Below the pieces are notes generated by a model that saw only the letters and a program-made list of their open reading frames with translations, made no database searches and was not told the DNA's origin. Made by a program: the position numbers and the translations under genes. A stretch of 63,873 bases of DNA, counting the filler, from Caldilineae bacterium (lineage in GTDB: Bacteria > Chloroflexota > Anaerolineae > DTLA01), in assembly GCA_037446815.1 (NCBI GenBank). It is 5 parts of 5 records of this genome, joined end to end, with 100 filler letters (N's around TTAATTAATTAA, not from the genome) between each part and the next. Parts side by side here need not be neighbours in the genome. Positions count along the whole stretch, not along the records: positions 55,575 to 63,873 come from JBBIHX010000132.1; 4 more parts are not named here. The stretch is one strand, 5' to 3'. Positions 1 through 63,873 of the stretch are shown one piece after another; within the stretch, counting starts at the first letter, position 1; every line of letters begins with the position of its first letter.

Positions 1-11
1 TGCTCCTTCTG

Positions 12-1310
12 GTGAGCGCCTGCGCCGCCAACACTGCGGCGGGAGGCCCAAGCCCCGCCACGCCCCCCGCCGCGCTGCCCGCGCCGACGCAACTTCGCGC
101 GACCGGCTCAACCTCGCTCGCCACCGTCTGGGAAAAGCAATTTGACAACAACGGCAGGGCCGACCTCGCCGCTTCCATTGTGGAAACGCCCGACGGCGAC
201 CTGGTTATCGTCGGCGCTACGGGCCCAACCCCCTGCCTGCTGTGGTGCAACACCGACGGCTGGATCATCAAAATCAACGCCCGCGGCGACCTGCTCTGGC
301 AGCGCCAGATCGGCGGCAACGGCGCCGACTCCTTCAACTCCGTGATTCTCAAAGGGAACAACTACTGGGTTACCGGCACCAAATACGTGTTTCCCTATGC
401 CTACCAGGCGTGGCTCGTGGAAATCGCCCCCGATGGCAGTGTGGTCTGGGAGAAAACCTTCGGCGGCAGCCAGGACGAATTCGTCGTGGAAACCATCGCC
501 ACACCCGATGGCAATTTCCTCATGACCGGCCGCACCGTATCGTTCGGCGTCCAGGATGACAAAGGGGACGTGTGGCTGGTCAAACTGGACCCCGACGGCA
601 ACATCCTCTGGAGCACCACCCACGATCTGGGCGCCGAAGATGGCGGCACCTCCCTCATCGCCTGGACATCCGGTCGCTACATCCTCACCGCCGACACGTG
701 CACGGCCGACTGTCGCAGCATCTTGACGCCCCAAATCTTCACCACCTACCTGGTGCTTGACGGCAATGGAAACATCCTCAAATCGCGGACCTTCGCCGAA
801 GGCCCCAAGAACAAGTTCGGCGCCATCAAACCCACCCGCGATGGCGGCGCGGTCATCGTCGGCGGAACCAGCATGCAGGAGGACTTTCCAAGCGCAGACA
901 CCTGGATCGTCAAACTGGATGCCAACGCTGACGTGGCGTGGACGAAGGTCTTCAGCAGTTACGGGCGCTACGATGGCGCCTACGACGTGGTGCAGATGCC
1001 CGACGGGGGCTACGTCGTGTCGGCATATACCCAGGCGTACCAAACACCGGAGATGGACTTTGACAACTTCTGGCTCATACGGTTGAACAGCGCCGGCGAC
1101 ATCCTCTGGTCCCGCATCTGGGGCGGCCCGGAAAATGACGATCCCCTGTCCGTGATTCGCACGTCCGATGGCGCAATCGTGGTAGCCGGATTCAAGGATG
1201 CCGTCTCCTGGCCGATACAGGAAATCCCCGGCCCGTCGGATGCCTATGTCATCAAACTGACCGACGCCCAGACGCTGTTTCTTCCTTGCGTGTTTCGGGC
1301 CGCCCAGTAG
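12..1310 (+). CDS. Secreted/lipoprotein beta-propeller repeat protein (5' end probably truncated by window edge)
   Basis: Repeated 'W(L/I)(V/I)KLDxxGxILWxRxxGG' blades, a Pro/Ala/Thr linker after 'LLVSAC' (lipobox-like), and a C-terminal TLFLPCVFR motif. Confidence 0.8.
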   Translation: MSACAANTAAGGPSPATPPAALPAPTQLRATGSTSLATVWEKQFDNNGRADLAASIVETPDGDLVIVGATGPTPCLLWCNTDGWIIKINARGDLLWQRQIGGNGADSFNSVILKGNNYWVTGTKYVFPYAYQAWLVEIAPDGSVVWEKTFGGSQDEFVVETIATPDGNFLMTGRTVSFGVQDDKGDVWLVKLDPDGNILWSTTHDLGAEDGGTSLIAWTSGRYILTADTCTADCRSILTPQIFTTYLVLDGNGNILKSRTFAEGPKNKFGAIKPTRDGGAVIVGGTSMQEDFPSADTWIVKLDANADVAWTKVFSSYGRYDGAYDVVQMPDGGYVVSAYTQAYQTPEMDFDNFWLIRLNSAGDILWSRIWGGPENDDPLSVIRTSDGAIVVAGFKDAVSWPIQEIPGPSDAYVIKLTDAQTLFLPCVFRAAQ

Positions 1311-1334
1311 GGCCGCGGGGACAACCGTCCACCC

Positions 1335-1757
1335 CTACCCCGCCACCTCCGCCAGCGCCGCGTCCAACTCCCCCAGCGAACCCACCACCCGCGTGGACAG
1401 AAAGCGCACCGCCCAGTTCCGCGCCAGCGGCGATACGGTGATGACCGTCTTGCCGGCCCGGCGGGCCTCCCACATCTCCACCGCCGTGCCCATGCTGCAC
1501 GCGGGCACGTAGGCGATCACCACGTCGGCGGCCCGCGCCTCCTCAATCATCGCGAAGAACGTCTCCCGCGCGCGCTCATCGGAGTAGTCCAGGCTATTCG
1601 GGTGCAGTGCCACGGGGTCCACGATGCGGGCGTCGGGGAAGCGACGCCGAATCGCCGCCGCAATCTCTGCGCGGTAGTCCTGCTCGTGCATCCCGTCGGC
1701 CAGCGAACCCTGGATGATGCCCGCGATGAAAAACGTCAGCCCCACAGACACCCCCAC
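1335..1757 (-). CDS. Nucleoside 2-deoxyribosyltransferase-like protein
   Basis: FFIAG...ADVVIAYVPACSMGTAVEMWEA matches the NDT/DNPH1-like 'SxGTAxE' motif. Confidence 0.6.
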   Translation of the reverse strand: MGVSVGLTFFIAGIIQGSLADGMHEQDYRAEIAAAIRRRFPDARIVDPVALHPNSLDYSDERARETFFAMIEEARAADVVIAYVPACSMGTAVEMWEARRAGKTVITVSPLARNWAVRFLSTRVVGSLGELDAALAEVAG

Positions 1758-1759
1758 TC

Positions 1760-1840
1760 AACACAGAGATTCACCGCAGAGAGGCACAGAGCGCGCAGAG
1801 AAAATCAGGAGGCTCTGCGCCCTCCCCGTCTCCGCGGTGC
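1760..1840. repeat. Imperfect inverted repeat built from CAGAG-rich short units
   Basis: caccgcagagaggcacagagcgcgcagag ... ctctgcgccctccccgtctccgcggtg between buk and the downstream gene. Confidence 0.5.
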
Positions 1841-1849
1841 GAAGAAGAA

Positions 1850-2914
1850 TCACGCGTACTCCCTGGCCTCTTCCTCGCCGCGCAGCACGCGGAGCGCGCC
1901 CATGGTCATCGCCTCCATCTCATCCTCGCCCGGGAAGATGAGCACCGGCGCGATCCACTCCACCCGCTCGCGCACCCAGCCCGTGAGCATCTCCGAGTGG
2001 GCCAGCCCGCCCGTCAGCACGATGGCGTCCACTTTCCCGTACAGCACCGTCGCCATGCCGCCGATCTCTTTGGCAATCTGATACGCCATCGCCTCGTACA
2101 CCAGGCGCGCATGCTCGTCCCCCTCGGCGATGCGGCGCTCCACCTCGCGCGCGTCGTTGGTCCCCAGGTGCGCCACCAGCCCCCCGCCGCCCACGCAGCG
2201 CCGCCACAACTCGTCAAAGGTGTACTTGCCCGAATAGGCGAGCCGCAGCAAATCGCCGATGGGAAGCCCGCCCGCCCGCTCGGGCGAGAACGGCCCCGTG
2301 CCATCCAGCGCCTGGTTCACGTCAATCATGCGCCCCTTGCGGTGCGGGCTTACGGATATCCCGCCGCCCATGTGGACAACCACGAGATTGAGTTCCTCGT
2401 AAGGCTTGCCTAGCGCCTTGGCCGCCTTGCGGGCTGCCGCCTTCAGGTTCAGGGCGTGCGACAGGCTCTTGCGCTCAATCTCCGGCAGCCCGCTGATGCG
2501 CGCGATAGGCTCAAACTCGTCCACCGACACGGGATCTACGATGAACGCCGGCGCCCCGGCTCGGTCTGCGATCTCCCGCGCGATGAACGCGCCCAGATTG
2601 CTCACGTGCTCACGTTTGGGCTGGCGCAGGTCATCCAGCATGCGTTCGTTGATGCGGTACACGCCGCTGGGGATGGGAGGCAGCGCGCCGCCCCGCCCCA
2701 CCACCGCATGCAGCGACTTCAGGTCAACGCCCTTCTCTTCCAACACGCGCAGGATAACGTCGCGGCGGAATTCGTACTGATCCACAATGCGCTTGTACTG
2801 GGCGATCTCCTCCGCCGAGTGTCGGATGACCTCCACAAACACCGGCGACTCATCCTCGTACAGCGCGACCTTCGTGGACGTGGAACCCGGATTGATGCTC
2901 AGCACCCGATACAT
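1850..2914 (-). CDS. buk: Butyrate kinase
   Basis: INPGSTSTKVA, VVGRGG, SHALN, HMGGGIS, GPFSPERAG, LTGGLA and PGEDE motifs. Confidence 0.95.
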   Translation of the reverse strand: MYRVLSINPGSTSTKVALYEDESPVFVEVIRHSAEEIAQYKRIVDQYEFRRDVILRVLEEKGVDLKSLHAVVGRGGALPPIPSGVYRINERMLDDLRQPKREHVSNLGAFIAREIADRAGAPAFIVDPVSVDEFEPIARISGLPEIERKSLSHALNLKAAARKAAKALGKPYEELNLVVVHMGGGISVSPHRKGRMIDVNQALDGTGPFSPERAGGLPIGDLLRLAYSGKYTFDELWRRCVGGGGLVAHLGTNDAREVERRIAEGDEHARLVYEAMAYQIAKEIGGMATVLYGKVDAIVLTGGLAHSEMLTGWVRERVEWIAPVLIFPGEDEMEAMTMGALRVLRGEEEAREYA

Positions 2915-2946
2915 GCCTCACCTCATTGTGGGAGTCGTCATTGACG

Positions 2947-3972
2947 CTAGGCGTCGTCGCGCCACAAAATGCGGCCATCCACCTCGGCTAGGCTTCCGCA
3001 GCCCGTGAGGATCATGGCAGAGCGCAACTGATCCGCGTACTGGGCCAGGAGCGCGGCGACCGCTTCCTTGCCGCCGCCGACCGCCGCGATGCTCATCGGG
3101 CGCCCCACCATCACGGCGTCCGCGCCCAGCGCCAGCATCTTCAGCACATCGTACCCGGAGCGCACCCCGCCATCCGCGAGAATGGTGATTTGGCCTTTCA
3201 CCCGCGCCGCGATAGACGGGAGCACGTCCGCCGTGCCCGGCGTATGGTCAAGGATGCGCCCGCCGTGGTTGGACACGACGATGGCCGCCGCGCCGGTGTC
3301 CACGGCCATCTCGGCCTCGTCGGGCGTCATGATGCCCTTCAGAATGAACGGCCGTCCCATGCCGGCGATGATCTCCTTCCACGCGGCGGCGGGCTTGGGG
3401 CCGACGTACTGCCCCGCGCGCACCATGCCGATAATCCCCGCCGCGTCTATATCCACGCCCACAGCCCACGCGCCCGCCTCTTCTGCGCGGCGGAGCAGGC
3501 GAACGATGTCCTCTGAGCGTCGCGGCTTGGAGATGAAACACCCGCGGCCCTCATACCGCGCGATGGTGGCAAATCCGACCTCGGCCAGCGCGGGATTCGG
3601 CCCATCGCCGGCCATGCCCAGCGAGCCCGCAGCCACCGCGCCGCCCAGCAGGCCGTCGGCCAACTCGGCTTCGGACACCGCATCGTTCATGTTGAGGGTA
3701 GTCCCCGCCACCGGCGCGACCAGGATGGGCATATCCAGGGCGTGCCCGAACAAGGTGATGCGTATGTCGGGCGTGTCCTTCCCGTGCAGCGTGCGCAGGT
3801 TCAGATGGTACCGACCCAGCGCCGCGACGTTGTTCATGAACGACGAGCCCGACCCAAGGCCCCCCATGCCCGGCATCTCCCCCGCGCATACTCGCCCGTC
3901 GCAGACTGGACACACCCGGCACGCGCCGCGGAACCGCTCCTTCGCCGTTCGCTTGATCTCACTCCAGTCCAC
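2947..3972 (-). CDS. FMN-dependent alpha-hydroxy-acid oxidase/dehydrogenase with N-terminal Cys cluster
   Basis: ILKGI, VSNHGGR, DGGVRSG and GRP motifs; N-terminal CRVCPVCDGRVC; start GTG 3972 or TTG 3990. Confidence 0.88.
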   Translation of the reverse strand: MDWSEIKRTAKERFRGACRVCPVCDGRVCAGEMPGMGGLGSGSSFMNNVAALGRYHLNLRTLHGKDTPDIRITLFGHALDMPILVAPVAGTTLNMNDAVSEAELADGLLGGAVAAGSLGMAGDGPNPALAEVGFATIARYEGRGCFISKPRRSEDIVRLLRRAEEAGAWAVGVDIDAAGIIGMVRAGQYVGPKPAAAWKEIIAGMGRPFILKGIMTPDEAEMAVDTGAAAIVVSNHGGRILDHTPGTADVLPSIAARVKGQITILADGGVRSGYDVLKMLALGADAVMVGRPMSIAAVGGGKEAVAALLAQYADQLRSAMILTGCGSLAEVDGRILWRDDA

Positions 3973-3979
3973 GGCCCAC

Positions 3980-4489
3980 CTACCTGTCAAAATAGATGTT
4001 CTTGCCGGTCGCCGACAGCGGGATACCCATCACGAAGTCGGCGTCTATCAGGCCCATCTCACGGGCGACCACGCCGATGCGATACATGATGCGGTTGTCC
4101 ACGTTCAGAATCTGCGCCGTTTTCACCGCAGACCCCAGGGCGATGCCCATGTCCAGCAGGCGGTAGGCGCATTGAGGGCCTTTGAACTCGCCCTCAAAGG
4201 TATTGATCTTCAAGCACTTCTCAAACCCGCACGCGCCGCAATTCAGGCCGACGGGCGTAGCGTCCTTGATGCCCACGAGCACCACGGCCGCCGAATTCGC
4301 CACGTTCTTGCCGTCGCGGTCAAAGTTGACCTTGCCCGTGCGAACGCCGAACTCCACCATTTTCTCGGCCAGTTCGCGCAGGATGTCGCCCTTGAGCGTG
4401 CGCACGACGACAAAATCCTTGCCCGCCGCCTTGGGGGCCGTGCGCGCAGCGACCTCCATGAGTGCGGTTACGACGTCCATTGCTTCCAT
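3980..4489 (-). CDS. DUF2148 / ferredoxin-like nitroreductase-fold protein
   Basis: AARTAPK, NCGACGFEKC, DMGIALGSA, VDNRIMY and GKNIYFDR are typical of this family. Confidence 0.85.
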   Translation of the reverse strand: MEAMDVVTALMEVAARTAPKAAGKDFVVVRTLKGDILRELAEKMVEFGVRTGKVNFDRDGKNVANSAAVVLVGIKDATPVGLNCGACGFEKCLKINTFEGEFKGPQCAYRLLDMGIALGSAVKTAQILNVDNRIMYRIGVVAREMGLIDADFVMGIPLSATGKNIYFDR

Positions 4490-4519
4490 GTAAGCGTACC
4501 TCCGTAATACGTGTTGATG

Positions 4520-5161
4520 TCATGTCACGGCGTTGGCGTCTGAATCGCCGGGTTTCCCCTGCTCGGCCGACGCCTTGCGATAACGCTTGAGTTCGGCGCT
4601 CGCCCCAATTGCATATATAGACCCCGGCAGCAGGTCAATGACCTCATTGAATTGGTGCACCGCCTCGGCAGACCTACCGCTCCGCATCAGCGCCAGGCCG
4701 AGGTTGTACCGGCAGGCCGCCTCGTGCTTGGGCGACAGGTTGCCCTTGTCCGCGTTCCCGATGAGGCCGGTCAGTATTTGGATCGCCTCTTCCAGCCTGC
4801 CCTCTTTCAGTGAGCACGCGCCGCGGTTGATGCGAGCGGCCCAGCGGCTTGCATCGCCCAGGGCGATGGCCTCGCCCGCGTCGTACAGCCGCCGCGCCAG
4901 CGACCATCGTCCCATGCGTGCCGCCGCATTGCCCAAATCAATCGCCAATTGCGCGCGCATCGTCAGCAGGTACAGCAGCACGATGAAGAGAACGGGATGG
5001 AGCATGAAACCGCTAACCCAGTAGATAACATAGACGAGCGCGGTGAACGCGAGGCTCTCGCCGGCAAAGCGCAGGCTCAAAGGCTCGCGTCGCAGCAGCG
5101 ACAACCCGCCGAACAGCCCCACATACAGCAGTCCCAATAGCAGCGTCAGCCAAAGGCCCAT
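4520..5161 (-). CDS. Membrane protein with three N-terminal TM helices and C-terminal TPRs
   Basis: Hydrophobic N-terminus from MGLWLTLL (GGAGG RBS upstream); TPR-like 'RYNLGLALMRSGRSAEAVHQF'. Confidence 0.75.
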   Translation of the reverse strand: MGLWLTLLLGLLYVGLFGGLSLLRREPLSLRFAGESLAFTALVYVIYWVSGFMLHPVLFIVLLYLLTMRAQLAIDLGNAAARMGRWSLARRLYDAGEAIALGDASRWAARINRGACSLKEGRLEEAIQILTGLIGNADKGNLSPKHEAACRYNLGLALMRSGRSAEAVHQFNEVIDLLPGSIYAIGASAELKRYRKASAEQGKPGDSDANAVT

Positions 5162-5231
5162 CGTGAACCCTCCTGGCAAAACAAGGCCCTTGTCGCTCGG
5201 GACAAGGGCCTTGCGCGAGCAATGCGGCACC

Positions 5232-6209
5232 CTATTTGAACAGGTCGCGAGCGGTGCGCTCCAGCATGGTAACGCCGCGAACCTCGGTCTCGTACAGCGG
5301 CACAATCGCCCGCACGCCATCGCCGAAGGTGCGGTGAATCACGCCCATGTACTCGTCCTGCATAGCGACTCGGTTGCGGACAAACTCCGGCGTCGTATCG
5401 GTAACCGTGCTCTTGTCAATCACCATGTTCACGATGACGCCGCCCACGGGAATCCCGAACTCGGTGAACCAGTTGATGAACCGCGTGATGACCGCGATGG
5501 GGAGCGCTTCGGGCAGCGTTACGAAGAAGAAGGCCGTCTTCTCCGCGTCAGTCAGGAGTTCCTTCGCATGCCCCATCCGATCCTTGAAGCGGAGCAGGTA
5601 CTCCATGAGCGGGTCCTTCTCCTGCTTCTTCTTGCTGTAGGACAGGAGTTCGCGCAGGCTTCGCGCCTCTTCGCGGCTTTGCACCATCTTGTTCACCCAC
5701 AGCGAGTACACCGAGGACATGCCGAGCAAGCGCCGCGCATTGGCCGTGGGCGCCGTGTCAAAGACATACGCCTCGTACTTGTCCTCAAACATGATGTCAA
5801 TCATGTTCTCAAACATCGCCGACTCTTCAAACGCCGGGTTCATCGTGGCCGATTCCACGAACTCATCCGCCTTGGTCTTGATGTCGGCGAACTTGAGGAA
5901 CCACTCTATCTTCTCGCGAATCTCCCGCTTGGACTTCTCTATGGTCTCTCGCGTATCAATCTCGTGGGCCCACAGGTTCGGCACGCCGGTTACGGGCGTT
6001 GGCTTGCCGAAGACATCCTGCCCGAGCAGGCTGGTCAGGCTATGCACCGGGTTGGTGGAGGCCAGAAGCGTACGCTTGCCCTGCTGCGCAAGCCACAAGG
6101 CCGCCGTGCCTGCCATCACCGTCTTCCCGACGCCGCCTTTGCCTCCGAAGAAGACGTACTTCATCTTAGGATGTTCGGCGAGGAATTGCTGCGTTGTCTT
6201 GGTAATCAT
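5232..6209 (-). CDS. ArsA/Get3-family ATPase (switch I Asp->Asn)
   Basis: GKGGVGKT deviant Walker A, STNPVHSL, DTAPT; no Cys residues. Confidence 0.92.
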   Translation of the reverse strand: MITKTTQQFLAEHPKMKYVFFGGKGGVGKTVMAGTAALWLAQQGKRTLLASTNPVHSLTSLLGQDVFGKPTPVTGVPNLWAHEIDTRETIEKSKREIREKIEWFLKFADIKTKADEFVESATMNPAFEESAMFENMIDIMFEDKYEAYVFDTAPTANARRLLGMSSVYSLWVNKMVQSREEARSLRELLSYSKKKQEKDPLMEYLLRFKDRMGHAKELLTDAEKTAFFFVTLPEALPIAVITRFINWFTEFGIPVGGVIVNMVIDKSTVTDTTPEFVRNRVAMQDEYMGVIHRTFGDGVRAIVPLYETEVRGVTMLERTARDLFK

Positions 6210-7189
6210 GCGCCATTACCTCCAAACATCGCATTGGCGACCTTCTCTATCATCGGCAAGCCGGTGATATCCCGCTCAAACTCGGGCACCCACGCCAACA
6301 CTTCGTCGCCGAAGGTGCGATTGATTTTGTCCAGATACTGCCGCTGCATCTCAATGCGGTTGCGGAGATACGCGGGAATGTCCTGCTGGGTCAGTTCGGG
6401 CGGGATCACGCGGTTGACGATGTAGCCTGATAGGGGTACGTTGAACTTCGCGAACAGCCCCGCCGCCTTCTGCGTGTCCAGGATAATCATCTCCTCGGGG
6501 ACCAGCACGAAGAAGAACGCCGTCTTCTGCTTGTCCGTCAGGATGCTGGAAGAAGTGTTGATGCGGTACTTGATGTACTGCAATTCCTTGAGAATCTTGT
6601 CCTCTTCGGTCTCCTTCTCCCGCCGCATCACGGCCGCCACCTTGGAGTACTCTTCCATCTCTTGACGCAGCGCCGTGATCTTGTCAATCCACTCATCATA
6701 CACCGACGCCATGCTCAGGTAGTACAGCGCGTGGCCGAGCGGCACCAGGTCGTAGATGTAGTAGTCGTACTGGCCGCCCACCACGATGTCCACCACCTCA
6801 TCAAAGATGGCGCTTTCCTCCATGGCGGGTTCCGCCGCGGCCGCCTGGATGTAGTTCTCAATCTCCTGCGGCACCGCCGGCAGGCCGTACATGTCCAGAA
6901 TCTTGCGCCGAATCTCCTCCTGGTACTCCTTGATCCGCTTATCCGCATCAATCTCCTGAGCATACAAGTTCGGCATGATCTCCACGGGGCCTTTGCCGAA
7001 GATGTCCCGCTGGAAGATGTCCGAAAGCGAAGCCTGAGGATCCACCGAGAAGACGAGCACGCGGTGCCCCTGCTTCGCCAGCCAATAGGCAGTGGCAGCG
7101 GAGAACGTGGTCTTCCCCAGGCCGCCCTTGCCCCCAAACATGATGTACCGACGATCGGGATACTGTTTGAAAATCTGCGCTAGCGACAA
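6206..7189 (-). CDS. ArsA/Get3-family ATPase (degenerate switch II)
   Basis: GKGGLGKT, SVDPQASL, DLVPLGH; no Cys; stop overlaps the partner's start (ATGA). Confidence 0.92.
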   Translation of the reverse strand: MSLAQIFKQYPDRRYIMFGGKGGLGKTTFSAATAYWLAKQGHRVLVFSVDPQASLSDIFQRDIFGKGPVEIMPNLYAQEIDADKRIKEYQEEIRRKILDMYGLPAVPQEIENYIQAAAAEPAMEESAIFDEVVDIVVGGQYDYYIYDLVPLGHALYYLSMASVYDEWIDKITALRQEMEEYSKVAAVMRREKETEEDKILKELQYIKYRINTSSSILTDKQKTAFFFVLVPEEMIILDTQKAAGLFAKFNVPLSGYIVNRVIPPELTQQDIPAYLRNRIEMQRQYLDKINRTFGDEVLAWVPEFERDITGLPMIEKVANAMFGGNGA

Positions 7190-7246
7190 CGCCCATCACC
7201 CCTTTCTTGGTGTTGTGAGATTCATGTTGTGGCGACCGCAAATCGC

Positions 7247-7525
7247 CTATGCAAGCGCGTCGGTGAGGTCGCGCTCGCGGAGCATGCGCCGCTTCCATGT
7301 GGCAATCTGCGGCACCACGTAGGGCAGCAGGCGCAGCGAGTAGTACGGCGGAAGAATCGGGATCCCCAGCAGGTCGCCCATCGTGATGAGGATGAACAGG
7401 TGCTCCATGCTGCCCCGGGTCTTCAGGGCGAAGCGCGCCATGTCGTGGCCCGCCATGCCGTACAACACGCTCTTTGTGGCATCTAGGAACCGCTTGAACA
7501 CACCCCGTTTCTCTTCTTCTGTCAT
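7247..7525 (-). CDS. Small CstA/ArsA-associated protein, paralog 1
   Basis: GDLLGIPILPPYYSLRLLPY...WKRRMLRERDLTD; strong RBS; paralogous to 7538-7831. Confidence 0.8.
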   Translation of the reverse strand: MTEEEKRGVFKRFLDATKSVLYGMAGHDMARFALKTRGSMEHLFILITMGDLLGIPILPPYYSLRLLPYVVPQIATWKRRMLRERDLTDALA

Positions 7526-7537
7526 ATCTGCTCCTCT

Positions 7538-7831
7538 CTATCCGATTTCGGAATCAAACAAGTCCGTTAGGTCTCTTTCCCTCAGGATACACCGCTTCCA
7601 GCGGTCTATCATCGGCACTGTGTACGGAATCAGGCGCAACGAATAGTACGGCGGGAGAATGGGCAAACCAATCATGTCGCCGAATACGACCAGCACAAAA
7701 AACCGCTCCAACTCCCCGCGCTGCTTCTGCAATTCGCGCACCCAGTCATACACGGCCATCCCGTAGACGATCTCTCGCAGCGTCCGCCAGGCGCGCCGAA
7801 GTCTGCTCTCCTCACACACCTCTTCGCCCAT
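7538..7831 (-). CDS. Small CstA/ArsA-associated protein, paralog 2
   Basis: GDMIGLPILPPYYSLRLIPY...WKRCILRERDLTD; start taken at ATG 7831, just after the ferritin stop. Confidence 0.8.
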   Translation of the reverse strand: MGEEVCEESRLRRAWRTLREIVYGMAVYDWVRELQKQRGELERFFVLVVFGDMIGLPILPPYYSLRLIPYTVPMIDRWKRCILRERDLTDLFDSEIG

Positions 7832-7833
7832 CG

Positions 7834-8277
7834 CTAGGCCGTCCCCAGCGCCCGGATTTGGCGTTTCATCCACGTGGCGTGGGCAATCTCATCCTGCAGG
7901 TGCTCGCTGATCATGGAGAGGGTGTCTTCGTCATCAGCGATGTCGGCCACGGCCATGGCGTAATGCTTGATGGCCGCCTGCTCCTCGCTCAACTCCAGGC
8001 GCAGCATATCCACCGTGCTGAGCGCCTGGCTCGCGGCCGCTGCAACCCTGCCGGCGACCGTGGAAGCCCCGCCGGGCTGCACCGGCTTGCCGCCCAGTTC
8101 CCGGATGCGGCGCGACAGATTGGCCGCGTGCTCCTGTTCAACCTCCAGGATCGCGCGCACGCCCTCGGCCACGGCCGCCTCGCGGATCACCTTGGCGTGG
8201 GCCGCGTACATCTCCACCGCCGCGAGTTCGGACTTCAGGGCGTCCTGCAGAACTTGGATAATCTCCTCTTGGGTCAT
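7834..8277 (-). CDS. Ferritin-like (bacterioferritin/rubrerythrin fold) protein
   Basis: E..Y, EQEH, E and DEIAH di-iron-type ligands; 'RIRELGGKP'. Confidence 0.85.
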   Translation of the reverse strand: MTQEEIIQVLQDALKSELAAVEMYAAHAKVIREAAVAEGVRAILEVEQEHAANLSRRIRELGGKPVQPGGASTVAGRVAAAASQALSTVDMLRLELSEEQAAIKHYAMAVADIADDEDTLSMISEHLQDEIAHATWMKRQIRALGTA

Positions 8278-8289
8278 GGCAAGGACCTC

Positions 8290-8754
8290 CTAGGTGCTGG
8301 CAGCCTGCGCCACAGGGACGAACAAAACGGGCACAGGCGCGCGACGGCGGACCTTGTCCTCCACGTTGCCCATGAGCCAACGAGACAAGGCCGCGCGCCG
8401 ATAGGTGGGCATGACGATCAAATCGCATTCCTTCGCGGCCGCATACTCCACGATGGCGTCCGCCTCTCCGCGTTCCGTGAAGACCACTTCGCCGGAAAAC
8501 CGGACACCCGCGTCTTTGCCGAGCCTCGCAAGGCGGCTGAACGCGGCCTGCGCATCCTCGCGCAGCCTAGCCCCACGGGAGCCTGGCTCCGTTTGGATCT
8601 TGTCAAAGAATGCCTCGCCGGACGACACAACGGGGATGATGCGCAGGCCAAAGACATCTGCCTTGTGAGAGGCAGCGAGGAAGAACACGTGCCGGGCCAC
8701 CGCGTCGGGAACCCCGCCCGTGTCAAGCGGGAGCAGAATCCTCCGATACACCAT
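8290..8754 (-). CDS. Universal stress protein (UspA family)
   Basis: YRRILLPLD...CDLIVM...LMGNVEDKVRRRAPVPVLFV. Confidence 0.88.
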   Translation of the reverse strand: MVYRRILLPLDTGGVPDAVARHVFFLAASHKADVFGLRIIPVVSSGEAFFDKIQTEPGSRGARLREDAQAAFSRLARLGKDAGVRFSGEVVFTERGEADAIVEYAAAKECDLIVMPTYRRAALSRWLMGNVEDKVRRRAPVPVLFVPVAQAAST

Positions 8755-9118
8755 TACCCTCCCTCGCCATGGCCAAGTGCAGCCGAGAAATGAGCGCATC
8801 GGCTGCCTCGTGGCCGACGAAACGCTCCTTGCCCAAGACGAACGTCGGATAGCGGCGAACCCCATGTCGCAGCGACAGGTACAGCCCGCGCAGGGACCGC
8901 GGATCGGACCACCGGATGACCAGGTCATTGCCGCCCATCTGAGCCGCGCGGCTGACGATCCCCAACGTCGCCTCAAAATCGCTGCGCCACTCCTCCGGAT
9001 AGGCGTCCTGTCCCCTGTCCATGCCCGCGTCCGTCAACATGACCTGGCAAGTAAAGCACAAACCAACCCTCTCCAGGATCGGTGCAATCACCTCCAGCAG
9101 GATTGGTTTGCGTGCCAT
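8723..9118 (-). CDS. Hypothetical thioredoxin-like protein
   Basis: CFTC motif and 'GVRRYPTFVL' cis-Pro-like motif; lies in the operon between cstA and usp. Confidence 0.6.
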   Translation of the reverse strand: MARKPILLEVIAPILERVGLCFTCQVMLTDAGMDRGQDAYPEEWRSDFEATLGIVSRAAQMGGNDLVIRWSDPRSLRGLYLSLRHGVRRYPTFVLGKERFVGHEAADALISRLHLAMAREGNGVSEDSAPA

Positions 9119-9272
9119 AGGATCACCCATTTTGTAGAGTCTGCCTATATGATACCTTGACAGGTACGTACTGACATTGTACGTCAGCCGCTCCGTTCCG
9201 TCAAGAATCGCAGGCAGGCGCGATGGGAGAGCACCATCGCTCTCCCATCGCTCGGATTACAACCATACGCCG

Positions 9273-11012
9273 TTAGGCCTTTGTCTTGGCCAGTTCGGCG
9301 CGATACCGCCGGATGGCACCCACTCCGTCCACCACCAGGATAACGGCCAGCACGACCAGGATCAGGGACAGCACTCCAATGGTTACCTGGGCAACGATGC
9401 CCTGCCAGGCCGTTTGCTTGGGCAAGTTGAGGAAGAAGGCCGCATAGGCCGACCAGAGGAGCGCCCCGACGGTGGTAACGAACATGAAGATGAAGGGCCA
9501 GAATGTCCACTGGTAGTTCTTGCCCTTGGACATGAGCCACAGGGTAATCAGCAGCAGAGCCAGGGATGCCATCAACTGGTTGGCAGCACCGAACACGCCC
9601 CAAATCTGGATGAAGGGCATGATCCAGATCAGAAGGAGGGTGAGGACAAGGGCGATGATGGTGCCAACATGGACATTGCGAAGGATGGGGAAGCGATCCC
9701 CCAGTGCCTCAGCGCTGGCCACGCGCATGAAGCGCACCACCAAGTGCATGATGGTCAGCGCCATCAGGGTAAGGAAGATCGCCCCATAGGCGGCACCGAA
9801 CCCCTTGCCCAGCGCGTTGTCCAGCCCCCAATTGTTCAGGAACGCGGAGAGACCCTTAGAGAAGACGGCCGCAGCGCCCCCCGGACCTCCGGCATCCATG
9901 TAGCCCTTGAAGCTGCCGAAGGCCACGGTCGCGGTCAGAAACGCCATGGTGGCGAAGAACATCTCAAAGAACATGGCGCCGCCGCCCACAAAGAGGGCAT
10001 CGCCTTCGCGCTCCAACTGCCGCGCCGTGCCCGACGATGATACCAGGCTATGCCAGCCTGAGATGGCGCCGCAGGCGATGGTCACGAACAGCATCGGCCA
10101 GAGAGGGCCGGACACGGTCCGGAAGGTCGTGGTCGCCGGAAAGTCCCCCATTCCTGGGCGACCAATCAGGATCCCGATGACACCGCCCAGGACGCCCAGG
10201 CTCACGATCCAGAAGGCCACATAGTTGATCGGCTGCGCCCAGCGCCAAATAGGGAGAACGGCGCCCAGGTAGCAGAAGATCACCACCAACAGGCTGCCGA
10301 TGAACCTTGCCAGCGTTACGTCCAGGAACAGTTTCGGGCTGGCCGCGCCGCCGGTAGTCCCGTAGAGGGCGGAGAAGAAGTTCCGCACCGGCTCGGCCAT
10401 GCCCACCCAGATACCCACCAGTGCGAGCACAACGGTGATGACGGTCGTCAGGATGATGTCCTGCTTCCACTTGTAGGTCATCTGGCCGGCCAGCAGGCCC
10501 ACCAGGATCACGATGATCACCCCCAGCGGGACTGCCGGGTTGGTCAGCAGGTTGAACCCCACCTGGATACCAAATGCCCCCATGATCATCAGTAGGTAGA
10601 CGTAGATGAAGGCCAGCAGAATGCCCCGGCCGCGCGGAGAGATGAGCCGATAACTCAACGCCCCGAAGGTCTGGCCTTCCTCACGGACACCCACGATAAT
10701 GCTGCTGTAGTCCTGAACCCAGCCGATGAAGAAGGTCCCGAGCACAATCCACAGCAGCGCGGGGAGCCAGCCCCACTGGACAGCCACAATCGGCCCGAGG
10801 ATGGGCCCCAAAGCGGCGATGGACTTGAACTGGTAGCCAAAGAGGACATTGCGGTTTGCGGGGATGAAGTCTACGCCGTCCATGTACATCTTGGCAGGCG
10901 TGGCCTTCTGGTTGTCTGGCTGGATGATGCGGCGGTCAATGGACTTGGCATAGAGGCCGTACCCAACGGCGATCCCCACAGCGGAAATGAGTAGCACCAA
11001 CAGCGAATTCAT
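9273..11012 (-). CDS. cstA: Carbon starvation protein A (CstA-family peptide/pyruvate transporter)
   Basis: TPA...DGVDF, SIAALGPILGP, FVTIACGAISGWHSL and FGAANQL motifs; many TM helices. Confidence 0.93.
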   Translation of the reverse strand: MNSLLVLLISAVGIAVGYGLYAKSIDRRIIQPDNQKATPAKMYMDGVDFIPANRNVLFGYQFKSIAALGPILGPIVAVQWGWLPALLWIVLGTFFIGWVQDYSSIIVGVREEGQTFGALSYRLISPRGRGILLAFIYVYLLMIMGAFGIQVGFNLLTNPAVPLGVIIVILVGLLAGQMTYKWKQDIILTTVITVVLALVGIWVGMAEPVRNFFSALYGTTGGAASPKLFLDVTLARFIGSLLVVIFCYLGAVLPIWRWAQPINYVAFWIVSLGVLGGVIGILIGRPGMGDFPATTTFRTVSGPLWPMLFVTIACGAISGWHSLVSSSGTARQLEREGDALFVGGGAMFFEMFFATMAFLTATVAFGSFKGYMDAGGPGGAAAVFSKGLSAFLNNWGLDNALGKGFGAAYGAIFLTLMALTIMHLVVRFMRVASAEALGDRFPILRNVHVGTIIALVLTLLLIWIMPFIQIWGVFGAANQLMASLALLLITLWLMSKGKNYQWTFWPFIFMFVTTVGALLWSAYAAFFLNLPKQTAWQGIVAQVTIGVLSLILVVLAVILVVDGVGAIRRYRAELAKTKA

Positions 11013-11176
11013 CTCCTACTCTCCTTACTGCATTTGCAACTGGAAATCGGACGACCAATAGGTGAGACGGACTCAGCCAGCCGAGGTAGAAAAGTCAGAC
11101 CAGCCCCTGCATCACCTCCTTTCACGCAGAAACACAAGCGACGACGGGTTGTCAGACAGGCCGTGGATACACATGT

Positions 11177-11205
11177 ATTTTACCACCAACTTGCGCCGTT
11201 GTCAA
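11177..11205 (-). promoter_or_regulatory. Sigma70-type promoter for the cstA operon
   Basis: Minus strand TTGACA-17 nt-TAAAAT with an extended TG. Confidence 0.7.
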
Positions 11206-11315
11206 CAGTTTCTTTCGCCATTATGTAAACAATACGGAACTCCTCACTGCTATAAACACAAGGGCAGCGAAAAGTTGCGCCCCGCCGACGAGCGCGCCCT
11301 GCCCCCACAAGTGCC

Positions 11316-11566
11316 ATGTGTCATTCTGAGCGGCGAAGCCGCGAAGAATCTCGCCCACCGCCAGGCTCCGCCTCACTCGCTAAGCGCGAGGGGACAACGT
11401 GCGACGCACCTCGGAGGTGCGTCGCACGTTCACTATTCGCACAGAGTCGCGCGACTTGCGGTTACGAAACTGTCATTCTGAGCGGCGAAGCCACGAAGAA
11501 TCTCGCCCCTCACCCCAGCCCTCTCCCGAAAGGCGAGGGCGTATCGCCTTCGGCTCAGCATGACCG
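11316..11566. repeat. Cluster of REP-like palindromic units
   Basis: tgtcattctgagcggcgaagcc(g/a)cgaagaatctc twice; aacgtgcgacgcacctcggaggtgcgtcgcacgtt hairpin; ccctcaccccagccctctcccgaaaggcgaggg. Confidence 0.8.
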
Positions 11567-11638
11567 CGTGGAGAGGTGGCGCGGGGAGCGTGCCAACGCA
11601 GTTACCCAACACGACACGAAACCGCGTGTCATGCCCGC

Positions 11639-11788
11639 GACTCGGTTCCATCTTGTGTTGGTGAAACGCATGGACACTCTCCTCGTGTGTCGTTGCGAGC
11701 GAAGCGAAGCAACCTCGCGCCCCGGCGATTGCTTCGGGCGCTGCGCGCCCTCGCAATGACAAACACCAACAGACTTTGGAACCGAATC
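11639..11788. mobile_element. 150-bp MITE copy, TSD ATGCCCGC
   Basis: Ends GACTCGGTTCCA...TGGAACCGAATC; 8-bp direct repeat on both sides. Confidence 0.85.
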
Positions 11789-11876
11789 ATGCCCGCGACA
11801 CGGTTGCCATCATGACAAACTCGCGTTATAATATGCATGAACCGATTGCTCACCACAGACGTCGGGCAAGGAAACC

Positions 11877-12581
11877 ATGGGCATCAAGATTCTCCTCATT
11901 GATGACGAGCCGATGATGAAGCGAATGCTGGCGGATGTCTTCTGCCCGCCCGACTATGAGTTCGCCGCCGCCGCGGACGGGCGCGAAGGGCTCCGCATGG
12001 TCTACGATTTCAGGCCCGACGTGGTCCTCCTGGACATCATGATGCCCGGAATGAGCGGCTGGGAAGTCTGCCAGCGCATTCGGGAGTTCTCCACCGTCCC
12101 CATCGTCATGCTTACCGCCATGGGGCAGACTACCGACAAGGTGCGCGGCCTGGACCTGGGAGCCGACGACTACATCACCAAGCCCGTTGACCTTGAGGAA
12201 ATCAAGGCGCGAGTCCAGGCGCTCTTGCGCCGCGTGGCGCTCGGACAACAGGCAACATGCCTCTACTCGGCGGGCGGCGACTATCTGACCATAGACCCCA
12301 TCGCGCGGCGTGTCCGCGTCGCAGGTGAGGACATCGCACTGACTCCCACCGAGTACAACCTCCTCCTGTACTTCATCACCCACCCCGACCGCGCCATCTC
12401 ATACGGCGAACTTCTGGACAACGTCTGGGGTCCCGGCTACGAAGCCGCCGTCAGCAATCTGAAACTCTACATCCTCTATCTGCGACGCAAGATAGAACCT
12501 GACCCGGACAATCCTATCTACATCCTCAACGAGCGCGGCGTAGGTTATCGCTTCGTCCGCTCACCTCTGCCGGAGAAGTGA
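11877..12581 (+). CDS. OmpR/PhoB-family response regulator
   Basis: LLIDDE, LLDIMMP, GADDYITKP receiver domain; winged-helix LTPTEY...RRKIE...ERGVGYRF. Confidence 0.93.
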   Translation: MGIKILLIDDEPMMKRMLADVFCPPDYEFAAAADGREGLRMVYDFRPDVVLLDIMMPGMSGWEVCQRIREFSTVPIVMLTAMGQTTDKVRGLDLGADDYITKPVDLEEIKARVQALLRRVALGQQATCLYSAGGDYLTIDPIARRVRVAGEDIALTPTEYNLLLYFITHPDRAISYGELLDNVWGPGYEAAVSNLKLYILYLRRKIEPDPDNPIYILNERGVGYRFVRSPLPEK

Positions 12582-13114
12582 ACGTGGCCATCTACCAATT
12601 TGAGGACCGCATCCCAACCATCGGCAACGGCACCTATGTCCATCCCTCCGCATCCGTCATCGGCGACGTGTCCATCGGCGACGGATGCTGGATTGGCCCG
12701 GGAGCGTGCATTCGCGGCGACTACGGGCGCATCACCATCGGCAACTGCACGAGCATAGAGGAGAACGTGGTGGTGCACGCCAGGCCAGGCGAGCAAACCG
12801 CCATCGGCGACTGGGTTACCATCGGCCACGCCGCCGTCATCCACAACGCCACGATCCACGACTACGCGGTCATCGGCATGCGAGCCGTTGTCTCCGACTG
12901 GGCTGTGGTAGGGGTATGGAGCGTCGTCGCCGAGGGCGCGGTAGTTCGCCAGAGCCAGGAGGTCCCTGCGGGCAAGATCGCCGTCGGCGTGCCCGCGCGC
13001 CTTTTGGACAAGGACGTGAGCGACGAGTATCGCGCCCAGTGGACCGAGTTCAAGCGAATCTACGTGGACCTGGCGCGGCGCTACCCCCATGGCCTGAAAA
13101 CGCTTCAGGCGTAG
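12578..13114 (+). CDS. Gamma carbonic anhydrase-like (YrdA/PaaY) hexapeptide-repeat protein
   Basis: IGDVSIG...IRGD...VVH...TIGHAAVIH. Confidence 0.9.
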   Translation: MNVAIYQFEDRIPTIGNGTYVHPSASVIGDVSIGDGCWIGPGACIRGDYGRITIGNCTSIEENVVVHARPGEQTAIGDWVTIGHAAVIHNATIHDYAVIGMRAVVSDWAVVGVWSVVAEGAVVRQSQEVPAGKIAVGVPARLLDKDVSDEYRAQWTEFKRIYVDLARRYPHGLKTLQA

Positions 13115-13153
13115 CGGCCAACCCCGCATTCGCCCTCGCGAACAGGCGCGCGC

Positions 13154-13795
13154 TCATGGCTTCAGGACGACCTCCTCCTTGCCCTGTAGCCGGTCCAGAA
13201 TCCGCGTGCAGATGATATCCAGGTGTGCCGCCGAGTTGACGAAATCCAAATCATCGGCGGGAATCGTCAGCACCGGGCACAGGCTGAAGCCGTCCATCCA
13301 TGCCGCGTACAGGTCGTTCAACCGCGCCAGGTAGTCCTCGCCGATGCCCGACTCAATGCTCCGTCCCCGCATTCGGATTCGGCGCGCCAAGGTGGGCACC
13401 GACGCCTGCAGGTAGATGAGCAGGCTGGGAATCGGAAGCTGCGCGATGATCATGTCATAGAGCCGCACGTAGGCCGCGAAGTCCCTCTGGCTCATCATCC
13501 CCATATCAAACAGCGCCTGGGCGAAGATGTGGCGATCCTCGTAGATGCTGCGGTCCTGAATCACCGACTCGGGCAGCGCGGCAATGCGCCGGTGCAATTC
13601 TGCTCGGTGCCCGAGGAAGAAGATCTGCAGGTGAAAACTCCACTGCTTCATATCGGCGTAGAAGTCGGCCAGGTACGGATTATCATCCACGCTCTCGTAG
13701 TAGGCTTTCCACCCCAGCCGTTGCGCCACGAGCGTAGTCAAACTGGTCTTGCCCGATCCGATGTTGCCCGCCACGATGACGAAGCGCTTCACCAT
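13154..13795 (-). CDS. Deoxynucleoside kinase
   Basis: GNIGSGKTS, QDRSIYED and RIRMRGR motifs. Confidence 0.92.
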   Translation of the reverse strand: MVKRFVIVAGNIGSGKTSLTTLVAQRLGWKAYYESVDDNPYLADFYADMKQWSFHLQIFFLGHRAELHRRIAALPESVIQDRSIYEDRHIFAQALFDMGMMSQRDFAAYVRLYDMIIAQLPIPSLLIYLQASVPTLARRIRMRGRSIESGIGEDYLARLNDLYAAWMDGFSLCPVLTIPADDLDFVNSAAHLDIICTRILDRLQGKEEVVLKP

Positions 13796-13940
13796 GGGAA
13801 TAGCAGCCCTCCTTGTGGAATGCGTTGACACACGGCCCGCCCATTGTACCCCAACAGGCGCGATACGTCCAGCCCAAGCGCATTTGGAGCCGGTTTCCTC
13901 TTGTGTTGGTGAACCGTAGGCGCACTCTCCTCGTGTGTCA

Positions 13941-14040
13941 NNNNNNNNNNNNNNNNNNNNNNNNNNNNNNNNNNNNNNNNNNNNTTAATTAATTAANNNN
14001 NNNNNNNNNNNNNNNNNNNNNNNNNNNNNNNNNNNNNNNN
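13941..14040. other. Artificial contig-joining linker
   Basis: 100-nt N run containing TTAATTAATTAA (stops in all frames). Confidence 0.97.
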
Positions 14041-15366
14041 GTCCTCCACCAAAAACACCGGCTCCCCGCCGATGTCGCAGCGCGGCTGCCCGCAAACCGC
14101 CGGCGGCAACGGGATGGTGTGAAACCCACCCGTCGCCACGCTCGCCTGCGCTTGCCCATCCAATGTGAACACCGCGCCCTGCCGCGCAGCCGCCGGAACC
14201 TTTGCCACAATCGGCTCCGCGCTCCAGTTCCACAGGATTCTCGTCGTCTTGTCGCCCTGGTCCAACGAGACCACGGCGAACGCGCCCTTGTCTTCCCAGC
14301 GGGCCGCCTTCGCGCCGGCCATATAGGATACAGCGGCGCGGAACGCGTCGTACACCGGCCGCCTGCTGCCATCCCGCCGCACCATACCGAAGGGTTCTTC
14401 CCACGGCTCAATGCTGGGCCGGTCCGACATCTTGTACACCGCAACCCGTTCCGCGCCCGATGCCAGCGCCAGCGAAAACGCCTGCACCAGAAAGGCCCGC
14501 TGCTCCGACAGCGTAACGCGGAAGCGTGGATGGGCGATGGGATGCTGGGGGTCGTCATACGGCGGCGCGTTGGTCTCGTCCACCCATATGGGCTTGTCCA
14601 GCCCGTAGCGGCGCATGGCTGCGCGCGTCTTCGCCACGATCTCCGGTATTGTGCGCGGCTTGAAGTAGATGTGCAGCGACACCACATCAAAGTAGAAGCC
14701 GTGCGCCGCAGCGTTGGGGTCCTTGGCTATCTCTTCTAGCAGCCGCTCCAAGAAGGGCCGACGCCCGTATTCCACATCCCACCAGTACGTGAGGCCCGCC
14801 AGGTGCACCACGCAGTCGGGATCAGCCCGCTTCGCCGCCAGGTAGCCCACGCGCGTCAGTTGGGCGAACTCCTCCAGCGTGCCGGCCCATGTGTATCCGA
14901 AATGCGACGGGTCCCACACATCCGGCTCGTTCCACAGAATCCAGTGGCGGATCACCCCGCGGTACTGCGAGACGATGCGGAAAACGAACTGCGCCCAGTA
15001 GTTATTCGGGTCATCCACGGGGAGGTCCAAGCCCGAGGGCACTCCGCGGTCGCCAGCGTATCCATTCGCCCAGCCCGGCGGATTGATGAGCAGCCCGACG
15101 ATCTCGCGGCCCGCCGTCGTCTCGCGGTGCAGGATTTCGGGCGGGAAGTAGTCATCGCGCCACACGTCGGGTTCGGGCTGTATCTCGCGCCAGTAGAACA
15201 GCACCCGCTCCCAAGCCACGCCGGCCTCGTCGGCATCGTGCGGCGCAAAGAACGCCTCCACCGCACCAAACCGGGGATCGGGTGGCCCAGCATGCGCCAC
15301 GGCGGGCCACAAGCACGACACCGCCATCAGGAGCAGCGACGCAACCCATCGGGCGTCCATCCGCAT
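14041..15366 (-). CDS. Secreted clan GH-A glycoside hydrolase (3' truncated at contig end)
   Basis: Signal peptide; WNEPD acid/base and PIWVDETN nucleophile motifs. Confidence 0.8.
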
Positions 15367-15406
15367 CCCGCCTCCATCGCCCCGCCTGGACCCTCTCACG
15401 CGCCGC

Positions 15407-17110
15407 CTACGCCCCCGCAGGCCGAATGTCCCTGACGTGCAACTGGAGTCGGGGCTGGCCGTTCCAATTGTTGACCTCCAGCGAAAAGACCACATCCACG
15501 CGATGGGGAAGGCCAGATGCGTGGTGGGCCTGTTTGAAAGCGATGGCGTCCCAGGTTGCCCATCCATCCGAAAGCCACAGCCGCAGATGTTTCTCGCCGA
15601 CGATGCGGCTATCCTTCACACGCACGTCGCGGCACAGAAAGACCGGCGGGGGATTATCGTAGCCGAACGGCTCCAAGCGGGCCAGTTCGCGCTGGAAATC
15701 CCACGTCATATCTTTCAGGCGCGCTTCGGCATCCACCACGAGCGTAGGTGTCAGTTCCTGACCGCACAAATCCATGCCCGCGATGCGCTGCAATTCCTCG
15801 CGCAAGATGTCCAGGCGATGGGTTTCCACCTCAAACCCCGCGGCTGCCGCATGCCCGCCGTGCCGAACCAGCAGGTCGCTGCACCGATCCAGCGCCTCCG
15901 TGATGTTCCATTCCGGTATGCTTCTTGCCGACCCGCGACTGACGCCGTCCGAAATCTGCACCACGATGGACGGCCGGTAGAACTCCTCCACGAGGCGCGT
16001 CGCCACAAGCCCCGCAATCCCCTCGGGGATTTCCCGATCGGCCACGAACAGGAGCGGCACGTCGGCGGCCTGTCCCTGCGCCACTGGATACGCGCGTTCT
16101 ATCGCCTCCACCGTCAGCCGCTGCCGCTCGCGATTGCACTCTTCCAGTCTTGCCGCCAGGCGCGCGGCTTCCTCGTGCGATCGCGTCGCGAGGAGGTGGT
16201 AACTGTCCATGGCGGTGTACAGCCTTCCGGCGGCGTTCAGACGAGGGCCGAGGATGTAGCCGACATGATCCACCGTTACAGGCTCGCGCAGCCCGCTGGT
16301 GCGAATCAATTCTCGGAGTCCGGGCCTGCGCGTGTTGCGAAGCGCGTCCATTCCCCGCACAACCAGCGCGCGGTTCTCGCCGCGCAGTGGGGCCAAATCC
16401 GCCACCGTGCCCAGCGCCACGAGATCCAGCAAGTCCGACTCCTGGACAGGCCGCGCGTCCGGGCGAATGGGCAACTGGTTGTGGCTGCGGAGCAAGCCCT
16501 GCGCCAACTTGTACGCCACGCCAACGCCCGACAGGTCCGCGAACGGATATCGGCTGTCCGCCCGCTTGGGATTCACGCAGGCCAGGGCGCAGGGCAACTC
16601 GCCCCGCGGCGAATGATGGTCCGTGATGATCATGTCCAGGCCCTGCTTGCGGGCCCACTCCGCCTCTTCGTTGGAGCGGATGCCGGAGTCCACCGTAACC
16701 ACCAAGCGGCAGCCCTTTTCCGCGAACTGGCGCAAGGCCGCGATATTCAGCCCGTATCCTTCGCCTGCCCTGGTTGGAATATACGGCTCTACCCGCGCCC
16801 CCAACGACTCAAGCGTCTCGCACATCAGCACGGTAGCCGTAACGCCGTCCACATCGTAGTCCCCTGAGACCACGATGAGTTCGCCCTTGCGGATGGCCTC
16901 GCGCAGCCGCGTAACCGCCGCGGACATGTCGGGCAGCAGGAACGGGTTATCCACTTCCGCGGGCTTGAAGAACTCGGCTGCGTCCGCGGGCGACGTTACG
17001 CCGCGATTGTACAGCAGTTGGGCGATCAGGGGATGATGCCCGGCTTCCACGAATGCTTGGACTACGGATTCAGGCGCGGGAGGGGCGACCTGCCACTTCT
17101 TGCTCGTCAA
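15407..17110 (-). CDS. recJ: Single-stranded DNA exonuclease RecJ
   Basis: GDYDVDG, ITDHH, PRLNAAGR, GSARS and GGHAAAAG motifs; start taken at TTG 17110. Confidence 0.93.
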   Translation of the reverse strand: MTSKKWQVAPPAPESVVQAFVEAGHHPLIAQLLYNRGVTSPADAAEFFKPAEVDNPFLLPDMSAAVTRLREAIRKGELIVVSGDYDVDGVTATVLMCETLESLGARVEPYIPTRAGEGYGLNIAALRQFAEKGCRLVVTVDSGIRSNEEAEWARKQGLDMIITDHHSPRGELPCALACVNPKRADSRYPFADLSGVGVAYKLAQGLLRSHNQLPIRPDARPVQESDLLDLVALGTVADLAPLRGENRALVVRGMDALRNTRRPGLRELIRTSGLREPVTVDHVGYILGPRLNAAGRLYTAMDSYHLLATRSHEEAARLAARLEECNRERQRLTVEAIERAYPVAQGQAADVPLLFVADREIPEGIAGLVATRLVEEFYRPSIVVQISDGVSRGSARSIPEWNITEALDRCSDLLVRHGGHAAAAGFEVETHRLDILREELQRIAGMDLCGQELTPTLVVDAEARLKDMTWDFQRELARLEPFGYDNPPPVFLCRDVRVKDSRIVGEKHLRLWLSDGWATWDAIAFKQAHHASGLPHRVDVVFSLEVNNWNGQPRLQLHVRDIRPAGA

Positions 17111-17216
17111 CGCCAAGATGACTGCCTTCCTTGCAATGGGATGAGAACGCGACCGAAGTCGCAAGGTTGCCTGATTGTACCACCCCTCGCCGGGGTGTCA
17201 ATGCGAACTCGGCCCC

Positions 17217-17366
17217 GATTCGGTTCCAAAGTCCGTTTGTGCCCGTCATTGCGAGGGCACGCAGTGCCCGAAGCAATCCCCGGGGCGCGGCACTGCTTCG
17301 CTTCGCTCGCAATGACACACGAGGAGAGTGCGCCCATGGTTCACCAACACTAGATGGAACCGACTC
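17217..17366. mobile_element. 150-bp MITE copy, TSD TCGGCCC(C/T)
   Basis: GATTCGGTTCCA...TGGAACCGACTC; flanking direct repeat matches 7 of 8 bp. Confidence 0.8.
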
Positions 17367-17410
17367 TCGGCCCTGCGATGGTCGGGAATCGCCGTCACGC
17401 GAGCCGAATC

Positions 17411-18364
17411 TCAGTCGCTATCCGCCTCCGGTGGCAGCACATAGCCCAGGCGCTTGAGAAGCGCGGGGTCGCGCCGCCATTTGGGCAGCACCTTGACCCA
17501 GAGTTCCAGATACACCCGCCTACCCAGCGCCTTCTCTATCTCCAGCCGCGCGCCCTGCCCGATCCGCTTGAGCATGCTGCCGCCGCGCCCGATAACGATT
17601 TGCTTCTGCGAATCGCGTTCCACGGCGATGGTCGCGCTGATGTACGACAGGTCCTCGCTGCGATCCTTGAACTCGTCCACGATGACCGCCACCGAGTGCG
17701 GCACCTCCTGATGGCATTCCCGCAAGACCTGCTCCCGGATGATCTCCGCCGCCAGGAAACGCTCGTCCTGATCTGTTACCTGATCTTCGGGGAAGTAGCG
17801 CGGGCCGCGCGGCAGGGCCTCCACAATCATCTCTAGCAAGCGATCGCGGTTGTCGCCGCGCGTCGCCGAAATCAGCGCATGCGCCCGAACATCTGCCAGC
17901 GCGAGATACGGCTCCGCAGCGCCGTCATGGTCTTGCTCCGGCACCAGGTCCATCTTGTTGACGGCCAAAATGATCGGCGCCTTCGCCGCCTCCCGCAGCG
18001 TCTGCCCGATAGACACGTCCTCGGGCGTGGGCGGAACCGAGCCGTCCACCAGCCACAGGATCACGTCCGCGTCTTTCAGCGTGCGCTTGGCCACCGTTAC
18101 CATGTACTCGCCCAGCCGATGGTGCGGGGTATGGATGCCCGGCGTATCCACGAATACAATCTGATAATCGGGCTCGGTTAGGATGCCCAGAATCCGCTGG
18201 CGGGTCGTCTGCGGCTTCTCCGACACGATGGCGATCTTCTGGCCTAGGTACGCGTTCATGAGGGTGGACTTGCCCACGTTGGGCCGCCCCACCAGTGCCA
18301 CGTATCCCGACCGATGGTCTTCGGGCAACGCCTCTGGAATAAGCAGGTCCGTCTCGTCGGTCAT
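17411..18364 (-). CDS. era: GTPase Era
   Basis: GRPNVGKST, PQTTR, DTPG and NKMD motifs; C-terminal KH domain. Confidence 0.96.
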   Translation of the reverse strand: MTDETDLLIPEALPEDHRSGYVALVGRPNVGKSTLMNAYLGQKIAIVSEKPQTTRQRILGILTEPDYQIVFVDTPGIHTPHHRLGEYMVTVAKRTLKDADVILWLVDGSVPPTPEDVSIGQTLREAAKAPIILAVNKMDLVPEQDHDGAAEPYLALADVRAHALISATRGDNRDRLLEMIVEALPRGPRYFPEDQVTDQDERFLAAEIIREQVLRECHQEVPHSVAVIVDEFKDRSEDLSYISATIAVERDSQKQIVIGRGGSMLKRIGQGARLEIEKALGRRVYLELWVKVLPKWRRDPALLKRLGYVLPPEADSD

Positions 18365-19089
18365 GAGGTCCGCTCCTTGTTCGCGACGGAAAATCGGAAC
18401 GGGTTGAAATCCGTGCCGTAGTCGTAGTAGTCCTCGTTCTCGGCCTGCTTCAGGAAGCCGACCACCCGATACGTAATCGGCGTCATCACAATTTCCAGCC
18501 CTGTCTTGAACAAGTAGTTGGACACGAAGATGCTGAGCAGGACACCCCAGGACATGGAGCCCGCAAAGGCAAGCGTAACGAACAAGAGCGTGTCAATCCC
18601 CTCGCCCACCATGGTAGAACCGATGGTGCGCGTCCAAAGCCAGCGCCCGCGCGTGAGCAGTTTCATCTTCGCTAGCACGTAGGAATTGGAAAACTCGCCC
18701 GCGAAGTAGGCGACCAGGCTGGCGAGCACGATTCGCGGCGTGGCTCCCAGGACCGCGTCATACGCCTGCTGGCCCACGCGGGCCGACCACTCCGCCTCGC
18801 CGGGGATGCGCCCCACAACCCAAAGCGTCAGGCTCATGAGCGCCGTGCAGAAGAAGCCCGTCCAAATCACCCGCCGCGACCGCCGGTATCCGTACACCTC
18901 GGTCAGGATGTCGCCGAAGATGTAACTCAACGGGAAAAGCAGCGTGCCCCCGTCAAACGTCAGGAACGGCAGGCCAAAGGTAACGATTTTCGCGGACGAC
19001 GCCACGTTACTGATGAGTAGAACAGCAACAAACAGCGCCATCACCAAATCAAAGTAGCGGTAGACTCGTCGCTCGGCCGAAACGTTCAT
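18361..19089 (-). CDS. Queuosine precursor transporter (YhhQ/VUT family)
   Basis: FPLSYIFGDILTEVYG, RIVLASLVAY and WTRTIGST motifs. Confidence 0.9.
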   Translation of the reverse strand: MNVSAERRVYRYFDLVMALFVAVLLISNVASSAKIVTFGLPFLTFDGGTLLFPLSYIFGDILTEVYGYRRSRRVIWTGFFCTALMSLTLWVVGRIPGEAEWSARVGQQAYDAVLGATPRIVLASLVAYFAGEFSNSYVLAKMKLLTRGRWLWTRTIGSTMVGEGIDTLLFVTLAFAGSMSWGVLLSIFVSNYLFKTGLEIVMTPITYRVVGFLKQAENEDYYDYGTDFNPFRFSVANKERTS

Positions 19090-20045
19090 GTCTCGTCTTC
19101 GCCCTCGTGGGTCTCGGTGTCGGCTTGCCACAGACGGCAGAACGCGCACAGCCCAGGCGCGGTGGTGGGTTGCCCGCACCGTTCGCACGGATGAAGCGAG
19201 GCCGCTCCCTCTTCAACGAACTGGATGCTCCCGCTCTCCTTCGCGCGCAGGAACTGAGCGAAGAAGTACGCCTTCGCGCCTGGCGACCTGTGCTCCAATT
19301 GGTTCAGAATCTCCTTGTAGAACAAGGTGCGCGCGCCCACAGCGTGCGGACACTCGTCCTGAATGTAGTCAATCCCGCTCACCAGTGCGTAGGCCGCCAC
19401 CTCGCGTTCGTACATCAGGCACAGCGGCTTCACCTTGCGCGTCAACCCCTCCTCGTCGGCGGGCAATACGGGGAACTGGCGGGCCAGATAACCGGTCTGC
19501 CACGTCAGCGTGTTCTGCATGAGCACGGCAGCCTCGTCGTCCAGGTTGTGGCCGGTAACCAGCACCGAAAACCTTCGCTCCCAGGCAAAGCCGTTCATGA
19601 TGTGCCGCTTGACCAGGCCGCAAAGCGAGCACGCTTTGGTCATCCTTCCGCGGCGCGCCGCCAATTCCGGCACCGAAAGCCCATACGTGTCGCGGACGCT
19701 CACGACGTGGCATGTCGCACCTCGGCCCTCGGCAAAGCGCAGCGCGCGCATCTTGGACTCGGTGGAGTAGCCGCCATCGGGAATGCCTAGGTCAATGTAC
19801 ATCCCTTCCGCCTGGTAGCCCAGGCGCAAGAGCACATCCCACACGCTCAGGCTATCCTTCCCGCCCGATACGGCCACCAGAACCCTGTCGTCGGGCGCCA
19901 GCATCTGGAACTGGCGGATGGTGCGCTCCACCTGCCCGCGGAACCACGCGGGATAGCACTCCTCGCACAGCGCGAGTTTGTGGCGGCGCATGTTGATAGC
20001 CGCCGGGCGCCCGCATTTGCGGCACTTCATCCTGCTGTCGCGCAT
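19086..20045 (-). CDS. ttuA: tRNA 2-thiolation enzyme, TtuA/TIGR00269 family
   Basis: N- and C-terminal Zn fingers, SGGKDS PP-loop, CSLC and GHNLDDE; next to a ThiS-like carrier. Confidence 0.85.
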   Translation of the reverse strand: MRDSRMKCRKCGRPAAINMRRHKLALCEECYPAWFRGQVERTIRQFQMLAPDDRVLVAVSGGKDSLSVWDVLLRLGYQAEGMYIDLGIPDGGYSTESKMRALRFAEGRGATCHVVSVRDTYGLSVPELAARRGRMTKACSLCGLVKRHIMNGFAWERRFSVLVTGHNLDDEAAVLMQNTLTWQTGYLARQFPVLPADEEGLTRKVKPLCLMYEREVAAYALVSGIDYIQDECPHAVGARTLFYKEILNQLEHRSPGAKAYFFAQFLRAKESGSIQFVEEGAASLHPCERCGQPTTAPGLCAFCRLWQADTETHEGEDET

Positions 20046-20058
20046 CGCCGCCTCGCTC

Positions 20059-20250
20059 TCAACCGCCCGAAACTACGGCGACGATAGTAACCTCGTCCCC
20101 GTCTTGCAGGATTGCCGAATCATCCACCAGTTTGCCGTTGCGCAGCACAAGCACGGCCTCTGGGTCAAGGCCGAGTTTCAGGATGGCGTCTCGGGCCGTC
20201 ATCCCCGCCTTGACCTCATACTGCTTTCCGCGATAGCGAACCACAACCAT
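20059..20250 (-). CDS. ttuB: Ubiquitin-like sulfur carrier (ThiS/MoaD/TtuB)
   Basis: 63-aa beta-grasp protein ending VVSGG. Confidence 0.85.
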   Translation of the reverse strand: MVVVRYRGKQYEVKAGMTARDAILKLGLDPEAVLVLRNGKLVDDSAILQDGDEVTIVAVVSGG

Positions 20251-20314
20251 CGGCAAGCCTCCCGCACGCCATTGTACGCAAGAAGGCCCGTCTCGGCAAC
20301 ACGGCACGCACACC

Positions 20315-20589
20315 GATTCGGCTCCAGAGTCTGTCGCTAACCGTCATTGCGAGGGCGCACGCGCAAGCCCCTCACCCCAGCCCTCTCCCAGCGGGCGAGA
20401 GCGTATCGCCTTCGGCTCAGCATCACACAACAGGGCTGTCATTCTGAGCGGCGAAGCCGCGAAGAATCTCGCCCCTCACCCCTGCCCTCTCCCGAAGGGC
20501 GAGGGCGCATCGCCTTGCCCCTCATTGCGGGGCGCGGAGCGCCCGAAGCGATCCCCGAAAACCATCCCTACACAACGGCAAACCGAGGC
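20315..20589. mobile_element. Expanded, degenerate MITE copy with nested REP units
   Basis: Left end GATTCGGCTCCA, decayed right end ..AAACCGAGGC; flanks CGCACACC and CGCACAAC. Confidence 0.55.
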
Positions 20590-20603
20590 CGCACAACGCG
20601 TTT

Positions 20604-20657
20604 CTTACGCACTCCTAATCTGCCTCTAACACCCCGTTAATCTCATGCCGCTATACT
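20604..20657 (+). promoter_or_regulatory. Four 11-bp-period direct repeats plus -10 box upstream of htrA
   Basis: CTTAC-N6-CTAAT-N6-CTAAC-N6-TTAAT-N10-TATACT. Confidence 0.7.
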
Positions 20658-20684
20658 TTGGTATGCGAAAAGGAGGTGAATTCT

Positions 20685-21917
20685 ATGATTCGGAAAACAA
20701 GACCCATACTGCCTGGAATCCTTATTGTGCTGCTTGTAGTTCTTCTCGCGGGCTGTTCCGGCGTGCCGTTCGCGGCGGGCCAGGCATCGCCCACCGCCCA
20801 GCCAACGGCGACGCCGGCATCCACGGCGACGCCCCTCGCCATCGCAACCGCGCCGACGACATGGGCGCTGCCGCAGGCCGACTACGAAGAGCAGTTGCTC
20901 GTGCGCGTATATGAGGAGGCAAGCCCATCCGTCGTGAACATCCGCGTCCGCACCAGGGTCAGCAGCGGCTTCCCGGGCTTCGGCGATTTCGTCCAGCAAG
21001 GACAGGGGTCCGGCTTCGTCTGGGATGCCCAGGGGCACATCGTAACCAACAACCACGTGGTGGAGAACGCAACGGAGATTGAAGTAACGTTCAACGATGG
21101 CATCTCCCTGCCGGCGACGTTGGTGGGCGCCGACCCCGACAGCGACCTGGCCGTCATCAAGGTAGACCCGGCCGAGCACGACCTGAAGCCGGTCAAACTC
21201 GGCGACTCAGACAGCCTCAAGGTCGGCCAGCGCGCCATCGCCATCGGGAACCCGTTCGGCCTTGCAGGAACCCTCACGGCCGGCGTCATCAGCGCGCTGG
21301 GCCGCGATCTTCCGGCCGGGTCCTCCGATACCGGCACAGTGCGTTACCGAATCCCCGACGTGATCCAAACCGACGCGCCCATCAACCCGGGCAACTCGGG
21401 CGGGCCGCTCCTGAACAGCAACGCCGAGGTCATCGGCGTCAACGCGGCCATTGAATCGTCCACGGGCACGTCGGCGGGCATCGGCTTCGCCATTCCGGTG
21501 AACATCGTCAAACGGGTGGTGCCGTCCCTCATCCAGACTGGCGCCTACCGACACCCCTGGCTCGGCGTTACGGTGGCGACCCTCTCGCCCAAGGTCGCCG
21601 AGGCCATGGGCCTGTCGCGCAAACAGCAGGGCGCGCTGGTCGTGGAGGTAGCCACGGGCAGCCCTGCGGCGCTCGCCGGGGTCAGGCCCAGCAACCGAGT
21701 CGTCCAGATTGACGACACCCAAGTTACCGTCGGCGGCGACGTGATTATCCGCATAGACGATACAGCCATCACGCGCTCCGAGGACCTCATCAGTTACCTG
21801 GTGCGCCGCACGTCCGTGGGCCAGCAGGTTACCCTGCGGGTGCTCCGCGACGGCAAGGAGATGGACATCAAGGTAACCCTGGGAGAGCGTCCCACGACGA
21901 GGGACAGAAACACCTAG
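20685..21917 (+). CDS. htrA: HtrA/DegP-like serine protease with PDZ domain (lipoprotein)
   Basis: LAGC lipobox; TNNHV, DLAVIK and GNSGGPL catalytic triad; C-terminal PDZ; AGGAGG RBS. Confidence 0.93.
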   Translation: MIRKTRPILPGILIVLLVVLLAGCSGVPFAAGQASPTAQPTATPASTATPLAIATAPTTWALPQADYEEQLLVRVYEEASPSVVNIRVRTRVSSGFPGFGDFVQQGQGSGFVWDAQGHIVTNNHVVENATEIEVTFNDGISLPATLVGADPDSDLAVIKVDPAEHDLKPVKLGDSDSLKVGQRAIAIGNPFGLAGTLTAGVISALGRDLPAGSSDTGTVRYRIPDVIQTDAPINPGNSGGPLLNSNAEVIGVNAAIESSTGTSAGIGFAIPVNIVKRVVPSLIQTGAYRHPWLGVTVATLSPKVAEAMGLSRKQQGALVVEVATGSPAALAGVRPSNRVVQIDDTQVTVGGDVIIRIDDTAITRSEDLISYLVRRTSVGQQVTLRVLRDGKEMDIKVTLGERPTTRDRNT

Positions 21918-22476
21918 CGCCCGCCGGCCCAACTGCGGCCAATGGCGGCGCAAGAAACGCCCCACCTCCGGCGGCGAGGTTGACGGGAGCAGGCCGCCCA
22001 AGACTGCTGCTCCCGCGCCGACGACTCGCAGGCGTAACACTCCGCCGGTTAGGGCTGTCATTCTGACTGAGCGGCGGAGAGCGAAGGGTCTTGCCCCTCA
22101 CCCGCGCAATCTGTGCTATCCGTGGTTACCGCCCCGCCAGATGGATTCACTTTGCTCGCATGCCCGCGCGGGGCTAAACCCCCGCGCTACGGCTGCCCCA
22201 GCCCGCAGGACTTCGCGCGTTTGGCCTGAGGCTTCAGCCTCGGGCGGGCTTGCCCGTTCGCGTCCATTCGCACTTTCCACCCGTTGTCTTCCGAAGCGGC
22301 GGAGAGCGAAGAGCCTCGCCCCTCACCCCGGCCCTCTCCCGAAGGGCGAGGGTGTGTCCCCCACACGCCAGACCCCGTGTCAGCCCCACCCTGCAGTTGA
22401 CGCCTGCCGCGTTTGGTGCTATCCTTCGTCAGGGCATGCACGTTGCGCCCGCGAAACGCTCTTGCGGAGCCTGGCT

Positions 22477-23355
22477 GTGAGCAACGACTGGCATACGTGG
22501 ACGGCGCTTGCCTGCGACATCGGGCGAAAACGCAGGAACAACGAGGACTACGCCCTGGCCTGCGAACCCGAGGCCCCCTCCCTGCGCAGCGACAAGGGCC
22601 ACCTATACATCGTGGCCGACGGCATCGGGGGAGGCGCGGGGGGCGAAATCGCCAGCCGCTTCGCCGCCCTTGCCGTCGCCTATCACTATTACAACCTCCC
22701 CGCCGCCCCATTCCGAAGCCTGTACGCCGCCGTCGCGCGCGCCAATGATGACCTGTACCGGTACGCCCATACGCACGGCCGCTTCGCCACCATGGGAACG
22801 ACCATCGTCTGCGCGGCGGTGCGAGACGCCTGGCTCTACATTGCCCACGTCGGAGACAGCCGAGCCTATCTCCTGCGGGACGGCGATCTGCGCCCGCTAA
22901 CCGAGGACCATAACCTGGCCGCGCAACTGGCGCGCGAAGGGCTTATCACCAGGCGGCAGGCCAATCAGCACCCGCAGCGCAACCTCCTGCTGCGCTCGCT
23001 GGGCGGCGAAAGCAGCGTCCTGCCCGATTTCACCGAAACGCGCCTCCTGCCCGGCGACGCCGTCGTCTTGTGCTCCGACGGCCTCACCCGCCACGTGGAC
23101 GAGGCCGAGATCGGCGCCATCTGCTCCTCGGCCCCCGAGCCCCAGGAGGCCGTCCAAGCGCTGGTTGACCTGGCAAATGAGCGCGGCGGGATGGACAACA
23201 TCTCGGTCATCCTAGCGCGCTGGGATCGGGGGCCGAGGCCAATGCCGCGCGCGCCCGACATTCTGGATGCGCCGCCCCCGCAGGAACCGACGGTGGACGG
23301 CATCATCGCAGCCTTCGCAGCATCATCGCCCGGCTCATCGCCGGAATCCTCGTAA
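22477..23355 (+). CDS. PP2C-family Ser/Thr phosphatase (Stp1/PrpC-like)
   Basis: RRNNED, VADGIGG, HVGDSRAY, CSDGL and GGMDNIS motifs. Confidence 0.92.
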   Translation: MSNDWHTWTALACDIGRKRRNNEDYALACEPEAPSLRSDKGHLYIVADGIGGGAGGEIASRFAALAVAYHYYNLPAAPFRSLYAAVARANDDLYRYAHTHGRFATMGTTIVCAAVRDAWLYIAHVGDSRAYLLRDGDLRPLTEDHNLAAQLAREGLITRRQANQHPQRNLLLRSLGGESSVLPDFTETRLLPGDAVVLCSDGLTRHVDEAEIGAICSSAPEPQEAVQALVDLANERGGMDNISVILARWDRGPRPMPRAPDILDAPPPQEPTVDGIIAAFAASSPGSSPESS

Positions 23356-23380
23356 CAGGGAGAGCGTCCAAACAGAGCGC

Positions 23381-24976
23381 ATGGAAGATTTGATAGGTCA
23401 GACGCTACTAGACCGATACTACGTTGAGGAATTCGTCGGCCGAGGAGGCATGGCAGAGGTGTACCGCGCGCGCGACCTGCGCCGCCGCATCACCGTCGCC
23501 CTGAAATTCCTCCGCGAGGACATGGCCGAAGATGAGGTGTTCCTGCGGCGCTTCCGCCGCGAAGCGCGGGTCTTGGAGACCCTGCAACACCCCAACATCG
23601 TGCGCTACTACGGGTTTGAGGAGACCGACTACCTGCACTTCCTGGTCGTGGAGTTCATTGACGGCGAAGGCTTGCGGAAGAAACTCTCCCGCCTGGCCCG
23701 CCCGCTCACGTTGGCCCAGGCGCTATCCATCCTGGAGCCGGTGTGCAACGCCCTGCACTACGCCCACGCCGAGGGCATCTTCCACTGCGACATCAAGCCC
23801 GCCAACATCATGATTGACCGCGCCGGCCGGGTTGTCGTCGCCGACTTCGGTATCGCGAAACTGGCCGAGAGCGCCACCGTTACGTCCAGCACCACGGGCA
23901 CGCCCGCGTACATGGCCCCCGAACAGTGCCGCGGACAGAAAGTAGACGCGCGCACCGATATCTACGCGCTGGCCATCACCACGTTTGAGATGTTGACCCT
24001 GGACCGGCCCTTCACCGGCGACATGGCAACCATCCAGGGCGCGGTCTCCGAGCGCATCCGATGGGAGCAACTCAAGGCCACGCCGCCATCGCCGCGCAAG
24101 TACAACCCGGAGATTCCCCCATTCGCCGAGCAGGCTATCCTGAAGGCCCTTGAGAAGCCGCGCAACCGCCGCTTCCCAAGCGTCCTGGCGTTCTACGATG
24201 CCTTGAGCAACGGCGGGAAGGTCATCCCCGACCCCGTGCTGCCCTGGACGGAAGAGGGCGAGGCGGAACCCCCGCTTCCCACCCTGGTGGAGCCATCCAC
24301 ACCGGAAGGGGCCACGCGGCACGGCCTCTGGGAGCAGCGGCTCACCGACATGTTGTGGGCGGCGCGCCGAGCGTGGCGACGGGCGGCGGATGCATGCGCC
24401 AGCGCCGTGCAGCGCGGGCCGCGCGCGCTCGCCGCCGGGCTTGCTCGTTGGCTCGCCGACATCCGGGGGCGGGCAACCCGCTTCTGGGCACAGTCCCGCG
24501 CCAGGCGGCCGGCGCTGCCCTACCTTCTGGGTGCCGTCGTCGTCCTGGCCATCGCCGCCACCGCATGGGCGATTGCCGGCGGGGCCAGACCCACCGCGCC
24601 CGTCCCCACCCCGACGGCCTCGGCAACGCGCCCACCGTTGGCGGCAACGCCCTCGCCCACGCCGGGCCTCACCCCGTCGCCAACACCGGCGAGCGAGAAC
24701 GCCATTTACCTAACCATTGAAACGGCCAAAGCAAATATCCGCAGCGGCCCCGCAACCGTATACCCCATCATCGCCGTCGCGGAGAGCGGCCAGCGATTTG
24801 AAGTCGTCGCGCGCTCCCCGAAGAGCGACTGGTTCCAAATCTGCTGCGTCCAGGGCAAGACCGGCTGGGTGCACGTGGAGCGCGTCAAGGTCTGGGGCAG
24901 CCTGGACCTCGTCCCCATGACCACGCCCAAGCCTCCGGCGCCCCAGCAAATCCAGACCGGAACCGGAGGGCGATAG
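23381..24976 (+). CDS. Membrane Ser/Thr kinase with extracellular SH3b-like domain
   Basis: GRGGMAEVY, VALK, HCDIKPAN, DFG and APE motifs; TM helix; PT-rich linker; ANIRSGP...GWV. Confidence 0.9.
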   Translation: MEDLIGQTLLDRYYVEEFVGRGGMAEVYRARDLRRRITVALKFLREDMAEDEVFLRRFRREARVLETLQHPNIVRYYGFEETDYLHFLVVEFIDGEGLRKKLSRLARPLTLAQALSILEPVCNALHYAHAEGIFHCDIKPANIMIDRAGRVVVADFGIAKLAESATVTSSTTGTPAYMAPEQCRGQKVDARTDIYALAITTFEMLTLDRPFTGDMATIQGAVSERIRWEQLKATPPSPRKYNPEIPPFAEQAILKALEKPRNRRFPSVLAFYDALSNGGKVIPDPVLPWTEEGEAEPPLPTLVEPSTPEGATRHGLWEQRLTDMLWAARRAWRRAADACASAVQRGPRALAAGLARWLADIRGRATRFWAQSRARRPALPYLLGAVVVLAIAATAWAIAGGARPTAPVPTPTASATRPPLAATPSPTPGLTPSPTPASENAIYLTIETAKANIRSGPATVYPIIAVAESGQRFEVVARSPKSDWFQICCVQGKTGWVHVERVKVWGSLDLVPMTTPKPPAPQQIQTGTGGR

Positions 24977-25016
24977 CGCCGGCGAGGCCGTACAGCACTA
25001 TGCAAGGAGACGAACC

Positions 25017-25946
25017 ATGCCACGGCTAGAGGGAACAATCGTCAACGACCGGTACCACGTGTCCGCGTTCCTGGGACGGGGCGGGATGGCCGAAGTGTAC
25101 AGGGCGCATGACCGCGAAACCGGCCGCGAGGTGGCGCTCAAGTTCCTGCGCGACGACCTGGCCGAAGACCGGGTCTTCCTCCGCCGATTCCGCCGCGAGG
25201 CCCAGGTACTGGAACAGTTGCGCCATCCCAGCATCATGGCGTATTATGGGTTTGAGGAAAGCGGCGATATGGCCTTCATCGTGGTGGAATATGTGGACGG
25301 CGAAACGCTGCGGCGCAAACTCCGCCGCCTCAAATCGCCCCTGACCGTCGGCCAGGCCCTGAGCATCCTGAAGCCGGTCTGCGAGGCGCTGGAATATGCC
25401 CACTCGCTGGACATCTATCACTGCGACATCAAACCGGCCAACATCATGATCCAGGGCGACGGCCGCGTGGTGCTGACCGATTTCGGCATCGCGCGCATGA
25501 CCGGCGTGGCCACAGCGACCAGTCTGACGCCAGGAACGCCGGCCTACATGGCCCCAGAGCAATGCCGCGGCCAGAACGTGAGCGCCCAGACCGACATCTA
25601 CTCGCTGGCCATTACCCTCTTTGAGATGATCACCCTGGAGCGCCCGTTCAAGGGCGACACCGCCACCATCCGCGGCTCGGCCAACGAGCGCATCCGCTGG
25701 GAGCAGATGCGCAAGCCCGCGCCGTCGCCGCGCATGTTCAACCCGGACATCCCGCTGACCGTCGCCCGCCAGATTCGCGTGGCGCTGTCCAAGAAGCCCT
25801 CGGCGCGCCACCCGTCCGCCATGCAATTCTTCCAGAGCCTTCTCGTGCCGGGTGTGGTTACCATTGACACCGCATGGCACTGGGAAGCGCTGGAGAGCGC
25901 ACCGGGAGGCGACCGACCCGACGAGCCGGAAACCCCCTCCACCTAG
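25017..25946 (+). CDS. Soluble Ser/Thr kinase, paralog of the upstream kinase
   Basis: Same motifs including HCDIKPAN; kinase domain only. Confidence 0.9.
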   Translation: MPRLEGTIVNDRYHVSAFLGRGGMAEVYRAHDRETGREVALKFLRDDLAEDRVFLRRFRREAQVLEQLRHPSIMAYYGFEESGDMAFIVVEYVDGETLRRKLRRLKSPLTVGQALSILKPVCEALEYAHSLDIYHCDIKPANIMIQGDGRVVLTDFGIARMTGVATATSLTPGTPAYMAPEQCRGQNVSAQTDIYSLAITLFEMITLERPFKGDTATIRGSANERIRWEQMRKPAPSPRMFNPDIPLTVARQIRVALSKKPSARHPSAMQFFQSLLVPGVVTIDTAWHWEALESAPGGDRPDEPETPST

Positions 25947-26683
25947 AGGCTGGCGAGGACCGACTTCAGCACATCCGGCCGGTTGGTGATGATGGCGTTG
26001 ACCCCCAGCCCGGCCAGCCGCCGCATGTCCTCGGGGTCATCCACAGTCCAGACGTTGACCTCGTAACCCTGTCGCCGCGCCCATTGCATGTAGCGCTCGT
26101 CCACCATCCGGAAATGCGGATGGAGCGCGTCGGGCTTCACGATGAGGCGAAACCAAGCCTTGCGCAGATACAGGGGCAGGTCCGGCGCATACAGGAGCCC
26201 GATCTTGAGTTCCGGAGCCATCCGCCGCACGCGCAGGAGCGAATACGGGTTGAACGAGGACAGGATCACGCGGTCCTCAAGCCCCCGCTCGCGAATAAGT
26301 TGAATCGTCGCTCGCTCCAGCCCGTTGTCGCCGATGCTCTTCGTCTTCAGTTCCACGTTGACGATGGATTGGGGCGGCAGAACGTCAAAGACCTCCGCCA
26401 GCGTCGGGATGCGCTCCCCCGCGAACTGCGGCGAGAACTTGACGCCGGCGTCCAGGCGCTTCAATTCGGCCAGCGTAAACCCGGCAACTGGCCCCGTGCC
26501 GTCGGTGGTCTTGTCCACCGTGAAATCGTGGATCACCACCGGCACCCCATCCTTCGTCAGATGCACGTCCAACTCATACCCGTCCGCGCCGTACGCGTTG
26601 GCGAGGCGGAATGCCACCAGGGTGTTTTGCGGGGCGTCGTGGCTTGCCCCACGGTGTCCCAGATTCAGAATGCGATGATCCAT
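25943..26683 (-). CDS. Glycerophosphodiester phosphodiesterase
   Basis: GHRGAS, ELDV, VIHD, NVELK and WTVD motifs. Confidence 0.92.
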   Translation of the reverse strand: MDHRILNLGHRGASHDAPQNTLVAFRLANAYGADGYELDVHLTKDGVPVVIHDFTVDKTTDGTGPVAGFTLAELKRLDAGVKFSPQFAGERIPTLAEVFDVLPPQSIVNVELKTKSIGDNGLERATIQLIRERGLEDRVILSSFNPYSLLRVRRMAPELKIGLLYAPDLPLYLRKAWFRLIVKPDALHPHFRMVDERYMQWARRQGYEVNVWTVDDPEDMRRLAGLGVNAIITNRPDVLKSVLASL

Positions 26684-26723
26684 AGTGCCTCCGATGTGTG
26701 CGTTATGTCAACGTCTTGATGGA

Positions 26724-27635
26724 TTATGCGCCACCCGTTGCGGCGCGGCGAACCCGACGATGCGCATCGTGGGCGAGGCGCTCCAGCGCCGCTCTGCTCT
26801 CGGCATCGCCAAATCGGCGGAGCGCGTGGGCCACTGCGGCGCGCACCAAGGGGAACGGATCGCTTGCTGCTTGCGCCAGCGCGCGGGACGAACGGCCATC
26901 GCCCAGATTCCCCAGGGCTTCAGCCGCCGCGGCGCGCACGCTGGGGACCGGATCGCGCGCGAGGGTCTCCTCCAGCGCCTGCCGCGCCTTGTCCGTACCC
27001 ACCACCCCCAGCGCCAGCGCCGCGCGGCGACGGATCACGCGGTCTCCCAGCCGCAGCAACTCCAGCAGGCGGGCCGGGTCGCGCATCTGCGAGACTTTGG
27101 CGGGGGAGAGGCGGACATTCCGAACCTGCGGCGCCGAGCGGGGTTTGCGCTCCCCTGCGGGCAGGAAGTAGTCGTCCAGCGCATGCCCCAAGGCCCGTTC
27201 CGCCTGGAGTTTCTCGCGGGCCTCGTCGCCTTCCTTCGCCGCCTCACGGGAGCGCCCCGCGAATTCGAGGCAATCCACCACCTGCACCCCCAATGCTTGG
27301 GCGCGTTCGGCCAGCGCACGGTCGGACGTAACGAGCGTCGCATCGCGCCGACCGCTACGGGCGGGGAGGCGGCTCAACGCGCGGATGATGGCCTCGTCCG
27401 CGCTGACACCGGGCGGCGCAATCCGGACCTGCACATTTGCCCTAGAGGGGTACCGCCCGCGGATACCGGCGTCAAAGTACACTTCCACGCGATGCTGCTT
27501 GCGTCGTTTCGCTCCACCCTGCGCGGACCAGCGCTCAAGCCAGGCTACCAGCAGGTTATCATCGGCGGATTGCAGCAACCCGGCCCGGGCCATGTGCTCT
27601 TTCAGATTGTTTCCGTCTATCACGTACAGCCCCAT
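26724..27635 (-). CDS. YacP-like NYN (PIN) domain fused to HEAT repeats
   Basis: IDGNN, VYFD, SADEAI and LVTSDR motifs; C-terminal 'VRAAAAEALG' HEAT repeats; GGAGGT RBS. Confidence 0.8.
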   Translation of the reverse strand: MGLYVIDGNNLKEHMARAGLLQSADDNLLVAWLERWSAQGGAKRRKQHRVEVYFDAGIRGRYPSRANVQVRIAPPGVSADEAIIRALSRLPARSGRRDATLVTSDRALAERAQALGVQVVDCLEFAGRSREAAKEGDEAREKLQAERALGHALDDYFLPAGERKPRSAPQVRNVRLSPAKVSQMRDPARLLELLRLGDRVIRRRAALALGVVGTDKARQALEETLARDPVPSVRAAAAEALGNLGDGRSSRALAQAASDPFPLVRAAVAHALRRFGDAESRAALERLAHDAHRRVRRAATGGA

Positions 27636-27673
27636 GGCCCACCTCCTCATGCTGCGTCTGGCCCGCGCTAAAC

Positions 27674-27703
27674 AAAAGCCGCACCCCAACCGTGCGGCTT
27701 TCG
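27674..27703 (-). terminator. Hairpin downstream of tRNA-Glu
   Basis: Minus strand AAAGCCGCAC-loop-GTGCGGCTTTTGTTT. Confidence 0.6.
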
Positions 27704-27713
27704 CGTGAATCGT

Positions 27714-27789
27714 TGGTGCCCCCAAGGGAATTCGAATCCCTGTCGCAGCCTTGAAAGGGCTGTGTCCTAGGCCTCTAGACGATGGGGGC
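27714..27789 (-). tRNA. tRNA-Glu (anticodon TTC)
   Basis: Reverse complement GCCCCCATCGTCTAGAGGCCTAGGACACAGCCCTTTCAAGGCTGCGACAGGGATTCGAATTCCCTTGGGGGCACCA; 76 nt with T-loop and encoded CCA. Confidence 0.96.
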
Positions 27790-27866
27790 TTGCAACGGTA
27801 TTCTACAAATCGCGCACGATTTGTCAAATGCAGCGGCAGAGCGGATGCGGTTCCAGGGTCTGTTGG

Positions 27867-27966
27867 NNNNNNNNNNNNNNNNNNNNNNNNNNNNNNNNNN
27901 NNNNNNNNNNTTAATTAATTAANNNNNNNNNNNNNNNNNNNNNNNNNNNNNNNNNNNNNNNNNNNN
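27867..27966. other. Artificial contig-joining linker
   Basis: N run with TTAATTAATTAA; preceded by a MITE end at 27844-27866. Confidence 0.97.
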
Positions 27967-28055
27967 GGATCGGTTGGAGGCGGTGGGGCTGACCAACCGG
28001 TATTTGGGGCTGGCGCCGCACGCGTAAATCTGTTCACGCCGGAGGAGGGCTGTGC

Positions 28056-29315
28056 ATGGAGGCGGGCATTCTCACCCTGGACGACTTCAAGTTTGCGGGC
28101 AAGACGGTCATCCTGCGGGTTGACATAAACTCGCCCATAGATGCGCAAACCAAGCGCATCAGCAACGACAACCGCATCCGCAAGAGCGTGCCGACGATTC
28201 GCGAACTGGCAGAAGCGGGTGCGCGCATCGTCATGCTGGCCCACCAGGGCGACACCGAGGACTATCAGAACCTCATCTCGCTGGAGGAACACGCGGAGCG
28301 GCTGACCGCATTGCTGGGGCGGCCCGTCGGGTTCATAGACGACATCGTGGGGCCTGCGGCGCTGGAACGGGTGAGGGCGCTGCGCGAAGGGGAAATTCTC
28401 CTGCTGAACAACGTGCGCTACCTGACCGAGGAGGTCTCCACGTTCGTCAACTTCGTGAAACTCACGCCGCAGCAGTTGGCGCAGACCTGGCTTGTGCGAA
28501 AACTGGCGCCGCTGGCCGACTACTACGTGTGCGAGGCGTTTGCGGCGGCGCATCGTTACTCGCCCTCGTTGGTGGGGTTCGCGGAGGTTCTGCCCGCTGC
28601 GGGCGGGCGATTGTTTATAGAAGAGTTCGGCGCGCTGGCCCGCGTGAAGGAAACGCCCAAGCACCCGTGCGTGTACGTGCTGGGGGGCGCCCGCATCGCC
28701 GACGCCTTCAGCATGATGAAGCAAGTTCTCTCGGAGGGCGCGGCGGACGTGGTGCTCACGTCGGGCCTGACAGGCGAGGTGATGACGCTGGCCAAAGGGT
28801 ACCGGCTGGGTGAACCCACGGAGCGCCTGATTGAGGACAAAGGGCTGTCAGGGTTTGTCGCTGCGGCACGGGAGTTGCTGGCGACCTTCGGCGACAGAAT
28901 CCAGAGCCCGGTGGACTTCGCCATTGACGACGGGGGGCGCAGAGAAATCCGCCTGGATGACCTTCCCGTGCCCCATCTGCTGGTGGACATCGGGGAGGAG
29001 ACGATTGCCCGGTACACGCAGGTGATTCAGGGCGCGGCGACCATCTTCGTCAACGGGCCTGCGGGCGTGTACGAGAAGCCGGTGAGCGCGAAGGGCACCG
29101 AGCGGCTGTGGAACGCCATCGCCGACGCGCCCGGGTATTCTGTCATCGGCGGGGGCGATAGCGTCGCGGCGGGCGCCAAGTTCGGCGTGTTGGAGCGGAT
29201 GGGCTACGTGTGCACGTCGGGCGGCGGCATGGTGCGCTTCCTGTCGGGCCAGGAGTTGCCGGTGGTTACGGCGCTGCGGCGCGCCGCGCAGCGGTATCTG
29301 GAGAAAACTGCATGA
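28056..29315 (+). CDS. pgk: Phosphoglycerate kinase-family protein (archaeal-like, divergent motifs)
   Basis: RVDINSP, AHQG, AFAAAHR, NGPAGVYE, GGGDS and TSGGG motifs. Confidence 0.85.
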   Translation: MEAGILTLDDFKFAGKTVILRVDINSPIDAQTKRISNDNRIRKSVPTIRELAEAGARIVMLAHQGDTEDYQNLISLEEHAERLTALLGRPVGFIDDIVGPAALERVRALREGEILLLNNVRYLTEEVSTFVNFVKLTPQQLAQTWLVRKLAPLADYYVCEAFAAAHRYSPSLVGFAEVLPAAGGRLFIEEFGALARVKETPKHPCVYVLGGARIADAFSMMKQVLSEGAADVVLTSGLTGEVMTLAKGYRLGEPTERLIEDKGLSGFVAAARELLATFGDRIQSPVDFAIDDGGRREIRLDDLPVPHLLVDIGEETIARYTQVIQGAATIFVNGPAGVYEKPVSAKGTERLWNAIADAPGYSVIGGGDSVAAGAKFGVLERMGYVCTSGGGMVRFLSGQELPVVTALRRAAQRYLEKTA

Positions 29316-30577
29316 GCGACAGGACGGTGATCGCGCTCCCATTCGGGCGGGGGAGCGTATCGGCGCAGATTCCCCCGGGGAACCTGCTCGGCATCTTCCC
29401 GCCGCGGCCTTTGGGGACGGCGGCCGGGGACGAGGGCGAGTTGATTCGGGGCGCGCTGGCGAATCCCGTCGGCACGCCGCGCTTGCGTGATTTGGCGCGG
29501 CGCGGGCAAAAGGTGGTGATTGTCGCCAGCGACCTGACCAGGCCCTGCCCGTCCGAGCGGCTGCTGCCGCCGATCCTGGATGAACTGTCGGCTGCCGGCG
29601 TGCGCGACGAGGACGTCACCGTCGTCATCGGCCTGGGCTTGCATCGGCCGATTACCGAGGCGGAACGGATGGAGGCCGTCGGCGAGGCGGTGTTCCGGCG
29701 CGTGCGAGTCGTGAACCACGATGTCAACGATACCGTCCCGCTGGGCCGCACGTCATTCGGCACGCCGGTGGAGGTTTTCCGCGGGGTGGTGGAGGCGGAT
29801 TTTCGGCTGTGCCTGGGCAACGTGGAGTTCCACTACTTCGCGGGCTATTCGGGCGGGGCCAAGGCTATCGTGCCGGGCTGCGCGTCGGAGGCGACGGTAA
29901 CGGCGAATCACGCCATGATGGTGCGACCGGAGGCGCAGGCAGGCCGCCTGGAGGGCAATCCGGTCCGCGCTGACCTGGAAGAGGGCGCGGGCATGGTGGG
30001 CGTGGACTTCGTGCTGAACGTCGTGGTGGATGGCGAGCATCGCATCACGCAGGCGGTGGCCGGCGACGTGCGGGCGGCCCACCGCGTGGCGTGCGAGTGG
30101 GTGGCGCAGCGGGGCATGGTGCCGATTCCCAGCCTGGCCGACATCGTGCTCGTCAGCGCGGGCGGTTATCCCAAGGATGTGAACCTGTACCAGGCGCAGA
30201 AGGCGCTGGACAACGCCGCCTATGCGGTGAGGCCGGGCGGGATCATCATCCTCGTGGCCGAGTGCGCCGAGGGGTGCGGCAATCGGACGTTTGAGCAGTG
30301 GATGACGAGCGGGGACACGCCGGCGGCCCTTCTGGCACGGATTCAGGAGCGGTTTGTGCTGGGTGGGCACAAGGCGGCAGCGGTGGCGGTCGTGGCGCAG
30401 AAGGCGCAGGTTTTTCTGGTGTCGCCGAGCATGGCATCGCTGCGGCTGGTGGGCGTGGAGAATTACGACTCGCTGGACGCGGCGTTGGATGAGGCGTGGA
30501 GGCGCTTGGGCCGGGGCGCGAAGGTGCTTGTGCTGCCGGAGGGTGGCTCGGTATTGCCCCAGCCGCCGGCGGGGTAG
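29312..30577 (+). CDS. larA: Nickel-pincer-dependent lactate racemase / alpha-hydroxy-acid epimerase (LarA family)
   Basis: SDLTRP, GLHRP, HYFAGYSGGAK and NLYQAQK motifs. Confidence 0.9.
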   Translation: MSDRTVIALPFGRGSVSAQIPPGNLLGIFPPRPLGTAAGDEGELIRGALANPVGTPRLRDLARRGQKVVIVASDLTRPCPSERLLPPILDELSAAGVRDEDVTVVIGLGLHRPITEAERMEAVGEAVFRRVRVVNHDVNDTVPLGRTSFGTPVEVFRGVVEADFRLCLGNVEFHYFAGYSGGAKAIVPGCASEATVTANHAMMVRPEAQAGRLEGNPVRADLEEGAGMVGVDFVLNVVVDGEHRITQAVAGDVRAAHRVACEWVAQRGMVPIPSLADIVLVSAGGYPKDVNLYQAQKALDNAAYAVRPGGIIILVAECAEGCGNRTFEQWMTSGDTPAALLARIQERFVLGGHKAAAVAVVAQKAQVFLVSPSMASLRLVGVENYDSLDAALDEAWRRLGRGAKVLVLPEGGSVLPQPPAG

Positions 30578-30585
30578 GGGGATGC

Positions 30586-30639
30586 TTGACATACAGCGGT
30601 TCCTGTTGTATACTATGGATAATCGATTATCGATAATCC
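30586..30639 (+). promoter_or_regulatory. Sigma70 promoter with overlapping palindromic operator
   Basis: TTGACA-17-TATACT followed by GATAATCGATTATC and GATTATCGATAATC palindromes. Confidence 0.8.
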
Positions 30640-30749
30640 TTCTGCCCCCACTCCGTGTAGTCTGGCGGAATACTGTAGAAACTCGCTATGGTCATGAAAC
30701 CTGAAGGTGGTGCAGCAGCATTGGAAAGGCATCGCCGGGCGGCGGTGCT

Positions 30750-30779
30750 CGTAGGGCAGAATTGGCAATTTGCCCTACG
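30750..30779. repeat. GTAG-type REP hairpin in the 5' leader
   Basis: cgtagggcagaattggcaatttgccctacg. Confidence 0.6.
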
Positions 30780-31037
30780 GGAGTGCGCCGGACATGGGCT
30801 TTCGTCGGCAGTACTGTTGGGGCCATCGCGGCACGACACATCGGGCGCGTTCCCTCTCCTGATACGCTGACATGAAGATGTGAGTGCTCTGCTGGAGGAG
30901 CGAAATTCAACAGAAACCGCCGTTGCGCTTCGTTCTCGCCGGGGCGCAGCGGAACCGATAGCGTTTACAGGCCAATGGCGCAGCGGGGACAGCGAGAGTC
31001 TCTCCGCCAGAAAATCCAAAAACAAGGAGGTTACAGG

Positions 31038-32747
31038 ATGGGCGACTCCAACAAGGTGCTGGCAACGTTCTTCGGCGACAAGGATTTCCCCGTGCAGTGG
31101 GCAAGCGAGGAGGAAAAGCAACTTTTCTGGTTCTACGATGACACCCATTGCCCCTATCCCATCTCCCCCATGTACTTCTCCATCGGCGGGTGGTGGGGGC
31201 CAACCTGCGAGTACATGTACCGTCGCTTTGGCGCGCCCTTCGGCAAGGGCTGGATCGGCAAGAAGATCAACGGGTACGTGTACAGCGCTATCGTGCCGCG
31301 CGACCCCGACGAGGCCGCCAAGATCGCGCCGTACTACGTGATGGTGATGTCGACCTACGCGCAGGAGTTCACCAAGTGGTGGGAGGAGCGGTATCTGCCC
31401 GAAGTCAAGCGCAACTTTGAGTACCTGGACAACTTCCCCACCGAGACGGCAACGCTGCCGGAATTGATGATCTTCCTGGAAGAGGCGCTGGATATCCAGG
31501 AGCGGCACTTCCGCCTGCACTGGATTCTGAACCTGGCGCAGTTCCAGGCGTCGCTGAATTTCCAGGCCGCGGTGGGTGAGGTCATCGGCCAGGTGGACCC
31601 CGCCCTGATGGGCCGCATTCTCATCTCGGTCAAGGACCGCAACTGGGACTCCATTGAAAGCCTCTGGCGGCTGAAGGAGAAGGTCAAGGCGGATGCGGAT
31701 CTCAAGGTGGCCTTCCAGAAGGGCGAGACCGCGGCGGCGATCATCCCGTTGCTGGAGAAGACGGCAAAGGGCAAGGCGTTCCTGGAGAATGTCCACAAGT
31801 GGGCCAAAGAGTACGGCGTCAAGCCCCTGCATACCCACGAGTACATCAACAAACTGTGGGTAGAGGACATCACGCCGGTGGTGGAGACCATCAACGGCTA
31901 TCTGGCGACCGACTACGACTTTCCGTCGGCGTACAAGGCCATCGTGGATGACCAGGCGAAGGCAATGGATGAACTGCGCGCCCTGATTCCGGCCACGGCT
32001 ACGAAAGAGCAGCGCGAGAAGGTAGAGAACGCCATGGCGCTGGCGGTCAAGATGATGCCGTTGACGCCGGACCACCACTTCTACTTTGACCAGGGCACGT
32101 ATGGACGCATGCGCCTGGTGTTCCTGGCCATCGGGCGGCACCTCAAGAAGATCGGCCTGCTGGACGATCCGGAGGACATCTTCTACCTGGAGTACGAGCA
32201 ACTGCGCTGGTACGTGGCGAACCCGAAGACCGAGAGCAACCCGAACGGGTTTGACGGGAAGGCGGTCATCAAGCAGAACCGCCGCGCCCGCGAGGAGGCG
32301 TGGAAGGTGCGCCCGCGCGACTGGGTCGGCACGGCAACGCAGTGGTCCATGTACGAGGAGCCGTATCACACCCTGTGGGGGTGGCCGCAGAAGTTTGAGC
32401 GCGAGAAGGAGGCCGCCGCTCCCAAGGGCGTTGTCAAGGGGTTGGCGGCTGCTGCCGGCGTGGCCGAGGGCACGGCGCGCATCGTGATGGGGCCTGAAGA
32501 CTTTGACAAGGTCAAGAAGGGCGAGATCATGGTGTGCGTCATGACGAACCCGGCCTGGGTGGTGGTCTTCACGAAGATCGCGGCGGTGGTCTGCGACGCG
32601 GGCGGCGTGCTGGCGCACCCGGCGGTGGTGGCGCGCGAGTTCGGCATCCCGGCGGTGGTCGGCACGTCCGTGGGCACGCGCACCATCAAGACGGGCGATC
32701 GCATCCGCGTGAACGGCAACACGGGCGTGGTGGAGATTCTCGGCTAG
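31038..32747 (+). CDS. PEP-utilising enzyme: substrate domain plus phospho-His swivel domain, no ATP-grasp
   Basis: C-terminal MTNPAW...GGVLAHPAVVAREFGIPAVVG; AAGGAGG RBS. Confidence 0.88.
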   Translation: MGDSNKVLATFFGDKDFPVQWASEEEKQLFWFYDDTHCPYPISPMYFSIGGWWGPTCEYMYRRFGAPFGKGWIGKKINGYVYSAIVPRDPDEAAKIAPYYVMVMSTYAQEFTKWWEERYLPEVKRNFEYLDNFPTETATLPELMIFLEEALDIQERHFRLHWILNLAQFQASLNFQAAVGEVIGQVDPALMGRILISVKDRNWDSIESLWRLKEKVKADADLKVAFQKGETAAAIIPLLEKTAKGKAFLENVHKWAKEYGVKPLHTHEYINKLWVEDITPVVETINGYLATDYDFPSAYKAIVDDQAKAMDELRALIPATATKEQREKVENAMALAVKMMPLTPDHHFYFDQGTYGRMRLVFLAIGRHLKKIGLLDDPEDIFYLEYEQLRWYVANPKTESNPNGFDGKAVIKQNRRAREEAWKVRPRDWVGTATQWSMYEEPYHTLWGWPQKFEREKEAAAPKGVVKGLAAAAGVAEGTARIVMGPEDFDKVKKGEIMVCVMTNPAWVVVFTKIAAVVCDAGGVLAHPAVVAREFGIPAVVGTSVGTRTIKTGDRIRVNGNTGVVEILG

Positions 32748-32860
32748 GCCCGCTGTTCCCGGCCTGGCTCGGCCGGAGAGGTGGCGGGTCTGGGGCGCGG
32801 CTCCAGGCCCGCCGCTTTGTCCTGGGCAGGTATACCCTGGGGTTGGAGGTTATGGACTAG

Positions 32861-34747
32861 ATGGAACGGTTGAAAGGCGGCTACAGTGGCGTGGCGCTGT
32901 GGCTGGATCTGACGGCAGGGGTTGTGCGCAAGGAACCCCTGGACGAAGCCCTTGCCCTGAACTACATCGGCGGGCGCGGTTTCACGTCGCGTCTGCAGTA
33001 TGACTTGATTGAGCCGGTGGTGGATCCGCTGGGGCCGGACAATGTGCTGATCATTGCGCCAGGCGTGCTCACGGGCACGACGGCGCCCTCGTCGGGGCGA
33101 TTCACCATCGGGGGGCGGTCCCCGCTCACAGGAATCCTGGGCGATGCCAATTCGGGCGGGATGTGGGGGGCGGTGCTGCGTCGGGCCGGCTACGACATGA
33201 TCGTGGTTCGCGGGCAGTCGCCGCGGCCTGTTTACCTGTGGATTGACAACGACCGCGTGGAACTGCGGGATGCTCAGCATCTTTGGGGCAAGGATACGCA
33301 CGAAGCCGAGCAACTCATCCGCGAGGAGATGGGCAAGACGGCGAGCGTGGCGTGCATCGGACAGGCGGGCGAGAACCTGGTGAAATTGGCCGGGTTCATC
33401 GCCGATGGCGAGCACGCGGCGGCGCGCACGGGGCTTGGGGCGGTCCTCGGCTCCAAGCGGCTCAAGGCCATCGCCGTGCGGGGGACGAGGGGTGTGCCGC
33501 TCCACGACCCGGCGCGATTCAAGGAATTGTCCGATGAACTGACCGAGTTGCTCAAGCAGGACAAGCGGAGCGGGGTGGAACTGCCCACGTATGGCACAAC
33601 GGCGCTTCTGCGGCATCACATGGCGTTGGGCGGGCTGAACACGCGCAATTTCCAATCGGGCGTCTTTGAGGGCGCCGATGAGATTGACGGGGACGCGCTG
33701 AACGCGCGCTACCTGGTGCGCCCCACGGCCTGCTACCGCTGCCCGTGCAAGTGCGACCGCTACAGCGAGGTGCGCGAAGGCGAGTTCGCGGGGGTGGCCG
33801 TGGGCGGGCCGGAGTACAGCACGCTGGTGGCCTTCGGCTCGGCGGTGGGGAATAGCAACCTGGCTGCCATCCTGAAGGCCAATGACATGTGCAATCGCTA
33901 TGGCCTGGACACGATTGAAACGGGCAATCTCATCGCCTTTGCCATGGAACTGTACCAGCGCGGCATCCTGACGCGGGAGCAGGCCGACGGGCTGGACCTG
34001 ACCTGGGGCAACTACCACGCCGTTCTGGAGATGATAGACCGCATCGCGTTTCGGCAGGGGTTGGGCGACCTGTTGGCGGAGGGGATTGCCCAGGCGGCGC
34101 AGGAAATCGGCCACGGGGCCGAGCGGTACGCGGTGCACGTGAAGGGGATGACGCCGCCGCCGTTGGATCCGCGCTCGGTGAAAGTGTACAACTTCCGCTA
34201 TGCCGTCGCGTCGCGGGGAGCGGACCACCTGCGCATCTCCGCGCCAGGGGCTTACGGCCTGGACGCGCTGCCGCCGGATGAGGCCGCTGCCAAGTTGAAA
34301 CTCTGGGAGAGCATCGTTACCATCCCGGACCTGATGGGCGTGTGCAAGTTCCCGTACTCCTACTACGCCGAGACGCCCGATTTGACGCTGCGAAAGATGT
34401 TGCATATCGTACCGGGCCTGTATTCGGCGGCGACGGGCCTGGAGGTAACGGGCGATGACCTGCTCCGTGTCGCCGAGCGCGTCGCCAATGTGGAGCGCGC
34501 CCACAACGCGCGACTGGGCATCGGCGCGAAGGATGACACGCTGCCGCCGCGCTTCACGGAAGACGCGATGCCGGAAGGCCCGGCGGAGGGCAGGGTGTAC
34601 GACATCTTGGACGCGCTCAAGCCGGCGTGGTATCGGGCGCATGGCTGGGATGTGGAGACCGGGCTCCCGACGCGAGCCACGCTGGAGGCGCTGGGCCTGG
34701 CCGACATTGCCCAGGACTTGGAGCAACGCGGCATCCTGCCCGCGTGA
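32861..34747 (+). CDS. aor: Aldehyde:ferredoxin oxidoreductase (AOR family, W/Mo)
   Basis: YIGGRG, GLGAVLGSKRLKA, CYRCPCKC, NRYGLDTI, RGADH and GVCKF motifs. Confidence 0.92.
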   Translation: MERLKGGYSGVALWLDLTAGVVRKEPLDEALALNYIGGRGFTSRLQYDLIEPVVDPLGPDNVLIIAPGVLTGTTAPSSGRFTIGGRSPLTGILGDANSGGMWGAVLRRAGYDMIVVRGQSPRPVYLWIDNDRVELRDAQHLWGKDTHEAEQLIREEMGKTASVACIGQAGENLVKLAGFIADGEHAAARTGLGAVLGSKRLKAIAVRGTRGVPLHDPARFKELSDELTELLKQDKRSGVELPTYGTTALLRHHMALGGLNTRNFQSGVFEGADEIDGDALNARYLVRPTACYRCPCKCDRYSEVREGEFAGVAVGGPEYSTLVAFGSAVGNSNLAAILKANDMCNRYGLDTIETGNLIAFAMELYQRGILTREQADGLDLTWGNYHAVLEMIDRIAFRQGLGDLLAEGIAQAAQEIGHGAERYAVHVKGMTPPPLDPRSVKVYNFRYAVASRGADHLRISAPGAYGLDALPPDEAAAKLKLWESIVTIPDLMGVCKFPYSYYAETPDLTLRKMLHIVPGLYSAATGLEVTGDDLLRVAERVANVERAHNARLGIGAKDDTLPPRFTEDAMPEGPAEGRVYDILDALKPAWYRAHGWDVETGLPTRATLEALGLADIAQDLEQRGILPA

Positions 34748-34786
34748 ACGGCGCGGGTACGGCCGAACGAATCGTCTGGAGGAGAT

Positions 34787-35506
34787 ATGACAAGGCTCAT
34801 TGATCTCAGCATGGAAGTCAGCAAGGATATGGTTGTGTTCCCCAGGGTTGCGCCGCCTATCATGGCGATGCTGGAGAGTTGGGAGGAGTTCGCGACGAAC
34901 ATCGGCGCGGCGAAATATGGCGCGACCTGGCTCACGGCCCACTACGTCGTTGTCCTGGGCGATCATGTGGGCACGCACGTGGATTCGCTGCGCCACATGC
35001 GGAACGACGCCCCGGGCCCGGACGGCATCCCGCTGGAGTACTGCTACGGCGACGGCGTGGTGCTGGACTTCAGCGACAAGCCGGTGGGATACGGCATCAC
35101 GCCCGCGGACTGCGAGGCCGAACTGAAGCGCATCGGGTATCGCCTGAAGCCGCTGGACATCGTGCTGGTGAAGACGGGTGCGTCGCGGTACAATACCGAG
35201 CAACGCTACCTGACCGACCACTGCGGCATGACGGGCGAGTCCACCGAGTGGCTGCTGGACCAGGGCATCAAGATGGTGGGGATTGACGCGCCGACATGGG
35301 ATCGCCCGGTCAAGTCCATGTTTGAGACGAAGGAGTTCTGGCCGGGGCACCTGGTCATGATGCGCCGCGAGTACTACCACCTAGAGAATCTGGCGAACCT
35401 GGACGCCATCCCGCGTCCGTTTGGGTTCAAGGTGTCGGTGTTCCCCATTAAGTGGAAGGGCACGACGGCCGCACCGGTGCGCGCCGTGGCGATTCTGGAC
35501 GAGTAG
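34787..35506 (+). CDS. Cyclase-family metallohydrolase (kynurenine formamidase-like)
   Basis: HVGTHVD, VGIDAP, HLENL and APVRAVA motifs. Confidence 0.9.
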   Translation: MTRLIDLSMEVSKDMVVFPRVAPPIMAMLESWEEFATNIGAAKYGATWLTAHYVVVLGDHVGTHVDSLRHMRNDAPGPDGIPLEYCYGDGVVLDFSDKPVGYGITPADCEAELKRIGYRLKPLDIVLVKTGASRYNTEQRYLTDHCGMTGESTEWLLDQGIKMVGIDAPTWDRPVKSMFETKEFWPGHLVMMRREYYHLENLANLDAIPRPFGFKVSVFPIKWKGTTAAPVRAVAILDE

Positions 35507-35583
35507 GCTGCATCCGCACATTCGGGGCGCAGGGGAATGGTCTTCGTTCCGTTGCGCCCTTTTTCGGGCGATGGGAGGCGCGA

Positions 35584-36801
35584 ATGCCCAGGTACGTGGC
35601 GATTCTGGCGTCTCTAGACACCAAGAGTGAGGAAGCCGCCTTCCTGCGCGAAGTGGTGGAGGCCGAGGGCGCGCAGCCGCTCGTCGTGGATACGGGCGTC
35701 CTGGGACGGCCCGGCATTCCGGCGGATGTGGCGCGGGAAGAAGTGGCGCGCGCCGCAGGCACGACGCTGGACGAAATTATCCGCCGCGGCGACAAATCCC
35801 ATGCGCTGGTCGCCATGGCGGAGGGCGCGGGCCGCATTTTGCTGCGCCTGCTGGCGGAGGGGCAGTTGGGCGGCGTTCTGTCCGTCGGCGGGTCGCGCGG
35901 CACGGCGCTGGGTACCCGCGTGATGCAGGCGCTGCCGGTTGGCATCCCGAAACTGATGGTGTCCACCATGGCGAGCGGGCCGAATCCGTTTGGGCCCTAC
36001 GTCGGCACCAAGGACGTTACGCTCATGCATTCGGTGGCCGACATCAGCGGGGTGAATTCGGTAACGCGGCCGATCTTCGCCAACGCGGCACGGGCCATTG
36101 CCGCCATGAGCAAGGCCGGCGCTCCCGTCGCCAAAGGCAAGCCCCGCGTTCTGGCGGCGACGATGCTCGGCGCGTCCACCGCTCTCGTGGAGCAGATTCG
36201 GCGGGCGATGACGACGCCGCAGTGTGAAGTCATCGCGTTTCACGCGGTGGGCACAGGCGGTCGGGCCATGGAGGAACTCGTGGCGCAGGGCCTCATGGAT
36301 GGCGTGTTTGACGTCAGCCCGACGGAACTCCTGGCGCACCTTGTCGGCGGGCCGTTCAGCGCGGGCCCGGACCGCATGCGCGCCGCGGGCGAGCGGGGCA
36401 TTCCGCAGGTGGTGGCGCCGGGCGCGCTGGACTTCATCATTGAGGGGCCGCCCGAGTCGCTCCCAAGCCGCTACGCGGGCCGCAAGACGATGCGCCATAC
36501 GCCCACCATCACCCTGGTGCGCTCGTCGCCCGATGAGATGCGCGCCGTGGCGCGGCTTATCGCCGAACGGCTGGCCGCGTCGCGCGGGCCTGCGGCGATT
36601 GTCATCCCCCTGCGGGGGTTCAGCGCCTTCTCCACCGAAGGGCAGCCTCTGCACGATGCGGAATCGGACCGAGCCTTTGTGGACGCCATTCGGAATCGCG
36701 CGCCGGCCCGGGTTGAGGTCGTGGAAGTGGACGCGGCGCTGAATGACCCGCTCGTCGCGGAAACTGCGGTGCGCTTGATGCGGGATATGGGCTGCGTGTA
36801 G
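35584..36801 (+). CDS. UPF0261 / Tm-1-like ATP-binding domain protein, paralog 1
   Basis: SLDTKSEE, LPVGIPKLMVST, HSVADISG and FHAVGTGG motifs. Confidence 0.9.
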   Translation: MPRYVAILASLDTKSEEAAFLREVVEAEGAQPLVVDTGVLGRPGIPADVAREEVARAAGTTLDEIIRRGDKSHALVAMAEGAGRILLRLLAEGQLGGVLSVGGSRGTALGTRVMQALPVGIPKLMVSTMASGPNPFGPYVGTKDVTLMHSVADISGVNSVTRPIFANAARAIAAMSKAGAPVAKGKPRVLAATMLGASTALVEQIRRAMTTPQCEVIAFHAVGTGGRAMEELVAQGLMDGVFDVSPTELLAHLVGGPFSAGPDRMRAAGERGIPQVVAPGALDFIIEGPPESLPSRYAGRKTMRHTPTITLVRSSPDEMRAVARLIAERLAASRGPAAIVIPLRGFSAFSTEGQPLHDAESDRAFVDAIRNRAPARVEVVEVDAALNDPLVAETAVRLMRDMGCV

Positions 36802-36830
36802 CCCGTTGAGTGCTCTTCGGGAGGGCGCGC

Positions 36831-38048
36831 ATGGCAAAGAAGATTGCGATCATCGGCACTCTGGATACCAAAGGCCCAGAGGTGGCCTACATTCGCGACC
36901 TCATTCGCGCCCGCGGGCGGGATACGATTGTGATAGACCCGGGCGTGTTGGGCCGACCGACGATTGCGGCGGACGTTTCGCGGGAGGAGGTGGCGCGGGC
37001 GGGAGGCGCGGACTTGGCGTCGCTCATCGCCGCGGGCGACAAGGGCCGCGCCATGCAGGTCATGATAGAGGGGACGACGACGATTCTGGCGCGGCTGTAC
37101 GCGGAGGGCGAGGTGGGCGGGGCCATCGCCGTCGGGGGCGGGCAAGGGACTGCCATCGGCGCCACGGCCATGCAGGCATTGCCCATTGGCGTTCCCAAGG
37201 TCATGGTGTCCACCATCGCCAGCGGGCGCAACGTGTTTGAGCCCTATGTGGGGACGACGGACATGACGCTGATGCATTCGGTGGCCGACATCCTGGGCGT
37301 CAACGCCGTAACGCGGCGGGTCTTCGGCAATGCCGCGGCGGCGGTGGTGGCCATGGCCGATGCGAACGAGGCCGTGCAAGACTCGGGCAAGGTCGCCATC
37401 GGCGTTACGATGCTAGGCTTGACGACGCCATGCGTTCTACGGGCCAAGGAGCGCCTAGAGGCGTGGGGCTACGAAATCGTCGGGTTCCACGCCAACGGGA
37501 CAGGCGGGCGCTGCCTGGAGCGGCTGGTGCGCGAGGGGCTCATCCAGGGCGTGATGGACATCAGTACGCAGGAACTGACGGGGCACGTGTGTCGGGGGCT
37601 GTTTGACGCCGGCCCGGAGCGGATGACCGCTGCGGCGGAGTTGGGGTTGCCGCTGGTGGCGACGCCGGCGGGCACCGACTACATCGTGCTGGGCCCGTTG
37701 TCCTCGCTGTCCGAGGAGCACAAGAAGCGCCCGCTGATTGTCCACAACCCGAACATCACCCTGGTGCGGACGGCGCGGGACGAGATGGCGGAGGTGGGGC
37801 GACTGATGGCGCGGCGGCTCAACGCGGCGAAGGGGCGGGCGGCCGTCCTCATCCCAATGGGTGGGTTCAGTTTCTCCGATAGGCCCGGCCATGCGTTCTA
37901 TGACCCTGACGCCGACGCCGCGCTGGTGGAGGCGTTGGAAGCCGAACTCAATCCGCGGGTGGAACTGCGTAAGATTGGCGCGCATGTCAACGACGAGACC
38001 TTTGCGGATGCTGTGGCCGAGAAGATGCAGGCGTTCATGGAGGGGTAG
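36831..38048 (+). CDS. UPF0261 / Tm-1-like ATP-binding domain protein, paralog 2
   Basis: GTLDTKGPE, LPIGVPKVMVST, FHANGTGG and HNPNITLVRT motifs. Confidence 0.9.
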   Translation: MAKKIAIIGTLDTKGPEVAYIRDLIRARGRDTIVIDPGVLGRPTIAADVSREEVARAGGADLASLIAAGDKGRAMQVMIEGTTTILARLYAEGEVGGAIAVGGGQGTAIGATAMQALPIGVPKVMVSTIASGRNVFEPYVGTTDMTLMHSVADILGVNAVTRRVFGNAAAAVVAMADANEAVQDSGKVAIGVTMLGLTTPCVLRAKERLEAWGYEIVGFHANGTGGRCLERLVREGLIQGVMDISTQELTGHVCRGLFDAGPERMTAAAELGLPLVATPAGTDYIVLGPLSSLSEEHKKRPLIVHNPNITLVRTARDEMAEVGRLMARRLNAAKGRAAVLIPMGGFSFSDRPGHAFYDPDADAALVEALEAELNPRVELRKIGAHVNDETFADAVAEKMQAFMEG

Positions 38049-38050
38049 GG

Positions 38051-38644
38051 ATGGATGAGGCGTGGCTGCGAGCCGCCGAGGAGTTTGCCCAGGTCTCCAG
38101 GCGCGTGTGGGAGCGTGGTCTGGTGGCGGGGAGCGGCGGAAACATCAGCCTGCGCGTCGCGGGGACGGGGCTGGTGATGATCAAGCCCAGCGGCATGGCG
38201 GCCGTGGACTGCGCGCCGGAAGACCTCATCGGGCTTGATTTGAGCGGGCGCGTCCTCGTAGGAAAAGGAAAGCCGAGCAAGGATACCAACTTCCACCTGG
38301 GAATCTACCGCGCGCGCCCCGACGTGCACGGGATTGTCCACGCGCACGCACCCTGGGCCATTGCCCTGGGCCTGCTGGGCGACACGGAGTTGCCGCTGCT
38401 GACGACGCAGGCGGAGGTGAAACTGCGTCGGGTGCCGGTGCTCCCCTTCGCGCCATCGGAATCGGACGAACTGGAGGCGCTGGTGGTGGGGGCGTACCGC
38501 GAGGCCGACGTTGTCGCGGTGCTGCTGGCGCGGCATGGGCTGGTGGCGGCAGGGCCGACGCTGGCCGCGGCGGAGCAGATCGCCGAACTGGTGGAGGAGA
38601 CGGCTCAGATCGCGCTCCTGGTGCGCATTGCGGGAGGACGCTGA
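38051..38644 (+). CDS. Class II aldolase/epimerase (FucA/AraD-like)
   Basis: GGNIS, IKPSG, HAH and RHG Zn ligands. Confidence 0.88.
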   Translation: MDEAWLRAAEEFAQVSRRVWERGLVAGSGGNISLRVAGTGLVMIKPSGMAAVDCAPEDLIGLDLSGRVLVGKGKPSKDTNFHLGIYRARPDVHGIVHAHAPWAIALGLLGDTELPLLTTQAEVKLRRVPVLPFAPSESDELEALVVGAYREADVVAVLLARHGLVAAGPTLAAAEQIAELVEETAQIALLVRIAGGR

Positions 38645-38654
38645 CCGCAGGTCG

Positions 38655-40052
38655 CTAGTCGGTGTCGTGGCCGGGGAACCAGTCGCGGAGGAAGGGATAC
38701 TCGCGAATCAGATGCCGCACGGACTGCTCGCGAGGGCTGGGCTGTCCCACCTCATAGGATGCCGGGGTTGGGTATTCGGCCTGGCCCTGCAAAACGGGGT
38801 GCTGCTTGCGCTCCGGCCTCGTCATGCCAACGGAGGACAGGATGTCGGCCATCTGCTCCAGGCTTGCCAGGCTGTGGCCGGGCAGGAAGTCGTCTATGAA
38901 GGGCAGTGCCGCCACCATCCCGCGCTGGTCGGGCCGATAGCCGGGCGTGCCGAGGAGCGGGTTGAGCCAGATGAGGCGAAAGCAAGAGCGCTGCAGGCGG
39001 GCTACCTCGCGCCGCAGGAGGTCTATGTCGCCCCGGTCCCACCCGTCGCTGATGACGAGCACGACGGCGCCCCCACCTAGTACCCTCCGTGCCCATCGGA
39101 AGTTGAACGCCTTGAATGCCTCGCCGATGCGGGTTCCGCCGGACCAGTCCGACACCGCCTTGCCCATCTCGTCCATGGACTCGTCCACATCGCGATGGCG
39201 GAGGTGGTGCGTGATGCGGGTCAGGCGCGTGCCGAATACGAAGGCCTCCACCGGGACATCCTTCAGCCCGTGGGTCAGGGCGTGGATGAAGTGAAGGAGC
39301 ATGCGCGAGTACCGCTCCATGGAGCCGCTGATGTCGCAGAGGATAACCAGCGGTCGGGGGCGTTGGACGCGAAGGCGGTGGGAGAGTTTCAGCGGCTCGC
39401 CGCCGCGCGACAGGTTGTCTCGGACGATGCTGCGCATATTGACGCGGCCCTTGGGGCCTGCGTGGTAGCGGCGCGTGCGGCGCTGCCCCAGTTTCCATCC
39501 CAGGCTGGCGATGGCGCGCTTGGCCTCTTGGATTTCCTCCCACGTCATCTCACCGAAATCCTTGTGCCGCAGGACTTCGGCAGGGCTGTAGGTCTGGGTG
39601 AATTTCTGTGCGGGCACCTGCTGCTCGCCATCGCCGTCCTGCGCGGCCAGTTCCGACGGCTCGTAGCGCACGGGCCCGGTCCGCGGCCCCTCAGCGAGGC
39701 GCTCGGGCAGGCGGGCGCGCTTGGCCTTGGCGGGCTTGGTGGGGTCGCGCTTCTCAGGGGGCGGCTGCATCTCCCAGAAGATGTGGAACGCCTGGTCAAA
39801 GACCGGCATGTCCTCGCGGCGGTTCACGAGGAGTGCGCGGGCGGCATAGTAGAACGAGTCGCGGTCGGTGATGGAGACGTAGCCCAGGGCCTTCACCAGG
39901 TCCAGCATCTGGCTGAGGCTCACATTCACGCCCATGAGCCGCAGGACACGCCCGAATTGCAGGACGTGCGCCAGGAGATGGCCGCCGTTCGGAAGCCCTT
40001 CCGAATCGCCAAGCCACTCCGCAAGGAGGTCCTCTGCGTAATCTGCGCTCAT
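38655..40052 (-). CDS. VWA-domain CoxE-like protein
   Basis: CDISGSM MIDAS motif; WSGGTRIG, SDGWD and WLNPL. Confidence 0.9.
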   Translation of the reverse strand: MSADYAEDLLAEWLGDSEGLPNGGHLLAHVLQFGRVLRLMGVNVSLSQMLDLVKALGYVSITDRDSFYYAARALLVNRREDMPVFDQAFHIFWEMQPPPEKRDPTKPAKAKRARLPERLAEGPRTGPVRYEPSELAAQDGDGEQQVPAQKFTQTYSPAEVLRHKDFGEMTWEEIQEAKRAIASLGWKLGQRRTRRYHAGPKGRVNMRSIVRDNLSRGGEPLKLSHRLRVQRPRPLVILCDISGSMERYSRMLLHFIHALTHGLKDVPVEAFVFGTRLTRITHHLRHRDVDESMDEMGKAVSDWSGGTRIGEAFKAFNFRWARRVLGGGAVVLVISDGWDRGDIDLLRREVARLQRSCFRLIWLNPLLGTPGYRPDQRGMVAALPFIDDFLPGHSLASLEQMADILSSVGMTRPERKQHPVLQGQAEYPTPASYEVGQPSPREQSVRHLIREYPFLRDWFPGHDTD

Positions 40053-40095
40053 GGCATCGGTACCTGCCGGCATGGGCGGCGAGGGCATGCCCCCG

Positions 40096-41109
40096 CTAGC
40101 CGCCGCAAACGGGCGCTTCGTACCCGGCCTCGGGGTTGTACTCGGGCAGGCAGGGGTGCGGAGGCGCCATCTTCTTGTAGTCCGGCTCTTTGCCCTCGCT
40201 CTGGATGCGCGCGCGCAGGCGGGCGATCATCTTCTGGATGGGGCCGTTTCGCACCGTCTCAATGTCGTCCTGATACTTCAGCAATACGCCTAGCGTGTCG
40301 TTGACGATGTTCTCGTCCAGTTCATGGGCGTCCAGCGTAACCAGTGCCTCGGCCCAGTCCAACGTTTCGGCGATGCCCGGGACTTTGTACAGGTCCATGT
40401 GGCGGAGTTCCTGCACGAGGAGCACCAACTGCTGGGCAAGGTGCGAGGTTGCCTCGGGCACCTTCAGCATGACGATTTGGTATTCCTTCTCGGCGGTGGG
40501 GTAGTCTATCCAGTGGTAGATGCACCGCCGCTTGAGGGCGTCGTGAATCTCACGGGTGCGGTTGGAGGTGATGATGACGATGGGCGGTTCTTTGGCGCGG
40601 ATAGTTCCGATTTCGGGAATGGTGATCTGGTAGTCGCTCAGCAGTTCCAGGAGGAATGCCTCAAACTCCGCGTCGGACCGGTCTAGTTCGTCAATGAGCA
40701 GGACAGGCGCTGTGCCGCGCTCGCTCAACTCAAAGGCCTGGAGCAGGGGCCGCTTGATGAGGTACTTCTCGCTGAACAGGTCCTGTTCAATGTCGCCGCC
40801 GCATTTGCCGTCCTGGGCCTCCAGCGCGCGGATGTGGAGCAACTGGCGCGCGTAGTTCCACTCGTAGATGGTGCTGTTCACGTCCAGCCCCTCATAGCAC
40901 TGGAGCCGAATCAGCGGGCGGTCTAGCATCTCGGCCAGCGTCTTGGCGATTTGGGTCTTTCCGACGCCAGCCTCGCCTTCCAGCAGCAGCGGCTTGTGTA
41001 GCCGCAGCGTCAGGAAGAGCGACGTGGCCAGAGCCTGGTCGGCTACGTACGCGTGCTCCAGCAGGGCTTGCTGCAAATCTCTGATGGTGTAGAAGTCTTT
41101 GGCGGCCAT
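40096..41109 (-). CDS. MoxR-family AAA+ ATPase (CoxD-like)
   Basis: LEGEAGVGKT, RLQCYEG, LLIDE and HDALKRRC motifs. Confidence 0.92.
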   Translation of the reverse strand: MAAKDFYTIRDLQQALLEHAYVADQALATSLFLTLRLHKPLLLEGEAGVGKTQIAKTLAEMLDRPLIRLQCYEGLDVNSTIYEWNYARQLLHIRALEAQDGKCGGDIEQDLFSEKYLIKRPLLQAFELSERGTAPVLLIDELDRSDAEFEAFLLELLSDYQITIPEIGTIRAKEPPIVIITSNRTREIHDALKRRCIYHWIDYPTAEKEYQIVMLKVPEATSHLAQQLVLLVQELRHMDLYKVPGIAETLDWAEALVTLDAHELDENIVNDTLGVLLKYQDDIETVRNGPIQKMIARLRARIQSEGKEPDYKKMAPPHPCLPEYNPEAGYEAPVCGG

Positions 41110-41363
41110 AGTTTCCCTTCGGTAGTCGTTGTTCCTAGTCCCGTCGCGCCCGGGCCATGCCGGGCCGTCGGGAAAGGCAGAGCATTTGTCAACGATGGAA
41201 TTATACGCCACAACGCGGAGCGCGTCAAGAAACGTAGAAACGGTCATGTTCACAACTCCCGATGCGAGGGCGGACGGGGTAGGAAACGTGCGGCGCACTT
41301 CCGAAGTGCGTCGCACGTACCCTATTCGCGCGGATTCGTGTTGTTCGTGGCTACAACCCTACC

Positions 41364-41687
41364 GAGATTCTTCGCGGCTTCGCCGCTCAGAATGACAGCA
41401 CGCGCCAATAGGCTCGGGAACCGAACGTTTGGCGCGAGTCGGTTTCATCTTGTGTTGGTCTGCCCCGCACGCCGACTCCCCGCTCTGTCATGCTGAGCCG
41501 AAGGCGAAGCATCTCGGTCAGCGAGATTCTTCGCGGCTTCGCCGCTCAGAATGACAGCACGCGCCAATAGGCTCGGGAACCGAACGTTTGGCGCGAGTCG
41601 GTTTCATCTTGTGTTGGTCTGCCCCGCACGCCGACTCCCCGCTCTGTCATGCTGAGCCGAAGGCGAAGCATCTCGGTCAGCGAGATT
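41364..41687. mobile_element. Tandem MITE copies at contig end (159-bp period: 151-bp element plus 8-bp TTTGGCGC)
   Basis: GAGTCGGTTTCA starts at 41436 and 41595; units separated by TTTGGCGC; may be partly an assembly artefact. Confidence 0.65.
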
Positions 41688-41787
41688 NNNNNNNNNNNNN
41701 NNNNNNNNNNNNNNNNNNNNNNNNNNNNNNNTTAATTAATTAANNNNNNNNNNNNNNNNNNNNNNNNNNNNNNNNNNNNNNNNNNNN
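41688..41787. other. Artificial contig-joining linker
   Basis: N run with TTAATTAATTAA; MITE fragments on both sides (right end at 41788-41859). Confidence 0.97.
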
Positions 41788-41932
41788 ACGCTGCGGCGAT
41801 TGCTTCGGGCGCTCCGCGCCCTCGCAATGACAAATACCAACAGACTCTGGAACCGAGTCCCCATCAGGAACGTCCTTGACGCCTCTTTGGATTCTCGCTA
41901 TACTCGCCGTATCCTGGTGAAGGAGGCGGCCT

Positions 41933-42439
41933 ATGGCACTGTACTGCAGCAGGGAAATCTTTGAGGCTTTGGAGGGGCTGGACTTTCCGGCGACGAAAGC
42001 GCAAATCATCGGGTACGCCACTCAGCGCGATGCGTCCGAGGCCGTTCTCATCTCGCTGAACAGCCTGCCGGATGGCGTGGAGTTCAAGGACATCGGCGCG
42101 GTGTGCGACAACGTGAGCATCGTCTGCTCGCTGGACGTGTACCGGGCGTTGGAGGGCATTCGCTTCCCCGCCACCAAGCCCGAACTCCTGGCCTACGCCG
42201 TGAACCGCAACGCGCCGGAGAGCGTCCTGGCGGCCCTGCGCGCGCTGGCCCCCCGGCATCGCTACCTGAGCATCGGCGAGGTGTGCAGCAATGTCCTCGT
42301 CGTGGAGGGGGAGGAAGTCCTCGCCAATGTTACCATCAGCGCGGTGTACGAGGGCGGGGTGTTCCGCCCCTTGGAGAGCGTCCCCTTTCCCGAGGGCTTG
42401 CGCGTGCGGCTGATTGTGGAGCCGCTCGGCAAAGCGTAG
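41933..42439 (+). CDS. Tandem DUF2795-like domains fused to a DUF104/AF2212-like domain
   Basis: Two 'LEG(L/I)xFPATK...LP' repeats; C-terminal ISAVYEGGVFRPL...PEGLRVRLIV. Confidence 0.75.
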   Translation: MALYCSREIFEALEGLDFPATKAQIIGYATQRDASEAVLISLNSLPDGVEFKDIGAVCDNVSIVCSLDVYRALEGIRFPATKPELLAYAVNRNAPESVLAALRALAPRHRYLSIGEVCSNVLVVEGEEVLANVTISAVYEGGVFRPLESVPFPEGLRVRLIVEPLGKA

Positions 42440-42449
42440 CGAGGTGCGT

Positions 42450-42662
42450 ATGCGACAGCGCAGGGGTTGTCTTGAGGGCCTTCTCCAGATGTTCCTGCTC
42501 ACGGCCGCTTTTGACTGGCTGGAGAAGCGGTTTGGCTTCGGTCGCGGCGCGTCGTGCACCGGCTGCGGCTGCGGGATCATCCTGCTCATCATCTTCCTGA
42601 TCCTGCTCTGCAACATCGTGGGCGGGACGGACTGGTTCCGCCTGAAGGCGCTGCTGCCGTGA
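42450..42662 (+). CDS. Small Cys-rich membrane protein
   Basis: GAGGTG RBS; SCTGCGCG followed by a TM helix. Confidence 0.65.
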   Translation: MRQRRGCLEGLLQMFLLTAAFDWLEKRFGFGRGASCTGCGCGIILLIIFLILLCNIVGGTDWFRLKALLP

Positions 42663-42675
42663 GGGTGGAGCGGCC

Positions 42676-43095
42676 ATGCGGGTAGCGGTCTCTGAGGAGC
42701 GCCTGGAGACGCGCGGGCATACCGATATTCTGGACATCACGGGCCGCGTGCAAGCCGCCGTGGCCTCGGCGGGCATCGTCAACGGCGTTGCCATCGCCTT
42801 TGTGCCCGGCTCCACGGCCTCCATCACGACCATTGAGGACGAGCCCGGGCTTCACGCCGATTTGCGCGCGGCGCTGGAGCGGTTGGCGCCCGAAGGCGGC
42901 GCATACCAGCACGACCGCCGCTGGGGCGATGGCAACGGCTATGCCCACGTGCGGGCCGCCGTTCTGGGGCCGTCGGTGGCCGTGCCGGTGCAGGGCGGGC
43001 GGCTGATGCTGGGCACCTGGCAGCAGATCGTGCTGGTGGATTTTGACAACCGTCCTCGCACCCGCCGCGTGGTGATTCAGGTCATCGGCGAGTGA
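42676..43095 (+). CDS. YjbQ/UPF0047 family protein
   Basis: DITxxV, NGYAH and LGTWQQI..DFD..RTR motifs. Confidence 0.9.
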   Translation: MRVAVSEERLETRGHTDILDITGRVQAAVASAGIVNGVAIAFVPGSTASITTIEDEPGLHADLRAALERLAPEGGAYQHDRRWGDGNGYAHVRAAVLGPSVAVPVQGGRLMLGTWQQIVLVDFDNRPRTRRVVIQVIGE

Positions 43096-43099
43096 GCAC

Positions 43100-45184
43100 A
43101 TGCCTTCCCGCCGCGTTTTGCTCGTTGCAGTCGCCATTGCGGGCATCGCGCTGCTGGTCTATCTGCTGACCCTGGCGCCCGGCGTGGGGTTCACCGACAG
43201 CGGCGAATTGACGGTCGCCGCGCACACGCTGGGCATTCCCCATTCGCCGGGATTCCCGCTGTACGTCTTGCTGGGCTGGGCGTTCGGGCATTTGCCTCTG
43301 GGCGCGGTCGCGTGGCGGCTGAACCTGATGTCGGCCTTCTGGGCGGCGCTGGCCGTCGGCGGGTTCTTTCTGCTGGCGTGGCGCACCCTGCCGGAGGAGC
43401 CGCTCCACGAACCCCAGCGACCGTGCGTGAAGAAACGGGAAGTCCTTCGCGTGGATGCGCGCGATTCGCGGTTGGCTCGCGTTCTCGCCGCCGGGTGCGC
43501 GGCGCTGTGCCTGGCCTTCGGCATCACGCTGTGGAACTGGGCCACCGTGGCCGAGGTGTACACGCTGCAGGCGGCGGTGGTAGTCGCCATGCTGCTGGCG
43601 GTGTCTGCGGCATTGGGCGGGGGCGGGCGATGGGCGTGGCTCGCCGCGGGGCTGTGCTTTGGCCTGGGGCTGGCGAACCACCACGTGACGACGCTGGTCT
43701 TCGCGCCGGCGCTCGCATTCCTCGTGCTGGGGTCCCGCGAGCACAGGCGCGCCTTGGCCCGCGGCTGGCTCCCCGCGGCGCTGGGGCTTTTGCTCGGCCT
43801 CGCGCTCTACCTGTACCTACCCATCCGCGCCGCGCAACAACCGCTGCTGAATTGGGGCAACCCCGTCAATCTTCGGCGCTTGTGGTGGCACATCACGGGC
43901 AAGCAGTACCAGGTCAACCTCCTGGCAGTGCCGCCGGATGAGATTCTAGCGAACCTGTCCTTCGGCTTGCGCCTGTGGTGGGGGCAGTTCACGCCGCCGG
44001 GGTTCCTGCTGGCCGCGTGGGGGCTAGTGGCGTTGTGGCGGCGCGATCGGCGGGCGGCGCTGTTCGGCCTCCTCGTCGTGCTGGTGAATGTGGCGTTCGC
44101 GTCGCACTATGACATCGCCGAGGACAGCGACGCCTACTACCTCCCCACGTTCCTCATGACGGCCCTGTGGCTGGCCTGGGGCGTGCACGCGGGGCTGGCG
44201 TGGCTTCGTGGCAAGGGCGCGCTGCCCGCCGAGCGGTCGTCCGCGTCGCAGGGTCGCCGCAAACGCGGAGGGGGCGAGAGGCCAGGCGTGGCGCGCGGCG
44301 GAGCAAGGCGTTTCTCCTGGGCGGGTGGGTACGCCGCTGTGGCGCTGCTGGTGGCGCTGAATCTGGGCGTTCACTGGCGGCTGTGCGACAAGCATCGGCT
44401 GCACCTGCCCGAAGACTACGCGGCGCAAGCATTGTCGGAGTTGGAGACGGGCGGCACGCTCCTGACCCGCGATTGGCAGATGTACGCGCCCTCGCTGTAT
44501 CTTCAGCATGTGGAGGGCCGCCGCCCCGACGCGCGCATCATTGACGTGGAGTTGGTGCGCCGCACGTGGTATCTGGACTACCTCGCGCGCCGGTATCCTG
44601 ACCTCATGGTGCGATGCCGCGCCGAACTGGACGCCTACCGCGAGCAATTGTACCGGTTTGAGTACGATTTGCCCTACGACGCGGCGACGATTCAGGAGCG
44701 GTACATCGCCTTGCTGAACGCCTTCATCCGCGAGGGCCAGCCTGCACACGTAGGCCTGGACATGGAGGCGGGGGTGGGGGACGATTGGGTGGGCGTCCCG
44801 CTGGGGGTAACCATCGCACTGCGCCGCGACGATGTGTTCCAGCCGTATGATACGGCGGGCGTGCGCGGGCGCGGACTAAACGATGGCACGATTCCCGTGG
44901 ATGCCGTGGTCAAGAAGATTCGCCGCACCTACGCGGCGGTGCGAACATACCGGGGCGTTTACTTGGCCCGCCACGGGCGCGCCGACGATGCGCTGGGCGC
45001 ATGGGACAAGGCCGCGCAACTGGATCCGGAATACGCGCTTCCGCATCGGCTGGCGGGAGACCTGTACGCGCAGACGGGCCGCATTCCCGAGGCGCGGGCC
45101 GCCTATGAGCGCGCCCTGGCCGTCAACCCGCGGGACGCGGCGGCGCAACAGGGGCTTCAAGCCCTCGGCGGCACGAGGCAATAG
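43100..45184 (+). CDS. DUF2723 (TMEM260-like GT-C) membrane glycosyltransferase with C-terminal TPR
   Basis: DSGEL, IPHSPGFPLY, AEVYTL, ANHH and YLPIRA...NWG motifs. Confidence 0.85.
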   Translation: MPSRRVLLVAVAIAGIALLVYLLTLAPGVGFTDSGELTVAAHTLGIPHSPGFPLYVLLGWAFGHLPLGAVAWRLNLMSAFWAALAVGGFFLLAWRTLPEEPLHEPQRPCVKKREVLRVDARDSRLARVLAAGCAALCLAFGITLWNWATVAEVYTLQAAVVVAMLLAVSAALGGGGRWAWLAAGLCFGLGLANHHVTTLVFAPALAFLVLGSREHRRALARGWLPAALGLLLGLALYLYLPIRAAQQPLLNWGNPVNLRRLWWHITGKQYQVNLLAVPPDEILANLSFGLRLWWGQFTPPGFLLAAWGLVALWRRDRRAALFGLLVVLVNVAFASHYDIAEDSDAYYLPTFLMTALWLAWGVHAGLAWLRGKGALPAERSSASQGRRKRGGGERPGVARGGARRFSWAGGYAAVALLVALNLGVHWRLCDKHRLHLPEDYAAQALSELETGGTLLTRDWQMYAPSLYLQHVEGRRPDARIIDVELVRRTWYLDYLARRYPDLMVRCRAELDAYREQLYRFEYDLPYDAATIQERYIALLNAFIREGQPAHVGLDMEAGVGDDWVGVPLGVTIALRRDDVFQPYDTAGVRGRGLNDGTIPVDAVVKKIRRTYAAVRTYRGVYLARHGRADDALGAWDKAAQLDPEYALPHRLAGDLYAQTGRIPEARAAYERALAVNPRDAAAQQGLQALGGTRQ

Positions 45185-46163
45185 CCTCTTGCAGGGCTAG
45201 GCGAATGGGCGTGTAGGTCAGCCCGAGTTCGCGCTCCGCCTTGCTCCCGTCAAATCGGAACCCTTCGCGCGTCGTGCGCATGGCGTCCACGGAGATGACC
45301 CACCCTCGGTCGCGCGACATGCCCCACGTTGGCGGCCGTTTCACCCGATCGGCGATGTAGGTGAGCGCGCCCGCGATGGCCATGATGACCGGCCCGGGCA
45401 GGCGCAGCCGCGGCATGGGCGCGCCCGACAGTTCGCTGATGAGGGCGCTGTATTGCCGATTGGACAATTGCTCCTTGCCGAGCAGGTACTTCTCGCCGAT
45501 ATTGTTCGGCCTCGCCAGCGCCCGCGCGATGCCGTCGGCCACGTCGCGCACGTGCACGTAGGTGAACACCGCGTCGTCAAAACCGGTCGCCGGGATGCGC
45601 CCGCGCAGGAAGTCGCGGATGTAGAGGCCCGTGAATTTGGGGTCGCCAGGCCCCAGCACCACGCCGGGGTAGATGACCACCAGCGGCAGGCCGCGCTTCT
45701 CGTGGAGTTCCCACGCGACGAGATCGCCCGCGTATTTTGTCTCGGCGTATTCGCTGAATCGGACGGGGCCGACAGGGGTCTCCTCGGTGAAAGGGCATTC
45801 GGCGGGGCGTCCGTACACGGCGGCGGTGCTGATGTGGACGACCTTGGCGACGCCCGTCTCCAGGGCGCTCTCCATGACGTTGCGCGTCCCGTCTATGTTG
45901 ACGGCGGCGTACAGGGAGCGGTCGGGCTGCCAGAAGGAGTACAGGTTGGCCAGGTGCACGGCCCAGTCGCAGCCGCGCATCGCCGCGAGCACCGAGTCCT
46001 TGTCCAGCACGTCGCCGATGACGACGGTCGCCCCGCGCTCGCGGAGCCAGGCGGGGTCGCTCGTCCTGCGCACCAGGCACACGAGTTCGTGCCCGTCCTG
46101 CATCAGGCGGGTTACCGCGTGCCTGCCGATGAATCCCAGCGCGCCGGTGAGAAAAACCCTCAT
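45123..46163 (-). CDS. NAD-dependent epimerase/dehydratase (DFR/HpnA-like)
   Basis: TGALGFIG, ST and YAETK motifs. Confidence 0.9.
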   Translation of the reverse strand: MRVFLTGALGFIGRHAVTRLMQDGHELVCLVRRTSDPAWLRERGATVVIGDVLDKDSVLAAMRGCDWAVHLANLYSFWQPDRSLYAAVNIDGTRNVMESALETGVAKVVHISTAAVYGRPAECPFTEETPVGPVRFSEYAETKYAGDLVAWELHEKRGLPLVVIYPGVVLGPGDPKFTGLYIRDFLRGRIPATGFDDAVFTYVHVRDVADGIARALARPNNIGEKYLLGKEQLSNRQYSALISELSGAPMPRLRLPGPVIMAIAGALTYIADRVKRPPTWGMSRDRGWVISVDAMRTTREGFRFDGSKAERELGLTYTPIRLALQEAIASCRRGLEAPVAPPRPAG

Positions 46164-46169
46164 GCGCGG

Positions 46170-46319
46170 GGGTCGGTTCCATCTTGTGTTGGTGAAACGC
46201 ATGGACACTCTCCTCGTGTGTCGTTGCGAGCGAAGCGAAGCAACCTCACGCCCCAGAGATTGCTTCGGGCGCTCCGCGCCCTCGCAATGACAAATACCAA
46301 CAGACTTTGGAACCGAATC
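46170..46319. mobile_element. 150-bp MITE copy, TSD ATGCGCGG, at the start codon of the epimerase
   Basis: ..TCGGTTCCA...TGGAACCGAATC; ATGCGCGG at 46162-46169 and 46320-46327. Confidence 0.85.
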
Positions 46320-46343
46320 ATGCGCGGCTCCTTGTCGCCTGTG

Positions 46344-47534
46344 CTATGCCTCCGATTCCGGCGCGGCCTGCACGGATGAGACCCGCGCGCCGTTCAAGAA
46401 CACGAGGGAGCCGAGGAAGCCGATGAGCATGATGGCGGCCCCCGTGTAGTAGGGCATGTGGTAACTGATGCTGAACACGGCCCCGCCCCACAATGGCCCT
46501 GCCACTCGCCCCAGGCTCATGAACGACTGCTGGATGCCCATGGCGGTGCCCTGGCCGGTCTCCGCCCGCTTGGAGATGTAGGACGAAAGCGCGGGATTCA
46601 AGAACGCACTCCCGAGGTTCTGCACGGCGACGAACAGGATGAGCGTTGCCAGGTTCGTCGCTCGCGTAACCAGCAGGTACCCGACGGCCGTCATGAGCAG
46701 GGCCGTGCGGCTGACCCAAATCTCGCCCCATCGGTTGACGGCCTTGCCCACGACCACGCCCTGGAGCACAACGCCGATGATGCCCACGACGGTGAATACA
46801 GTGCCCACCTCGGCGCTGCCGAAGCCCAATTTGGCCTCCACGAACAGGGCGAACATGGATTCCAGGTTGCCCATGGCGAAGGCGATGAGGAACGACAGGA
46901 AGAAGACGTAGCCCAGGCGGCCCTTGAGCGCGGCCCACAGCGAAGGCCGTCGTGCTCGGTGCGCGCGCTCGGTGCGGCGCTCGGGCGGCAGCGACTCGGG
47001 GAGCATGAAGAAGGCGAAGGCCGCGGTGAGGAACCCAAGCCCGCCGGCCACGAGAAACGGCACGCGGAAACTCAAGACGCCGAGGTAGCCGCCGAGGGCC
47101 GGCCCGAAGATCATGCCGAGGCCCATGGCCGCGCCCATCAGCCCCATGCCGCCGCCCCGCTCTCGCTCGGAGGTGGAGTCGCCGATGTAGGCCATGGCCG
47201 TGGGCAGGGTGGCCGAGGTCAGGATGCCGCCCAGGATGCGGGCGGCGAACAGCATCCACAGGCGGGTGGACATGGCGAACATCAGGAACGTCAGGCCGAA
47301 GCCCAGCAGCCCCAGCAGAAGCACAGGGCGCCGCCCGACGCGGTCGGAATATCGGCCCCAGATGGGGGCGAAGATGAACTGCATCAGGGAATACGACGCC
47401 ATGAGCGAGCCGAGGTGCACGGACGTGGCCCCCATGGATTCGGCGAAGTAGGGGAGGATGGGGATGATGATGCCGAACCCAATCATGACGATGAATAGGC
47501 CGACGAACAGGATCAGGATTTGACGGTTTTTCAC
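46344..47534 (-). CDS. MFS drug:H+ antiporter (DHA1/TetA-like)
   Basis: GRYSDRVGRRP motif A and GPALGG motif C; 12 TM helices. Confidence 0.92.
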   Translation of the reverse strand: MKNRQILILFVGLFIVMIGFGIIIPILPYFAESMGATSVHLGSLMASYSLMQFIFAPIWGRYSDRVGRRPVLLLGLLGFGLTFLMFAMSTRLWMLFAARILGGILTSATLPTAMAYIGDSTSERERGGGMGLMGAAMGLGMIFGPALGGYLGVLSFRVPFLVAGGLGFLTAAFAFFMLPESLPPERRTERAHRARRPSLWAALKGRLGYVFFLSFLIAFAMGNLESMFALFVEAKLGFGSAEVGTVFTVVGIIGVVLQGVVVGKAVNRWGEIWVSRTALLMTAVGYLLVTRATNLATLILFVAVQNLGSAFLNPALSSYISKRAETGQGTAMGIQQSFMSLGRVAGPLWGGAVFSISYHMPYYTGAAIMLIGFLGSLVFLNGARVSSVQAAPESEA

Positions 47535-47824
47535 AGGCAGTCCTTGTGTAGATTATGTTGCGACGCGAATTGTATGCCCACGCGGGCGGGCTGTCAATTC
47601 ATGTGAGCGCGCGGCGGGCCTGGTGTATTCACGGATTACACGGATTGCCCGGAGGTGGAGCAAAACGGGCGATTTGCTCCACGAGGTTCTTCGGCGCTGC
47701 GTGCGCCAGAATGACAGCAGGCGCCGGCAGATCTTGGAGCCGCGCCGCCGCGCCCTCCTGACCCAGTTTGCCAATCTGATGAGTTCCCGTATAATGAGGG
47801 TTCAGACTAATACCTGGGGGATGT

Positions 47825-48772
47825 ATGAGGGCCGATGGCACGTGGAGAATCTGTCTGGCGGCGTTCCTGGCCGCGCTGATGATGCTGTCTGCGGCTGGCC
47901 CCGCCGTGGCGCAGCAGCCTGTCCGCATCCAGGCGATGACGGTCTCGCTCTGGCCGGAATACGATCAAGAGGGCGTTCTGGTCATCTACCGCGGAACGCT
48001 TGCGGAAGATGTTCCTCTGCCGGCTACGCTTCGCTTCCTCATCCCGAAGGCGGCGGGCAAACCGGCCGCAACGGCGGGTGTGGATGCCACGGGGCAATAC
48101 CGCTACCGCAGTTACCAACTCGCGGATGCGGGGGAGTTCCTTGAGGTAACCTATACCAATCCGTACCGCGAGTTCCAGATGGAATATTACTACAACCCCC
48201 TGGTGGTAACGGACACGCTGCGTTCGTTCGTGTACCAGTTCCAGGCCGACTACGCGGTGGACGACCTGACGATAGAAGTGAAGGAGCCGGCAGGGTCGCA
48301 GAACCTGAGCCTGACGCCGGTCGCCACGGGCACGGGCACGGACTTTGACAACCTGCCGCTCCAGAAGTATGCCCTGGGCGCGTTTGCGGCAGGACAGACG
48401 TTCTGGCTCGCCGCCTCGTATGAGAAGACAGACCCGCGCCTGACGTCGGAAATCCTGGGGTTGGCGCCTCCCGGCACGGCCCAGTTTGAGGATGTGGCGC
48501 AGCCGTCCGGCTCGCAGAACGTGGTCGCGTACATTCTGCTGGGCGCGGCGGGGACGCTCCTGCTGGGCGCGGCGGTGTACGCTATCGCCCAGAGCCGTAA
48601 GCGCCCCAAGCCGCAGCCGGCGCAGGCCCGCCCCGCGACGCGGGGAAAGCCGCGCCGCGCGACGCCGCAAAGGGCAGCGCCTGCCGCCGGATTCTGCCAC
48701 CAGTGCGGCGCCCAACTGAAGCCGGGCGCCCAGTACTGCGCCAAGTGCGGCGCGAAGGTGAAAGGCCGATAG
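47825..48772 (+). CDS. Exported membrane-anchored protein with C-terminal zinc ribbon
   Basis: Signal peptide, LWPEYD, a TM helix, then FCHQCG...YCAKCG. Confidence 0.8.
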   Translation: MRADGTWRICLAAFLAALMMLSAAGPAVAQQPVRIQAMTVSLWPEYDQEGVLVIYRGTLAEDVPLPATLRFLIPKAAGKPAATAGVDATGQYRYRSYQLADAGEFLEVTYTNPYREFQMEYYYNPLVVTDTLRSFVYQFQADYAVDDLTIEVKEPAGSQNLSLTPVATGTGTDFDNLPLQKYALGAFAAGQTFWLAASYEKTDPRLTSEILGLAPPGTAQFEDVAQPSGSQNVVAYILLGAAGTLLLGAAVYAIAQSRKRPKPQPAQARPATRGKPRRATPQRAAPAAGFCHQCGAQLKPGAQYCAKCGAKVKGR

Positions 48773-48912
48773 GCAGAAAAGTTGACAACCTTTGTCCGAA
48801 ATGCTAAAGTAGCACCGCAGAGCCAAGAGGGCGCTCAAGCGAAGATGGATTCCGCTTCCTCGGCAGCCTCTCTGCGACGCTGCGGTGAGAACGCTGTTGG
48901 GTGGATGACGAA

Positions 48913-49359
48913 ATGACAGAGAATCTTGCGAATGTTGCGGCGAAGCCGCGCCGCTCGGCCAAGCAGGTGAAGTTCCTGGCCGGCGGGGCCGTTGTGGTGC
49001 TGATTATCGCGTACCTCATTTTCTCTAGCATGCAGGGCGCGACGGCGACCTACCTGACCGTGAAAGACGTCAAGGCGGCCCCGCCCTCGGAGCGCCTCGT
49101 GCGCGTGAGCGGCACGGTCGTGGGCGATTCCATTGAGTGGGACGCCCACAACGTGATCTTGCGCTTTGAACTGGCCGACGACACGGGGAGACTCCCGGTC
49201 GTGTACAAGGGCGTTCGCCCCGACATGCTCCGCGACGGCGCGACGGCTACCGCGGAGGGCAAAATGGGACCGGATGGGACCTTCCAGGCGACCCAGATTC
49301 TCCTGAAGTGCCCTTCCAAGTACGAGGAGAAGGCGACAGAACAAGCCCCATCCAAGTAG
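48913..49359 (+). CDS. ccmE: Heme chaperone CcmE (CxxxY variant)
   Basis: N-terminal TM, VRVSG, VVYKGVRPD and LKCPSKY. Confidence 0.9.
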   Translation: MTENLANVAAKPRRSAKQVKFLAGGAVVVLIIAYLIFSSMQGATATYLTVKDVKAAPPSERLVRVSGTVVGDSIEWDAHNVILRFELADDTGRLPVVYKGVRPDMLRDGATATAEGKMGPDGTFQATQILLKCPSKYEEKATEQAPSK

Positions 49360-49454
49360 ATGGTGCGGGGCGCAGCCGTCCCCTCGGACGTCTCCGAGAT
49401 CGCCACCGCGCGTCGTCGGCCGCAACTCATCTCTGACAGCAAGGGAGACCTACA

Positions 49455-51422
49455 TTGAGCGCAGTTACTGTGGGCCAATGGGCCCTTTGGATTGCCCTGG
49501 CGATCGCCCTGTACGGGATGATCGCCTCCATCCTCGGCGCGCGGCAGCGCATCCCCGAACTGGTGCAGAGCGGGCGCAATGCGGTCATTGCCGTGGCCGC
49601 GTTGGCCGCCGTCTCCTCCGCCAGCCTGCTGTACCTTCTGCTCACGCGCAATTTCCAGGTGGACTATGTGTACCAGCACGTGAGCACGTACCTGCCGGTG
49701 CCCTACGTCATCTCGGCGTTCTACGCGGGGCAGGAAGGCTCGCTCCTGCTGTGGCTGCTCCTGTTGTCGGTGGCCGGCGCCATCGCCGTGCTGAACAGGC
49801 GCGACTGGAGCGAGGACCTGCTCCCCTACGTGGGGGCGGTGGTGTCGGGCGTGGCGGCCTTCTTCCTCTTGGTGCTTGCGACCCTGTCCAGCCCCTTCAA
49901 ACTTTTGGCGACGAACCCCGGACAGGGCGTTGGCCTCAACCCGCTGCTGGAAAACCCGGGCATGATCTATCACCCGCCGACCCTGTTCATTGGCTACGCG
50001 GTGTACACCATCCCGTTTGCCTATGCGATTGCGGCGCTCGCCACGGGGCGGCTTGGCTCCGGCTGGGTGCGGGGCATCCGCCTGTGGAGCCTGTTCGCGT
50101 GGCTGTTCCTGGGCATCGGCATCCTGCTGGGCGCGCAGTGGGCCTACGTGGAGTTGGGCTGGGGCGGGTACTGGGCCTGGGACCCGGTGGAGAACTCCTC
50201 GCTCATCCCCTGGCTGGTGGGGACGGCCTTCCTGCACTCGGTGATGATGCAGGAGCGGCGCGGCATGTTCAAGCGGTGGAACATCGCGCTGGCGACGCTC
50301 ACGTTCGCGCTGTGCGTCTTCGCCACGTTCGTAACGCGCAGCGGGCTGATTGAGTCGGTGCACGCGTTTGGCCGCTCGCCGCTGGGGTACTACTTCCTCG
50401 CATTCTTGTTTGTTGTCCTGGCCGTAACGGTTGCCCTTGCCATTTGGCGCAGGGAGGAGTTGACCCCCAAGCGCGAGATTGAAGCGTTCCTGTCCCGCGA
50501 GTTCAGTCTGCTGGTTACCGTCCTAGGCATGGTGGGCATCGGGCTGGCCGTGCTGTTGGGTACGCTCTACCCCACGCTGGCCGAGTCCCTTGCCGGGCAG
50601 CAACTTTCGGTCGGCCCGGCCTTTTATAGCCGCGTGTTCACGCCGCTGGGCGCGGCGGTGATTCTCGTCATCGCCATCTGCCCGCTGTTGGCGTGGGGCA
50701 AGTCGTCGCCCCAGCGGGTGCTCGGGGCCATGCTGTGGCCGGGCGTCATGGCCGTCGCGTTCGGCATCGCGCTGGCCGTGGCGGGGATTCGCCCGCTGTA
50801 CGCCGTGCTGGGCTTCGCCCTGTGCGTGTTCGTCTTCACGTCGGTGCTGGTGGAGTTCGGACGGGGTTGGTTCGCCCGCAAGCGCATGACGGGCGAATCG
50901 TACCCCGTGGCCTTCTGGCGTCTGGTCAACAAGAATCATCGGCGCTACGGGGGTTACCTGGTACATCTGGCCACCGTCATCCTGGCGGCGGGCGTCATCG
51001 GTTCGTCGGTGTACAAGACCGATACGCAGATTTCCATGCGCCCGGGGGAGGCCATGCAGGTGCAGGGCTACACTTTGAAATACGCCGAGTACACTGTCCA
51101 GCCGACCGAGGCCAAGCAGCGGTTTGCCGTAACGCTGGAGGTGAGCAAGGGGAACCGCTCCCTGGGCCGCCTGACCGCGGAGAAAAACTTCCACTGGAAC
51201 GTGGAGCAGTGGGTAACCGAGGTCGCCATACGGCCGGGGCTGGTGGAAGACCTGTACGTGATTCTTTCTGGCCTGGAGACCAACGGCTTGGCGACGCTCT
51301 CGGTCCAGACGCATCCGATGGTAACGTGGCTGTGGATTGGGGGCGGGCTGCTGTTCGTGGGAACGCTGTGGGCCATGTGGCCTCGCTCCGAGAAGAAACG
51401 CTCCACGGGGAGGGCGGAATGA
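49455..51422 (+). CDS. ccmF: Cytochrome c heme lyase CcmF
   Basis: GQEGSLL, GLNPLL, HPP, WGGYWAWDPVEN and SVHAF motifs. Confidence 0.95.
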   Translation: MSAVTVGQWALWIALAIALYGMIASILGARQRIPELVQSGRNAVIAVAALAAVSSASLLYLLLTRNFQVDYVYQHVSTYLPVPYVISAFYAGQEGSLLLWLLLLSVAGAIAVLNRRDWSEDLLPYVGAVVSGVAAFFLLVLATLSSPFKLLATNPGQGVGLNPLLENPGMIYHPPTLFIGYAVYTIPFAYAIAALATGRLGSGWVRGIRLWSLFAWLFLGIGILLGAQWAYVELGWGGYWAWDPVENSSLIPWLVGTAFLHSVMMQERRGMFKRWNIALATLTFALCVFATFVTRSGLIESVHAFGRSPLGYYFLAFLFVVLAVTVALAIWRREELTPKREIEAFLSREFSLLVTVLGMVGIGLAVLLGTLYPTLAESLAGQQLSVGPAFYSRVFTPLGAAVILVIAICPLLAWGKSSPQRVLGAMLWPGVMAVAFGIALAVAGIRPLYAVLGFALCVFVFTSVLVEFGRGWFARKRMTGESYPVAFWRLVNKNHRRYGGYLVHLATVILAAGVIGSSVYKTDTQISMRPGEAMQVQGYTLKYAEYTVQPTEAKQRFAVTLEVSKGNRSLGRLTAEKNFHWNVEQWVTEVAIRPGLVEDLYVILSGLETNGLATLSVQTHPMVTWLWIGGGLLFVGTLWAMWPRSEKKRSTGRAE

Positions 51423-51871
51423 TGGGCGCGGTGCTGGTTGTGCTGATAACCCTGGCGGCGATCGCCTTTGTCGCCTATCCCCTGGTGCGCGGCATGCGCC
51501 AGCGGCCGATTCCGTCCATGCCCGATTTGGAAACCCAGGCGGTCTATGCCGACGCCGAGGAGATTGAACTGGACTTCCGCACGGGCAAACTGGATCAGGC
51601 CGAGTACGAGGCGCTCACGCAGAAGATCGCGGCGGCGACCGGCGACGAACTGGAGCGCCGCATTCAGGCGATGCGGAAGGCGCGCAAGCAAGCGGCGAAG
51701 CCTGCGGCGGCCGGGGCGAAGTGCCCACGCTGTGGCGCGCCCTACGATGCTGGCGACCGGTTCTGCGCTCGGTGCGGGGCAAGCTTGGCCGAGGCGCGAG
51801 TGTGCTCCAACTGCGGCACGCCCTACGATCCGGGCGACAAGTTCTGCGCCCGATGCGGCAAGCTGCTGTAA
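51419..51871 (+). CDS. CcmI-like N-terminal region fused to a double zinc ribbon
   Basis: TM-YPL, ELDFRTGKLDQAEY, then CPRC..CARC..CSNC..CARC. Confidence 0.75.
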   Translation: MMGAVLVVLITLAAIAFVAYPLVRGMRQRPIPSMPDLETQAVYADAEEIELDFRTGKLDQAEYEALTQKIAAATGDELERRIQAMRKARKQAAKPAAAGAKCPRCGAPYDAGDRFCARCGASLAEARVCSNCGTPYDPGDKFCARCGKLL

Positions 51872-51941
51872 CTGCCGCCGTCAGCCTGTGGCCTTTGGCC
51901 CTTGTGCTGTCGCGACGAACCACGCTGATTCTAGGAGAGAG

Positions 51942-53147
51942 ATGGTGAAGAAGATGCTCGCCAGCCTCGCGCTGGCAATGCTGTTTTTGCTGGGGGCTAC
52001 CTTGGGCGGCGCGGCGCAGACGCCGACGGCGTCGGGCACGCTCTCCGGCTCCGTCATCAACGGCACGGCGGGGGCGACACTGCCCGCGAATCTCACCGTT
52101 ACCCTGCAGGGGTTCAAGGGCACCGAGTTGCTCCCGCCCCAGACGACCGTCGCCGACGCCGAGGGCCGATTCCAGTTCTCGGGCCTGGAGACGGGCGCCG
52201 ACTACTCGTACATCGTGTACACCGAGTACCTAGGCATCCAATACGGCACCGACGCGCTGAAGTTTGAGGCCGACCAGAATCAACTGGAGGCCGACCTGTT
52301 CATCTACGAGACCACCACGTCGGACGAGGCCATCTCCATCGCGCGCATCCACTTCATCATCACCGCGTCCGAGGGGGCGCTGGTGGTGGACGAGGTGCAG
52401 TCGTTCTCCAACAGCGGCGACCGCACGTACATTGGCGCCGAGCCGCCGGCGGGCGCGCAGCGAACCACGGTGCGCTTCGCCCCGCCGCCCCAGGCCCAGG
52501 ATGTCCAGGTGGACGAGGGGGCGAATGTGGGCCGCTTCGTCCAGACCGCCGACGGCTACGCCGACACCCTGCCGGTTGTCCCAGGCCAGAGTACCTTGCA
52601 GGTGATTCTCTCGTATGTCATTCCCTACGACGCGGCTTCTACACTGCTTACCACGACATTCCTGTACCCGACCAGGGCGGTCAACGTGTTCCTGTCCGAT
52701 TCGGGCGTGGAGATGTCCAGCCAGCAGATGATCCTCATGGGGCAGATGGGGACAGGCGCGCAGGCGTACATCGGCTACGTGGGCCAGAACTTCGCCAAGG
52801 GGGACACGCTGACGCTGGAGTTCAAGGGCAAGGTCGCGACCGGCGCGCCGACGGCGACGCCTTCGGGCGGCCTGTCCACGACGGGCTACGTGCTCATCGC
52901 GGGAGGGCTGGTGCTGCTGCTGGTGGCGCTGGCGGTGGCGTATCCGGCGCTGCGGCGCAAGGGCGAGGCCGCGCCGTCGGAAGAGGCGGCCATGCCCTGC
53001 GACGATGAGTGCGAGGAACTGCTGGCTGCCATCGCCGACCTGGACGACCTGTTTGAGGCCGGCGAACTGGACGAGGAGACGTATCGCCGACGGCGGCAGG
53101 CGCTCAAGGCCCGCCTGTTGGAAATCCAGGAGGGGGCGCAGGAGTAG
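51942..53147 (+). CDS. Exported protein with carboxypeptidase-regulatory-like domain, TM and CcmI-like cytoplasmic tail
   Basis: Signal peptide; ADAEGRFQF; C-terminal IADLDDLFEAGELDEETY. Confidence 0.75.
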   Translation: MVKKMLASLALAMLFLLGATLGGAAQTPTASGTLSGSVINGTAGATLPANLTVTLQGFKGTELLPPQTTVADAEGRFQFSGLETGADYSYIVYTEYLGIQYGTDALKFEADQNQLEADLFIYETTTSDEAISIARIHFIITASEGALVVDEVQSFSNSGDRTYIGAEPPAGAQRTTVRFAPPPQAQDVQVDEGANVGRFVQTADGYADTLPVVPGQSTLQVILSYVIPYDAASTLLTTTFLYPTRAVNVFLSDSGVEMSSQQMILMGQMGTGAQAYIGYVGQNFAKGDTLTLEFKGKVATGAPTATPSGGLSTTGYVLIAGGLVLLLVALAVAYPALRRKGEAAPSEEAAMPCDDECEELLAAIADLDDLFEAGELDEETYRRRRQALKARLLEIQEGAQE

Positions 53148-53153
53148 CGCGAC

Positions 53154-53852
53154 ATGATTCAGGTGCGCGGGTTGACCAAAGCCTTCGGGCCGAAGAAGGT
53201 GCTGCGGGGGATTGACCTGGACGTGGGCCAGGGCGAATTCCTCACCCTTGTCGGCCCCAACGGCGCAGGCAAGACGACCCTGCTGCGCATCCTGGCGACG
53301 TTGAGCCGCGCCACCGGCGGCGACGCCCTCATCGGCGGCGTGTCCGTCGCCGAGCATCCGGCCCAGGTGCGGCGGAGCATCGGGCTGGTCTCCCACCGCA
53401 CGCTCCTCTACGACGACCTGACGGCGGTGGAGAACCTCCAGTTCTACGGCCGCATGTACGACGTGCCGAACCTCAACGCGCGTATAGAGGAAGTGCTGCG
53501 CCAGGTGAATCTCTACTACCGTCGGCATGACGCCGTGCGCACCTATTCGCGCGGGATGCAGCAGCGCCTGTCCATCGCCAGGGCCATCCTGCACGACCCG
53601 CAGGTGATGCTGATGGACGAGCCGTACACGGGGCTGGACGTGCAGGCGACGGCCATGCTGCGCGCGGTGTTGCAGGAGTTGGCGGCCAGCGGGCGCACGG
53701 TCATCATGACGACCCACGACCTGGAACTGGGGCTGGAGGTGGCCGACCGCGTTGCCATCCTGTCGGGAGGGCGAATTGGCTTCCAGGGGCCTGCCAAAGG
53801 CATGGACGTTCACGAATTCCGGCGCATCTACGCCGAGCAGGTGGCGGGGTGA
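53154..53852 (+). CDS. ccmA: Heme exporter ATP-binding protein CcmA
   Basis: GPNGAGKT, YSRGMQQR and MDEP motifs; ccm context. Confidence 0.9.
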   Translation: MIQVRGLTKAFGPKKVLRGIDLDVGQGEFLTLVGPNGAGKTTLLRILATLSRATGGDALIGGVSVAEHPAQVRRSIGLVSHRTLLYDDLTAVENLQFYGRMYDVPNLNARIEEVLRQVNLYYRRHDAVRTYSRGMQQRLSIARAILHDPQVMLMDEPYTGLDVQATAMLRAVLQELAASGRTVIMTTHDLELGLEVADRVAILSGGRIGFQGPAKGMDVHEFRRIYAEQVAG

Positions 53853-53856
53853 GGCG

Positions 53857-54531
53857 ATGAACTTCCTGCGCAAGGTGGCGGCGGTAGCCTGGAAGGACTT
53901 GCAGGCGGAGTGGCGCACCCGCGAGGTGTTCAGCGCCATGTTCGTCTTCGCCCTGCTGATCCTCATCATCTTCAATTTCGCGCTGGAGTTGCGGGCCGAG
54001 AACGCGCGGGTGCTGGTGCCGGGCATCTTGTGGGTGGCATTCACGTTCGCGGGCATGTTGGGCCTGAACCGCTCGTTCATCCAGGAGAAGGATCGCGGCT
54101 CGCTGGAGGGGTTGCTGCTTTGCCCCGTGGACCGCAGCGCGATATACTTGGGCAAGATGCTGGCCAATTGGGCGCTGATGGCGCTGGTGGCCGTGTTCAT
54201 CCTGCCCGTGTCCTTCGTGCTGTTCAACCTGTCCTTCGGGGCGCTGCCGATGATCGTAGTGGTAACGGCGCTGGGGACGTTGGGGTTTGCGGGCGTGGGG
54301 ACGCTGTTCTCGGCCATGGCGGTGAACACGCGGGCCAGGGAAGTGATGCTGCCGCTGCTGCTGTTTCCCGTGGCCGTGCCGCTCATCATCTCGGCGGTGA
54401 AACTGACGGCGGGGATTATGGACGGACTGGCCGGGGCGGAACTGGCCCGATGGTGGCAGTTGCTGGTGGGGTTTGACGCAATCTTTTTCACCCTTTCGTT
54501 CGTTACGTTTGACTATGCAATTGAGGAGTGA
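53857..54531 (+). CDS. ccmB: Heme exporter permease CcmB
   Basis: WKDL..EWR, EKDRGSLE and LPLLLFP motifs. Confidence 0.9.
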   Translation: MNFLRKVAAVAWKDLQAEWRTREVFSAMFVFALLILIIFNFALELRAENARVLVPGILWVAFTFAGMLGLNRSFIQEKDRGSLEGLLLCPVDRSAIYLGKMLANWALMALVAVFILPVSFVLFNLSFGALPMIVVVTALGTLGFAGVGTLFSAMAVNTRAREVMLPLLLFPVAVPLIISAVKLTAGIMDGLAGAELARWWQLLVGFDAIFFTLSFVTFDYAIEE

Positions 54532-54534
54532 ACC

Positions 54535-55233
54535 ATGGCACTGCGGAAAGACGGCTGGCTGTGGGCGCTGGGGATTCTCGCGTTCGCCGGGATGCTGGCG
54601 GCGGGTTACCTCGCTCTGGTGTGGGCGCCGCCGGCGGAGGGGTTCGTCGGGCAGGCGGAACTGGCCCAGCGCATCTTCTACTTCCACGTGCCGTCGGCCT
54701 GGACGGGGTTCCTGGCGTTCTTCGTAACCTTCATCGCCAGCATCGCGTACCTGTGGAAGGGCGGGCGCAAGTGGGACATCCTGGCCGCGGCGTCGGCGGA
54801 AATCGGCCTGGTCTTCACCACGATGGTGGTCATCACCGGCCCTATCTGGGCCAAGCCCACATGGGGCGTGTGGTGGACCTGGTCCGACCCCAAGTTGGTA
54901 ACGGCGGCCATTCTGTGGCTCATTTACTTTGGGTACATCATGCTGCGGCGCATGGTAGAAGATGATGCCCGCCGGGCGCGGTTCGCGGCGGTGCTGGGCA
55001 TCATCGGGTTCGTGGATGTGCCCATCGTGTTCGGCGCGGCGCGGTGGTGGGGGCAGAGCGTGGCGCACCCGATTGTGGTCAGCGGCGGCGGATTTGACGT
55101 GGCCCCCAGGATGCTGACGGTGCTCATGTTCAGCCTGGCCGTGTTCACCATCCTGTACGTGGTGATTCTGACGCTGCGGGTGCGGGCCGAGCACCTCGCC
55201 GATGCGGTGGAGGCCCTGAAGATGGGGGAGTAG
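54535..55233 (+). CDS. ccmC: Heme exporter CcmC
   Basis: FYFHVPSAW and WAKPTWGVWWTWSDP (WWD domain); AHP. Confidence 0.92.
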   Translation: MALRKDGWLWALGILAFAGMLAAGYLALVWAPPAEGFVGQAELAQRIFYFHVPSAWTGFLAFFVTFIASIAYLWKGGRKWDILAAASAEIGLVFTTMVVITGPIWAKPTWGVWWTWSDPKLVTAAILWLIYFGYIMLRRMVEDDARRARFAAVLGIIGFVDVPIVFGAARWWGQSVAHPIVVSGGGFDVAPRMLTVLMFSLAVFTILYVVILTLRVRAEHLADAVEALKMGE

Positions 55234-55296
55234 CCATTAGCCTTTAGCAATTGGCTTTTGGGCTGTAGCCTCTTGCCTCTGGCTAATGGCTAAAGG
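55231..55296. repeat. Heptamer-repeat inverted array (TAGCCAT-like)
   Basis: tagccat tagcctt tagcaat tggcttt ... ggctaat ggctaaa; resumes after the MITE. Confidence 0.6.
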
Positions 55297-55304
55297 CCAG
55301 GGGC

Positions 55305-55453
55305 GATTCGGTTCCAAAGTCTGTTGGTATTTGTCATTGCGAGGGCGCGGAGCGCCCGAAGCAATCCCCGGGGCGTGAGATGCTTCGCTTCGCTCGCAAT
55401 GACACACGAGGAGAGTGTACATGCGGTTCACCAACACAGTTTGGAACCGAATC
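55305..55453. mobile_element. 149-bp MITE copy, TSD CCAGGGGC
   Basis: Perfect GATTCGGTTCCA...TGGAACCGAATC; perfect 8-bp direct repeat. Confidence 0.88.
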
Positions 55454-55474
55454 CCAGGGGCTAAGGGCTAAAGG

Positions 55475-55574
55475 NNNNNNNNNNNNNNNNNNNNNNNNNN
55501 NNNNNNNNNNNNNNNNNNTTAATTAATTAANNNNNNNNNNNNNNNNNNNNNNNNNNNNNNNNNNNNNNNNNNNN
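55475..55574. other. Artificial contig-joining linker
   Basis: N run with TTAATTAATTAA. Confidence 0.97.
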
Positions 55575-55824
55575 GCGAAGCATCTCGGTCGGCGAGATTC
55601 TTCGCGGCTTCGCCGCTCAGAATGACAGTTTTCGCAACCGCGAATAACGCGAATCTACGCGAATAGGGGAGCGGTATCCACAGATACCACGGATAGCGCG
55701 GATGGGCGTGGGATTCTTCGCGGCTTCGCCGCTCAGAAAGACAGCCCTGCGGTGTCATGATGAGCCGAAGGCGAAGCATCTCGGTCGGCGAGATTCTTCG
55801 CGGCTTCGCCGCTCAGAATGACAG
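55575..55824. repeat. REP cluster
   Basis: Three copies of gattcttcgcggcttcgccgctcagaa(t/a)gaca. Confidence 0.8.
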
Positions 55825-55840
55825 ATGAGGCGGGAGGCCT

Positions 55841-55894
55841 CTTATAGAACGTTTACCCTGCTCTTATGCAATTCTCATGCAGGGCACGTATACT
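55841..55894 (+). promoter_or_regulatory. Four 11-bp-period direct repeats plus -10 box upstream of dnaK
   Basis: CTTAT-N6-TTTAC-N6-CTTAT-N6-CTCAT-N10-TATACT. Confidence 0.7.
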
Positions 55895-55959
55895 GGGGCC
55901 AAAGAAGGGCCTGCCCTTCGCAGAAATTATGCCAAGTATGCAGGATGGAGGTTGGATAT

Positions 55960-57870
<1,911 letters not shown>

Positions 57871-57986
57871 CACCGGCCACATGTGAGACTCGCAGCAAAG
57901 GCCGCGGCGGCTGGGTGTCCGGAAGGTACACTCGGAGCGCCGCGCCTTTGCCGTGAGGACGACAATACTCTGTTTGGAGTGGGACT

Positions 57987-58526
57987 GTGCAGATACCGGT
58001 GAAAGTGATTCCACCCGAGGACGATAAGGAGCGGACGGCTCAGACCGAAGGGGCAGCCCCCGCGCAAGAGCCTGCGCCCGCGACGCCGCAACCCGCGCCC
58101 ACGCAGCCAGATGTGGACTGGCGCGATATGGCGTTGCGGCTCCAGGCGGAGATGGAGAACTTCCGCAAGCGGCAGCAGCGCCTGGCCCAGGAGCAGATCG
58201 CTTCAGAGCGGGAGCGGCTGCTGCGCGGCGTGTTGCCGGTGGCCGATAACCTGGAACGGGCGCTGGCCCACGCCGACGCGCAGGATGGCCTTCGCGAGGG
58301 CGTGGCGCTGACCCGCGACGTTTTGATGCAGTGGCTGCGGCAGCAGGGCGTGGAGCCTGTGAATCCGCTCGGCAAGCCGTTTGACCCGACCTGGCACGAG
58401 GCGGTGGGGACGGTTCCTAGCGCGCACCACGGCGTGGAGCCGCAGACGGTGGTGGCGGTCAGCGAGATGGGGTACAGGCTGAATGACCGCGTGCTTCGCC
58501 CTGCCAAGGTGATCGTGGCGGTCTAG
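57987..58526 (+). CDS. grpE: Nucleotide exchange factor GrpE
   Basis: RLQAEMENFRKR, LPVADNLERAL, FDP..HEAV and GY..RVLRPAKV motifs. Confidence 0.93.
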   Translation: MQIPVKVIPPEDDKERTAQTEGAAPAQEPAPATPQPAPTQPDVDWRDMALRLQAEMENFRKRQQRLAQEQIASERERLLRGVLPVADNLERALAHADAQDGLREGVALTRDVLMQWLRQQGVEPVNPLGKPFDPTWHEAVGTVPSAHHGVEPQTVVAVSEMGYRLNDRVLRPAKVIVAV

Positions 58527-58578
58527 GCGGGCCGTCCAACTCGGCAGCATCAGACTGGGGACTTTCGGCGAGAGGGGT

Positions 58579-59532
58579 ATGGAATACAAGGATTACTACA
58601 AGATACTCGGCGTTGGGAAAAACGCCACCGAAAAGGAAATCAAACAGGCATTCCGTCGGCTGGCGCGCCAGTATCACCCGGACATGAATCCGAACAACCC
58701 GCAGGCCGAAGCGAAGTTCAAGGAGATCAACGAGGCCTACGAGGTGCTGTCGGACCCGGAGAAGCGCAAGAAGTACGATCAGTTGGGCGCGGACTGGGTG
58801 CGGTGGCAGCAGGCTGGCGGGCAGCCGGGGGATTTTGACTGGAGCCGCTGGACCACGTGGGGGACGGGGCAGGGGCCCAACGTTCGGTACGCCACCGCCG
58901 ATGACCTGCGAGACCTGTTCGGGGATTCCAGCCCGTTCTCCGACTTCTTCAGCCAGATTTTCGGCGGGATGGGCACCGGACGCGCCCGCACGGAGGGGTT
59001 CGGGTTCCGCACGCGTCCCCAGCGAGGTCAGGACTACGAGCAGGATGTGGAGATTACGCTGGAAGAGGCGTTCCACGGCACGACTCGGACGCTCCAGCGC
59101 GACGGCGAGCGCCTGGATGTGAAGATTCCGCGCGGCGCGGATACGGGCACGCGGGTGCGCCTGGCGGGCAAGGGGGCGCCCGGCATCGCCGGCGGGCCGG
59201 CGGGCGACATCTACCTGCGGGTGAAGGTTCTGCCGCATCCGCGCTTTGAGCGCAAGGGGGATGACCTGTACACCACGGTGCCGGTGGACTTGTACACGGC
59301 GGTGCTGGGCGGCGAGGTGCGCGTGCCCACGCTGGAAGGCGATGTGCTGCTGACAATACCGGCGGCAACGCAGAATGGGCGCGTGTTCCGCCTGCGCGGC
59401 AAAGGGATGCCTCGGCTGCGCAAGCCGGACGAGCGCGGCGACCTGCTGGCGAAGGTGGAGGTGCAGTTGCCCACGCGCCTGACCGCGGAGCAGCGCCGCC
59501 TGTTTGAGGAACTTCGGCGCATCTCCCGCTAG
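58579..59532 (+). CDS. Class B J-domain protein (DnaJ/CbpA-like, no Zn finger)
   Basis: DYYKILG, HPD, G/F region and C-terminal DnaJ_C; no CxxCxGxG repeats. Confidence 0.93.
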   Translation: MEYKDYYKILGVGKNATEKEIKQAFRRLARQYHPDMNPNNPQAEAKFKEINEAYEVLSDPEKRKKYDQLGADWVRWQQAGGQPGDFDWSRWTTWGTGQGPNVRYATADDLRDLFGDSSPFSDFFSQIFGGMGTGRARTEGFGFRTRPQRGQDYEQDVEITLEEAFHGTTRTLQRDGERLDVKIPRGADTGTRVRLAGKGAPGIAGGPAGDIYLRVKVLPHPRFERKGDDLYTTVPVDLYTAVLGGEVRVPTLEGDVLLTIPAATQNGRVFRLRGKGMPRLRKPDERGDLLAKVEVQLPTRLTAEQRRLFEELRRISR

Positions 59533-59545
59533 GCGCGCGCAAACT

Positions 59546-59610
59546 CTTACCTTTCTCTAATCTTTGTTTTACCTTCATTTTATGCGCATCGGGTATATAG
59601 GCGGTAGAAT
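59546..59610 (+). promoter_or_regulatory. Four 11-bp-period direct repeats plus -10 candidates upstream of the hsp20 pair
   Basis: CTTAC-N6-CTAAT-N6-TTTAC-N6-TTTAT-N10-TATATA; TAGAAT lies 11 nt further on. Confidence 0.65.
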
Positions 59611-59637
59611 CACTTCTGGCAACAGGGAGGTGAGACT

Positions 59638-60087
59638 ATGGCAGACCTGGTTCGTTGGGATCCGTTCCGCGAGATGGTGAGCCTGCGTGAGGCGATGGAC
59701 CGGCTGTTTGAGGAGAGTTTCGTCCGTCCCTTCGGCCCGCTCTTCCGCGCCGAGGGCATGGGCACTCTCGCCATTGACATGTACGAGACCGATAACGATG
59801 TGGTGGTCAAGGCGTCGGTGCCCGGCGTGAAGGCCAAGGATTTGGATATCACCGTTACGGGCAACACCCTGACGATCAAGGGTGAGGTCAAGGAAGAGGC
59901 CGAGGAGAAGAAGGGCGGCTATCATTACCGCGAGCGCCGGTACGGGGCCTTCCAGCGGTCGGTTACCCTGCCGGTGGACGTGGAGGCCGATAAGGCCGAG
60001 GCCACCTTTGAGGACGGCGTGCTGACCCTCAGACTGCCGAAGGTGGAAGAGGCGAAGCCGAAGCAGATCACCATCAAGGCGAAGTAA
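59638..60087 (+). CDS. Small heat shock protein Hsp20
   Basis: WDPF, RERRYGAFQRS, ATFEDGVL and IxI tail. Confidence 0.95.
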   Translation: MADLVRWDPFREMVSLREAMDRLFEESFVRPFGPLFRAEGMGTLAIDMYETDNDVVVKASVPGVKAKDLDITVTGNTLTIKGEVKEEAEEKKGGYHYRERRYGAFQRSVTLPVDVEADKAEATFEDGVLTLRLPKVEEAKPKQITIKAK

Positions 60088-60171
60088 AGGCACGGTGTTC
60101 GCGAGGGCCGGGGTATCTTCTCATCCCCGGCCCCGCATCGGAATCATCCACTCTCATCTAGGAGGCGGCAT

Positions 60172-60618
60172 ATGGCACGGCAAGTTTCTGTTTGGGAACC
60201 GTTCCGGGATTTCGTAACCCTTCGCGATGCGATGGATCGGCTGTTTGAGCAGAGTTTCGTTCGGCCCGCGGCGGAGTTCGCCGGCGACCGGGTGTATCGG
60301 CTTCCCGTGGACGCCTACAGCACCGAGGACGCGGTGTACGTGGAGGCGGCGCTGCCCGGCGTCAATCGGGATAGCGTGGACATCTCGCTGGACGGCGAGA
60401 CCCTGACCATTCGCGCCGAGGTTCCGGCTCCCAAGGACGAGGGGCGCGACTACGCCATCCGCGAGCGGTTCTATGGCACGCTCCAGCGGTCGCTGACGCT
60501 GAATGTGCCGGTGGACGCGGCGAAGGCCGAGGCTACGTTTGAGAACGGCGTGCTGACCCTGCGCATCCCGAAAGCGGAGGCGGCCAAGCCGAGGAAGATT
60601 TCCGTCAAAACCAAATAG
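60172..60618 (+). CDS. Small heat shock protein Hsp20
   Basis: WEPF, RERFYG, ATFENGVL and IxV tail. Confidence 0.95.
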   Translation: MARQVSVWEPFRDFVTLRDAMDRLFEQSFVRPAAEFAGDRVYRLPVDAYSTEDAVYVEAALPGVNRDSVDISLDGETLTIRAEVPAPKDEGRDYAIRERFYGTLQRSLTLNVPVDAAKAEATFENGVLTLRIPKAEAAKPRKISVKTK

Positions 60619-60634
60619 AGGCGCAAGGGTTGAG

Positions 60635-60673
60635 GAAAAGGCGGGGCTATGACTGGCCCCGCCTTTTCTTTTT
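60635..60673 (+). terminator. Rho-independent terminator
   Basis: GAAAAGGCGGGGC-loop-GCCCCGCCTTTTC followed by a T run. Confidence 0.8.
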
Positions 60674-60693
60674 GGGGCGCGCTGCTGGGGTCG

Positions 60694-60966
60694 TCCACGA
60701 ATTACACGAATCTTCACGAATGGGACGGGTGGGGCTGGCGGCTGTAACCGTGAATTGCGCGAAACTATGCGTAGATAACGTGCGACGCACTTCCGAAGTG
60801 CGTCGCACGTTGTGCCGTCATGTGTCATTGCGAGCGAAGCAAGGCAATCTCCTGCCCATGCACGAGATTCTTCGCGGCTTCGCCGCTCAGAATGACAGTT
60901 CCCAGGGAGTGCTTCGGGGCTTCGCCCCTCGCAATGATAGCCGCTAACAGGGTCTGGAACAGAATG
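60694..60966. repeat. Mixed REP cluster
   Basis: cacgaat units, aacgtgcgacgcacttccgaagtgcgtcgcacgtt hairpin, gtcattgcgag.. and gagattcttcgc.. units. Confidence 0.75.
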
Positions 60967-61087
60967 CCGCGCTGCGTTCGGTTGCCTTGGCGTGGCCGGC
61001 ATGGTATAATCGCGGCACGCGGCGAAGGGCCGACTCGGACGTCGGGGCATTCCAGCCCTCCGCAAGCCTGGGTGGCAAGGGGTTCGC

Positions 61088-61972
61088 ATGGGAAAGGGCA
61101 AATGCGCGGCCTACTGGATTCTGGCGCTGGCTGGTGTCATCGCGGTGATTGCCTTGGCGCGGCCGGTAGCGAGCCGTGGCTACAGCAACCTGGCGATGGT
61201 GGCCCTGTACCGGCATGCCCACGCCGTGGCCGCGGGCGCGTCGTCGGACGGGGACCTTGCGCGCGCGGAGGCGCTTCTGGAGCGGGCCGCCGAACTGGAT
61301 GCGGGCAATGGCGGGGCCCACAGGGGGCGCGGGTTCCTGTTGTGGGAACAGGGCGCGCGTGAGGAGGCAGGCAGGGAATGGCGACGCGGCGGCATTCCCG
61401 TGGACGATTTCTTGCGCGCGGCCCGGCAGGCGCAGAAAGCGGGGAATCGCGACGTTGCCATGGAGTGGTACCAGCGGGCGATGTCGGCGTGGCCCGACGC
61501 CAGCGAACCCTACGTTCGCGCGGCGGCGCTCTACGAGGGCGACAAGGACTGGGAAGCGGCCCTGGCGCTCTACGAGCGGGCGCTGGCGGCGGGCTCGTTC
61601 CCCTCGGATGTGGTGGAGCGGCAGGCTCACCAGGGGCGCGGGGATGCGCTGCGCAACCTGGGCCGACTCGCACAGGCCCTGCCCGAGTACGAGTGGCTTG
61701 TGGCCCATGCGCCGGACTACTACTGGGGCTACGTGCGCCTGGCGGAGGCGGTCTGGCAGGTGCAGGGCGACGCCCAGCGCGCGGAGCGCCTGTACCAGCA
61801 GGCGATCGCGCTGGACGCGGGCAACAAGTGGGCATATCGCGGGCTGGCCGTGCTGTACGAGAAAACGGGCCGACTTGCCGAGGCGGAGGGCGTGTATCGC
61901 AAGGTGCTGCAATTGGATCCCAACGATGAGGCCGCACAGAGCGGCTTGGAGCGCCTCAGCGGCAAACCATGA
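61088..61972 (+). CDS. Membrane-anchored TPR protein
   Basis: N-terminal TM and multiple TPRs. Confidence 0.85.
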   Translation: MGKGKCAAYWILALAGVIAVIALARPVASRGYSNLAMVALYRHAHAVAAGASSDGDLARAEALLERAAELDAGNGGAHRGRGFLLWEQGAREEAGREWRRGGIPVDDFLRAARQAQKAGNRDVAMEWYQRAMSAWPDASEPYVRAAALYEGDKDWEAALALYERALAAGSFPSDVVERQAHQGRGDALRNLGRLAQALPEYEWLVAHAPDYYWGYVRLAEAVWQVQGDAQRAERLYQQAIALDAGNKWAYRGLAVLYEKTGRLAEAEGVYRKVLQLDPNDEAAQSGLERLSGKP

Positions 61973-61981
61973 CGATACGCC

Positions 61982-62132
61982 GATTCGGTTCCAAACTGTG
62001 TTGGTCTACCCCGCGTGCCGCCTCCCAACTCTGTCATGCTGAGCCGAAGGCGAAGCATCTCGGTCAGCGAGATTCTTCGCGGCTTCGCCGCTCAGAATGA
62101 CAGTAGATGCCAACAGACTTTGGAACCGACTC
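61982..62132. mobile_element. 151-bp MITE copy with alternative cargo, TSD GATACGCC
   Basis: GATTCGGTTCCA...TGGAACCGACTC; perfect 8-bp direct repeat. Confidence 0.88.
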
Positions 62133-62155
62133 GATACGCCGTTCAGGTTGACACG

Positions 62156-63679
62156 ATGGCAAACTCTTCTTCTCCAATTGAAGAAAGCGGCTCGCTGGCC
62201 TTTCTTGGGCGGTCGGCGGTGTTGTCCGTGCTGTTCGGAGCCGAGGCGGTGGCCAGTTTCCTGTTGGACGTGGTCATCGCCGCCGTGTTCGGATTGAGTG
62301 TGCAGTCGGACGCGCTGTACGCCGCCTATGCGCTGCCCCAGAAGATGGGGCGCGGGATGTTCCAGAGCCTGACGAATTCGTTCATGGGGCTGTTCGCGGG
62401 CGAGCGCGACCGTCCGCGGGCCTACGGCGAGGCCATCACTGTCATCGCGGCGCTTGCGGTGCCGGTTTCGGCTCTGCTGTCGCTCACCAGCGCGTGGTGG
62501 CTGCCTGTTACCATCCCCGGGGCGACGGCTGCGACGCGCATCGCCGCGGTGCCGCTGGCCGCGGTCCTGGCGTGGCTGCTGGCGTTTCTGGCGCTGGCCG
62601 AGACGTTCCGCGCGATCTACTACCGCGAGGGCGTCATGTGGTTCCCGACGGTGGCCCGAATCGCGGGCATCGGGTTGTCGGTCGGCCTCGTGCTGGGCGC
62701 GCCGGTGGGCCAAAGGCTGACGCTGGCGGCGTGGGGGTTGACGCTGGGCGCGGCGCTGGAGGCCGTACTGGGCTTGGCGCTCCTACCTGCGCTCGTGCGC
62801 GTGCGGTACAGGCCGGCCTGGCCCGATGCCGCACGGCTGCGCGCCACGCTCGCCATGGTGGGGGTACCGCTGGCGGGCCAGGGCGTGTACGTGGCGGCGT
62901 CCATGGGGGAGCAGGTATTGGCGTCGCTGCTGCCGCCTGGTAGTATCACGGCGGCGAACTATGCGCGCCGCATCTTGAACACGCTGGAACGCTTCATTTT
63001 CCGCGGGTTTCTCATCACGACCATTCGCGAGAGCGCGGAACGAGCGCGGGTTGACCTGCGGTCCGATTTCCGCCAGGTGATGTTGGTGGCCCTGCCGGTG
63101 GCGGTGATTATGGGCGTGCTGCCCGTCCCGCTGACGGCTGTGGTTTTCGGGCGCGGGCAGTTCGGCGCCGAGCAGGTGGGGGTGTTAGCGCAGGCGCTCC
63201 AGATGTTTGCCCCTGCGGTGTTGGGCGAGGCGGTGACGCGCATCCCCGGGGGGCTGGCATACGCCAAGCGAAAGTTGCGCGTTCTGTTCATGTCGGCGGT
63301 GTTCTCGTCGGCGGCGCTGTTGGCGTCGGAGGCGGTGCTCATCTGGGCCGGGCTGGGCTTGCGGGCTCTGGGGCTTGGGGCTACAATTGGAGGTGTCGTG
63401 TCGTTCGCGTGGATGTACGCCGCGTTCCTGGGGCTGGAGGGCGTGCAGATGATGGACCGGCGTAGCGCGTTGCAATTGGTGGCTGTGGGTGCGGGCGCGT
63501 GGCTGGGGGCGGCGCTCCTCCAAGCGCTGGTTCGCGTCGCCATGGGGGTCAATGCGTCCGATGTTGCGTTGTTGGCCGGTGGAATGGCGGGCTGCGGGGT
63601 GTTTCTCGTGGCCGCGGCCTATGTCGTGGGGCTTCGCGAGGTGCGCAAACTGGTGGCTATCGTCCGAGGCGTTCGCTAG
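62156..63679 (+). CDS. MOP-superfamily flippase (MurJ/MviN-like)
   Basis: IAAVFG..SDALYAAY..P, GSITAANYA and VFGRGQF motifs; many TM helices. Confidence 0.8.
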   Translation: MANSSSPIEESGSLAFLGRSAVLSVLFGAEAVASFLLDVVIAAVFGLSVQSDALYAAYALPQKMGRGMFQSLTNSFMGLFAGERDRPRAYGEAITVIAALAVPVSALLSLTSAWWLPVTIPGATAATRIAAVPLAAVLAWLLAFLALAETFRAIYYREGVMWFPTVARIAGIGLSVGLVLGAPVGQRLTLAAWGLTLGAALEAVLGLALLPALVRVRYRPAWPDAARLRATLAMVGVPLAGQGVYVAASMGEQVLASLLPPGSITAANYARRILNTLERFIFRGFLITTIRESAERARVDLRSDFRQVMLVALPVAVIMGVLPVPLTAVVFGRGQFGAEQVGVLAQALQMFAPAVLGEAVTRIPGGLAYAKRKLRVLFMSAVFSSAALLASEAVLIWAGLGLRALGLGATIGGVVSFAWMYAAFLGLEGVQMMDRRSALQLVAVGAGAWLGAALLQALVRVAMGVNASDVALLAGGMAGCGVFLVAAAYVVGLREVRKLVAIVRGVR

Positions 63680-63873
63680 ATGAAAGTGGCGCTGGTTTCG
63701 TATGTCTTTGACCCGCGGGTGGGCGGCGGGGCCACAGGCTCGGCGAGGCACCTTGCCCACGAGCTGGCGGCGCGCGGCGATGAGGTGGTGGTCATCACGA
63801 CGACGCGCGAGCGGCGGCTGCGGGCGGAGCGAGAGGGGGATGTTACCGTCTACTCGTTCCTGCCCATGAACCT
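63680..63873 (+). CDS. Glycosyltransferase family 4 (partial, runs off the window)
   Basis: MKVALVSYVFDPRVGGG...LAHELAARGDEVVVITT. Confidence 0.8.
   Translation, partial: MKVALVSYVFDPRVGGGATGSARHLAHELAARGDEVVVITTTRERRLRAEREGDVTVYSFLPMN

Follow-up and report, generated by a model that had tools for sequence, protein, structure and literature searches.

A conserved cstA locus of a Caldilineae bacterium encoding paired DUF7990 small proteins and two Get3/ArsA-family ATPases, with a possible role in coupling to CstA

The closest described system is the cstA–cstX–arsA linkage reported by Castillo and Saier in 2010 on the basis of 26 SEED instances and trees (PMC2963123). According to the available part of that work, CstX is a protein of ~90 amino acids, and the ArsA homologues are single-domain proteins of ~330 amino acids, sometimes encoded as adjacent pairs. 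The three metalloid-site cysteines of E. coli ArsA (C113, C172, and C422) are described there as not conserved in the single-domain homologues, and the loci as having no arsR. The ATPase was proposed to energise CstA via CstX, with ArsA–ArsB as the precedent. The linkage in other prokaryotes, to which an earlier note on the present DNA had referred, and the energising hypothesis are therefore not new, as both were published in that paper. Among related proteins, residue D57 of Get3 is reported to be catalytic, and the D57N substitution to trap the ATP-bound state (PMC12506534). Some functional Get3 homologues are reported to be likewise devoid of the CxxC motif (PMC6593721). The mycobacterial bagAB genes have been implicated in guarding against the toxic effects of glycerol and nitric oxide (PMC10597346). 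Pyruvate import has been reported for E. coli CstA, described as a transporter on its own (PMC5847655), and no ATPase genes adjoin E. coli cstA.

In the window analysed here, a stretch of 63,873 nucleotides, runs of N separated several contigs, and only positions 1–13940, a 13.9-kb MAG contig, were contiguous with the locus. All eight genes that the earlier note had placed at 5232–11012 as a co-oriented, mostly tightly spaced set were verified on the minus strand (Table 1). They encoded CstA, a CxxC protein, a universal stress protein (USP), a ferritin-like protein, two paralogous small proteins (smA and smB), and two single-domain ArsA/Get3-family ATPases (ars1 and ars2). The ars1 and ars2 genes overlapped by 4 nt, and smA and smB were separated by 12 nt. 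No ArsB, Acr3, ArsC, or ArsR was found among the 17 contig ORFs scanned, as the note had stated for the vicinity of the ATPases. A co-oriented gene for a TPR protein just downstream of ars2 was also part of the conserved cluster. Upstream of cstA, a promoter-like site matched 11 of 12 hexamer positions, with TG preceding the -10 element; the region held four such sites in total, not above shuffled sequences (2.1, sd 1.5), and the site may serve only as a lead to the cstA promoter. With cstA, a small protein of ~90 amino acids, ~330-residue single-domain ArsA homologues, and no arsR, the locus falls within the cstA–cstX–arsA operon type. CstX presumably corresponds to DUF7990, the family of the small proteins, judging from size, position, and a predicted central hydrophobic segment rather than from a sequence comparison.

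Table 1. Features of the locus, in positions counted from the first nucleotide of the window
Feature	Position	Strand	Basis
cstA, CstA-family transporter, 579 aa	9273..11012	-	PF02554
CxxC protein with a putative thioredoxin fold, 135 aa	8723..9130	-	CxxC motif, model of a fusion relative
Universal stress protein (USP), lineage-specific insert	8290..8754	-	PF00582
Ferritin-like four-helix protein, 147 aa, lineage-specific insert	7834..8277	-	PF00210, PF02915
smA, DUF7990 A-type, 97 aa	7538..7831 (111 aa: 7538-7873)	-	smB paralogue
smB, DUF7990 (PF25952) B-type, 92 aa	7247..7525	-	Homologues carry PF25952
ars1, single-domain Get3/ArsA-family ATPase, 327 aa, putative catalytic-type subunit	6206..7189	-	TIGR00345, PF02374
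ars2, single-domain Get3/ArsA-family ATPase, 325 aa, switch-I Asn	5232..6209	-	TIGR00345, PF02374
Membrane TPR protein, 213 aa counted from an internal Met	4520..5161	-	TPR families
Promoter-like site upstream of cstA (lead only)	11177..11205	-	11/12 hexamer matches

The conserved order was cstA, the CxxC gene (present in 45/80 related loci), smA, smB, ars1, ars2, and the TPR gene (60/80, located after ars2 or divergent from cstA). This order was repeated in all 80 related loci fetched, as far as the contigs extended, and the arrangement lies far beyond chance. The gene-neighbourhood survey that the earlier note had proposed thus returned a strongly conserved synteny of cstA, the small-protein genes, and the two ATPase genes. 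Both ATPases were found in 74 of the 80 loci, and the remaining six had at most 1214 bp downstream. Where 500 bp or more of upstream sequence was available (73 loci), two DUF7990 copies stood beside two ATPases in 67. One complete Desulfobacterales genome had a single DUF7990 beside two ATPases, and the 2:2 pairing is therefore not universal. Of 58 loci whose contigs reached 3.5 kb or more upstream, 45 had cstA directly upstream and 51 had it anywhere in the locus; it was absent from 7. At the level of the class, 16 loci contained the core of small genes and ATPases, with cstA within the locus in 12 and not adjacent in 4. Four genomes in which the module did not adjoin cstA each encoded one CstA elsewhere. 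The 41 genomes of the class were divided into 21 with CstA and DUF7990, one with CstA only, one with DUF7990 only (75% complete), and 18 with neither. Across 301 Chloroflexota genomes, DUF7990 was found in 28 and CstA over the cut-off in 32, with both in 27. In 5/5 Desulfobacterota genomes in which DUF7990 was strongly matched, a CstA gene lay within ~4 kb of it.

Natural fusions, as read from the sequences, link the soluble parts of the module. ArsA domains occurred in 8 of 39 long DUF7990 homologues; six of these were read, of which two (P0282 and P0288) were clean and four looked frameshifted. Tandem DUF7990 fusions were found in five clusters. In four further fusion clusters the CxxC domain was joined directly to DUF7990, with an A-type DUF7990 behind the CxxC domain. 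No CstA–DUF7990 fusion was found; one partial fused fragment (P0161) is probably an artefact, as PF25952 was carried by 0/120 of its best long relatives.

The ars1 and ars2 products matched PF02374 with 243 and 227 bits and TIGR00345 (TRC40/GET3/ArsA) with 233 and 215 bits against a cut-off of 135, with the deviant Walker A motif intact, and both belong to this family. The top PDB match of ars1 was the archaeal Get3 3ug6 (E 1e-62; 2e-54 for the second ATPase), and 3zq6 was matched as well. Both ATPases aligned to 3ug6 nearly without gaps over the whole length (residues 6–324), which suggests that the helical subdomain (TRC40-insert region) is retained in both. The ars1 orthologues carried the P-loop GGKGGLGKT (85/87), SVDP (86/87), and YDLVPLGH (85/87), and the ars2 orthologues GGKGGVGKT (82/82), STNP (81/82), and FDTAPTAN (81/82). 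In the alignment with 3ug6, 3zq6, 5zme, and 1f48, the ars2 Asn stood opposite the Asp of their STDP motif. By this alignment the pair is asymmetric at switch I, where the Asp is retained by ars1 and replaced by Asn in ars2. Neither ATPase contained Cys, as claimed before; 72/87 ars1 and 65/82 ars2 orthologues were Cys-free, and no Cys was conserved across either set.

The pair was compared with several named families. Classical ArsA (TIGR04291) was matched with 94.5 bits by ars1 and 111.3 bits by ars2, far under the equivalog cut-off of 650; the two-halves architecture was not found in these single-domain proteins of 327 and 325 residues, there was no ars operon context, and the metalloid-site cysteines were missing. 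The view of the earlier note that this is a non-arsenic module was borne out by these results. With respect to Get3 proper, the CxxC zinc motif was missing from both subunits, and the switch-I Asp from ars2. The BagA and BagB models, with cut-offs of 400 and 521 bits, were matched with 49–50 and 35–37 bits, and 6bs3 (Rv3679) with E 4e-7 over the P-loop region only. The same genome also encoded another Get3-like protein, which carried an HSP20-like domain.

The two small proteins were 54% identical over residues 11–90 and are paralogues, as had been proposed. For smA, an in-frame ATG at 7831, right after the stop of the ferritin-like gene, gave 97 residues, and a GTG at 7873 gave 111. PF25952 was carried by 120/120 homologues among the matches listed for smB, one of them 98% identical, and the atlas clusters of smB relatives bore the name DUF7990. 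The AF2 model of smB was a helical hairpin (residues 3–52 and 59–91) of low confidence, with a mean pLDDT of 66.8, and the small-protein part of the AF2 models had likewise low pLDDT values of 57–86. The hairpin had a moderately hydrophobic, Pro/Tyr-rich tip, conserved basic C-terminal arms, and a strongly charged C-terminal tail. The best 19-residue Kyte–Doolittle means of the two proteins, 1.61 and 1.75, were marginal for membrane insertion, and the hydrophobic stretch, which ended ~30 residues before the C-terminus in smB, included invariant Gly, Asp, and Pro. Across 48 loci the median identity was 87.5% for smB, 80% for ars1, 79% for ars2, 67% for cstA, and 61% for smA. The smB identity exceeded that of each other compared gene in 47 to 48 of the 48 loci, and this highest conservation in the cluster is consistent with a component in contact with several others. 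Two other family assignments were rejected. The cory-CC-star model (NF041419) gave 30 bits for smA and 33 bits for smB against a cut-off of 80, and the C-terminal Cys-Cys, to which we take the family name to refer, was absent from both. The comparison of DUF7990 with DUF466 (YbdD/YjiX) by hhalign gave a probability of 0.2% over 8 columns.

The cstA product belonged to the CstA family (PF02554, 393.5 bits against a gathering cut-off of 27) and was 27% identical to CstA of E. coli K-12 (E 2e-52). The equivalog model of the E. coli-type pyruvate/H+ symporter (NF011590) was matched with 163.6 bits, far under the cut-off of 1188, and an assignment to this equivalog was rejected. The CxxC protein had Cys25 and Cys28 as sole cysteines and no Pfam or NCBIfam match, and a C..C pair was found within the first 45 residues in 45/47 orthologues. 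The CxxC domain was modelled with AF2 in a naturally fused relative, rather than in the protein of the window, and had a pLDDT above 90, with the motif just before the helix of residues 20–28. Thioredoxins and thioredoxin-like proteins made up most of the PDB matches that Foldseek listed for this domain (E 6e-3 and weaker, TMt up to 0.64). The USP matched PF00582 with 73.8 bits; as the domain began only at residue 77 of the 228-residue ORF, the start is likely near 8754. The ferritin-like protein matched PF00210 (46 bits) and PF02915 (37.5 bits) and was under the cut-offs of the encapsulin cargo, Dps, and bacterioferritin models. The USP and ferritin-like pair was found in 8/80 loci, every time separating the CxxC gene from the first small gene, and is a lineage-specific insert outside the conserved core. 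Of the redox, iron, and USP inputs suggested in the earlier note, the USP and ferritin-like parts thus did not belong to the core, whereas the CxxC protein was frequent and in part fused to DUF7990. The TPR protein had three predicted TM segments in a hydrophobic N-terminal part (Kyte–Doolittle windows of at least 1.6 at residues 1–24 and 36–76), followed by TPR repeats (family matches at residues 75–190).

A coupling of the ATPases to CstA through the DUF7990 hairpins, in the manner of ArsA and ArsB, is tentatively preferred and is given somewhat less than an even chance. A CstA-family secondary transporter would work with a dedicated cytoplasmic ATPase complex, a putative asymmetric heterodimer of ars1 and ars2. 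In this complex, ars1 with the switch-I Asp would be catalytic, and ars2 with Asn would be expected to bind ATP but not to hydrolyse it. The hairpin tips may contact CstA within the membrane or at its surface, and the arms may grip the ATPase dimer. As the dimer closes and opens under ATP, its movement would be passed on to the transporter, presumably in this direction, as ArsA turns ArsB into an ATP-driven pump. Redox or stress inputs could come from the CxxC protein, with its probable thioredoxin fold, and here also from the lineage-specific USP and ferritin-like protein, and the membrane TPR protein could act as a scaffold. In favour of the coupling speak the conserved gene order, the co-occurrence of CstA and DUF7990, the paired small proteins and ATPases, the fusions among the soluble parts, the high conservation of smB, the asymmetric switch-I sites, and the ArsA–ArsB precedent with the like proposal in PMC2963123. 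Several points count against the coupling: the loci in which cstA was not adjacent (4/16) or absent (7/58), the failure to find a CstA–DUF7990 fusion, the Desulfobacterales genome with a single DUF7990, the low confidence of the small-protein models, the marginal hydrophobicity of the small proteins with invariant Gly, Asp, and Pro in the stretch, and the report of E. coli CstA as a pyruvate importer with no ATPase encoded beside it (PMC5847655). In addition, a pure motor would not need the helical subdomain with which Get3 holds helices, and which ars1 and ars2 appear to keep, given the full-length alignment to 3ug6.

The same components could instead form a regulatory gate, in which a nucleotide-sensing dimer, with redox sensing via the CxxC protein, uses the hairpins to open or close CstA, and transport stays proton-driven with no added energy. 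This is rather unlikely. The conserved Asn of ars2 resembles the degenerate site of slow switch ATPases, and the neighbours of sensor type, the CxxC protein and in 8/80 loci the USP, point the same way, as do the CxxC–DUF7990 fusions and the reported independence of E. coli CstA (PMC5847655). However, degenerate sites are found in true pumps too, and the sequence reads alike for gating and for energising. The halves of ArsA are themselves non-equivalent.

A Get3-like role in chaperoning or insertion is similarly doubtful. The groove of the heterodimer would shield the DUF7990 tips or nascent CstA helices and carry them to the membrane; the small proteins would be clients first and CstA subunits afterwards. 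Consistent with this, the nearest solved relatives were archaeal Get3 proteins, aligned at full length with few gaps, likely binding of hydrophobic segments is discussed for CxxC-free Get3 homologues of bacteria and archaea (PMC6593721), and the smB stretch ends ~30 residues from the C-terminus. Against it, this stretch was of low hydrophobicity with invariant Gly, Asp, and Pro, the C-terminal tail was strongly charged, and a two-gene targeting factor for just two 90-residue clients would be uneconomical. The clean fusions P0282 and P0288 are more easily reconciled with a subunit than with a client that is released, and the Get3-like protein with the HSP20-like domain is available for general duties.

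A stress-protection ATPase pair like BagAB, unrelated to transport and linked to cstA by starvation co-regulation only, is very improbable: the weak BagA and BagB matches, the protective role described for bagAB (PMC10597346), and the 4/16 loci without adjacent cstA agree with it, but the scores of 35–50 bits were far from the cut-offs, 6bs3 was matched in the P-loop region alone, and the near-perfect co-occurrence with CstA across genomes is hard to explain through co-regulation alone. A classical arsenite/antimonite efflux ATPase, suggested by the family name of PF02374 only, is scarcely credible for Cys-free, single-domain proteins with low TIGR04291 scores on a contig without ars genes.

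When the coupling reading is set beside known systems, the locus resembles E. coli ArsA–ArsB in that an ATPase, from one superfamily in both cases, is proposed to dock on a secondary carrier, whereas the fused two domains, metalloid-binding cysteines, and ars operon context of E. coli ArsA were all missing here. E. coli CstA with YbdD (DUF466) likewise has a CstA-family transporter gene followed by a small-protein gene; however, no homology between DUF7990 and YbdD was detectable, and the E. coli pair has no ATPase genes beside it. Mycobacterial BagA/BagB (Rv3679/Rv3680) are also encoded by two adjacent Get3-like ATPase genes, with weak similarity to the present pair. The archaeal Get3 proteins (3ug6/3ug7 and 3zq6) gave the best sequence match, with a full-length alignment including the P-loop and switch regions, but they are homo-oligomers with the switch-I Asp, whereas ars1 and ars2 are an obligate paralogue pair with one Asn and no Cys, encoded with a transporter. 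Four features of the present locus are absent from the available part of PMC2963123: the conserved Asp/Asn difference as a trait of the ATPase pair, the occurrence of the small proteins as an A/B pair, the partner with a predicted thioredoxin fold, and the TPR protein.

The cluster was located on contig C66 (window positions 1-13940), which came from a source genome of 3.19 Mb in 265 contigs, 93.6% complete. The contigs were separated by runs of N at positions 13941-14040, 27867-27966, 41688-41787, and 55475-55574, and only positions 1-13940 belonged with the cluster. The gene content, order, and strand were as the earlier note had described. Both ATPases, ars1 and ars2, contained 0 cysteine residues, and none of the 17 ORFs scanned on this contig was an arsenic gene. 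The observation behind the proposal of a non-arsenic module was therefore correct. An Rfam search of the contig gave no match, and the site counts in a promoter and terminator scan of the region were not above those of shuffled sequences.

Features of the cstA cluster and its surroundings on contig C66 (window positions)
Feature	Position	Strand	Remarks
cstA	9273-11012	minus	PF02554, 393 bits; first in transcription order
CxxC protein, 135 aa	8723-9130	minus	one CxxC; without family match
USP (universal stress protein)	about 8290-8754	minus	PF00582
ferritin-like	7834-8277	minus	PF00210
smA	7538-7831, or to 7873	minus	small protein, paralogue of smB
smB	7247-7525	minus	small protein, paralogue of smA
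ars1	6206-7189	minus	ArsA-family ATPase
ars2	5232-6209	minus	ArsA-family ATPase
membrane TPR protein	4520-5161	minus	matches to TPR families
DUF2148, FMN-dependent 2-hydroxyacid dehydrogenase-like gene, butyrate kinase	1850-4489	minus	3' of cluster
OmpR-type response regulator	11877-12581		divergent, upstream of cstA
432-aa ORF	12-1310		Ala/Pro-rich N-terminus, many repeated Asp-Gly-containing stretches; no Pfam match

The OmpR-type regulator was absent beside the cluster in the tabulated gene orders of relatives. At least 595 relatives were confirmed when 185,579 species genomes were scanned, and gene order was tabulated for the best 80, a choice biased to close relatives. Most of these 80 were Chloroflexota, and some were Desulfobacterales or Syntrophobacterales. 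The neighbourhood survey proposed in the earlier note bore out the linkage of cstA, small proteins, and ATPases: the order cstA, (CxxC), smA, smB, ars1, ars2, (TPR) recurred among these 80 loci. Of the 58 loci whose sequence reached far enough upstream, 45 had cstA immediately upstream and 51 had it somewhere in the locus. The CxxC gene (45/80 loci) and the TPR gene (60/80, either 3' of ars2 or divergent from cstA) were frequent members of the cluster. The USP and ferritin genes, which the earlier note had taken as inputs of the module, occurred in 8 of the 80 loci and always at the same position, and are therefore a lineage-specific local insert.

The small proteins belong to DUF7990 (PF25952), which was found in 22 of the 41 genomes sampled from this class, in most of them as a neighbouring pair. 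The small-gene/ATPase core was present in 16 of 20 fetched regions of the class, 12 of which also contained cstA; the remaining four regions held lone extra DUF7990 copies. CstA and DUF7990 occurred together in 21 genomes of the class sample and were both missing from 18, while one genome had CstA only (gene at a contig end) and one DUF7990 only (75% complete, gene at a contig start). Among 301 genomes of the phylum, DUF7990 was found in 28 and CstA above the cut-off in 32, with both in 27, DUF7990 only in 1, CstA only in 5, and neither in 268 (one sub-threshold CstA match counted as none); as related genomes are not independent, these counts are patterns rather than statistics. Four genomes carried the module without an adjacent cstA, and each had one CstA elsewhere. 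In Desulfobacterales the module was uncommon, 4 of 121 genomes having a strong match, and in all five carriers inspected a CstA gene lay within about 4 kb of it. Where two CstA paralogues were present in this order, just one adjoined the module. The smB copies of two Desulfobacterales loci, L078 (genome G335) and L075 (G336), were 80-83% identical to the Chloroflexota copy in the window; this high identity despite the 4/121 carriage hints at horizontal transfer. In one complete Desulfobacterales genome, a single DUF7990 gene accompanied two ATPase genes, and cstA was encoded on the other strand.

Homologues of smB formed 6431 clusters at 90% identity (E up to 1e-3), and PF25952, named DUF7990 in the atlas, was present in all 120 of the homologues listed from these clusters. 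A representative library held 388 DUF7990 clusters at 50% identity. The NCBIfam model 'cory-CC-star' matched smA and smB with 30 and 33 bits, far under its cut-off of 80, and when 45 members of DUF7990 were scanned against Pfam at E up to 10, the matches were scattered and due to chance. A comparison with E. coli YbdD (DUF466) gave no similarity. No match to smB was found among plasmids, and the sole result of a metagenome scan with a distant member (P0233), locus L123, was spurious. Genomes of family f36 had three DUF7990 matches each; a third copy was located directly 3' of ars2 at L030:5830-6090, and also in other genomes of this family.

The DUF7990 core was almost invariant and rich in Gly, Pro, and Tyr, and was followed by a basic stretch. 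The AlphaFold2 model of smB was a two-helix hairpin (H3-52 and H59-91; mean pLDDT 66.8, pTM 0.27), and a naturally fused relative was predicted to have the same hairpin in its DUF7990 half (H160-209 and H217-250; block pLDDT 57-86). The best 19-residue hydropathy windows, 1.61 for smB and 1.75 for smA, were borderline for a membrane segment. Over 48 loci, excluding close kin of the window, the median identity to the window was 87.5% for smB, 80% for ars1, 79% for ars2, 67% for CstA, and 61% for smA, and smB ranked first in 47 to 48 of them.

ArsA domains were found in 8 of 39 long DUF7990 homologues. Six such sequences were inspected: four looked frameshifted, and two (P0282 and P0288) were clean in-frame fusions of DUF7990 to an ars1-type protein. 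Tandem DUF7990 occurred in five clusters, with P0272 clean. The CxxC domain was fused to A-type DUF7990 in four clusters (P0177, P0205, P0291, and P0296), and several further clusters joined what by eye was apparently its second half to B-type DUF7990. The CxxC was kept in 45 of 47 orthologues of the CxxC protein. The CxxC domain in the model of P0296 appeared thioredoxin-like (pLDDT above 90), and the PDB matches listed by Foldseek were mostly thioredoxins or thioredoxin-like proteins with weak E-values (6e-3 and above). The apparent CstA-DUF7990 fusion P0161 was treated as an artefact, since PF25952 was found in 0 of the best 120 of its 232 longer relatives, and no other such fusion occurred among those 120.

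The ATPases ars1 and ars2 exceeded the TRC40/GET3/ArsA subfamily cut-off. Their closest solved structures were archaeal Get3 homologues, 3ug6 (E 1e-62 and 2e-54) and 3zq6, to which they aligned over the full length and nearly without gaps. Switch I was SVDP in ars1 (86/87 orthologues) and STNP in ars2 (81/82); in the solved homologues, the residue aligned with the Asn of ars2 was the Asp of STDP. A second motif was YDLVPLGH in ars1 (85/87) and FDTAPTAN in ars2 (81/82); 72 of 87 ars1 and 65 of 82 ars2 orthologues were free of Cys. According to the available part of PMC12506534, Asp57 of yeast Get3 acts in catalysis, and the D57N variant binds ATP but does not hydrolyse it. The Asp/Asn split therefore points to a conserved asymmetric couple with one active site, the other probably being locked with ATP. 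From the dimeric nature of the family and the invariable adjacency of the genes, we infer an ars1-ars2 heterodimer. A complex prediction of ars1, ars2, smA, and smB, run without controls, gave 0.00 and 0.01 for smB as partner against a mark of 0.32, which counts neither for nor against an association. A third Get3/ArsA-family gene of the genome (L001:1498-2673, contig C3 of G000) encoded 391 residues with a C-terminal HSP20-like domain (PF17886) and was its best Pfam ArsA match; it is of the alpha-crystallin type reported from Chloroflexi in the available text of PMC6593721.

The CstA of the window did not contain the E. coli CstA stretch around residues 395-460, as seen from long BLASTP gaps, and its Pfam match jumped profile positions 354-408. 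The DUF2148/dehydrogenase/butyrate kinase set recurred 3' of the cluster in several relatives (L041, L092, and partly L110), which may point to a short-chain or hydroxy acid as the substrate of this CstA.

Castillo and Saier (2010; PMC2963123), in the portion of text available, described 26 instances of cstA with an arsA homologue, 24 of them with a protein of about 90 residues, 'CstX', and extended this linkage to archaea. The ATPases were single-domain proteins of about 330 residues, at times in adjacent pairs, without arsR; the three ArsA cysteines were lost, and in the SXD motif D was replaceable only by N. CstX, which we infer to be DUF7990, was proposed to couple ATP hydrolysis to CstA. 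The available text of the 2019 survey of Get3-like proteins (PMC6593721) mentioned CstA 0 times. A literature search found no experimental test of cstA-cstX-arsA systems, and searches by name found no paper on DUF7990 or 'cory-CC-star'. The locus thus belongs to a kind that has been described but not explored by experiment. Because the coupling idea is already in print, the value lies in testing it and not in discovering the linkage. Added here are the Pfam identity and A/B pairing of the small proteins, the conserved Asp versus Asn division between the ATPases, two partner proteins (one with a probable thioredoxin fold, the other with TPRs), the almost perfect joint occurrence of CstA and DUF7990 in genomes, and the demotion of USP and ferritin.

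The module is a dedicated accessory of a CstA-family transporter; the data show the module and not its mode of action. By analogy with ArsA/ArsB, the ATPase may be coupled to CstA through the hairpins, a reading favoured tentatively and at somewhat below an even chance. The DUF7990 hairpins would be anchored at CstA through their hydrophobic tips, their arms would hold the ATPase dimer, and the dimer, driven by ATP to close and open, would drive or assist transport. Such coupling agrees with the joint occurrence of CstA and DUF7990, with the usual pairing of two small proteins and two ATPases, with the fusions between soluble parts, and with the extreme conservation of smB. A pure gate on CstA is less probable, as is a role in chaperoning or insertion like that of Get3. 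A helical subdomain of Get3 type that is apparently kept, and hairpins that are marginally hydrophobic, leave room for the chaperone role and for a more doubtful idea, in which the hairpins are mobile plugs of a chaperone-operated gate on CstA and not passive adaptors. In the ATP-bound state, the groove of the half-dead heterodimer would grip the hydrophobic tips, hydrolysis by ars1 would free them into CstA, and the probable thioredoxin-fold partner, sometimes fused to a hairpin, would set a redox condition; if true, this would be a form of regulation without a described precedent among carriers. Both ATPases scored under the BagA, BagB, and ArsA equivalog cut-offs; a BagAB-like stress role is very improbable, and arsenic pumping by these Cys-free proteins is scarcely to be expected.

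The module ranges over Chloroflexota and Desulfobacterota, as seen on the genome contigs here, and archaea, according to the available text of PMC2963123. ArsA/ArsB-like coupling, if true, would assign a function to the 6431 clusters of DUF7990 and to the many bacterial Get3-like proteins without a known role (PMC6593721). Experiments could make direct use of the naturally occurring Asp/Asn pair. A possible lead is that the membrane receptors of Get3, too, bind their ATPase through a basic motif and a hairpin of helices. To our knowledge, ArsB with ArsA is the only well-studied secondary carrier that a soluble ATPase of this superfamily makes into an ATP-driven pump. An arsenic-independent counterpart on CstA, if true, would show that the ArsA-ArsB design is general.

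Follow-up and report, generated by a model that had tools for sequence, protein, structure and literature searches.

A conserved four-fold direct repeat upstream of chaperone and protease genes in Chloroflexota, with a KdpE-branch response regulator as candidate activator

What switches on a dnaK operon whose promoter carries neither a clear -35 box nor the consensus site of a familiar heat-shock repressor? Known heat-shock control relies mainly on repressors or alternative sigma factors. The operon in question belongs to a member of the Chloroflexota, a large phylum from digesters, sediments and hot springs, most of whose members are uncultured; a search of titles and abstracts found no work on heat-shock regulators, on the motif or on the regulator described below in this phylum, and a prior prediction could lie in RegPrecise or in supplements. 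The window analysed here, 63,873 nt long, joins five contigs of a 3.19-Mb genome with 65% GC; htrA lies on contig C67, and dnaK with an hsp20 pair on contig C132.

The initial annotation of this window proposed that dnaK, the hsp20 pair and htrA share a promoter in which four pentamers, spaced 11 bp apart, are followed after 10 nt by a -10-like hexamer. Each of the twelve pentamers lies exactly where it was placed, on two contigs, and so do the 10-nt gaps and the three hexamers (Table 1). The unit is better described as a hexamer that begins one base earlier (TCTTAT, GTTTAC, TCTTAT and TCTCAT at dnaK), and the hexamer at hsp20, TATATA, lacks the final T of a sigma-70 -10 box. The three promoters are also free of CIRCE, as had been claimed, and we found no HAIR or CtsR consensus there.

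Table 1. Features of the window (positions along the whole stretch)
Feature	Position	Strand	Basis or remark
Four hexamers, period 11, 5' of second dnaK operon; predicted site for two regulator dimers, ~-61 to -23	55840..55878	+	Near-identical in 4/4 congeners
Sigma-70-type -10 TATACT (dnaK)	55889..55894	+	Predicted start ~55901 (A), inferred from CiaR spacing
dnaK paralogue under repeat	55960..57870	+	72% identical to other dnaK (hrcA operon, contig C110)
grpE	57987..58526	+	Pfam GrpE
dnaJ-family co-chaperone, J domain + DnaJ_C	58579..59532	+	Pfam
Four hexamers, period 11, 5' of hsp20 pair	59545..59583	+	Kept in 4/4 congeners
Candidate -10 TATATA (hsp20), last base atypical	59594..59599	+	Sequence
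Alternative -10 TAGAAT (hsp20)	59605..59610	+	11 nt further on than TATATA
hsp20, first of pair	59638..60087	+	Pfam HSP20
hsp20, second of pair	60172..60618	+	Pfam HSP20
Four hexamers, period 11, 5' of htrA	20603..20641	+	Kept before htrA in G001, G004
Sigma-70-type -10 TATACT (htrA)	20652..20657	+	TATAAT at equivalent place in G001, G004
htrA-family protease: hydrophobic N-terminus, trypsin + PDZ domains	20685..21917	+	Pfam, sequence
Repeat elements at contig C132 start	55575..55825	.	First 37 nt overlap contig C127 end
Sister OmpR-family regulator, helix KLYILYLR; rival binder, not favoured	11877..12581	+	Sequence

The repeat is real and not a product of chance. Four units at period 11 occur six times in the genome, far above the 0.0012 occurrences expected from unit frequency; control periods from 7 to 16 (other than 11) gave 0-2 matches each, and ten local shuffles gave one four-unit match in total. 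The full pattern of the initial annotation has three matches in the 3.19-Mb genome, all inside the window. It is almost certain that the repeats form a shared regulatory element.

A fourth full site with equal geometry was found 5' of clpB-lon on contig C127, so that all four full sites of the genome lie 5' of proteostasis genes. The remaining two of the six period-11 matches differ in unit (TTCAC) and in gap (22 nt) and stand before genes for secreted proteins. A matrix built on them scores its own sites at 44.8-49.6, and the next independent matches reach 26.3 (an ABC transporter) and 26.1. We could not find a site upstream of the other dnaK, lon, clp, hsp20 and htrA paralogues in the genome. 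The gene of a membrane PDZ protein is preceded by a two-unit site and TATACT; the idea that this was a four-unit site cut by a repeat element was ruled out, as 4/4 congeners likewise show only two clear units.

The genome has two exact copies of CIRCE, one 5' of groES and the other 5' of hrcA-grpE-dnaK; exact HAIR does not occur, and its loose matches do not lie at chaperones. The chaperones therefore appear to be divided between HrcA and the repeat element. Of the extra members predicted by the initial annotation, clpB and lon were thus recovered, while groES turned out to be under CIRCE. Its idea of a CIRCE-independent regulon applies to the repeat promoters themselves, but HrcA is complemented rather than replaced, with groESL and the other dnaK operon keeping CIRCE.

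The sites are conserved upstream of orthologous genes. Those before dnaK and hsp20 are kept in all four congeners, and in 16 of 29 relatives the best dnaK match has a repeat no more than 500 nt away. Among the remaining 13, ten have hrcA-grpE-dnaK operons and one has a repeat before an hsp20 gene in front of dnaK. Across the class, a strict pattern matched 129/301 genomes, with 2 matches for the reversed-pattern control; this is an undercount, since G043 has two good sites and zero strict matches. Outside the class, a tighter pattern was found in 10/131 genomes; of its 11 matches, all but two stand before hsp20 or groES.

Scanning the fetched loci for the units only, with no -10 term, yielded 318 sites, of which 82 stand 5' of a chaperone or protease gene. 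These 82 have exactly four conserved units, most commonly TCTAAC and TCTAAT, giving the consensus TCTAAY x4. TANNNT stands at offset 10 in 63/82; as some loci had been fetched by a pattern that fixes TA, the last T of the -10 (75/82) is the only wholly free test. The resulting profile, T-A-x-x-x-T, is of the housekeeping type. The absence of a clear TTGACA, noted at the outset for the window, extends to these loci: in the 68 chaperone-linked sites with TA in place, the -35 never exceeds 4/6. Targets recurring across families are hsp20, dnaK, groESL, dnaJ, grpE, lon, clp, a site-2-type protease and a similar ABC transporter, in target regions that were hand-picked from the match list and with genes named partly by sequence reading. 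The repeat promoter also stands before an alternative sigma-70-family gene, named by sequence reading, in L548 (G013 C108:22591) and L055.

For htrA the picture is less uniform. The best htrA match in 30 other genomes has a site close upstream in two and ~1.1 kb upstream in three; in 7/30 htrA lies 3' of a co-directional dnaJ, clpB or lon. The proposal that one activator jointly drives cytoplasmic chaperones and the envelope protease thus fits this genus, where htrA appears to be a direct target, but is borne out only patchily elsewhere.

Which protein might bind the repeats? Comparing the thirteen short OmpR-type proteins of the genome with five motif-bearing genomes, we found that a single one, encoded at G000:C127:2333-3046, has an orthologue in all five. 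It consists of receiver and winged-helix domains (Pfam) and belongs to the KdpE branch of the OmpR/PhoB family. Orthologues occur in 95/121 class and 57/131 phylum genomes, in single copy in all but one, and form one clade with support 1.0; among the matches listed they include named records of Anaerolineae, Thermoflexus, Roseiflexus, Ktedonobacteria and Dehalococcoidia. The protein reaches no NCBIfam family cut-off, and its nearest solved structure is E. coli KdpE (PDB 4KNY). The helix Arg equivalent to KdpE R193 is kept in 95/97 orthologues, and among the regulators of this genome the KdpE R-x-Y pair is found in the C127 protein only.

The distribution of this regulator was compared with that of the repeat at hsp20, in 30 regulator-positive and 30 regulator-negative genomes chosen before their promoters were viewed, of which 28 and 27 gave an hsp20 locus. 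One locus, the best match, was scored per genome, and a repeat was called at a score of at least 17, a value reached by 4/318 control windows. The repeat lies 5' of hsp20 in 14/28 regulator-positive vs 2/27 regulator-negative genomes, a comparison in which p-values overstate significance because related genomes are not independent. A perfect TTGACA-N16-18-TANNNT promoter shows the reverse distribution (2/28 vs 14/27), and none of the 16 repeat-bearing hsp20 upstream regions has both. The association is seen within the class (11/15 vs 2/15); outside it, the counts of 3/13 vs 0/12 (p 0.22) are not significant. Half of the regulator-positive genomes (14/28) have no repeat before their best hsp20 match. 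At the same threshold of 17, a site was found before 2/22 clpB and 2/30 groES loci; as these genes are often operon-internal or CIRCE-controlled, their upstream regions make a weak test. Lineages that have exchanged repeat-type and TTGACA-type promoters provide a natural data set on regulon rewiring.

Gene neighbourhoods point in the same direction. A chaperone gene lies within -1.5/+2.2 kb of 13/92 regulator loci (7/55 families), vs 0/85 loci of other regulators; five more regulator loci have a chaperone gene further out, and 74/92 show no chaperone neighbour within the DNA fetched. The layouts vary: regulator-repeat-dnaK, regulator-repeat-hsp20, kinase-regulator-repeat-groESL, and a kinase-regulator pair divergent from repeat-hsp20 or repeat-dnaK; lon is also found as a neighbour. 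In G320 the repeat stands directly 5' of regulator-kinase-hsp20-hsp20, while in the present genome the regulator's own operon has no repeat upstream. The start of contig C132 and the end of contig C127 overlap by 37 nt, no other contig end fits, and the kinase is divergent from dnaK in G001 and G002; the two contigs therefore probably adjoin, which would place the kinase-regulator pair between clpB-lon and the dnaK operon. The stacked repeat elements at the C132 start stop ~15 nt 5' of the first dnaK-promoter unit, and other sequence takes their place in G001 and G002.

The adjacent kinase gene (C127:181-2340) encodes a GAF-GAF-PAS-HisKA-HATPase protein, with one GAF domain in most orthologues. 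An atlas search with the first GAF domain returned generic GAF clusters and nothing else. We could not find a strongly hydrophobic segment or a conserved cysteine in the kinase. It is predicted to be soluble, and its signal is probably cytoplasmic rather than derived from the envelope. The regulator is often the last gene of an operon with a PP2C phosphatase, a J-domain-vWA fusion and a zinc-ribbon FHA protein (L202, L204, L217, L225, L230, L235), sometimes with a small GTPase gene after it. Where the regulator lies in such an operon, a kinase orthologue was found elsewhere in 4/4 genomes tested.

Taken together, a conserved promoter element with a candidate regulator is well supported by these genome comparisons. 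We consider it rather likely that the four repeats are bound by the KdpE-branch regulator of contig C127, which, paired with the soluble GAF-PAS kinase, would serve as a chaperone activation switch. As to its parts, control is very likely to be activation, the GAF-PAS kinase is with good probability the cognate partner, the C127 clade is likely to be what binds the repeats, and for the trigger we lean towards heat or unfolded protein. In the mechanism that we propose, a cytoplasmic stress signal would lead the kinase to phosphorylate the regulator, and two head-to-tail dimers would fill the four half-sites on one face of the helix, the proximal pair covering the -35 region and recruiting housekeeping RNA polymerase. 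In this genome dnaK-grpE-dnaJ, the hsp20 pair, clpB-lon, htrA and probably the PDZ protein would be switched on in this way, while HrcA would repress groESL and the other dnaK operon.

These promoters show the features of OmpR/PhoB-activated promoters: direct hexamers with a period of ~11 bp, a proximal repeat over the -35 region, a fixed gap to the -10 and a regulator linked to the targets. An activator of this family common to the promoters, as suggested by the initial annotation, is thus supported by the clpB-lon site, by conservation, by the missing -35 and by a regulator that fits; the likeness to MprA or CiaR that it had in mind gives way to a KdpE-type candidate. KdpE itself binds TTTATA-N5-TTTACA and needs helix residue R193, according to PMC3264566. 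The C127 protein has the same helix Arg and Tyr, the half-sites share the period of 11, and TTTATA/TTTACA fall in register with units 3 and 4 of the hsp20 promoter. The differences are that KdpE has two half-sites and potassium-pump targets, here replaced by four half-sites and chaperone targets, and that KdpD is a membrane kinase, unlike the GAF-GAF-PAS kinase with its lack of a strongly hydrophobic segment. A true KdpE was rejected (199.7 bits vs a cut-off of 325; a kinase without KdpD domains), as was a potassium regulator, since kdpA went undetected in 4/5 regulator-positive genomes tested; in the present genome, which is 94% complete, it was not found.

In its working the system most resembles Hik2/Hik34-Rre1 of cyanobacteria, a two-component activation of cytoplasmic chaperones (PMC6789579; Kobayashi 2017 and Hasegawa 2024, as cited in PMC13421787 and PMC13232611). 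The Rre1 regulon is described as including groES, groEL, dnaK2 and a group 2 sigma factor (PMC13421787, PMC13232611), and one site in G013 suggests a sigma factor target here likewise. Hik2 is reported to sense via a GAF domain, with DnaK feeding back on it by titration (PMC13421787). Rre1, however, is of the LuxR/NarL type with the site GTNCGGK, as against an OmpR/KdpE-type protein and the four-fold direct repeat TCTAAY x4, and the kinase here lacks conserved cysteines that could hold an iron-sulfur cluster. In Mycobacterium tuberculosis, MprA has the HtrA protease gene pepD, the small heat-shock protein gene acr2 and sigma factors as targets (PMC3544749); the likeness lies in an OmpR-family activator common to an HtrA protease and a small heat-shock protein. 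The same source draws MprB as a cell-envelope sensor and places dnaK and clpB under HspR (PMC3544749). CiaRH of Streptococcus pneumoniae resembles the present system in its hexamer-N5-hexamer-N22-start geometry and its htrA target, but CiaR has two repeats with the unit TTTAAG, and dnaK, clpB and hsp20 are not among its targets in the part of that account available (PMC6560143). HrcA/CIRCE and HspR/HAIR have similar target genes, and hrcA and an hspR-like gene are both present in this genome; they act by repression at inverted repeats, and neither consensus occurs at the four promoters.

If the proposal is true, it adds a second, independent two-component activation of dnaK, clpB, hsp20 and groESL, a design that would have arisen more than once. 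For chaperone induction in Chloroflexota there is now a named motif, with candidates for the regulator and the kinase and a list of targets, so that the question can be put to a direct test with purified protein and a 39-bp probe. A further-reaching idea, which we hold only tentatively, is that a large part of the phylum inherited the pair as its ancestral, positively acting heat-shock switch. The kinase would sense how much unfolded protein is present, perhaps through titration of DnaK, the operon of phosphatase, J-domain-vWA and FHA genes would supply a second input, and chaperones would be activated via the four-half-site box; the switch would be a convergent counterpart of Hik2-Rre1, swapped by lineage against HrcA and plain promoters.

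The best surviving alternative, although an unlikely one, is that the box is common to KdpE-like paralogues serving a broader envelope or stress regulon, a sister regulator (that of the window, or the one on contig C152) being the main binder in some lineages. Repeats do stand before sister regulators in G031, G074 and G011, and L079 has the helix HYLKLYIRYLR. Targets are mostly non-chaperone in family f25, where 1/16 examined sites precedes a chaperone and the rest precede secreted, polysaccharide and regulator genes, two of them sister regulators, one with a near-identical helix; the same is true of 4/4 sites in G106. The repeat-bearing genomes G037, G035 and G020 yielded no orthologue of the C127 regulator, in assemblies of 170-940 contigs and 88-97% completeness; the G018 orthologue was similarly missed at a contig edge. 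In G037 the kinase is missing as well, and an RLYI helix occurs in two paralogues. Against a shared box, all four full sites here precede proteostasis genes, the C127 regulator alone has orthologues in all five screened genomes, C152 orthologues are present in motif-negative G007 and G097, and none of the 85 other-regulator loci adjoins a chaperone. In some lineages, nevertheless, more than one regulator may use the box, and the regulon may extend beyond proteostasis.

It is quite improbable that the repeats are bound by something other than the KdpE branch: the regulator of contig C38, which we take to be MprA-like, the HspR-like MerR protein of contig C80, a SARP-type activator or an alternative sigma factor. 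All these candidate types are present in the genome, which also has two long Trans_reg_C proteins. The MprA hexamer presumably resembles the repeat unit, a likeness for which our literature search found no confirming paper. The C38 regulator, our first choice by resemblance, was rejected: no orthologue was found in motif-bearing G011, G014, G016 and G018 (it was found in 1/5 screened), and it had a chaperone neighbour in 0/30 loci. The control of pepD and acr2 by MprA (PMC3544749) fits this alternative. The HspR-like protein was set aside with its gene present in motif-negative G097, G056, G036 and G078, and the housekeeping T-A-x-x-x-T profile of the -10 speaks against an alternative sigma factor. 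In regulator-negative genomes, hspR-like genes were seen in dnaJ-hspR-clpB operons divergent from hsp20.

Returning to the C127 regulator, one may ask whether it could act as a repressor freed under stress, with the -10 serving as an extended or weak promoter. The related RpaB is reported to repress where its repeat overlaps -38 to +23 (PMC13421787), and the proximal unit here reaches ~-23. We regard this as very improbable: there is no -35 to mask, regulator-negative genomes restore TTGACA, and the spacing equals that of CiaR-activated promoters, TTTAAG-N5-TTTAAG-N22-start (PMC6560143). That the repeats are chance, or AT-rich bent promoter DNA without a specific binder, has a negligible probability, for although the units are AT-rich and in helical phase, the period, shuffle and reversed-pattern controls, the conservation despite divergent spacers and the fixed count of four all argue against it.

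Several further observations were made in this genome. A similar ABC-2 transporter carries the repeat in three families (C85:6037- in G000, L547 and L561) and is a possible conserved non-chaperone member. Repeats of the TTCAC type, with four to five units and TACAAT placed 22 nt past the last clear unit, lie 5' of secreted-protein genes at C12:16941+ and C84:9231+, the C12 site directly behind an OmpR-type regulator gene; in other families, similar CTTCAC repeats stand before genes for copper-oxidase-like and secreted proteins. A second motif family (G000 C5:4035+, C33:925+, C105:7789- and C219:1245-) consists of ATGAAC-N4-TGTCAT, then TGTCAT/TTTCAT units at period 11, 10 nt and TATAAT/TATACT; its TGTCAT unit resembles a PhoB half-site, and 2/4 of its sites precede radical-SAM-like or sugar-transferase genes. 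At G000 C80:2910-8102 a single run of genes that lacks the repeat comprises a second htrA, the HspR-like MerR gene and a clpC-like gene, and lexA with a second LexA-like gene (C110:4695-5339, 3947-4612) is divergent from hrcA. Within the window, a PP2C-type phosphatase and two Ser/Thr kinase genes lie directly 3' of htrA (22141-25946), and two tandem ArsA/GET3-like ATPase genes (5232-7189, 9273-11012) lie near a CstA-like transporter gene, as named by sequence reading.
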